The notes under the pieces were generated by a model that worked only from the letters and a program-made list of their open reading frames with translations, was not told where the DNA came from and made no database searches. Positions 1-39,045 of a stretch of DNA of 39,045 nt are shown piece by piece (within the stretch, counting starts at the first letter, position 1; each line of letters starts with the position of its first letter). Source of the DNA: Guillardia theta CCMP2712 (taxonomy: Eukaryota > Protista > Cryptophyta); the NCBI RefSeq assembly GCF_000315625.1, contig NW_005434568.1, positions 218,360 to 257,404 of the forward strand, written 5' to 3'. A program made the translations under genes and the position numbers.

Positions 1-3000
1 GTTAACTTTTGTATTCTCAAGGACATGACAGGGGTCAATAAGTGGTCACGGACGGAGTAGAACGTGGGCGGAAGAAATGATAAGATCCCCCCCCCCCCCC
101 CCCCCCCCCCCCCAATAGTACATCCTATCCGCCCTCCATCTACCTCCCCTCCCCTCTCCTTTGCTTCCCATGACAGCCGCCCTCCATCTTCATCCTCTCT
201 CCTCTCCCTTGCTTCTCATGACAAGCGTGCTCTTGTCGGCTCGCAACATGTCAGGCTGTCGTCTGACGCAAGCATGTTTCTGCATCATCTCCCTTCTCCT
301 TTGATACTCTGGTTCCTACTCTTTGCTCAGCAAGCTTTGCCCGCGGCGAGCGGCCCGGGCCCGGGCCCTGCCGGGGCCCGGGCGTTTCGAAATGAAGTGG
401 CAGGGCACTCGGAGTTGTTGAGGATGTTTGATGAAATGCCGAAAGATTGAGTGGGGTGGGGTACTGCAGCCCTTGAGTGGAAGGGGCGCGCCTCGTGGAA
501 CTTCTCAGGACTCCACTATATGGACCCCCACCCGTCGATACAGAGGGTGGGGGTACACGATAGGCCTGTATCGAGCTGCAAAGGAAAAACTGAGCGAAAG
601 GGGAACGGGGTACGGTAGGTGGTCTCAATCTTTATTAAGTTTTAATACTGTTGTTTATGTGGGGTTCATCAGGGTGGGGTCCTTGGTTAATTTTCTTGGA
701 AAGTGGGTCGGTAGGGCTGAGGTGTGGGGTAGGTTGAGCGAAGAATGCTACTATGCAACGAGGGACCTAAAAGGCCTGGCAAAGAAAAAGGGGTGGGTGG
801 GCTCGTACGTTACGGTAGGGTACTTTTCATTTCGACTATTATTATTTTTATTGTATAAAATCTGAAAGAAAAGTTCTATTTTTTTTCTCTGGAAAGTGAA
901 ATTAAAAACTTACTTATCTAAAATTTCTATACATTGAAACATTAAAAATGATGTATGATGATACCATCTCCGGTTGATGTATAATAATTGTCCGAAATAT
1001 TAAAAATATATAACTGTTTGGGGCGCATGTCAGTGCTGTGTAACTGGTCTTGAACCCTTTAAAATCCTGGGGGCGGCTAGGGGTGGCACCATACTTTAAA
1101 ACCAATTTTAAGATTGAAACCTCTGTACAAAAGTTGATCCCTACGACCTCCGGCTGCATGGGGTGGGTGTCTGTTCAAATCGATCGCTGTACGGGTGGGG
1201 TGGTGCGTTGTAATATGGTGGGTTGTGTTGCGTCAGCAGCAGGTCAAGGAGGAGGGTAGGGGCCCACCAGTATCAAGATCTCTAGGATCTGTTTTTTTTC
1301 TTCTGAATGCTGATGAGTAGAGGTAGTGCATTCACATATAATAGTAATAATGTGTGGGGGTGGGGTACAGACTCAGAAGGTTTGATGGGTTGTTGCCGGT
1401 CCAATTGACGAATGATGGTGGGTGGTAGGCTGTACTTGTCTGGTGGGGCTTCAAGGGTGGGTGGTGAATAAAAGGGAGGCAAGCAAGTGGTAGTAAAGAG
1501 ATTGAAAAGTAGGGTTGAGGGGGTCCTACCCCCTGAACCTCAAATCGTGGGGTGAGAATGGATGGGTTGTTGGGGGCCAGTACATATAGGATTCTGGTGG
1601 GTGGGGTAACATGATGACTCCAGATACTAGGGGTAGTTTTCTTCAATTTGATGGGTGGGGTATATAGGGGCGTATACGAGGTGGGGTCATCTGCCAGTAA
1701 TTTATCGGTGAGACCTCCCCGGATCCAAGCTCAAAGTTGGGGTGGTGGTCATTGGTGGGGCGGTTTTAACTGAGTAGGAAAACTAATGCGTCAGCTACAA
1801 TAGAGTAGGGTACAAAAAATATATGCTTGCTGTGATTAGGGTGGGGTGAAATGAGAACGGGTGCATCACACACAAAATGTTTATTCCGAGAGCAGGTGGT
1901 ATCAACAGGGGGAGGGTGTAATTCTCTAATGGGTGGGTCCACTACCCGCACATACAAATTCGATGGTGTTGGGGTAGGTGGTATTTTAATTTTTTGGGGT
2001 GGCAAAAGCTTGACTCGTGTGTGGGGTGGAAGGGTGATCTACACGTTCATCGTTGGCAAGCAAACCCAACGAAGCAACGGGAGCAGAAACTATAGATTGC
2101 CGATTGGGTCTCTAGATTTTCATCTGAGATTTTAATGGACTACCCTTACCCCTTCATAATATATACAAATATTATGATAACTGAATTTTACATGAATAAA
2201 CAAACATTTTGTGCTCAAATGCATACCTCATGGAAAAACTTGGTCCTGATATTTCAAATAAATACGAGAGTTTTCCTTTAGTTAAGGCTATGGTCCCATA
2301 CCAACTGTCCAGATTCAAGAGGAGATACCCCGCCGGAAATGCTACTGGGACCACTCGACACTCCCGCCCACCGCGCCGCCACAAACCATGGCCGCGGCGA
2401 CATGAAAAGCTCCTTCTATCCTTGACGCCCCCTACATGTACACGATTTCTTACCTTCTGCTTCCAGTTTCTCCTCTTGAATTCGCACATTTACATTGTTG
2501 TGGCCTCCGCTGCTTGCCAGCCACTTCCTATCACATAGCTTTACATCTAACCCGATACACCTGGAACTCGCCCCTCCACTTGTGGGATGTTGTTCACAGT
2601 TGAATAATTGACACCAACTCTGCCCCCCCTTCACTCTTTCCTTTCATGTAACAAAGATCTGATCCCAGCAGCGACATGTTGTTGTGAAGTAGAGTATCCT
2701 TGATTTAGTGTGCACAGAGTCTAAGATTCAAACTCAAGTTGCAATTTGATATTGAACCATTGGACCTCGGAGACTTGGTAGGATGTTAGAATTTCGAGTT
2801 TATTTATACCATCTTGTATTCCAGCTTGTGAAGCTGGCATCAAAGATAGAATGCTGGGGTCTTGCAAGAAGCCCTTTACAGCCTCTGATGCGAGTTCGTA
2901 ACTGCGCAATCCTCATGTTCCCCGTGTCTGTGAATTTTTCCTGTGGAAACTTTATAGGCCACTGATTATCTTTGCGCCATTGCAGTGCAAATACGAGTGA

Positions 3001-3015
3001 AGTAGACAAGGGGCA

Positions 3016-6000
3016 ATGCCGCCTAAGCTTCATGCCGCGCAGCAAGCTCAAGTAGCGCAACAAGCAGTGAAGCAGGCTCAGGCGCAAGCTCAGGCGCAAG
3101 CACATGCTCAGGCTCAAGCACATGCTCAGGCTCAAGCACATGCTCATGCCCAGGCTCAAGCACATGCCCAGGCTCAAGCTCATGCCCAGGCACAAGGGCA
3201 GTCGACAACACAATCTCCAGCTTCTGGCCAACAGAACCAGCAACAGGTTTCATAACAAGACTAACACTCGCTTTCTTGACCTGTTTGACATTTATTAGGA
3301 CCAATCCATCATAGGCAATATTTCTAACCGTTTGAATGCATCCAACGAGGCAGTTTGGCTGAGGATTGGTTCGATGTTTTTACACTCACGTTTCACCACT
3401 AATTTCATGTCTTGACTTCAGGCTTGGTTTCTGATTTGATGGAAGAAAATGATAAAGCCATAACAGCATTTGAGTGCGCACTGAGACATAATCCTTACAA
3501 TCTGCAAGCTCTCACAGCCGTAGCACAGGTTCGAAATGAAAGACTATGGTTTCGTAAAAGGCACTAAATATGCCCTAAAGGTTTACAGGAAGAAAGAAAA
3601 TTGGGCCAAAGCAATAGAATATTTACAGGTAACATTCTGAATCGAAAATAAGGCTTGGTGATGTTGTTTCAAGCGAGCTGTGAAAGCTGATCCTGTCAAT
3701 GGAGAGTTTTGGGCCATGCTCGCTTACACCTATCTGCTCAGGCATTTCTCGAATGCCATCATTATGCCCTGTTTAATTGTTTTTCAGTGATGACCTCCAG
3801 AATGCTTACACATCATACCAACACGCTTTGTTTCATTTGCCCAATCCAAAGGACTCACAGGTTCGAAATACTTGTGTTTTCCATCACTTCAATTTTGATT
3901 TTCAACGGTGAGAGTTTGTCACAGGTGTGGTATGGTATTGGAATGCTATATGAAAGATGCGGATCATATGAGCATGCCGAAGAGGTGAAGGTTTTACTGG
4001 TTTGAAGAGAATCATGTGACATCTACATCAGGCTTTCACTGGAGTGCTCAAAATGGATCCCAACTCAGACAAGAAGACAGAGATTCTTTTTCGTCTTGGC
4101 ACTATCTACAAGCAAACACAAAAGTATCCTCAGGTACCTATCCTGTCCCGTCTCAATTCTTACAGTCTGGTTGATAATTGATGGTTTCATTCAGTCGCTG
4201 GAGTGCTTTTCCTGCATCGTCACATGTCCACCTGCTCCGCGCACAGCAGCAGATGTTTGGCTGCAAATAGGACACATTTATGAGCTGCAACAGCAATATG
4301 ACAAAGCCATGGAAGCATACCAGGTATCTTGTTGTGATAACATTTCGTACAGGTGTACATTGTGATGGCACACTGATTAGAACGGAATGAATGACAACGC
4401 GAACCATCCCAAACTTCTTCAGCATGTTGCTTGGCTCCGATTGTTAGATTCCCCCTTCCAGGTGATTTCTCTCCAGTTCAAATGTAGAGTCTGTGTAACT
4501 TTCTGCTAGAGTGTACAAACTGCCATCACGCTTTTGACAAAAGCAACAGAGCTAGATCCCAACGATGCTCAGGTATTTGTGCTGATACCTTAGAAGTCTG
4601 CAAGCTTATACAGTGGATTATAGAGCTGGTATATTCTTGGAAGGTGCCAAGTGGGCATAAGGGATTATAACAAAGCGCACTTTGCGTATCAACAAGCCGT
4701 GTATCGTGACGAAAGGAATCCAACTCTATGGTGCAGTATTGGCATCCTCTACTTCAAAATTGGACAGTACAAAGAGGCTTTGGATGCATACAGCAAAGCG
4801 ATCCGCTTCAACCCATATATGAGTGCAGTGTGGTACAATCTTGGGACTCTGTACGAGTCATGCAAACAACCTCCAGATGCCAAGGATGCATATCAGCATG
4901 CTTTGGAGCTTGACCAGGATAGTCCTTATATTCGGGAAAGATTGCATCGGCTTCAGCTGGCAGATACGTCCCAAATCAAATTGGAAGACATGCAATCTCT
5001 CCCTGCTGTTCTTGAACCGGTGCCAATCAAAGCATTGGAGAATGCATTGCCTTCACTAGCAGGCGTCGCATCTCAGGCAGTCGCAGCGCATACAAAATCG
5101 ATAGAGACGAATCCAGCAACAGCAGTTAGTGCAGCGGCTGCTATGTCATCTCTTACAGGGCAGCTCGATCTTTCGAGGTTCCAAACTACTTCAGGGGTTG
5201 TCAATGCCTTGACGGGTAACAAATCCAACGAGGTAGCTGAAGTTGCTCGTAAAATGGCAGCTGAGCCACTGAATCTGTTGAATTTAAACAATGCGGCGTC
5301 AAAGAATTCACTATCGTTGGTGGGCGGGGCTTCTTCAATATTGAACACCAGCAATGTGTCGACATCTTCGATATCATCAAATGTTTTCAATATCCCTGCT
5401 CGCAACAGCTCGACTCCGAACAAAATGGATATTGATGATCAACCTTCAGCTGAAGGTTCCAAAATCGATACGAACCAGACAGATAAAAGCAAAGAACAGG
5501 ACAAAAAGATAGATGATTCAAAAAAAGTCACATCTGCAACAGACCAGAAGGCAAAAGACTCAGCCAACGGCCAAGAAAGTGAGGACAAGAGCACAACTGT
5601 AAATGACACAGATAAGGACAGCGGGCCCAAGAATGAGGACGCTCAAAAGCAAAACACAAGTACCTCTCCTGACGAGCAAAAGCAGCAATCAGAGTCTGAG
5701 GCAGTTTCGAAGTCAAAAGATGATTCGGAGAAACAATCGTCTAACAAGACAGACAAGGATGACAAAATGGATGTCTCAAAAGTTGCCAGTGAAGGAGTGG
5801 AGAATCACAAGGAGCCTTCCACAGATATTCCAAACCAGAAACCAAATGCAGGTGTGGACTCGAAGGGGGAGCTTGAAGAATCTGCTGTTGCCGAGAAAGC
5901 TGGAATCTCCAAATCAAGCAGTTCTGAACCTGAAAAAGCCGCTGCGGAAACAGATGAACAAAAATCATCTGTTGAATCAAGCAAGCCAGTTTCAGAAGAT

Positions 6001-6747
6001 AAACAACCTCTGTCAACTTCAAACAAATCATCTGAAGATGACTCCAAAGAAAGTTCGTCCGTAAATGGACATACGGCCGAAGAGGGAAAGGAGGAGGACA
6101 AACTTGGGGAATCGGATGAAAAGATGCTCAAGGAAAAGCAGGGCGAGAAAGAAATGGCCGTTGAAACATCAGATCCAGAGACTCAAGAAAAGGGGAAGGA
6201 CGTTTCATCATCTGATGAGGGAAAGCCGGCAGAGCAATCGTTGACACACAGCTCGGAAGGTGCTCAAGACCACCCATCAGTCAGAGACCGGTATGTGAAT
6301 GTTTTGCGTGCCACCCAGACTGGTCTTAACTGCTCATTAGACGGGCTGAAGAAGTTGACAAGAAAGCCGAAAGCGCAAAGGCTGAGGTGACTGATTGATG
6401 TCGAGATATGAATGAATGTAATACTAGATGCAGGAGTTGCAAGAAGACAAGGCGAATGTGGAGCAGCAAGACGCTAAGGATCAGGACCGGAAACGAAAAG
6501 CGAATGCGGATGAGCCGGTGAATTGTCAAATGGCGGTATGTGAAGAATTGACTGCCTGCTAGGAGGATGGGGAAACCTCTGAGGACAAACGTCGCAAGAC
6601 TGACCAGGATGAAGTGACGGAGGATGGCAAGAAGGATGACAAGGCGGAAGATGCTGAGGTAACACATCGCAATCACGTTGTATGAGTTGTGATGGTCTGT
6701 TGCAGAAGAAATCTGCGAAAGAATCAGGAGACGAGAGTTCAAAGTGA
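3016..6747 (+). CDS. CYC8: Cyc8/Ssn6-like TPR general transcriptional co-repressor (multi-exon), N-terminal QA/QAHA repeat, acidic low-complexity C-terminal tail
   Basis: Spliced exons give Ssn6-type TPRs: VWYGIGMLYERCGSYEHAEE/AF, EILFRLGTIYKQ, SLECFSCIVTCPPAP, AYQQAVYRDERNPTLWCSIGILYFKIGQYKEALDAYSKAIRFNPYMSAVWYNLGTLYESC. Many short introns, including an apparent GC-AG intron at 3742-3787. ATG at 3016. Last exon KKSAKESGDESSK-TGA ends at 6747 (manual splicing). Confidence 0.88.
3073..3193 (+). repeat. Coding low-complexity (QA/QAHA)n tract
   Basis: Imperfect CAGGCTCAAGCACATGCT-type units encoding QAQAQAQAHAQAQAHAQ... Confidence 0.85.
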
Positions 6748-6850
6748 TGCTGCGAGGGAAAACAGCGAAAATGCGGGGGAAGAGGCAGGGGGTAAAGTCG
6801 TCAGGTGTTGCTTGGCTTTTGTCGATAAACTTAAGGACATCCTACGATCG

Positions 6851-9220
6851 TCACTTGTCTTGCGCCTTTTCCCCATTGATGGTTCTCAGCAGCTTAATCG
6901 TGATGTGCCCATGGCCTGAGTTGCCTGCGACTGCGTTATCATGGCAAGACGAGGAGGTTGAAATCTTACCGAGACTTCGCGATGCCTGATCTACCTTGGG
7001 ATGTATATAGCTTCCTCCTCCGCCTCCTCCCGCAGAACTGCGATAGCCTCCACCCCCTCCACTGTATCCACCTCCTCCACTCCCGCCATATCCCGCGCAG
7101 GCTCCGCCTCCTCCAAAACCCCCTGTGTCACCTACCAACGCAATCATGGTAACGAGGTCTAAAGAGAGACGTAACCTCCTCCCTGGCCTCCGTTCTTGAA
7201 GCTCCTGGCGCCTTCCGCTGAGTCTTCGATCCATCCTGCCCCTCCTGCTTGCAAGTCAAATCCGAGAATGGCGACTGGCCGGTTACCAGAAACGTAGTAA
7301 CCGCTTCCTCCTCCTCCTCCTTCCCGTCCTCCTGATCCACCAGAGATTCCTGGCAGCATCACTCACTACCAACGTCATCCTCGCTCTTCGTGGCTCTCAT
7401 TCTTGACTTCTCTCTGCTCTCTTTCTCTTACCTCCTCCACGGTCTCCGTCCTCCGTTAAACTTGCGTCCGTGCCATCCCCTTGCTCACCTGCCCCTCCTC
7501 CACCCCCAGCGGCAAACAGCAGATCATCGCCGAGCACTACGAACGAGCCTCCTCCACCCCCAGACGCTCGGCCGTTCAACTTGGACCTGACCATGCACAT
7601 GTGACATTATTCGCTCAGTGAAGAGACTTACTTTCCACCTACAAGAATGTGTAGGAGCGACGATCCTTTCAGCTGGAGCCTCCCCGACAGGATCGCTCCG
7701 CGCCCTCCCTTGTATGACTCCGTGTCCTCGGCTTGCGCTCCTTGTACCAGGAAGAAGAATTCTCCATCGACTGGAGGGAGTTGGACGCTGACGATCTTTC
7801 CTACTCCCACGTCAACGGTTTTTTGTCGCTCACTTGTTTTGACCGGTGAAACACAAGTCCGTCTCCCACTTCACCCCCTCGAAATTCGTACATGCATCCA
7901 GCTCGGCACCTGCTCCTTGTCAGCCAGAGAGGTCAAAGTCAAGAGGTCACCTGTGAAATTTGTGCCGGAGATTGAAGCAGAGGAGAAGTCAGCTCCAGCC
8001 AAGTTTGCTCCCTGGTCATCTCGTGAGCTCTGAGGATCGAGAGCCAAAGGCTTCACTTGGAATGAGCAGCCGTCGAGCTCCGCCTTTCGGAAGCAAGCGG
8101 ATGAGAGGTTACAGCTGAGTGATGTTAGTGTGGGGAGAGGAGAAGAGAAGGGAAAAGTTTGAAGTCAGCAGTGTGGTGCTCGACGGGAAGGAGAGGCTCT
8201 TCACCGATCGAATCGAATGCCCTTGAGGTCAAGATTGTGCAGGTCAGTCTGCGTGCTGTCAGGAAGCGTTCAGAGGCTCCGTCTCTCACCTTGGGCAATT
8301 TCAACCCAGCAAGGCGCATTCCGGAGGCGCTGCCTTTAGCGAGAATCCGAATGAAGTCAAGCCTGAGCTTCATTGTCAGACAAGATCAAGACAGAGGGAC
8401 GGGAGGCTTCCTGGACAGGTCCGCCCCGGATCCAAACTTGCTGTTCTCGACTTTGACGTGTACGTCTGAGAGTTTCGACTTGCGAGCTGTTAGACAAGAA
8501 GCGGTGGAGCAACTCACCTCGAGAGACTGGACTTTGCCCTCCATTTCTCTCAACTTATCTGACATGCCAGAGAAAGACTGCGACACGTTAACCTCAAGCC
8601 TGGTAGTCTGCTTAGTCAGCAGGCAGACCAGGTTCACTCATCTGACTGGGTGAGGGCAACTAGTAGGTCGCGTTCCTGCGGCTGCTCCCCGACCTTTTCT
8701 TCAAGCTGCTTGAGCCCCAAGTACTTTGCCTCTGCGATGAGCGCCTGACATGCAAGTCACACGCGCTCGAGACTGCAAGGGGGCTGCACTTGTCGATGGC
8801 ACTGGGGGACATGATACAAGGTGCCGTCTCTGAGAAAGTCGAGAACATGCGTGTAAACTATCTTGATGTCAATCACGTCGCACCTTCCTCTCCTTGCACC
8901 TGCTCCATTTCTATCCAAGGAAATACTGCCATGCAGGACATGCACACTGAATTGCTGCTGCGCCTGCTGTGCATGGAGAGTTTTGCAGACTTGAAGCAGA
9001 ACCTGAGAGAGTTCAGAGCAACTCCTCGCCAAGTCTCACTAGCTCACTCACCTGCGACCCTTGTCTTGCTCCCTTCAGCAGTGTCGCAGCTGTCGTGTCA
9101 AATTTGACGCCGCCAACGTTGAGGCTCACGACGAGCCGCTCGTCAAGGGGGGGAAGTTGGGTAGCTTGTGCTGGAGCAAGGCCATCAGCCCAATACGAGT
9201 GCGAGGCGCTTACCAGTCAT
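6851..9220 (-). CDS. KCTD-type BTB/POZ (T1) + pentapeptide repeats + ALK/LTK-like glycine-rich domain protein; spliced, possibly partly disrupted
   Basis: Minus-strand VVSLNVGGVKFDTTAATLL and HVLDFLRDGTL (KCTD BTB). GANLAGADFSSASISGTNF (pentapeptide repeats). GGRGAILSGRLQL..LHILVGGK, GGGGGSFV..LLFAAGGGGGAG and GGGGGSYI..NSGHGHITI (glycine-rich domain). Likely start ATG ACT G|intron|CA CAA at 9220. The exon structure is not fully resolved. Confidence 0.65.
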
Positions 9221-9925
9221 GTAAACGATTTATGCGCTCAATCTGGTCAACTCGATCAGACTTATGCCAGCAAGAAGTGCCTTCGTAACAGAAGTTGCGT
9301 CAGTCTTATGTTATCCCCAAGCTTATCACTGAAGCCTTTTCCTGAATCCTCAATACCCAAGCAAGTAGAATGCAACCATTCAAGGGTTGAAATCAATTCA
9401 TCAGCAGTCACTCTCGACCTCCTTGACTCTCGCTTCCTCCGTCTTTCCATCAACCTCCTCAACCTCCTCAACTTCCTTCCTCCTTCCCCTCGCAAGCCAT
9501 TTTCTGTCCTACTACGCCTTGTGAGTGGTTCTTGTGTTTCCTCGCTCAATCGGTCACCCCCACCATCATTTTCATGGTAAAACAAACCCCTCCATGCCCG
9601 TACCCCAAATAACTAGTCAAACTTTGACAAACAGCAGGCGAAGAATTACTGAGAAATGCGACAAGCAAGCCTAGTGAGCATTGATCTGTTACTAACATGA
9701 TAACATGACACTAACATGATGACACATATGGAGATGGCGAAGACTGAGAATATGATGATGACAAAGAAGATATCATCACAGGAAGAGCAAAACATTTAAT
9801 GTGGACTGCAACTTCAATCACGCAGGCGATGGAGATGAAAATGATAGTGACCAAGAGGAGGAAGAGAAGGAAGAGTAGAAGGAAAGAGATGACGATAGAG
9901 TTGATTAGATGGTACTGATGATCGG

Positions 9926-10045
9926 AAAATGATGGTAGTTATAGTAATGGTGATGGTGATGGTGATGGTGATGATTATGGTCGTTGTGATGATGATGATG
10001 ATGATGATGATCATCATGATGATGATCATCATCATCATGATAATG
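9926..10045. repeat. (GAT)n/(GATGGT)n microsatellite
   Basis: Runs of gatggt and gat, followed by atc/cat. Confidence 0.85.
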
Positions 10046-10735
10046 ACATTCTAAATACGGTTGATGTGGTGGGATCGTTGGTGAGGCTTATGATGGTCAT
10101 GAAGGCAATGGAAATGTTGAAAAAGCACAAGGAAGTGGAGTGGTAGTGACAGTGACTGGATGGGGGATGATGATACAGTTTATCATCTTTACTCTCTCGT
10201 GATTTCTTGCTAATTGTGTACATTTGGTAAACCTCAGTTGTCTTGCCTCTTATTTGCCATGGCCCGGAGCTGGTTCTAACCAGGCAGGCGAGAGCGATCA
10301 CCTGCAGCTGGTGGACGTAGACGAGATGATAGGAAGCCTGGTGAGAGCGACGGCAGAGGAGGTGCCTGGCCTTAATGAGCCAATGGTTTAACTAGACAAG
10401 AAGCAACAGAAGAAGGGTATAGGGTGTAGGTCTGAATGAAACGTCGAACAAAGGTGGGGTGTGCACAAGGAGCGATTTGTTGGATCATCATCATCGGGGG
10501 ATGCGTTGTGATTGTGAGGCAGCCTGAGCCAAGTTTGGAGGAGTAACCTATTAGTCGGAGGCAGAGTCAAGAGGAGCATCGAACTCGAAGGAGAGACTAG
10601 GTCACAGGTAGACTTCCAACCTATCTGAGGCCCAGGCATATTCCCACACGTGCTAACTACTCTAGATAGACTAGGTGTCGTTGAGAAGCGAGCATGTATC
10701 ATGCTGAATAACTCACTCAGCTCTGAGAAACTCAA

Positions 10736-10760
10736 TTGCTGCTGCTGCTGCTGTTGCTGC
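10736..10760. repeat. (CTG)n microsatellite
   Basis: ttgctgctgctgctgctgttgctgc. Confidence 0.75.
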
Positions 10761-10783
10761 CAACTCAATTGTATCCAGCTACC

Positions 10784-11877
10784 TTACACAAACGGCACGA
10801 TATCTCGAATGCGTGCGACAAAGGCTTGTCTTGTCCAGAAGCTTTGAGATGCCATCTTGACATTGTGCACCATTGCATTCCTGATAGAACGAATAAGAGA
10901 AACAGAGATGGAAAGCAAGCAAGCATAGTAAGTTACCTGTTTTCTGATGTGCATTCTTCTCCGCTGCAAACTGTATCCTTGAGATTCTTGACAAAACTGG
11001 TCTGCAGTACGAAGATCGCATGTCTGCAATCAACTCTTTCTCCTGCGAATTCAAATTCGGAATTCTCAAACGCGTCCTCGAGGTTGTAGAGGCTCTCGAA
11101 AGGAGCGCGATCCGCTTCGTGCAAGACGACAACACACCTGGGATGCTGAAGCAAGTGCTTGAAGACCGCTTCCCGAACGTCATCCCAGTCAGTCAAGTTT
11201 CTTCCTAGATGCAGAACAGCTGGATAAGGATGTCCAAGCACGAAGTCAATGACAACACTCTCCATCTTGCTGTATTCTGCTGGGTTGCCAGCGAAATGCA
11301 GCACAAGTGCTTTCTCCACAACATTTGACTGCATCTTTCGGACATTTCGATCCAGAACTTCAGTCATGATTGCTTTTGCGACTGCTTGATGACCCGGAAA
11401 CACCTTCTCCAGCATCGCCTGCAAGTTAGCTCGGCTCTTCTTCCTGTCATCCAAGCCACTGGACATGTGCCGAGACATTCTCTTCGAACCTCCTGAATGT
11501 CCATCATCGTTGAGATGGGAATGGAAGTAGTAGCCTAGGAAGCCAATGACTAACAAAAGAGCGAGCGGTAATAGCATTGAGCTCTTTGTCGAAGAAAAGT
11601 CCACTTGCAGTTTCTCTGCATCTCGGTTACCTTGAATCGCGTGACTCTTTGCCCGTGCCTTCGTGTCCTTTGCATCGCGACTGGACCGCTTGTTGTCAAG
11701 TCTAGAAGGCCGTGGAGGCATGTCGTCCAATGGTGCAGAATCATCGCTGTTGGAGGAGCTTTGGCTCTTGTCATAAGCTTCATCTACCTTTGTTTGCCGG
11801 GTGATTCTTGTTGCTTTCCCCCTCGTTCTGACCCCATGCTCAATATCGGGGGCAGCTTCCTTTGATTTTTTTGGCAT
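10784..11877 (-). CDS. Single-pass membrane protein with Torsin/LAP1-LULL1-like AAA+ domain, degenerate Walker motifs (~345 aa, 2 exons)
   Basis: Basic/Ser-rich N-terminus and a TM helix (LLPLALLLVIGFLGYYF). Then VFPGHQAVAKAI, ALVLHFAGNPAEYSK (Walker A position, no GKS/T), RCVVVLHEADR (Walker B position), VDCRHAIFVLQTS. The intron at 10881-10936 (GT..AG) joins in frame to FVARIRDIVPFV-stop. Confidence 0.65.
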
Positions 11878-12690
11878 CAAAATCGTTTCTCGCACCTTGT
11901 TTTGAGCTCGTGTTTGTCCTGTTTCCTATCTCTTCTCTTCTCTTCCTGCTTTCACTTCCCCCGCAGCGACGTTCTTAGCATAACCTTGTTCAAAAAAATC
12001 CTTCCAACATGACGGTTACATCCTAACTCATGTCGGTTACATGTGACTGGGAAGATGCACTGGCACTGCACTCAGTGCCTGGCAAGTTGACCGTCCGACA
12101 TCCGAAGTTCAAGACTCACTGACTCACTGACTCGGATGATGAGTCACGTGGCTCGAGAACTTCGGAATGACTCTCAGGTCGGACTTCAAAGGGCCCATAT
12201 TCGCCATCGCCGATTGGGGATCATGCCAGTACATGCAGGGCCGCGAGCTTGCCAGCCGGTCCTCCCCGTCAAATCTGGTTTAAATCTGATTATACTGACG
12301 GCCCGGAGACTCGAGTCGCCGCGGCGAGAGGGTGAAGAGCTGTCACGAAGCCGCGTTATCCTAACAGTAGGACAGTTCAGGCCCTTGCATGGCTGTGGAG
12401 GTTGGATGCACATCTGAGAAGTGCAGTTGCGAGGAGGGCACCGCCGCAACACTCGGAAGAAGCCTGAGATGGAAGCCGCTTGATCGGAAGGAATGGCGCG
12501 GACGGCGTGGAGGCCCTACAAGCCCGGGGCCAGCACATGGTGTGTCGGATCGAACATGCATGGTGTTAGCATTCTTATCTAACAAGGTGTTAGTCTCCGT
12601 ATCGCTCTCTTATATCATGGGATTTGCTTGGTTGAGGTGTCTACTACATGGCTGGTTACTGCTGTATATTCCTGCTTGCGTAGATAGACT

Positions 12691-13869
12691 TCAGTCATCG
12701 CTGCTCTCCGTGTGCTTGTTTGAAACGATTGCACCGAACTTCGAGCAGAGGTCCAGCTGAAGGTGGTTCAGGGCCGACTGCACTTGCCCGCTGGGGAAGG
12801 CTGGTACGAGTGGAGTCACCTGCGCTGCTTGCTGATAAGTTTTGTAACGCTTTCTGCGCTCCAGGCTTGCGACAATCGCTTTCATGCTCAGAGCAAAGTG
12901 CTTCAAACCATGGCTTGTCCGATTTCCTATTTCTCTGGTTGTCCTCGACACGTCTTGAGGGTCCTTCCAGAGGTCATAGACGTAGGAGCTGATTGACTGT
13001 TTCAGCTCGAAGACAGGCATTGACCTCGAGTCCAGACAGAGCCCCCGTCTAGTGGTGAAACAGAGCTCGCTTACCGTTGCGACATCCTCCAAAGAATCTC
13101 CTCTCCCAGCCATCGCAACGAAACGAGAGCGAAGTATCACATTTGACGAAAGGTCCAAAAGGAATGCCTGCTCTCCCTCTGCCTGCCAGCGCAACCCAGA
13201 GATGGGCAGCACGTTATCTTCTCCCAACTCCCCCTCGTTCTGCTTGGCAAACATTTTCCAATGGTCAATTGCGCTGGATGTTGTTCTCCTAGCTCGTTGT
13301 TGGAAGATTCTCGCAATCTCGGGATGAAGAGGTGGCAAGAGAACTTGCAGGTTCGGTCAGAGGAGTTACTAACTGTCAGCGGAAAGCTGTTACACCTTGC
13401 CTTGCTTCTTCTTTGGCGACATCTCAGAAAGATATTCAGCTTTCCATCGTGGAAACTCCAAGACAGAGATGAGATAGCAGAAGATTGCAACAAGATCCTC
13501 CTGCACGCCCTCCGAGCTGTGCTGGCGTCCCTCACAGATGGCTTCGAAAAGTCCAGAGAATAGGATGCTTCCAACAGCAAAGTTTGCCGGCTCGAGATGG
13601 TAGAGCCCTGCAACAATGCTTGCCAAGTCATTAGGCGCTGCTGTTGACGTGAGAAGTCCTGCAACATGAAGGTGCTCGGCCATGAACGTCCAAGCGAAAA
13701 CATGCTGCTTGGTCATCAAGGTGGCTGCTTCAGCAGTCGAGGCAGTTGGACGCAGGGAGAGGAAGCGACCCTGCAGGCGCTGATCGATGGTTAAGAGCAA
13801 GTCGGCTTGAAGGACAAGGCTCTTGACCTGAGCGAAGGAATGCAAGGAGGATGCAGATGTCGCGCTCAC
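12691..13869 (-). CDS. Hypothetical spliced protein or gene fragment (copy A)
   Basis: Two long adjacent minus-strand ORFs (13390-13869, 12691-13338) with protein-like composition, separated by a probable short intron. No recognised motif. Confidence 0.4.
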
Positions 13870-14110
13870 TCACTCCCGCTCCCTGAGCAAAGGAGGTTGA
13901 CGTGCTGCTTGCATCGAGATGAGGAGGAGCGAGCTGGAGGCTATGGGCGGGAAGCTAGAGGAGGCGGAGCACAGATTGCGCTGGAGACGCTGAGGCTGTA
14001 TGGATTTCAGCTACGATATTGTTGTCAAATGGGAGGAATCGCTCGGAGGAGTGGAGCAACCAACACCGAATTATTCGATTCAAGAATTAAAACGTTCATC
14101 ACGAATATTC

Positions 14111-16969
14111 TCACGTCTCAAGTGCACCACTATCTGCCACCTTGCACTGTTGACCATAGAATGGCATTGTCTGACTTCCAATCTCCACAATCATGAGCAC
14201 CCTTTTGCGCAGGATCTTCTCCACCATCCTTTCATCTACAGAATCTTCGCCTTGCTTTCTCTTGTTTGTTGGTCGGCGGAACGTAGACGCGGTCCAGGTT
14301 TGTTTACCTTTCCTTTCAAGATGCAGCACCAGCCACTCGGTGCCATCATACCTCGAGTTCATAAAAATTTCAATGTTAAATGACATCTCGGCAACCATGA
14401 ATACGTTGACGTCCAGGTTATGTGAAAGCAGACCTGTGATATAGTTGGACGACGTATTCTGCACAAGAGAATTGGCCGAACGATTCTTGAATTCTGCTCC
14501 TCCTCTCCACATGCTTGGGAAGGAAGCTGGCCCAGCGAAAGTACCGTCCCTGCCTTCCTTATCCTTGTTACGCGCGTAGGAGCCCAAGACTGCCGAAAGG
14601 GAATGCTCAATCTCGCTCTCCCTTACAGGGACCAGATTGCACATGCACGATGTCAGCATCTCAACGAAGCTTTCTTTGTTTGCAACAGAAGCAAGAATAT
14701 CATCCACTTTCCTCTCGTCTTTCATACCGCAATGAAAAGCGAAGTTCTTCAAGAGATCCTGAGGGGGAGACCAGCTGCTGATCATTATAACTACTGCCCC
14801 AAACGACTCTAGCAGATTCCCATCTCGCTTGCACGCATCCCTGCTCAGAGAATCTTGCCCGATCCTCTGATCCAACTGAATCTTCTGCAAGACCTGAAGT
14901 GCTGATGCATGAGAGAAAGGATTGCCCCCTCCCACACAAGCAACTGTCGTGATTGGATCAAGAACTGCAGAAGTGAACCTCGATGTCAGCTCTGAAAGAA
15001 AAGTACCCTTCAGCGCAGGCTTCCCGTCCTTAAGTTCGAGTAGAACGGTTGCCTGCTCACTATTTCGGGGTGGCGGATCATTGCCCCATACATTCAAAAG
15101 AGCAAACCCCTGGGAGATGTGCAACTGAGAAAGAGGTTCACGCGCAGCAATCTGAAACATGCAGTAGATAGACTCTTGTCTCAATCTTGGTTTTGCCGTA
15201 GCGATCAACTGCCTCAGCCTTTCCGAGACACTTTGTATAAGCATGTGTGGTTTGGCTTCTTCTGACACTTGGCCAAGCTCGCCCAAGAAAAGGGAGCAAA
15301 TCCATGGGTTTACGTGGTCCAGTAACTCGGGTACCTGTGCCTCTCCGAAAATCCTATTCATGACCTCTTCAGAAGCATCTGAGGGCAGGATATATGGAGG
15401 CAGCGAGCGATGTGTGAAGCAGTACATTCTTCGAACCTTATCCCGAGTGTATTGAGAGCTTTGGGAGACCTTGCCGAAATTCATGACCATTGTGTTCGTG
15501 CCCAACAGGATGCAGTTAATTCTTGAGTTGATCAATATTCTCCTCAACAGAACAATCTTCGCAATCACTGAGAATATGCACGTTTCTTCATGCTGAGGAG
15601 GAATCACCTCATCCACGAGTACCCAGCGTCGTCTTTTCCAATTCTGAGCGTCTTTTACAGATACCGGAGCCCAGGTAGTCTCCTCGGCCCACAGGAAGGC
15701 GAGGACCCCCAGCACATGCCATTTCCTTCCATCCGTAGCGAAATCAATTTCCAAAACATCCAAAGGAGCAGTCCCCTGAGATCCGGCATGACGCTTTGCC
15801 AACAAACAAAGATCGCACTCCATCGCTTTGTTCATCAGTTGCGTGATCTGTTGTACTGGATTGTAAATATCTTGCACTGCCTCTAGCCTCTGCGAAGGAT
15901 TGAAGAGAAAATAGATGCTTACATCTGCATTCCGGACAAAAAAATCAACGGCGCTAAGTGACTTACCACACCCAGAGCAAGCCTCAATCATGCACAAGTA
16001 AGGATCTTGATCAAGTTTGGCCTTCTCAACTATTCGGTCTATCGGGTTCAAGCTGCTGAATTTCTCGCTGGGTCGCACCCGTGAGGATCCCGAATTCCAT
16101 GCAAAGTCAAGAGAGGCGTGAATGATTTCCTTCAACTGTGTCAAAACCTCATTCAAATCGATGCTTTTGGCGATATTGTTCAAAACTAGCAATCAAATGA
16201 GAACAAAGCATTCGGGCTGGCGTAAAGACTCACCTGAAAGAAACTTTTCTTCTCCTCCATCTGATCGATGCGAAATCAGTGCATAAGATGCAATATTGTA
16301 TTCTCTGGTGCAACGAGCAACATCATTCGGTCCTGCCTTTGCCAGCGACGCTTTCGCAGTTGCAACTGACAATTCGAGCTTTGCCTCCGTGCATCTATAA
16401 TTAGCCTCCGCCTTCTTCTTCTCGTCTCCTTCGAGCCTGGCCAGTTCAAGCTCTGTATTCCTCACATCCACAAGAGCCTCCGCTTTCTTCGTGTCTAGTT
16501 CAAGCTCTGCATTCCTCACATCCACAAGAGCCTCCGCTTTCTTCTTTTCGTCTCCTTCGAGCCTGGCCAGTTCAAGCTCTGCATTCCTCACATCCACAAG
16601 AGCCTCCGCTTTCTTCTTTTCGTCTCCTTCGAGCCTGGCCAGTTCAAGCTCTGCATTCCTCACTTTCACAAGAGCCGTTGCTTCCCCCATCTTATCCCCT
16701 TTGATCCCGGCCAAGTCACACTCTTCCTGCCAGACCTGCTTACGTGCTTCCACCCTCTTCTTTTCGTCTCCTTCGAGCCTGGCAACAGCAAGCTTGGCAG
16801 ACAAGAGCTTCATATTAGCCTCTGCTGTCCTTCTTATATCCCCGCTCAGCTCAGCCTGATCAAGCTCTGCTTCCCTCACCGCTACCAAATCCCGTGCTGC
16901 TTTCTTCTCCGCACCCTTGGTGAGAAGCTCCTGCCTTGCCTGTTCGGCAAGGCCTGATGTTTGTTCCAT
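14111..16969 (-). CDS. Coiled-coil repeat + P-loop NTPase + PD-(D/E)xK nuclease-like protein (Crinkler/RHS-type NTPase-REase), ~936 aa, copy A (intact)
   Basis: A 48-nt GTGAGT..CTAG intron (16186-16233) removes the TGA and fuses the 261-aa and 693-aa ORFs in frame. Walker A MIEACSGCGKS, Walker B WVLVDE. C-terminal EGRDGTF...GGAEFKNRS (D...ExK). N-terminal 24-aa helical repeats. Confidence 0.7.
16400..16680 (-). repeat. 72-bp coding tandem repeat (RNAELELARLEGDEKKKAEALVDV)
   Basis: caagctctgc recurs at 16501 and 16573. The translation shows 3-4 units plus one shortened unit. Confidence 0.85.
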
Positions 16970-17657
16970 CGCTATCACCTACAAACCAAGAGAGGATGGT
17001 GAGATAGAGAGGATACCTGCGGGCAACTAATGATATTGGGTACACTTTTTCCGAACTCTCATCTTTTGGGTAAATTTTACAACTAATTTTAAGATATGAA
17101 AAGAACCGGTCATATTCCACTCTATACTACCCGTGTAAAACCAGCCGTTCCGTTTCACAAACAAGGGACCACCCGTCATCTTGACTAGAAGTGAAAGGGT
17201 GAAATAAAAATATTGTATAAAAAAGCTGACAACATACAAATACATATAAACATCCCAATACCTGATACCCAGTAGTAAAACTATACAGCACGAGTGGGTC
17301 AAAAACGGGGAGCAGATAGGGGTGGGCAACTTTATCCCACATCCCCTCATTGACCGGGCCCAGACCAACTTTCTGCCCACGGGGGAGGAACTCCAATAAA
17401 AGGGTCTTGTACCGGTATTTTTGTATGATATTTTGGGGGTACCTTTTCAGGAGGGGGTGGGTTAGTTTGCAGGAAATCGCATTGGCAGCAAGGCGGCGAC
17501 CAGGTTTAAGGATGATTTACTCAGCCTGTGCAATGATGACAATCGTGAAACCACCATAGCCTTTCAGAAAATTGTAAAATCTATATCATGGTATCAATCA
17601 TTTGAATGGCATCGTAGCAGTGTTTAATGTTTTCCACAATACGTATCTCTTTTTTTT

Positions 17658-19122
17658 CTACTTGCAGCCAGCAATGCTACGCAATCCCCGGAACCGTTGC
17701 ATATTTCCTGTTAATCCTTCATCCCATTGCCCTGATTTAGCATGTACTCGCTTTCGATTGTTCTTCTGCGTACTATTGTGTGGCTCCACATCATTATCAG
17801 ATCCATCCCGTGCATTGAAAGCTTCACGGTCGTGCGGTTTGCTCAGGACAATTCGCTTCTTCGAATGCTCGTATACAAAAGGCAGGTTTGGATCCACCTT
17901 TTTAGATAATTATATGCATGCCTGATTGAATTTTCTCAGAAAATCCTTCTTGTTCAGATGGCCGATCAAGGACCACAGATTCTCTACACTATCCGTGCAG
18001 AGAGTTCGTGAATTGAAGTCATAGTCTCTATCACCCAGCGTATGATTCTTATCCCTCACATACTGTTGTACTTGCAGATGAGTATCAATTGCAACTATGA
18101 AGCCTTCAAATGTTACAGATGATAGTCCCTTGACATGTTTTTGGCTGACACTGGTCCAGTCGATGCCTTCCAATAGCCATTTTCGACCCTCTTGAACGAG
18201 ACGTATCCTCTCTGAAACTTTCAGCCCTCTTTCATCGAATGCTTTGTGCAGGCCAGACATAGCCTCTGCCATTCTTGCTGTCGCTTCATGTCCTTCTGCC
18301 TTTAGTAGACTGATGGCCTTGTCACTGAACATCTTCAGCATGATATCCACCGATTGTGGATCGGCGGTCCCGTCGACTTCCATCTGAGTCATCCAAGCAG
18401 GATTCTTCTTGGCGATATCACTGTAAGCTTTATGCCATATCTGGGCTTCCAAAGTAATCGTGTATAGTAGTTTACAATGAATTCAAATTCTCGAAGTGAG
18501 CAGTAGACCATTCTTCCATGCGAGAAAGAAGGTTTCGATTCTTCCTGTGAATGTTGCCAATACGTGTACGAAGTCGATTCAAGTGCTCATAAATGGCCTT
18601 TGTGCCTCCATGTGATTTGCCAGATGCTTGTTGTTCGAAAACCTGTGTGTAGTGCTGGAGAAAACATCTCGAAAATCCTTCTGATGTAGGCCCATAGACA
18701 TCCCCGAGGACCTTTAGTTTGTTCTGGACTTCATACAAGGATACAGAACGAAGACTCCGCTTGAGGTAATGGGTCGCTGAAGCTAAAAGATTCTCGTCTT
18801 CACACTCCACAGATAAAGTTCAATGGCCATGGCATTGCAAGAAATCCAACAGCTTGAAAACCAAGGCATCATCCCATTGAGAGAGCAGGATCTGCTCAAG
18901 ATCATTGCAATCCTTGTTTTTTTTCAACCTTGCAACACAAGTTGTGCACATAGACACACCATGCCACTTTCGAATGCTGGTCATTTCTCGTCGTCTGTGG
19001 CATGATGAGCATATTTTCTTCGCTGGAGGCCTCGGCCTGCCCATGGTGTGGGACAACATAGCTTTGCCCGCCAAAAATTTGATTTGAATTTTCTCGTGAC
19101 ACCCTGCCATGGCATGCAGCAC
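17658..19122 (-). pseudogene. Fragmented P-element-superfamily transposase relic
   Basis: DPQSVDIMLKMFSDKAISLL resembles the P/THAP9 KxxVxxAxxxFS insertion-domain motif. ATARMAEAMSGLHKAFD and YDFNSRTLCTDSVENLWSLIG resemble the QDxLENxFSxIR catalytic-Glu motif. CxxC..CxxC in 18820-19122. The ORF is broken by stops, the N-terminal catalytic Asp region is not seen, and no TIRs were found. Confidence 0.55.
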
Positions 19123-19250
19123 CCCCTAAATCCCCCGCCATAGTGCCCCGAACGCTCTGCATGGAGGCGCGATGAGGAAAGGAGGGGGGGTATTTAACTA
19201 AATATTTGTACCAGTTAATTCCCACACTAGGGGTTGGCCCGTCTGTCAGA

Positions 19251-19294
19251 ATCCTGCCGTACGGTATCGGCAATCTTGAATATCAAGTTGTATC
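19251..19294. repeat. 44-bp double-hairpin terminal motif (copy 1; second copy at 24095-24138)
   Basis: ATCCTGCCGTACGGTATCGGCAATCTTGAATATCAAGTTGTATC is exact at both sites. Stems TGCCG..CGGCA and CTTGA..TCAAG. Confidence 0.85.
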
Positions 19295-19392
19295 GCTCTC
19301 TGGATTTTCTTGGTTGAGGTGTATACTACAGTCACTAGTAGCGTAAAACGTAGCTGGTTACTGCTGTTTATTCCCGCTTGAGCAGATAGAAT

Positions 19393-20496
19393 TCAGTCAT
19401 CGCTGCTCTGCGTTTGCATGTTTGAAAAGATTGCACCGAACTTCGAGCACAGGTCCAGCTGAAGGTGGTTCCGAAGTTCAGGGCCGTCCAGGCTTGCGAC
19501 AATCGCTTTCATGCTCAGAGCAAAGTGCTTCAAACCATGGCTTGTCCGATTTCCTATTTCTCTGGTTGTCCTCGACACGTCTTGAGGGTCCTTCCAGAGG
19601 TCATAGACGTAGGAGCTGATTGACTGTTTCAGCTCGAAGACAGGCATTGACCTCGAGTCCAGACAGAGCCCCCGTCTAGTGGTGAAACAGAGCTCGCTTA
19701 CCGTTGCGACATCCTCCAAAGAATCTCCTCTCCCAGCCATCGCAACGAAACGAGAGCGAAGTATCACATTTGACGAAAGGTCCAAAAGGAATGCCTGCTC
19801 TCCCTCTGCCTGCCAGCGCAACCCAGAGATGGGCAGCACGTTATCTTCTCCCAACTCCCCCTCGTTCTGCTTGGCAAACATTTTCCAATGGTCAATTGCG
19901 CTGGATGTTGTTCTCCTAGCTCGTTGTTGGAAGATTCTCGCAATCTCGGGATGAAGAGGTGGCAAGAGAACTTGCAGGTTCGGTCAGAGGAGTTACTAAC
20001 TGTCAGCGGAAAGCTGTTACACCTTGCCTTGCTTCTTCTTTGGCGACATCTCAGAAAGATATTCAGCTTTCCATCGTGGAAACTCCAAGACAGAGATGAG
20101 ATAGCAGAAGATTGCAACAAGATCCTCCTGCACGCCCTCCGAGCTGTGCTGGCGTCCCTCACAGATGGCTTCGAAAAGTCCAGAGAATAGGATGCTTCCA
20201 ACAGCAAAGTTTGCCGGCTCGAGATGGTAGAGCCCTGCAACAATGCTTGCCAAGTCATTAGGCGCTGCTGTTGACGTGAGAAGTCCTGCAACATGAAGGT
20301 GCTCGGCCATGAACGTCCAAGCGAAAACATGCTGCTTGGTCATCAAGGTGGCTGCTTCAGCAGTCGAGGCAGTTGGACGCAGGGAGAGGAAGCGACCCTG
20401 CAGGCGCTGATCGATGGTTAAGAGCAAGTCGGCTTGAAGGACAAGGCTCTTGACCTGAGCGAAGGAATGCAAGGAGGATGCAGATGTCGCGCTCAC
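19393..20496 (-). CDS. Hypothetical spliced protein or gene fragment (copy B, shorter C-terminus)
   Basis: Duplicate of 12691-13869 with a 25-codon deletion near the C-terminus (190 vs 215 aa ORF). Confidence 0.35.
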
Positions 20497-20737
20497 TCAC
20501 TCCCGCTCCCTGAGCAAAGGAGGTTGACGTGCTGCTTGCATCGAGATGAGGAGGAGCGAGCTGGAGGCTATGGGCGGGAAGCTAGAGGAGGCGGAGCACA
20601 GATTGCGCTGGAGACGCTGAGGCTGTATGGATTTCAGCTACGATATTGTTGTCAAGTGGGAGGAATCGCTCGGAGGAGTGGAGCAACCAACACCGAATTA
20701 TTCGATTCAAGAATTAAAACGTTCATCACGAATATTC

Positions 20738-23517
20738 TCACGTCTCAAGTGCACCACTATCTGCCACCTTGCACTGTTGACCATAGAATGGCATTGTCTG
20801 ACTTCCAATCTCCACAATCATGAGCACCCTTTTGCGCAGGATCTTCTCCACCATCCTTTCATCTACAGAATCTTCGCCTTGCTTTCTCTTGTTTGTTGGT
20901 CGGCGGAACGTAGACGCGGTCCAGGTTTGTTTACCTTTCCTTTCAAGATGCAGCACCAGCCACTCGGTGCCATCATACCTCGAGTTCATAAAAATTTCAA
21001 TGTTAAATGACATCTCGGCAACCATGAATACGTTGACGTCCAGGTTATGTGAAAGCAGACCTGTGATATAGTTGGACGACGTATTCTGCACAAGAGAATT
21101 GGCCGAACGATTCTTGAATTCTGCTCCTCCTCTCCACATGCTTGGGAAGGAAGCTGGCCCAGCGAAAGTACCGTCCCTGCCTTCCTTATCCTTGTTACGC
21201 GCGTAGGAGCCCAAGACTGCCGAAAGGGAATGCTCAATCTCGCTCTCCCTTACAGGGACCAGATTGCACATGCACGATGTCAGCATCTCAACGAAGCTTT
21301 CTTTGTTTGCAACAGAAGCAAGAATATCATCCACTTTCCTCTCGTCTTTCATACCGCAATGAAAAGCGAAGTTCTTCAAGAGATCCTGAGGGGGAGACCA
21401 GCTGCTGATCATTATAACTACTGCCCCAAACGACTCTAGCAGATTCCCATCTCGCTTGCACGCATCCCTGCTCAGAGAATCTTGCCCGATCCTCTGATCC
21501 AACTGAATCTTCTGCAAGACCTGAAGTGCTGATGCATGAGAGAAAGGATTGCCCCCTCCCACACAAGCAACTGTCGTGATTGGATCAAGAACTGCAGAAG
21601 TGAACCTCGATGTCAGCTCTGAAAGAAAAGTACCCTTCAGCGCAGGCTTCCCGTCCTTAAGTTCGAGTAGAACGGTTGCCTGCTCACTATTTCGGGGTGG
21701 CGGATCATTGCCCCATACATTCAAAAGAGCAAACCCCTGGGAGATGTGCAACTGAGAAAGAGGTTCACGCGCAGCAATCTGAAACATGCAGTAGATAGAC
21801 TCTTGTCTCAATCTTGGTTTTGCCGTAGCGATCAACTGCCTCAGCCTTTCCGAGACACTTTGTATAAGCATGTGTGGTTTGGCTTCTTCTGACACTTGGC
21901 CAAGCTCGCCCAAGAAAAGGGAGCAAATCCATGGGTTTACGTGGTCCAGTAACTCGGGTACCTGTGCCTCTCCGAAAATCCTATTCATGACCTCTTCAGA
22001 AGCATCTGAGGGCAGGATATATGGAGGCAGCGAGCGATGTGTGAAGCAGTACATTCTTCGAACCTTATCCCGAGTGTATTGAGAGCTTTGGGAGACCTTG
22101 CCGAAATTCATGACCATTGTGTTCGTGCCCAACAGGATGCAGTTAATTCTTGAGTTGATCAATATTCTCCTCAACAGAACAATCTTCGCAATCACTGAGA
22201 ATATGCACGTTTCTTCATGCTGAGGAGGAATCACCTCATCCACGAGTACCCAGCGTCGTCTTTTCCAATTCTGAGCGTCTTTTACAGATACCGGAGCCCA
22301 GGTAGTCTCCTCGGCCCACAGGAAGGCGAGGACCCCCAGCACATGCCATTTCCTTCCATCCGTAGCGAAATCAATTTCCAAAACATCCAAAGGAGCAGTC
22401 CCCTGAGATCCGGCATGACGCTTTGCCAACAAACAAAGATCGCACTCCATCGCTTTGTTCATCAGTTGCGTGATCTGTTGTACTGGATTGTAAATATCTT
22501 GCACTGCCTCTAGCCTCTGCGAAGGATTGAAGAGAAAATAGATGCTTACATCTGCATTCCGGACAAAAAAATCAACGGCGCTAAGTGACTTACCACACCC
22601 AGAGCAAGCCTCAATCATGCACAAGTAAGGATCTTGATCAAGTTTGGCCTTCTCAACTATTCGGTCTATCGGGTTCAAGCTGCTGAATTTCTCGCTGGGT
22701 CGCACCCGTGAGGATCCCGAATTCCATGCAAAGTCAAGAGAGGCGTGAATGATTTCCTTCAACTGTGTCAAAACCTCATTCAAATCGATGCTTTTGGCGA
22801 TATTGTTCAAAACTAGCAATCAAATGAGAACAAAGCATTCGGGCTGGCGTAAAGACTCACCTGAAAGAAACTTTTCTTCTCCTCCATCTGATCGATGCGA
22901 AATCAGTGCATAAGATGCAATATTGTATTCTCTGGTGCAACGAGCAACATCATTCGGTCCTGCCTTTGCCAGCGACGCTTTCGCAGTTGCAACTGACAAT
23001 TCGAGCTTTGCCTCCGTGCATCTATAATTAGCCTCCGCCTTCTTCTTCTCGTCTCCTTCGAGCCTGGCCAGTTCAAGCTCTGTATTCCTCACATCCACAA
23101 GAGCCTCCGCTTTCTTCGTGTCTCTCCTTCGAGCCTGGCCAGTTCAAGCTCTGCATTCCTCACTTTCACAAGAGCCGTTGCTTCCCCCATCTTATCCCCT
23201 TCATTCCTCACTTTCACAAGAGCCGTTGCTTCCCCCATCTTATCCCCTTTGATCCCGGCCAAGTCACACTCTTCCTGCCAGACCTGCTTACGTGCTTCCA
23301 CCCTCTTCTTTTCGTCTCCTTCGAGCCTGGCAACAGCAAGCTTGGCAGACAAGAGCTTCATATTAGCCTCTGCTGTCCTTCTTATATCCCCGCTCAGCTC
23401 AGCCTGATCAAGCTCTGCTTCCCTCACCGCTACCAAATCCCGTGCCGCTTTCTTCTCCGCACCCTTGGTGAGAAGCTCCTGCCTTGCCTGTTCGGCAAGG
23501 CCTGATGTTTGTTCCAT
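20738..23517 (-). pseudogene. Crinkler/RHS-type NTPase-REase gene copy B, frameshifted within the N-terminal repeats
   Basis: The 693-aa portion is identical to copy A and has the same intron (22813-22860). The repeat region has a duplication plus a deletion that put ORFs 23089-23526 and 22820-23098 in different frames. Confidence 0.7.
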
Positions 23518-24094
23518 CGCCATCACCTACAAACCAAGAGAGGATGGTGAGATAGAGAGGATACCTGCGGGCAACTAATGATATTGGGTACACTTTTTCC
23601 GAACTCTCATCTTTTGGGTAAATTTTACAACTAATTTTAAGATATGAAAAGAACCGGTCATATTCCACTCTATACTACCCGTGTAAAACCAGCCGTTCCG
23701 TTTCACAAACAAGGGACCACCCGTCATCTTGACTAGAAGTGAAAGGGTGAAATAAAAATATTGTATAAAAAAGCTGACAACATACAAATACATATAAACA
23801 TCCCAATACCTGATACCCAGTAGTAAAACTATACAGCACGAGTGGGTCAAAAACGGGGAGCAGATAGGGGTGGGCAACTTTATCCCACATCCCCTCATTG
23901 ACCGGGCCCAGACCAACTTTCTGCCCCGACAGCTGCCCCGACAGGCTTCTTTGACTCCTGGATGGTTACTAGTTAGCAACTCCGCCGGCTGCCTGGCGAC
24001 TCCCGTGGTAACCCCGCATCCTGCCTGACGCCGGAGTAAACTCATGACCGTACCTCCGGGAACTTGAATCCGCTCGGACTGCTGACTGGCGAGT

Positions 24095-24138
24095 ATCCTG
24101 CCGTACGGTATCGGCAATCTTGAATATCAAGTTGTATC
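24095..24138. repeat. 44-bp double-hairpin terminal motif (copy 2)
   Basis: Exact match to 19251-19294. Confidence 0.85.
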
Positions 24139-24729
24139 ATGGCGTTGACATTTTGCTTTTTCTGCTTTGGGCTGTATGTTTTTCCGTGAGGGGTATGTTC
24201 TGCTTTCTATGTGGATTGGGGGGTGGCGTGTTTGAGGATTTGAAATAGGGTCCAAATTTCAGGTTTATAACTCTGATGTTGTTTTCCAATAAGATATTTT
24301 AGACTGTATTGTGGAATGGTTGAGTATAAACAGAGAAGCAGGGCTGCACCCCAGAAGTTACAGGGAGATCATGGGGTAGTCTACTAACTAATTTGTAGAG
24401 CCTTCTTATGGTACAATTTTATAAACAAGTTATAAACAACGACCTCTCTACACGCCATGAGCCTCCCCTTGTTCGGGGCACGTCGCACCGCTCTGTACTG
24501 CCCGAACCATGGCTCGCAAACAGCGAGCCCGCGGCAGCCTGTGCAGACATCAGATGTTCACCGAACATCCTCATGGGAAATTCCTGAGGTGTAGAGATGA
24601 TGATCCTTGAGGTGTGCTTCGTACAGTGCGTGAATCTCACGAAAAATCGTTTGGTGAGCGAAGAGCATCAATAATACAAGTGAAAACCACCATCACAGGG
24701 ATACGTTGCAATCAAAACCGGGTTGTGAA

Positions 24730-26210
24730 CTACCCTAAGCTATCTGCGATGCATGACAGGGAAACTGAGTTGGAGTAGATGGATGGAGATTACACACAAG
24801 ACGACAGGGAATCATCATCCGACGGTGACTGGATTGTTCAAAAGCCGTACAGTCACCAGTGAGCTCAAGAACACATGTCTTCACGATGATGGCTGATAGG
24901 CTCGCAAGAAATACAGTGCATTTTAGCAGTGAGCTGCTCGATTGCTTGAAACCACGATGATCCACAGCACTATCGAATGATAACAAGCAAGTCCAGTGGT
25001 TCGTGAAGGATTCTTCATCCGTTCTTCAAGGCGGATGTGTTGGAACGATGAAACATGTTGCAAATCACCAAGGTCTATGCCATTTCATCACATGATGCAT
25101 CATCTAAATATTACTGGTGTGAACTTGCATCAGATCGTGTGTTTGTCAATGAGCGCTGCCAAGCAGATGATACGTTCACAGCAAACACGAGCACTTTGAA
25201 GATGCTGATATTCCAGGCCGTACAGCATTTATGATGTGGCAACATGTCACATGCTTCTTGGTTAACACAGAAATAACTTCGTCAGGCAAAAGATGGAACG
25301 TCGTCAGGATTACAAGGAGGTCGGTTGTGCTTTTACCCAGATTGAAACGCTTGTAATAAAGATATGATCACCTGAATGTGGAATTCTGTTTATTGATTCA
25401 CAGTGTTTGCGGTTCGTTTACAATCATCGAGTGCTTGCTCTGTTGAACAAGGCACCCCTCTGTAGAGCCAAATGCGACAACAACTCTACTGTTGCATGGT
25501 AGCATTGCGAACTGTCCAAACAAGGCAGGATTGATTCGAAGAACATCTCATTTATTGATATCAGATTCATCTGCACATTGTTTCATTTCTAACTAGGTTT
25601 CTGCAGCGTTATGGAAATGTCATGACAGAGGAAGAAGTTGCAGTGCAGAAACATCATCCAACGTCATGAAACATGGAAATGCGATTGTCAATGCACTTGA
25701 TCATGGATATAGTGATTCATAATCAACAACGATTATTTAAAGTCATCTATCCTGGCAGGTAAAGAAATCCTTTGTGCAAACGTCTCTTCATGCATCATTG
25801 AACGGTTGAGCATGTAAAGCTTTCTCAATAGAAAAGTGAGGTGCATGAATCCTGACCGTAAGACTAGAAGAATTCAAAGTGAGTGATGACATGAGAAAAC
25901 ATATCTAGACAGCAAAGTCGCTTAAGGTACAAATTTTGATACAAATTTCTCACAAATCATGCATTTGAGCTCAACGTGCAACCTACGGCAATTTGAAAGA
26001 AGGGTCAATCAGAGTTGATTCTGTTCAATGGTGAATCTATCATTAGTTGCTTAGCTGTTCATAACGATTTCATCTTGTCTTCGAAGAATATTTGCAAGCA
26101 CACTCGCGGTTTGTTTGAACCTAGGGTGCATATTCCAGTACACGATGGATGATTAAAACCTTGGCCCAACCTGCAGAGTTGAGTAAGAAGCTCGATCATC
26201 TCTTACAGGT
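24730..26210 (+). pseudogene. Heavily decayed coding relic, possibly a PIF1/Helitron-type helicase
   Basis: Protein-like fragments interrupted by stops and frameshifts (RILHPFFKADVLER; GRTAFMMWQHVTCF..LTQK*LRQAKD, resembling the PIF1 W..F...L..N.RQ..D motif). Weak support. Confidence 0.25.
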
Positions 26211-27987
26211 ATGATATGAGATCTCCATCTCATTCCTATCTCAGTTGGGTTGGATTCGAAGTCTCTCAATATCAAGGTTCATCCTCGCGAGTCAGGAAGG
26301 CACCATTTCATCGCCTCTTGCTCGTCCAGGGAGAGGGGGCTTGGGGAATGAGAAAAGGGGGCTACCCCCCACCCCCTATCCCAGAGTTTCAATCTGGTTC
26401 AAAGGTGGGTAGTTGAGGGTGCTCCATACCCACCCCACCCCCCAACGAAAGTCAAACGGAGGGGTTCTCGGAAGTCGAAGTTCCGACCAGTTTGGCCCTC
26501 GTTTTGTACCATATAAACGCTGCAATATTAAGTTGGTACCACAGATACTTCTAAAATATTGGAATCAATTAGAGACTCCTAGCTAGAGTCTGTGCACAGA
26601 TAAATGACTAGTAGAACAGCTCAACAGCCGCTGAGCTGACTGATAAGCCAAAGACCAAGACTCCTGACTCTGTGAGGCTCACAGATGATGTGCGCACGAA
26701 GACACCAATGACTTTCACAGCCAACCAAACACCTCAGATAACTCAAATCAACTTCCCAACAATCTCCAGCACTTTATTCCCAACACTCGTAGCAGCAAGA
26801 CCAACCAAACAGCTTCCTTTCACACACCACCGCCTTACTTCCACCACTGTACGAGTGCTGCCTCTTCGACAGCCGGCGCCTCTTGATTCCTCCGGCGCCG
26901 CCTCAGCTTCCCCAGGCTCCAACCAACCGGATTTTCTAAGTCACAGACTAAGCTCCAGCCCACTAGCTTGGACCTGCAGGCTTCACTTGGTTCACAACCT
27001 GATTAGACGCATCCCTTGAACTTATCGCGTCTGAAAGAACTTCTGAGAGGTTTGTCAGAACCTGAGTTCTTACACCCTCCCTTTGGGAACTTAGCAAGTC
27101 AGAAGTCTGCAACCTTCTCAGCTTGTCAAAATCATCTGCTTGACAGCTAAGCAGCTGTCCCCTGCGATGTCCTCCTTTCCAACGCTCGCTCAAGCTTTAC
27201 AAGCTGACTTCCATGCTGCTCTCCTCCCCAAGGTCTTCTTGCTGCTACCACTCCACCAACCGTTCTGCACAGGCTCATCCCCCATCTTGCATGCCTCCTG
27301 CGCTGTCCGCATGCGGAGGCTCCTGTGCTCCACCTCATCTTCCATCATAAACTCTTCCCAGCTGCCTGCAGTGTCAGCTCAAGACTAAGTCCTGAACACA
27401 TCTGCATCTTTCAAGTCAGACAGCTCCTCCTCAGGCTCCTCTTCAACCTGATCCTCATGATGGGATTGGTCATCATGTGACCTCTCTGAAGCTTGCACAT
27501 TGAGCAATTGAATGAAGACATCTCCACCCATTGATGCCAAGAATTTTGGATTCCAATCAAGCTCCAGAGATCAGGTTCAGAATTCTTGCAATGCATTGAT
27601 TGATCTCTGATTGTTTTGAACACAATTTTCTCGTTTCTAATCTAGGTGCCCTTTCTATCCTATCTACCCCGGGGATCATTGTTTTGCCAAGGCACGATCA
27701 TTTTGACGTCAGCGCTTTCATTTCAACCACATGACTTATCGATCTCGACTCATCCGTCATTTCTTTCTCAATTTTCATTTTGGCCATTCAATTTCATCGT
27801 TCACTACCGTCATGGGTTCCGATAGATCAGGATGAGCGAGTTTCTAAGATACTAACCCAAAACAGATGTCTTGGTTGCAGCTAGCCACAGGCTTGAGAAA
27901 GACGTGTCTGTCTTTATCCTCCTTCCAATTCATCCGATTCCTTCACGTTCTCCATGAGAGTCTCCTCTGTGCCATCATCCGAGACAC

Positions 27988-28013
27988 TTAGGGTTTAGGG
28001 TTTAAGGTTTAGG
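27988..28013 (+). repeat. Interstitial telomeric repeat (TTTAGGG)n, tract 1
   Basis: ttagggtttagggtttaaggtttagg. Confidence 0.9.
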
Positions 28014-28043
28014 AGGCGCCGTTATTTTCGGCAGCATGGCTCC

Positions 28044-30146
28044 TTGCCAGGTGTAGGGGAAGCCGCCAGGGCGCCAAGGAAGCTGCAAGCGAGAGGTTTG
28101 TATACTTCAAATAGCTTTCTAAGTATGGTTCTTCAGTATGATGAAAATGTTCGCAACCTGCTGTATCGGAGATCATGCCAATACACGCAGAGCGGACTTG
28201 TGGATGCCTCTGTCCTCGAAGCTGATCTCGTCGAGAGGGTGAAGAGCTTCGCGAAGCGTTATCCGAACAGCAGGACAGCCCAGGCTTGCAAGGCTGTGGA
28301 GGGATGCACCCCCGACGCTATCGCAGAAGCCATCCGCTCGACATGTCAGCAGGCACGACGTGAGCTTCTACAAGAAGCAATGACTGGATGGAGTGACGCA
28401 TCCAGAGAATGGTTTATGCAGCAGATTGAAGAAGCCAAGAAGGAGAAGGTCGAGACATACACCGCCTCAGCAGGCAACGAGGTGACTTCCTTCATCTCCA
28501 TGACTCTCCTGGGCATCTCCTCGGTGTATGTCAACCATGAAGAGAAGTTGAAGAAGAAATTCGAAGAGATCGGACTGATCGTAGACTCAGTGCAAGAGAG
28601 TAAAGCAATCATGTGGAAGGCTCCGTATAGACCCGAGATACTGAGTGCTGAGGAGATCCCGGTGACTGTTTCCTTCCTCCGCAATGCACAAGCGGAGAAG
28701 CTCTGGCAGGGAAGAGAGGACTTCGCGATCGATGGTCGCAAGTTCACAGCTGTACATGTGAGCATCGTGCACGATCGATCTTTCAAGATTCGAGCCAAGA
28801 GAGGACCCTGGGGCAAAGGGGGCAGCTTGGCAGAGCTGACCCACCTGTTAACCTTGGGCGGCATGACAACGGCTGAGATAGCTGCCGTCTATCGCTATCA
28901 GCTGCTGCGCCAGTCCCTTGCAGCGGTCCAACTCCAGCCGCTGGCAGGCATGCTGGTCGCTGGGGCGCCAGGACAGCAAGTCCACAAAGGCTTAGGTCAG
29001 AAAGGCTTCGTCGCTGTAGGGGCCAACGTCATCTGGAGACAGAGGGAGGTGGAGTGGATCGTCTCCTCGAGCTGCCCAGAGGCGAATGATACAGCATTTC
29101 GAGCTTTCCGAGAGAGCGAAGCGATGGAGGGAGTACACCTGACTCTGTTCAGCGAGGACCCGAAGATCAGAGAGGCGCTCGCAGTCGAGTTGACAGCTGA
29201 TCGCTTTGTGTCCAGAAATAAGTTGAAGAAGGCATCAAGGATGCAGAAGAAGGCAGGCGGCAAGGACGGCAAGGAGATCAAGATCATCATCAAGTCGACG
29301 GCGGCATCTGGTCGCTTCACGAGGAAGGAGATGGAGGGGCTGTGCAACGGCGGCAACACGTCCATCGCAAGAGTCAAGAGAGTGCTGTTGGAGATCGCTA
29401 ACAGGCTCGAGATCAAAGTTGAAGGCATCGACATGGAGGAGGATTTGAACACCAAGTCCTGGAACGGGTCCAAGCTATGCATCCTCCTCGGCTCCACGGA
29501 GGATGCTCGATGCATGATGAAGGAGCTGCCCTTCTATCTCGAAGGCGCAGCCACCAAGCTCGAAGCAGTCGGCTTCGACAAGGAGCCTGAGGCGGCTGAT
29601 CAGCGGGGCACCAGCGACGCAGCGCAGCGACAGGAGGAAAGCGAGGGAGAGTGGCTGGAGTTTACAGACCTGGAGAGGATCACAATGGAGGCAGCATCTC
29701 CGTCAAGCCAAGAGGACATGCAGCTCGTCAGCGAGCTGTCAGCAGTCATCGAAGATGCAGCTTCTTTGAACGAGGCGGGGACGAGCGAGCCGATCAAGCT
29801 GGTCCTGGACAAGGCCGTTGGCAACCTCCACGACACGTTCTACTCTCCGGGGAGCCTGGAGTTCATGTCGCTGGGAGAGTGGGCGAAGACGCCAGAGGAG
29901 CAGGGAGTGGGACGCAACGCGCTCAAGGAGAAGCTGGGGAAGTGGCTGCAGAGCAAGCGCTGGACTCGCGTGCAAGGAGAGAGCAAGAAGGCAAGGAGGG
30001 GCAGCGCGTTCTCGCCACGGGCAACGGCAGCTGCTGAGCTTGAGCAGGAGGCGGAGAGCGACGACATAGAGCGTCGATCTCTTAGCTTCCTGTTCATAGC
30101 ACTGAGTAAATTCGCACTGAGATGCATGTGCTGGCCTGCTCGCTGA
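28044..30146 (+). CDS. ~700-aa ORF of unknown function (putative ORF1/Gag-like protein of the telomeric element)
   Basis: Long open frame. First in-frame ATG at 28125. No RT (YxDD), APE or CCHC motif recognised. A 2-nt indel relative to copy 2 changes the C-terminus. Confidence 0.7.
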   Translation: MPGVGEAARAPRKLQARGLYTSNSFLSMVLQYDENVRNLLYRRSCQYTQSGLVDASVLEADLVERVKSFAKRYPNSRTAQACKAVEGCTPDAIAEAIRSTCQQARRELLQEAMTGWSDASREWFMQQIEEAKKEKVETYTASAGNEVTSFISMTLLGISSVYVNHEEKLKKKFEEIGLIVDSVQESKAIMWKAPYRPEILSAEEIPVTVSFLRNAQAEKLWQGREDFAIDGRKFTAVHVSIVHDRSFKIRAKRGPWGKGGSLAELTHLLTLGGMTTAEIAAVYRYQLLRQSLAAVQLQPLAGMLVAGAPGQQVHKGLGQKGFVAVGANVIWRQREVEWIVSSSCPEANDTAFRAFRESEAMEGVHLTLFSEDPKIREALAVELTADRFVSRNKLKKASRMQKKAGGKDGKEIKIIIKSTAASGRFTRKEMEGLCNGGNTSIARVKRVLLEIANRLEIKVEGIDMEEDLNTKSWNGSKLCILLGSTEDARCMMKELPFYLEGAATKLEAVGFDKEPEAADQRGTSDAAQRQEESEGEWLEFTDLERITMEAASPSSQEDMQLVSELSAVIEDAASLNEAGTSEPIKLVLDKAVGNLHDTFYSPGSLEFMSLGEWAKTPEEQGVGRNALKEKLGKWLQSKRWTRVQGESKKARRGSAFSPRATAAAELEQEAESDDIERRSLSFLFIALSKFALRCMCWPAR

Positions 30147-30300
30147 AGGTGGACACGAAGGACCGACTGCGGGTGGAGATGAGGGAAGATGGCGAAGAAG
30201 AGGAAGACATGGAGGAAGAGCAAGGCGAGGGCGAGGAAGAAGACGGGGCGAGCCCGTACCGAGCTTGAGCTGAGCTCAAGGTAAGGAGCAAAGGTAGGAG

Positions 30301-30452
30301 GCGACCGAAGGCCAAGGTGAGGAGAGGCAACTCTCCTGACTGAGGCTGAGGAAGCTGAATGGAGGAGGAGTAGGTGGCGACCGAAGGCCAAGGTGAGGAG
30401 AGGCAACTCTCCTGACTGAGGCTGAGGAAGCTGAATGGAGGTAGAGTAGGTG
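30301..30452 (+). repeat. 76-bp tandem repeat x2 (element 3' region)
   Basis: gcgaccgaaggccaaggtg starts at 30301 and 30377. Confidence 0.9.
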
Positions 30453-31438
30453 CCTTGAAGCTGTATGGTCTTGCTCATCAGACTTGATATTCCTCTTTCC
30501 ATAAGCGATCAGCCTCTTGACTTGACTTTCGCAGTAGGGCTGTGCATGGTACTGAAAGGTTCTCCTCAGCGCCCATCAGCACTGATGTGCCTGGCGACTT
30601 GGGACCTCCTTCATTTCTGCAGCATCATTTCATAACTTCGATCGAAGGTATGTCTTCATCGTCTGCTTCTTCGTCTCGCGAAGGCTTGACGCTCTAAGCT
30701 GCCTTTCATTTCTTCAACTCTGCTGTAGAGTTGCTTCGTGTCATCATATCGCCATCGTGAGATCGTGGCATGCAATGAGGCTTCAATGGGACGTCTCCCT
30801 TCCTCGGTCTTCACAACCTTCAAGCTTTCATCTGCCGTGCTCTAGGCTTGCCGCTTCAATCATCGCGGTGCTTGACCAGTGGAATCATGAGGTAATTCCT
30901 CTCCTCACTGTTGGCCACGTACAGGCTTTGAGGTTGGATTGAAAACAGCTCTTGTCACTTATGACATTCAGAGCGACTTTGATCAGGACTGATCCCTCCA
31001 TCATCGAGATTTTCTCGCTGTCATGTCACCCCTCAGCTTCTTTGCCACACTCATCATCATGGTGGGAGAGCTATCTGGTGGCCTCGTCGTCATCTTGTGC
31101 GACTCCTGGCTCTGCTCGGGGGATCCCTGTGACTCGTCCATGTCACATGACATAGGGATGATGCGAGGCTCGATGCTGATGTCATCATCAGATGTTCTCA
31201 GAGGTTCAGCCTGTCATGAAGTTCAGTATTCAGGTAGATATGATATTCCCTGATTTTGATTGTTCATTTAGTGAACCCTCCCTGACTGTCTCTGGTGTCG
31301 AACAGATGACCTCAGGCTGAAGTGGGTCCCCTGTGACTTCGCATCATCCATCTCCCTCCCTGACGAGGTACAGGGAGCTTGGCTAGCTTGACAAGGTCTT
31401 GCATGAAGCAGCGGCGGCGTAATGATGGCCAAACACTG

Positions 31439-31535
31439 TGACTCACCTGCTAACCTTGGGCGGCATGACAACGGCTGAGATAGCTGCCGTCTATCGCTAT
31501 CAGCTGCTGCGCCAGTCCCTTGCAGCGGTCCAACT
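31439..31535 (+). mobile_element. 97-bp internal fragment of the telomeric-element ORF
   Basis: Matches about 35957-36053 (copy-2 variant tcacctgcta). Abuts the Gypsy LTR. Confidence 0.85.
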
Positions 31536-31763
31536 TGATAGGATATGTTTACTGACTTCCTGTCTTTCTTAAGTAGGTGTCCTAGGCAGTCTCGTTTCTT
31601 AGGAAATTAGATTACTTACTTTTCTTTATCTCTAACGTTGATTTGGAGTAAATTGCCGTTGAATTGTGCATTACTGTCGCGCGCTTGTTCTTTGGTTTCT
31701 TGACGGGATCACTTCGTGTGTCAACGCTGGATCGAGAGATACTTGTAGGAAGTTTTCCTAACA
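31536..31763 (+). repeat. 5' LTR (228 bp)
   Basis: TG...CA ends with an imperfect terminal inverted repeat TGATAGGA/TCCTAACA, followed after 3 nt by TGG. Confidence 0.75.
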
Positions 31764-31766
31764 TTT

Positions 31767-31788
31767 TGGTACGCGAAGGCCTGGTTTT
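31767..31788 (+). promoter_or_regulatory. Candidate primer-binding site (resembles the complement of an initiator tRNA-Met 3' end)
   Basis: TGGTACGCGAAGGCCTGGTTTT lies immediately after the LTR. TGGTA...TGGTTT resembles an iMet PBS, but imperfectly. Confidence 0.5.
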
Positions 31789-31830
31789 CCTCTCGGAGTT
31801 GTTGTGTTGAAAGAAGTTGTTCAAGAAAAC

Positions 31831-33249
31831 ATGGATAGGACGAGCATTCAGTCAGGTAGCGTTGTCTCGGACTTCATGAGTCGAAGCATGTCGCGGTTGG
31901 GCAGCTTTGTGAAGGAGACATTGAATGGGTCAGCAGAGCCGCGCTTTCCTACGGTGACAGGCATGTCGCCGCAGTCACATGCGTACGATCCGTCGGAAAC
32001 TGTCATCCAGCAGGAGGCTGTCGTACGTGACGATAGTGTTGACAGTGGTCGTACAGTGCCTTCATGGTTGGAGAGTAGGGATGAAAACGAAAGAGATGGT
32101 CCCGCCCTTCCCTTGAAAGCCAGTTTTCGTGACATCGTGGAGGAAAACGAGCACCTACGCCGGACATGTAGAGAGCTCAGGTCTGTGGAACAGAGCAACA
32201 TGGATAAGATGCACAATCTCGTAAATGCACTCGCAGAATCCCAGAGAGAAGCTGATCGCAAACTCCAGGATCTTGTGAGGGCACTTGAGGAATCCCAGCG
32301 AGAGAACCGTAGGCTTGCCAAGGAGGCAGCGGAGATGCGTGTACTGCTTTGTGAGCGGGTTCGGGAACCCGAGGACAAGCCTTCCAAGCTTAAGCATGCG
32401 GAGAATGACGGTGGTCAGATTTGCAAGCTGGATCCGAAGTCATTGTTGCAGTACAATGGTGAGCAGACCATGGAGAGGTCGGTGGTCTCATGGCTCGGAT
32501 ATATCGAAGGCAGGTGTAAATTTCACCGTATAGCACGCCATCGATGGGTAGGAGCGGCCATCTCGGCGTTCGGGCCGGAGGTGCAGCTATGGTGGGCTAC
32601 ACTCCCGATGGCCGAGCAAGATCAGTTCTCAGCTGAGCATGGTGATTGGGAACAGTTTGTGGAGAAACTGTTGTTGAAATGGTTACCGTTCGAGTTTATT
32701 GAGAAACTTGAGCGTCATGTGCAGAAGCAGGCTAGGCAAGGGCCCAAGGAGTCCGTCGAGGCGTACACCGCAAGATTCCAGGCGATGGTTACACACCTGC
32801 AGGCGTGCTACCTTGTGTCCAAGAGACCTAGTGTTGCGCTAGGTAGCTGGGAACGCGTCTTTGTCGATGGGATTCAAATGGACTATGCGCGTGCCATGCT
32901 ACGGAAGGAATTGAGCATGCTGATGGAACGCGATGGTAAGACGTTTGGGATTACTTATCATGCGGAGCCGTCGGAGATGGGCAAGTATTTGCCGCAGTTG
33001 TATCGCGAAGCTCTTAATCTGCGTCAGAGACACCCACAAGACGGTCAGACGAGTCTTCATTTCACCCAAGCACAACCTCGTCATGAGGGCAAGCGGTCGG
33101 CTCCTACTCAGAGCGAGGACATGCAGGGCAAGGAGAAGAAGTTCGACAAGAAGAAGGTGAAGTGCTACAACTGTCAGAAGTTCGGTCACTTCAGAGACAA
33201 GTGCCCTCTCTTGTCGAGGTCTGAACAACCGTCAGCTTTAAACCAGTGA
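31831..33249 (+). CDS. gag: Retrotransposon Gag
   Basis: Capsid-like AISAFGPEVQLWW..WEQFVEKLLLKW and RQGPKESVEAYTARF. Zinc knuckle CYNCQKFGHFRDKC. Confidence 0.9.
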   Translation: MDRTSIQSGSVVSDFMSRSMSRLGSFVKETLNGSAEPRFPTVTGMSPQSHAYDPSETVIQQEAVVRDDSVDSGRTVPSWLESRDENERDGPALPLKASFRDIVEENEHLRRTCRELRSVEQSNMDKMHNLVNALAESQREADRKLQDLVRALEESQRENRRLAKEAAEMRVLLCERVREPEDKPSKLKHAENDGGQICKLDPKSLLQYNGEQTMERSVVSWLGYIEGRCKFHRIARHRWVGAAISAFGPEVQLWWATLPMAEQDQFSAEHGDWEQFVEKLLLKWLPFEFIEKLERHVQKQARQGPKESVEAYTARFQAMVTHLQACYLVSKRPSVALGSWERVFVDGIQMDYARAMLRKELSMLMERDGKTFGITYHAEPSEMGKYLPQLYREALNLRQRHPQDGQTSLHFTQAQPRHEGKRSAPTQSEDMQGKEKKFDKKKVKCYNCQKFGHFRDKCPLLSRSEQPSALNQ

Positions 33250-33333
33250 CGTCGGTTGCCGCGGAGGGCGCAATCGACGGGGGCACGGGTTTGCAGACTT
33301 CGAATGTTGTCTTCGACCCGGGCACACCTCCGC
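33237..33333 (+). promoter_or_regulatory. -1 programmed ribosomal frameshift signal (T TTA AAC + stem-loop/pseudoknot)
   Basis: Slippery heptamer at 33237-33243 in the gag frame, 6-nt spacer, and a 10-bp stem 33250-33259/33270-33279. Pol is in the -1 frame. Confidence 0.8.
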
Positions 33334-35111
33334 CAGAAGATCCTAGGGATGTTCGTCAATGTCGTATCACCGTTGACTCTCACAGGATCAAAGCTCTACC
33401 TATGGTACCTGTGACCTTTCGGTTCGGGGATCAATCCATAGTTCTTAATGCATTGCTCGATACAGCTGCTGAAGAGTCGTTTATCAGCACGAAGGCAGTG
33501 CGCAAATTTGGTCTGTTGGTCACGGATGCAGAAGTTCGCAAACGAGTTATCATGGCCGACGGGACGTGTAGGTTGTCTGATATGGTTTTCCAGACAAAAT
33601 TGGGCGTAGGCTCCAGTTTCAAGAGTAGTGGGTCGTTCTACATGCTTGACTTGCCGCATGCGGACATGATCCTCTCATGGGAATGGATGCGTGCGAACAA
33701 GATCGTGATTGATGCGGGTCACCCCAGAGTCTTTGCCAAGTGGCGCAAGAAGATGGTCGAGCTTCCGTTACTTGTTTGCCCGACAAACAAGCAATTCGGG
33801 GCTGCGGACGCCTCGCTGTGTCAGGTACTTTCTTACACTGAGGCAGTGAGAGACCTCAAGCAGAACGATTCGGAATGGTACGTGGTACATTTGTGCAACC
33901 TGTTGGAGATGGCTCAGCCGACAGATGGTGCCACGAGTCTCGAGCAGAAGGCTGCCGAGACGATCATGGAAGATTATTCGGATGTCATTCGTGACGACAT
34001 TCCCAGTGACGTTGTTCTTGACCGGTCCTTCAAGGCGACGATTCGACTCAAGGATAACGTTGAGGCGGTGCAAAAGAAACCTTACCCTGTGCCACTCGCG
34101 TTGGAGGAGGAGTTGAAAGCGAATCTTGCCTTCTTGTTGGAGCGTGGGATCATTGAACCTTCGACGTCTGAGTTTACGTCTCCCGTAATCTTCACAAAAA
34201 AGTCTGATGGTACATTGCGTTTTTGCACTGATATGAGGTTCGTTAACAGCTTGATCCGGAATGATAACTTTCCATTGCCGTTGGTGATGGAGCTGATAGA
34301 ACGAGTGGGTCGAAAGATCATGGAAGAGAGGGCGCGTTATGCTTCAGAACCTGGGGCACGGTTGTGGATCAGCTCACTCGACCTGGCGAAAAGTTTTTGG
34401 CAACTTGAGTTGGACGCCGCGTCGAGGAAGTACACCTGTTTCATCACGAAGTTTGGGAAATATCAGTATCGGAGGATTCCTTTCGGCTTGGTAGATTCGG
34501 CAAATCAATTTCAGAAATTTCTCGAGAGTGTTCTTCAAGGTCTCGAGAATTGCCTGAGCTATATCGACGATGTTTGCTTGATCAGTTATGGGAGCTTGGA
34601 GAGACATGAGCGTTTGCTTCGACAGGCTCTGGATCGCTTTCGTAAAGAGCAGTTGTTTGTCAAGAAGTCGAAATGTAAGCTGTTTCACTCTGAAATTGAT
34701 TTCCTCGGTTTCCACATCAGCGAGGCAGGCGTCTCGACACAAGAGAAAAAGGTACAAGCGATTGTGGATCGTACGGCACCTCAGACAGTGAAGGAACTCA
34801 AGTCGTTTTTGGGAGTGTTGAACTTTTACAGGAAGTATGTGCCGGATTACGCAGCGTTAGCACTTCCGCTAACGAATCTCCTACGCAAGAATGTGAAGTT
34901 TTGTTGGGATGACGCGCAAGAAGCGGCCTTTCAGGAGCTGAAGAAGCGTTTGATATCAGCCCCTGTTTTAAGGTACTTCAACCCAGCGTTAGCTACTTGC
35001 GTGTTGGTCGATGCGAGCGACTACGCCATCGGTGCTGTCTTAACACAACAGCATGGCGAAGATCTGTTGCCTGTCGCCTTCTTTAGCAAGCGTCTCAACA
35101 GTGTAGGGTAG
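33246..35111 (+). CDS. pol: Pol polyprotein (aspartic protease, reverse transcriptase, partial RNase H), truncated
   Basis: ALLDTAAEESFI (PR). LRFCTDMR, LDLAKSFWQ, IPFGL and YIDD (RT). VDASDYAIGAVL (RH). The stop codon comes from the telomere tract. Confidence 0.92.
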   Translation: MTSVAAEGAIDGGTGLQTSNVVFDPGTPPPEDPRDVRQCRITVDSHRIKALPMVPVTFRFGDQSIVLNALLDTAAEESFISTKAVRKFGLLVTDAEVRKRVIMADGTCRLSDMVFQTKLGVGSSFKSSGSFYMLDLPHADMILSWEWMRANKIVIDAGHPRVFAKWRKKMVELPLLVCPTNKQFGAADASLCQVLSYTEAVRDLKQNDSEWYVVHLCNLLEMAQPTDGATSLEQKAAETIMEDYSDVIRDDIPSDVVLDRSFKATIRLKDNVEAVQKKPYPVPLALEEELKANLAFLLERGIIEPSTSEFTSPVIFTKKSDGTLRFCTDMRFVNSLIRNDNFPLPLVMELIERVGRKIMEERARYASEPGARLWISSLDLAKSFWQLELDAASRKYTCFITKFGKYQYRRIPFGLVDSANQFQKFLESVLQGLENCLSYIDDVCLISYGSLERHERLLRQALDRFRKEQLFVKKSKCKLFHSEIDFLGFHISEAGVSTQEKKVQAIVDRTAPQTVKELKSFLGVLNFYRKYVPDYAALALPLTNLLRKNVKFCWDDAQEAAFQELKKRLISAPVLRYFNPALATCVLVDASDYAIGAVLTQQHGEDLLPVAFFSKRLNSVG

Positions 35112-35133
35112 GGTTTAGGGTTTAGGGTTTAGG
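35104..35133 (+). repeat. Interstitial telomeric repeat tract 2
   Basis: tagggtagggtttagggtttagggtttagg. Confidence 0.92.
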
Positions 35134-35217
35134 AGCGCCGGTTATTTCAGGCACCATGGCTGCACGCGTGGTGTAGGGGAAGCCGCCAGGGCGCCAAGGA
35201 AGCTGCAAGCGAGAGGT

Positions 35218-37392
35218 TTGTATACTTCAAATAGCTTTCTAAGTATGGTTCTTCAGTATGATGAAAATGTTCGCAACCTGCTGTATCGGAGATCATGCCA
35301 ATACACGCAGAGCGGACTTGTGGATGCCTCTGTCCTCGAAGCTGATCTCGTCGAGAGGGTGAAGAGCTTCGCGAAGCGTTATCCGAACAGCAGGACAGCC
35401 CAGGCTTGCAAGGCTGTGGAGGGATGCACCCCCGACGCTATCGCAGAAGCCATCCGCTCGACATGTCAGCAGGCACGACGTGAGCTTCTGCAAGAAGCGA
35501 TGACTGGATGGAGTGACGCATCCAGAGAGTGGTTTATGCAGCAGATTGAAGAAGCCAAGAAGGAGAAGGTCGAGACATACACCGCCTCAGCAGGCAACGA
35601 GGTGACTTCCTTCATCTCCATGACTCTCCTGGGCATCTCCTCGGTGTATGTCAACCATGAAGAAAAGCTGAAGAAGAAATTTGAAGAGATCGGACTGATC
35701 GTAGACTCAGTGCAAGAGAGTAAAGCAATCATGTGGAAGGCTCCGTATAGACCCGAGATAGCGAGTGCTGAGGAGATCCCGGTGACTGTTTCCTTCCTCC
35801 GCAATGCACAAGCGGAGAAGCTCTGGCAGGGAAGAGAGGACTTCGCGATCGATGGTCGCAAGTTCACAGCTGTACATGTGAGCATCGTGCACGATCGATC
35901 TTTCAAGATTCGAGCCAAGAGAGGACCCTGGGGCAAAGGGGGCAGCTTGGCAGAGCTGACTCACCTGCTAACCTTGGGCGGCATGACAACGGCTGAGATA
36001 GCTGCCGTCTATCGCTATCAGCTGCTGCGCCAGTCCCTTGCAGCGGTCCAACTCCAGCCGCTGGCAGGCATGCTGGTCGCTGGGGCGCCAGGACAGCAAG
36101 TCCACAAAGGCTTAGGTCAGAAAGGCTTCATCGCTGTAGGGGCCAACGTCATCTGGAGACAGAGGGAGGTGGAGTGGATCGTCTCCTCGAGCTGCCCAGA
36201 GGCGAATGATACAGCATTTCGAGCTTTCCGAGAGAGCGAAGCGATGGAGGGAGTACACCTGACTCTGTTCAGCGAGGACCCGAAGATCAGAGAGGCGCTC
36301 GCAGTCGAGTTGACAGCTGATCGCTTTGTGTCCAGAAATAAGTTGAAGAAGGCATCAAGGATGCAGAAGAAGGCAGGCGGCAAGGACGGCAAGGAGATCA
36401 AGATCATCATCAAGTCGACGGCGGCATCTGGTCGCTTCACGAGGAAGGAGATGGAGGGGCTGTGCAACGGCGGCAACACGTCTATCGCAAGAGTCAAGAG
36501 AGTCTTGTTGGAGATCGCTAACAGGCTCGAGATCAACGTTGAAGGCATCGACATGGAGGAGGATTTGAACACCAAGTCCTGGAACGGGTCCAAGCTATGC
36601 ATCCTCCTCGGCTCCACGGAGGATGCTCGACGCATGATGAAGGAGCTGCCCTTCTATCTCGAAGGCGCAGCAACCAAGCTCGAAGCAGTCGGCTTCGACA
36701 AGGAGCCTGACTCTGAGGCGGCTGGTCAGCGGGGCACCAGCGACGCAGCGCAGCGACAGGAGGAGAGCGAGGGAGAGTGGCTGGAGTTTACAGACCTGGA
36801 GAGGATCACAATGGAGGCAGCATCTCCGTCAAGCCAAGAGGACATGCAGCTCGTCAGCGAGCTGTCAGCAGTCATCGAAGATGCAGCTTCTTTGAACGAG
36901 GCAGGGACGAGCGAGCCGATCAAGCTGGTCCTGGACAAGGCCGTTGGCAACCTCCACGACACGTTCTACTCTCCGGGGAGCCTGGAGTTCATGGCGCTGG
37001 GAGAGTGGGCGAAGATGCCAGAGGAGCAGGGAGTGGGACGCAACGCGCTCAAGGAGAAGCTGGGGAAGTGGCTGCAGAGCAAGCGCTGGACTCGCGTGCA
37101 AGGAGAGAGCAAGAAGGCAAGGAGGGGCAGCGCGTTCTCGCCACGGGCAACGGCAGCTGCTGAGCTTGAGCAGGAGGCGGAGAGCGACGACATAGAGCGT
37201 CGATCTCTTAGCTTCCTGTTCATCGCACTGAGTAAATTCGCAGAGATGCATGTGCTGGCCTGCTCGCTGAAGGTGGACAAGAAGGACCGACTGCGAGTGG
37301 AGATGAGGGAAGATGGCGAAGAAGAGGAAGACATGGAGGAAGAGCAAGGCGAGGGCGAGGAAGAAGACGGGGCGAGCCCGTACCGAGCTTGA
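35218..37392 (+). CDS. 724-aa ORF of unknown function (putative ORF1/Gag-like), acidic C-terminus
   Basis: Near-identical to 28044-30146. First in-frame ATG at 35245. Confidence 0.72.
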   Translation: MYTSNSFLSMVLQYDENVRNLLYRRSCQYTQSGLVDASVLEADLVERVKSFAKRYPNSRTAQACKAVEGCTPDAIAEAIRSTCQQARRELLQEAMTGWSDASREWFMQQIEEAKKEKVETYTASAGNEVTSFISMTLLGISSVYVNHEEKLKKKFEEIGLIVDSVQESKAIMWKAPYRPEIASAEEIPVTVSFLRNAQAEKLWQGREDFAIDGRKFTAVHVSIVHDRSFKIRAKRGPWGKGGSLAELTHLLTLGGMTTAEIAAVYRYQLLRQSLAAVQLQPLAGMLVAGAPGQQVHKGLGQKGFIAVGANVIWRQREVEWIVSSSCPEANDTAFRAFRESEAMEGVHLTLFSEDPKIREALAVELTADRFVSRNKLKKASRMQKKAGGKDGKEIKIIIKSTAASGRFTRKEMEGLCNGGNTSIARVKRVLLEIANRLEINVEGIDMEEDLNTKSWNGSKLCILLGSTEDARRMMKELPFYLEGAATKLEAVGFDKEPDSEAAGQRGTSDAAQRQEESEGEWLEFTDLERITMEAASPSSQEDMQLVSELSAVIEDAASLNEAGTSEPIKLVLDKAVGNLHDTFYSPGSLEFMALGEWAKMPEEQGVGRNALKEKLGKWLQSKRWTRVQGESKKARRGSAFSPRATAAAELEQEAESDDIERRSLSFLFIALSKFAEMHVLACSLKVDKKDRLRVEMREDGEEEEDMEEEQGEGEEEDGASPYRA

Positions 37393-37424
37393 GCTGAGCT
37401 CAAGGTAAGGAGAGAAGGTAGGAG

Positions 37425-37631
37425 GCGACCGAAGGCCAAGGTGAGGAGAGGCAACTCTCCTGACTGAAGCTGAGGAAGCTGAATGGAGGAGGAGTAGGTG
37501 GCGACCGAAGGCCAAGGTGAGGAGAGGCAACTCTTCTGACTGAGGCTGAGGAAGCTGAATGGAGGTAGAGTAGGTGGTGACCGAAGGCCAAGGTGAGGAG
37601 AGGCAACTCTCCTGACTGAGGCTGAGGAAGC
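37425..37631 (+). repeat. 76-bp tandem repeat x~2.7
   Basis: Units start at 37425, 37501 and 37577. Confidence 0.9.
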
Positions 37632-37809
37632 CAAGAGAAGACAGCAGAAGTAGAGAGTAGAAAGACGCCTCAGAAGCAGGGTTCGCATTGTAGGCCGTGT
37701 ACTCCCAGTGCTCGAGCGCCTCTTTAGACTAGGATCAAATTGCACAAGCCCACAACGAGGCCGAGCAACATTCTAGCATTCTAATAAACTCACATAATAA
37801 TAATAATAA

Positions 37810-37852
37810 TAGGGTTTAGGGTTTAGGGTTTAGGGTTTAGGGTTTAGGGTTT
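37810..37852 (+). repeat. Interstitial telomeric repeat tract 3
   Basis: TAGGG(TTTAGGG)5TTT. Confidence 0.95.
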
Positions 37853-38640
37853 TTCCTGGCAGGTTCCTTATTTCCTGGCAGGTTCCTTATTTCCTGGCAG
37901 GTTCCTTATTTCCTGGCAGGTTCCTTATTTCCTGGCAGGTTCCTTATTTCCTGGCAGGTTCCTTATTTCCTGGCAGGTTCCTTATTTCCTGGCAGGTTCC
38001 TTATTTCCTGGCAGGTTCCTTATTTCCTGGCAGGTTCCTTATTTCCTGGCAGGTTCCTTATTTCCTGGCAGGTTCCTTATTTCCTGGCAGGTTCCTTATT
38101 TCCTGGCAGGTTCCTTATTTCCTGGCAGGTTCCTTATTTCCTGGCAGGTTCCTTATTTCCTGGCAGGTTCCTTATTTCCTGGCAGGTTCCTTATTTCCTG
38201 GCAGGTTCCTTATTTCCTGGCAGGTTCCTTATTTCCTGGCAGGTTCCTTATTTCCTGGCAGGTTCCTTATTTCCTGGCAGGTTCCTTATTTCCTGGCAGG
38301 TTCCTTATTTCCTGGCAGGTTCCTTATTTCCTGGCAGGTTCCTTATTTCCTGGCAGGTTCCTTATTTCCTGGCAGGTTCCTTATTTCCTGGCAGGTTCCT
38401 TATTTCCTGGCAGGTTCCTTATTTCCTGGCAGGTTCCTTATTTCCTGGCAGGTTCCTTATTTCCTGGCAGGTTCCTTATTTCCTGGCAGGTTCCTTATTT
38501 CCTGGCAGGTTCCTTATTTCCTGGCAGGTTCCTTATTTCCTGGCAGGTTCCTTATTTCCTGGCAGGTTCCTTATTTCCTGGCAGGTTCCTTATTTCCTGG
38601 CAGGTTCCTTATTTCCTGGCAGGTTCCTTATTTCCTGGCA
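37852..38640 (+). repeat. Perfect 19-bp tandem array (TTTCCTGGCAGGTTCCTTA)x41 + 10 nt
   Basis: The period is exact (37852+41x19=38631). No variant units were seen. Confidence 0.97.
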
Positions 38641-38709
38641 TGCAGATTTGCGGTACCCCTGCGCTGGTGGAGTAAGAGCCGCCAGGAACGACGGAAGCTT
38701 GGGAAACCA

Positions 38710-39039
38710 TTGAGAATGCTCCGAAGCATGTGGCCAATATCTATTGTGAACCCTGACGAGATCGTGCAGTACCGTACCTCCAGCTACCTCAAGAGGCAGA
38801 CGGAAACTGGAACGATGCCGTCACCAGCTGAGCTTGTGCGACGACTGGATGACTTCGCAAGGCAGAATCCCAAAAGCAGGACGAGCAAAGCTCTGAAAGC
38901 CAAAGAGATATCCTTGGAAGCCTTAGCCGAAGCCATCAGTCACACATGCAGCTTTGCTGAACCTTCACCACTGGAGAGTCTGAAAGGTCTCGGGCAGTGG
39001 GGTGATGATGCCAGGCAGTGGTACCTGTCCGAATTCTAG
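38710..39039 (+). CDS. Divergent homologue of the telomeric-element ORF (copy 3), N-terminal part, probable premature stop
   Basis: LVRRLDDFARQNPKSRTSKALKAK-EISLEALAEAISHTC...GQWGDDARQWYL aligns with LVERVKSFAKRYPNSRTAQACKAVEGCTPDAIAEAIRSTC...TGWSDASREWFM. Confidence 0.7.
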   Translation: MRMLRSMWPISIVNPDEIVQYRTSSYLKRQTETGTMPSPAELVRRLDDFARQNPKSRTSKALKAKEISLEALAEAISHTCSFAEPSPLESLKGLGQWGDDARQWYLSEF

Positions 39040-39045
39040 CAGACA

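What the first reader, a model, noticed from the sequence alone, without database searches (positions are those of the whole stretch)
27988..39045. Array of unrecognised single-ORF elements inserted specifically in TTTAGGG telomeric repeats
Seen: three same-orientation elements. Copies 1 and 2 start immediately after a (TTTAGGG)n tract in the same TTTAGG|AG register; copy 3 follows its tract via the 19-bp array. Copy 2 is bounded by telomere repeats on both sides and ends AATAAA..(TAA)5|TAGGGTTTAGGG. It encodes only a ~720-aa protein with no RT or endonuclease motif. Known: telomere-specific non-LTR elements exist (Bombyx SART/TRAS, Drosophila HeT-A/TART, Magnaporthe MoTeR, Athena PLEs). Sense strand = G-rich strand with the tail distal is the SART1 polarity. 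It is opposite to HeT-A and Athena end-priming, so insertion would need a nick in the C-rich strand. Inference: a non-autonomous, ORF1-only (HeT-A-like content, SART-like polarity) telomere-targeting retroelement family, mobilised in trans, that builds the subtelomere of this organism. I do not recognise it as a described family.
Basis: partly seen in the sequence, partly recalled or inferred. Interest (0 to 1): 0.88.

Follow-up and report, generated by a model that had tools for sequence, protein, structure and literature searches.

The report
Telomere-repeat-specific retrotransposon array, Guillardia theta
The last 11 kb of this window is the end of a chromosome of the cryptophyte alga Guillardia theta, built from head-to-tail copies of a retrotransposon family that inserts only into TTTAGGG telomere repeats. 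Most copies carry just a first gene (ORF1) and probably borrow the copying enzyme of a longer relative, much as HeT-A depends on its relatives in fruit-fly telomeres.

Summary
The window is Guillardia theta nuclear DNA. From 27988 to the window end it is an array of three same-sense elements, each preceded by G-strand telomere repeats.

Ten other G. theta scaffold ends and one metagenome contig show the same design:
- (TTTAGGG)n, then a 19-20-nt 5' unit repeated 1-41 times, then a 5'UTR and a ~700-aa ORF;
- a 3'UTR ending TAATAAACTCA plus an (ATA)n or (CTA)n tail, followed by GGGTTTAGGG.

All 18 intact 3' ends abut telomere repeats. The remaining evidence points to target-primed reverse transcription rather than plain segmental duplication:
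- 5'-truncated copies sit directly on telomere tracts.
- Tail lengths and junction registers vary between copies.
- Chimeric copies occur.
- ORF1 has dN/dS of 0.14-0.25.

The metagenome contig holds a full-length ~10.4-kb relative. There the ~700-aa protein is ORF1, followed by a 2,575-aa ORF2 with C48 peptidase, a probable APE, RT, CCHC and an R2-type restriction-like endonuclease. This is the published "cryptophyte Dualen" architecture.

Window copies 1 and 2 (A-type) are ORF1-only. Copy 3 belongs to the ORF1+ORF2 lineage. Polarity is SART-like. I found no paper describing the telomere specificity, the ORF1 or the ORF1-only lineages. I rate it a new variant of a known kind.

The parts
27988..28013 (+). 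Telomere tract (3.5 G-strand repeats, one variant) joining unique chromosomal DNA to the array
   Evidence: No family or telomere-like sequence lies upstream.
28014..30452 (+). Copy 1, A-type ORF1-only element. It has one 19-nt 5' unit (AGGCGCCGTTATTTTCGGC) and ORF1 at 28125-30146 with a 2-bp frameshifting insertion. It is truncated at its 3' end inside the 76-bp repeats (30294-30452).
   Evidence: 98% identical to copy 2. ORF1 aa 1-666 is 99% identical. Frameshift seen.
31439..31535 (+). Isolated 97-bp ORF1 fragment (aa 238-270) inside unassigned DNA at 30453-31803
   Evidence: 100% identical to copy 2 and to most A copies elsewhere. Origin unexplained.
31804..35108 (+). Ty3/gypsy LTR-retrotransposon gag (CCHC) and PR-RT-RNase H, cut off in RNase H. 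It is context for the array, not a family member.
   Evidence: Pfam Retrotrans_gag, zf-CCHC, RVT_1 (1.6e-26) and RT_RNaseH_2, with the RNase H match stopping at profile position 67/100.
35105..35133 (+). Telomere tract with an irregular start (TAGGGTAGGG, then regular repeats) that caps the broken gypsy element. Read as healing of a terminal truncation.
   Evidence: The rest of the gypsy element is absent downstream.
35134..37811 (+). Copy 2, a complete A-type ORF1-only element (2,678 bp). Features: 5' unit at 35134-35152, intact ORF1 at 35245-37392 (715 aa), 76-bp repeats x2.9 at 37409-37631, 3' motif TAATAAACTCAC at 37782-37793, tail (ATA)6 at 37794-37811.
   Evidence: dN/dS 0.15-0.19 against other A copies. 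The 3' motif is shared with the RT-bearing elements.
37812..37852 (+). Telomere tract GGG(TTTAGGG)5TTT between copies 2 and 3
37852..38640 (+). Amplified 5'-terminal unit of copy 3: the 19-nt unit TTTCCTGGCAGGTTCCTTA, 41.5 perfect copies
   Evidence: TRF. The same unit occurs about 4 times at the head of the C-type copy in L002. Homologous 19-20-nt units head every subfamily.
38641..39045 (+). Copy 3, C-type: 5'UTR and the first 107 codons of ORF1 (ATG at 38716), cut by the window end. This lineage carries ORF2 elsewhere.
   Evidence: 99.5% identical to L002 7341-7745. 88% aa identity to ORF1 of the full-length element in L012.

Best explanation
The region is the distal part of a G. theta chromosome end. 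It was built by repeated insertion of a non-LTR retrotransposon family that is specific for TTTAGGG telomere repeats.

The full-length form is about 10.4 kb and is seen in L012. Its order is:
- a 19-20-nt terminal unit and a conserved leader;
- ORF2, overlapping ORF1 in TAATG, with C48 peptidase, a probable AP-like endonuclease, RT, a CCHC zinc finger and an R2-type restriction-like endonuclease;
- a 3'UTR ending CTA-N5-TCTAATAAA(C/A)TC(A/G), then an (ATA)n or (CTA)n tail.

Window copies 1 and 2 belong to the abundant A lineage. It keeps the 5' unit, a diverged ORF1 and the terminal 3' motif, but has no ORF2.

Proposed mechanism (inferred):
1. Element RNA is bound by ORF1 protein.
2. An ORF2 protein supplied in trans recognises the shared 3' end.
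3. ORF2 nicks the C-rich strand inside a telomere tract, at or next to the TA of CCCTAAA.
4. The nicked strand primes reverse transcription on the (NUA)n tail. The sense strand therefore becomes continuous with the G-rich strand, with the tail distal.
5. Premature stops give 5'-truncated copies. Template switches give chimeras.
6. Telomerase keeps adding repeats distally. Terminal loss followed by healing leaves 3'-truncated copies capped by new repeats.

Iteration of these steps produces the head-to-tail array.
For: Shown:
- Organism and family: about 40 G. theta paralogues in subfamilies at roughly 90-100% and 50-60% identity to the query. Further lineages at about 30% identity turned up in the loci.
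- Location: ten independent G. theta scaffold ends carry arrays of the same design and outward polarity. L011 ends in GGGTTTA right after a tail.
- 3' ends: all 18 distinct intact 3' ends (17 at G. theta scaffold ends or in the window, plus L012) are followed by GGGTTT....
- 5' truncations placed directly on telomere tracts: L003 15942 and 16796, L005 11869, L002 11147, L009 12729. Because the 5' end is proximal, terminal erosion cannot explain these.
- 3'-truncated copies capped by telomere repeats: L002 4732 and 11098, L005 9864, L010 10046, L011 7642 and 9369, plus the gypsy element in the window.
- Junctions without telomere repeats that fit template switching. L008 11701 joins A ORF1 aa 569 to ORF2 aa 2365. 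L007 10669 joins B-like ORF1 aa 410 to ORF2 aa 2383. L002 9643 joins a 3'-truncated C copy to the exact start of an A 5' unit.
- Autonomous form in L012: Peptidase_C48 3e-10, Exo_endo_phos 9e-5, RVT_1 1e-28 and zf-RVT. Best PDB matches are R2 proteins at 5e-22.
- Endonuclease fold: the C-terminal 209 aa model (pLDDT 70.6) best matches the R2 proteins 9dou, 9nl3, 9nl2 and 8gh6, then PD-(D/E)xK endonucleases. D and E are invariant.
- G. theta itself holds ORF1 followed by the start of ORF2 (L002 21216-22082; L004 14453-14067), together with RT-containing (L009 only) and CCHC-RLE-containing pieces.
- The terminal 3' motif is shared by A, B and RT-bearing elements.
- ORF1 is under purifying selection, dN/dS 0.14-0.25. 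It is transcribed in G. theta and Hanusia phi (MMETSP-derived entries).
- The domain order equals the published cryptophyte Dualen (PMC5029228).
Against: - No retrotransposition event has been observed.
- No copy with an intact ORF2 was seen in the G. theta loci I could fetch. The L009 copy is 5'-truncated and lacks 122 aa of the RT. The intact one is on a metagenome contig of unknown, Guillardia-like origin.
- The APE call sits just under Pfam's cut-off (22.7 against 24.5 bits). No RNase H was detected.
- The nick site cannot be read unambiguously because of TA/AGG microhomology and the repetitive target.
- Recombination or break-induced replication surely also reshapes such arrays, and could explain some identical registers and the chimeras.
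- The function of ORF1 protein is unknown. Its AF2 model is poor (pLDDT 45) and gives only weak RRM-like fold matches at E of 1e-3 or worse.
- The window's own position in its scaffold was not established.
Confidence: 0.8

Rival explanations
1. The same retroelements, but integration does not depend on the element's endonucleases. Reverse transcription would be primed by C-strand 3'-OH ends that arise naturally at telomeres, such as lagging-strand or fill-in intermediates, or at damaged telomere tracts.
For: - Some elements follow the previous one after less than one repeat (GGGTTT only, L004 12326) or with no repeat at all (L002 7256 and 9643).
- Every G. theta ORF2 copy fetched is defective.
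- The arrays are strictly terminal.
Against: - The autonomous form keeps a restriction-like endonuclease with invariant catalytic-type D and E residues, and an AP-like domain. These would be dispensable under this model.
- SART, which has the same polarity, inserts by endonuclease nicking inside repeats (PMC7265360).
Confidence: 0.1
2. This is a subtelomeric host gene family, comparable to yeast Y'. It would be spread among chromosome ends only by recombination or break-induced replication. The interstitial telomere repeats would be relics of healing, and no RNA intermediate would be involved.
For: - Tandem same-sense units separated by short telomere tracts resemble Y' arrays.
- ORF1 is conserved.
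- MoTeR arrays are known to expand by break-induced replication (PMC7367193).
- The TTTAGG|AG register recurs.
Against: - 5'-truncated units with intact tails sit on telomere tracts at the proximal side.
- Tail length and junction register differ at every junction compared, and no two inter-element junctions are alike.
- The order of subfamilies differs at each end.
- The same protein is ORF1 of an RT-encoding element with the same termini.
Confidence: 0.06
3. The element is added to the chromosome end by end-priming, as in HeT-A or Athena. The G-strand overhang would prime on an RNA, which here would have to be antisense to ORF1.
For: - New elements are always distal-facing and bounded by telomerase repeats.
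- The 5' unit begins AG(G), which could pair with the telomere strand.
Against: - An AATAAA signal lies 12 nt before the tail on the ORF1 sense strand.
- Truncations remove the ORF1-proximal (5') end and never the tail end unless telomere-capped.
- Sense transcripts exist.
- Endonucleases are encoded.
Confidence: 0.03
4. The array is an assembly artefact: collapsed or chimeric repeats at scaffold ends.
For: - The Sanger-era draft has gaps inside some arrays.
- The 41.5 perfect 19-mers and the inverted junction in L004 could be mis-joins.
Against: - The same architecture, with copy-specific junctions, occurs at ten other scaffold ends and on an independent metagenome contig.
- Copies differ by point substitutions consistent with real paralogues.
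Confidence: 0.01

Closest known systems
[quoted passage not shown] 2016, PMC5029228)
   Same: The ORF2 domain order is C48 peptidase, AP-like endonuclease, RT, CCHC zinc finger, restriction-like endonuclease. ORF2 is very long (2,575 aa, against a 2,543-aa Tara ORF). The host group is the same.
   Different: - The published elements were rebuilt from transcriptomes. No insertion sites, ORF1 or non-autonomous derivatives were reported.
- No SET domain and no RNase H were detected here.
- Membership by RT phylogeny was not tested.
HeT-A / TAHRE / TART of Drosophila telomeres
   Same: An abundant Gag/ORF1-only element sits alongside a relative that also encodes RT (as HeT-A does with TAHRE). Both form head-to-tail terminal arrays, and the ORF1-only element is presumed to depend on RT supplied in trans.
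   Different: - Polarity is opposite: Drosophila elements attach by their 3' end, with the tail proximal.
- Drosophila has no telomerase repeats between elements.
- The Drosophila elements belong to the Jockey clade and have poly(A) tails.
- Here canonical TTTAGGG tracts separate the units.
SART1 (and TRAS1) of Bombyx mori
   Same: Both insert site-specifically inside telomere repeats. SART has the same polarity (sense strand is the G-rich strand; PMC7265360). It is bicistronic with a UAAUG stop-start overlap (the overlap is from memory).
   Different: SART is an R1-clade element with an AP-type endonuclease only and a poly(A) tail. No ORF1-only partner lineage is known to me, and it has no 5' tandem unit.
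MoTeR1/MoTeR2 (Magnaporthe) and FoTeR (Fusarium)
   Same: - The RT carries a restriction-like endonuclease.
- A non-autonomous partner shares the termini.
- Head-to-tail arrays are separated by 0.5 to more than 20 telomere repeats.
- 5' truncations, 5' variable-number tandem repeats and healing of terminal truncations all occur (PMC7367193, PMC12857005).
   Different: - The fungal elements have their 5' ends distal and their sense strand on the C-rich strand.
- They have a single ORF and belong to the CRE-like clade.
- MoTeR2's insert has no obvious function, whereas the A/B lineages here keep a selected 700-aa ORF1.
Yeast Y' elements
   Same: Same-sense subtelomeric units separated by short telomere tracts, each with a long ORF.
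   Different: Y' encodes a helicase and is amplified mainly by recombination. It has no tails, no 5' truncations and no RT-bearing relative.

Membership tests
Non-LTR (LINE-type) retrotransposon integrating by target-primed reverse transcription | Non-LTR-type RT encoded by the family | tested here: met
   RVT_1 at 1.2e-28 in L012 ORF2 and 6.8e-21 in L009. A FADD motif is present. Best PDB matches are R2 and LINE-1 ORF2p. The RT is not present in the window copies themselves.
Non-LTR (LINE-type) retrotransposon integrating by target-primed reverse transcription | Constant 3' end with a simple-repeat or A-rich tail, variable 5' truncation, no LTRs | tested here: met
   18 of 18 intact 3' ends share the motif plus an (ATA)n or (CTA)n tail. 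At least 5 copies are 5'-truncated on telomere tracts. No terminal repeats were found.
Dualen/RandI group | Restriction-like endonuclease after a CCHC motif at the C-terminus | tested here: met
   CCHC is present, with invariant D (x14) E, then a K-rich stretch. The AF2 model's best Foldseek matches are R2 proteins (E 4e-5, TM 0.54).
Dualen/RandI group | AP-like endonuclease in the same ORF | tested here: inconclusive
   Exo_endo_phos E 9.4e-5, 22.7 bits against a cut-off of 24.5, covering profile positions 2-202 of 225. There are faint L1-EN matches in PDB (E about 1).
Dualen/RandI group | RT groups with Dualen in a phylogeny; RNase H domain present | not tested
   No reference Dualen sequences were available in the tools. 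Pfam found no RNase H between the RT and the CCHC.
Cryptophyte Dualen (PMC5029228) | C48 peptidase upstream of APE-RT-CCHC-RLE | tested here: met
   Peptidase_C48 at 3.1e-10, aa 156-270 of ORF2.
SART/TRAS (R1 clade) | Insertion restricted to telomere repeats; SART polarity | tested here: met
   Polarity checked against PMC7265360.
SART/TRAS (R1 clade) | AP-endonuclease-only ORF2 of the R1 clade; poly(A) tail | tested here: not met
   A restriction-like endonuclease is present. Tails are (ATA)n or (CTA)n, never poly(A).
HeT-A/TART/TAHRE | Attachment to the chromosome end by the 3' end (tail proximal); no telomerase repeats | tested here: not met
   Tails are distal at all ten scaffold ends. TTTAGGG tracts lie between units.
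MoTeR/FoTeR (CRE-like telomeric elements) | 5' end nearest the chromosome end, sense strand on the C-rich strand, single ORF | tested here: not met
   Polarity is opposite and the full-length form is bicistronic. Compared with PMC7367193 and PMC12857005.
Penelope-like Athena (endonuclease-deficient telomeric elements) | PLE-type RT, no endonuclease, 3' end carrying reverse-complement telomere repeats | tested here: not met
   The RT is LINE/R2-like and endonucleases are present. The 3' end is (NTA)n.
Yeast Y'-type recombination-amplified subtelomeric gene | Helicase ORF; identical junctions inherited by recombination | tested here: not met
   There is no helicase or any other Pfam domain. All junctions differ.

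The most novel reading that the evidence does not exclude
The ORF1-only lineages are not mere parasites but have become part of chromosome-end maintenance in cryptophytes. They were found at every G. theta scaffold end examined (ends that were chosen because they carry a family member), their ORF1 is under purifying selection, and they are interleaved with telomerase repeats. On this reading they would supply end-protecting or end-lengthening sequence alongside telomerase. That would be a living intermediate between telomerase-only telomeres and the retrotransposon-only telomeres of Drosophila.
Probability: 0.12. Interest if true: 0.85.

Novelty: new variant of a known kind. Interest (0 to 1): 0.62.

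Why it matters
Telomere-specific retrotransposons are known from insects, fungi, Giardia, Chlorella and rotifers. Each case has informed how mobile elements and telomerase coexist. This would add an independent case in the cryptophytes.

It combines features not seen together before:
- a dual-endonuclease (Dualen-type) ORF2;
- SART-like polarity;
- a HeT-A/TAHRE-like split into ORF1-only and ORF1+ORF2 lineages;
- a terminal 19-20-nt unit that amplifies from 1 to more than 40 copies.

It also assigns a role, as retrotransposon ORF1, to about 40 annotated 'hypothetical proteins' of G. theta. And it explains why so many of that genome's scaffolds stop where they do.

G. theta is culturable. The predictions are therefore testable: C-strand nicking, RT initiation on the (NUA)n tail, and trans-mobilisation.

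Tried and rejected
- ORF1 function. Pfam gave nothing. A profile search of 1.84 billion representative proteins gave only family members and fragments. The AF2 model was poor (pLDDT 45). Its Foldseek matches were only weak multi-RRM proteins (best E 1.5e-3), which is a hint and not a result.
- ORF1 is unrelated to the 693-aa duplicated ORF upstream in the window and to the ORF2 pieces.
- I first took the 5.46-kb L009 element for the full-length autonomous partner, of single-ORF R2 type. L012 showed it is a 5'-truncated copy with an internal deletion, so I dropped that reading.
- L002:3-1733 has no RT hit because it lies downstream of the RT.
- Profile and single-sequence searches of the CCHC-RLE region against PDB sequences found nothing meaningful. 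Only the fold comparison did.
- RNAalifold on the 3'UTRs gave a weak long-range helix with compensatory changes between only two lineages (energy -2.3 kcal/mol). I do not claim it.
- I looked for older degenerate copies or telomere relics upstream of 27988 and found none.
- I could not locate the window's own scaffold. P0001 and P0002 turned out to be other ends.
- Literature searches for cryptophyte or Guillardia telomeric retroelements found none.

Full report
**1. What is in the window**

- Unique DNA ends at 27987 and is followed by 3.5 G-strand telomere repeats.
- Copy 1 spans 28014-30452 and copy 2 spans 35134-37811. They are 98% identical over 2.47 kb. Both begin in the register TTTAGG|AG.
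- Copy 2 is complete. It has one 19-nt 5' unit, a 715-aa ORF (35245-37392), 2.9 copies of a 76-bp repeat and the end TAATAAACTCAC(ATA)6. GGG(TTTAGGG)5 follows.
- Next come 41.5 perfect copies of a 19-nt unit and the start of a divergent third copy, which the window end cuts.
- TTTAGGGTTTAGGG occurs five times on the + strand, never on the - strand and never in shuffles.
- Copy 1 breaks off inside its 76-bp repeats and has a 2-bp frameshifting insertion.
- Between copies 1 and 2 lies a Ty3/gypsy gag-pol that stops in the middle of RNase H. It is capped by an irregular telomere tract. This is the signature of terminal breakage and healing, with copy 2 lying distal to the healed break.
- Upstream of 27988 there is ordinary genic DNA with no relic of the family.

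**2. Organism and family**

The ORF has about 40 paralogues annotated as hypothetical proteins of Guillardia theta CCMP2712. They fall into subfamilies at roughly 90-100% and 50-60% identity to the query, and there is a 37% relative in the cryptophyte Hanusia phi. Further lineages at about 30% identity turned up in the loci.

A profile search of 1.84 billion representative proteins returned 56 hits, all family members or fragments. Some are G. theta and H. phi transcript-derived entries. Pfam finds nothing.

**3. Related loci**

I fetched ten further G. theta loci that carry family members. They lie at ten different scaffold ends, and two of the fetched loci (L002, L009) overlap at one end. 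Each family member lies within about 35 kb of its scaffold end, and the arrays point outward. One scaffold ends in GGGTTTA immediately after a tail.

The common anatomy is:

- (TTTAGGG)n of less than 1 to about 38 repeats;
- a subfamily-specific 19-20-nt unit repeated 1 to about 21 times (41.5 in the window);
- a conserved leader, then the ORF;
- a 3'UTR ending CTA-N5-TCTAATAAA(C/A)TC(A/G), then (ATA)2-9 or (CTA)4-8;
- GGGTTTAGGG.

**4. Evidence for an RNA intermediate**

- All 18 distinct intact 3' ends (17 at G. theta scaffold ends or in the window, plus the metagenome contig L012) abut GGGTTT.
- At least five copies are 5'-truncated and joined directly to a proximal telomere tract. Because the 5' end is proximal, erosion of the chromosome end cannot make these. 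Incomplete reverse transcription can.
- At least six family copies are 3'-truncated and capped by telomere repeats, as expected from terminal loss and healing.
- No two inter-element junctions are alike in tract length, register or tail length. The order of subfamilies differs at every end.
- Four junctions lack telomere repeats and join different elements at internal points, or at the exact first base of a 5' unit. This fits template switching.
- ORF1 is under purifying selection, with dN/dS 0.14-0.25, even among copies with dS 0.008-0.03.

**5. The RT-bearing relative**

Weak zf-RVT hits next to some tails led to a 5.46-kb element in L009. It has an RVT_1 domain (6.8e-21) and its best PDB matches are R2 proteins.

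Its C-terminal 209 aa has a CCHC motif and invariant D and E residues. The AF2 model (pLDDT 70.6) best matches the R2 proteins 9dou, 9nl3, 9nl2 and 8gh6, and then PD-(D/E)xK endonucleases.

A metagenome contig (L012, JGI 3300014720) then gave the full-length form. Its order is:

- the tail of an A-type element and three telomere repeats;
- one 5' unit and ORF1 (713 aa, 88% identical to the window's copy 3);
- ORF2, overlapping ORF1 in TAATG (2,575 aa), with Peptidase_C48, a probable AP-like endonuclease (E 9e-5, just under cut-off), RVT_1 (1e-28) and CCHC plus the restriction-like endonuclease;
- the same 3'UTR as the L009 element, then (ATA)4 and at least 15 telomere repeats.

The L009 element is a defective derivative. 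It has 15 nt of a 5' unit joined to ORF2 aa 780, and it has a 122-aa deletion in the RT. G. theta itself has ORF1 followed by the start of ORF2 in L002 and L004, and fragments of the AP-like region in L008 and L011.

The A, B and RT-bearing elements share the last ~30 nt before the tail.

**6. Interpretation**

The ~700-aa protein is the ORF1 of a telomere-repeat-specific non-LTR retrotransposon. Window copies 1 and 2 belong to an ORF1-only lineage. Copy 3 belongs to the bicistronic lineage.

The steps are inferred, not shown:

1. ORF2 protein supplied in trans recognises the shared 3' end.
2. It nicks the C-rich strand.
3. It primes on the (NUA)n tail.
4. Telomerase, erosion and healing act between insertions.

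I rate the overall model at 0.8. Trans-mobilisation by this particular ORF2 I rate at about 0.65.

**7. Comparison with known systems**

- The ORF2 domain order is that of the 'cryptophyte Dualen' reported from transcriptomes, which has C48 peptidase, APE, RT, RNase H, CCHC and RLE (PMC5029228). The dual endonucleases define Dualen (PMC4640811, PMC9977147). RNase H was not detected here and the RT phylogeny was not run.
- In behaviour the system resembles MoTeR1/MoTeR2 and FoTeR. Shared features are a restriction-like endonuclease, a partner sharing the termini, arrays separated by short telomere tracts and 5' tandem repeats. The polarity is opposite (PMC7367193, PMC12857005).
- The polarity equals that of SART, which is AP-type and polyadenylated (PMC7265360).
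- The split into ORF1-only and ORF1+ORF2 elements parallels HeT-A and TAHRE, but the mode of attachment differs.
- I found no paper describing telomeric retroelements in cryptophytes. Repbase could not be consulted.

**8. Verdict**

This is a new variant of a known kind, of solid interest to specialists in mobile DNA and telomeres.

Noticed in passing
window 12860-17378 and 19487-23926: A 4.5-kb tandem duplication at 97.8% identity. Each copy carries a 693-aa ORF on the - strand (14111-16192 and 20738-22819) with no Pfam hit, plus 71-72-bp internal repeats. It is unrelated to ORF1.
   Followed up: partly
window 12322-12411: A 90-bp stretch 82% identical to ORF1 nt 216-296 of the A-type element, 15 kb proximal to the array. 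It is too short to show at protein level.
   Followed up: partly
window 30453-31803: 1.35 kb between truncated copy 1 and the gypsy gag matches nothing in the fetched loci, except an embedded 97-bp ORF1 fragment (31439-31535) that is 100% identical to copy 2. It may be the gypsy LTR or leader.
   Followed up: partly
window 4651-6387: ORF with tetratricopeptide (TPR) repeats, an ordinary host gene.
   Followed up: no
L002 11099-11146: A 48-bp telomere tract replaces about 55 bp inside an A-type ORF1 (aa 368 | aa 383). Either two truncated copies abut by chance at almost the same point, or telomere repeats were inserted at an internal break.
   Followed up: no
L004 12667: A head-on inverted junction of two A-type copies, followed by an inverted block of elements about 27 kb from the scaffold end. 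This could be an end fusion, an inversion or a misassembly.
   Followed up: no
L012 2440-2445; L002 about 21187: The ORF1 stop and the ORF2 start overlap as TAATG. From memory, this is the same stop-start design reported for SART1.
   Followed up: no
P0013 (EukProt 'Heterocapsa arctica'): A 461-aa protein filed under a dinoflagellate is 100% identical to the G. theta ORF1. This suggests cryptophyte contamination of that transcriptome, for example from prey.
   Followed up: no
L003 386-1054, 2116-2784, 8110-8778: Three copies of a 223-aa ORF lie proximal to the array. A diverged ORF2 fragment (aa about 1854-2161, 36-60% identity) runs into the telomere tract at 9757.
   Followed up: no
L011 about 7000-7720: Variant telomere repeats (TTTTGGG and TGTAGGG) inside interstitial tracts.
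   Followed up: no
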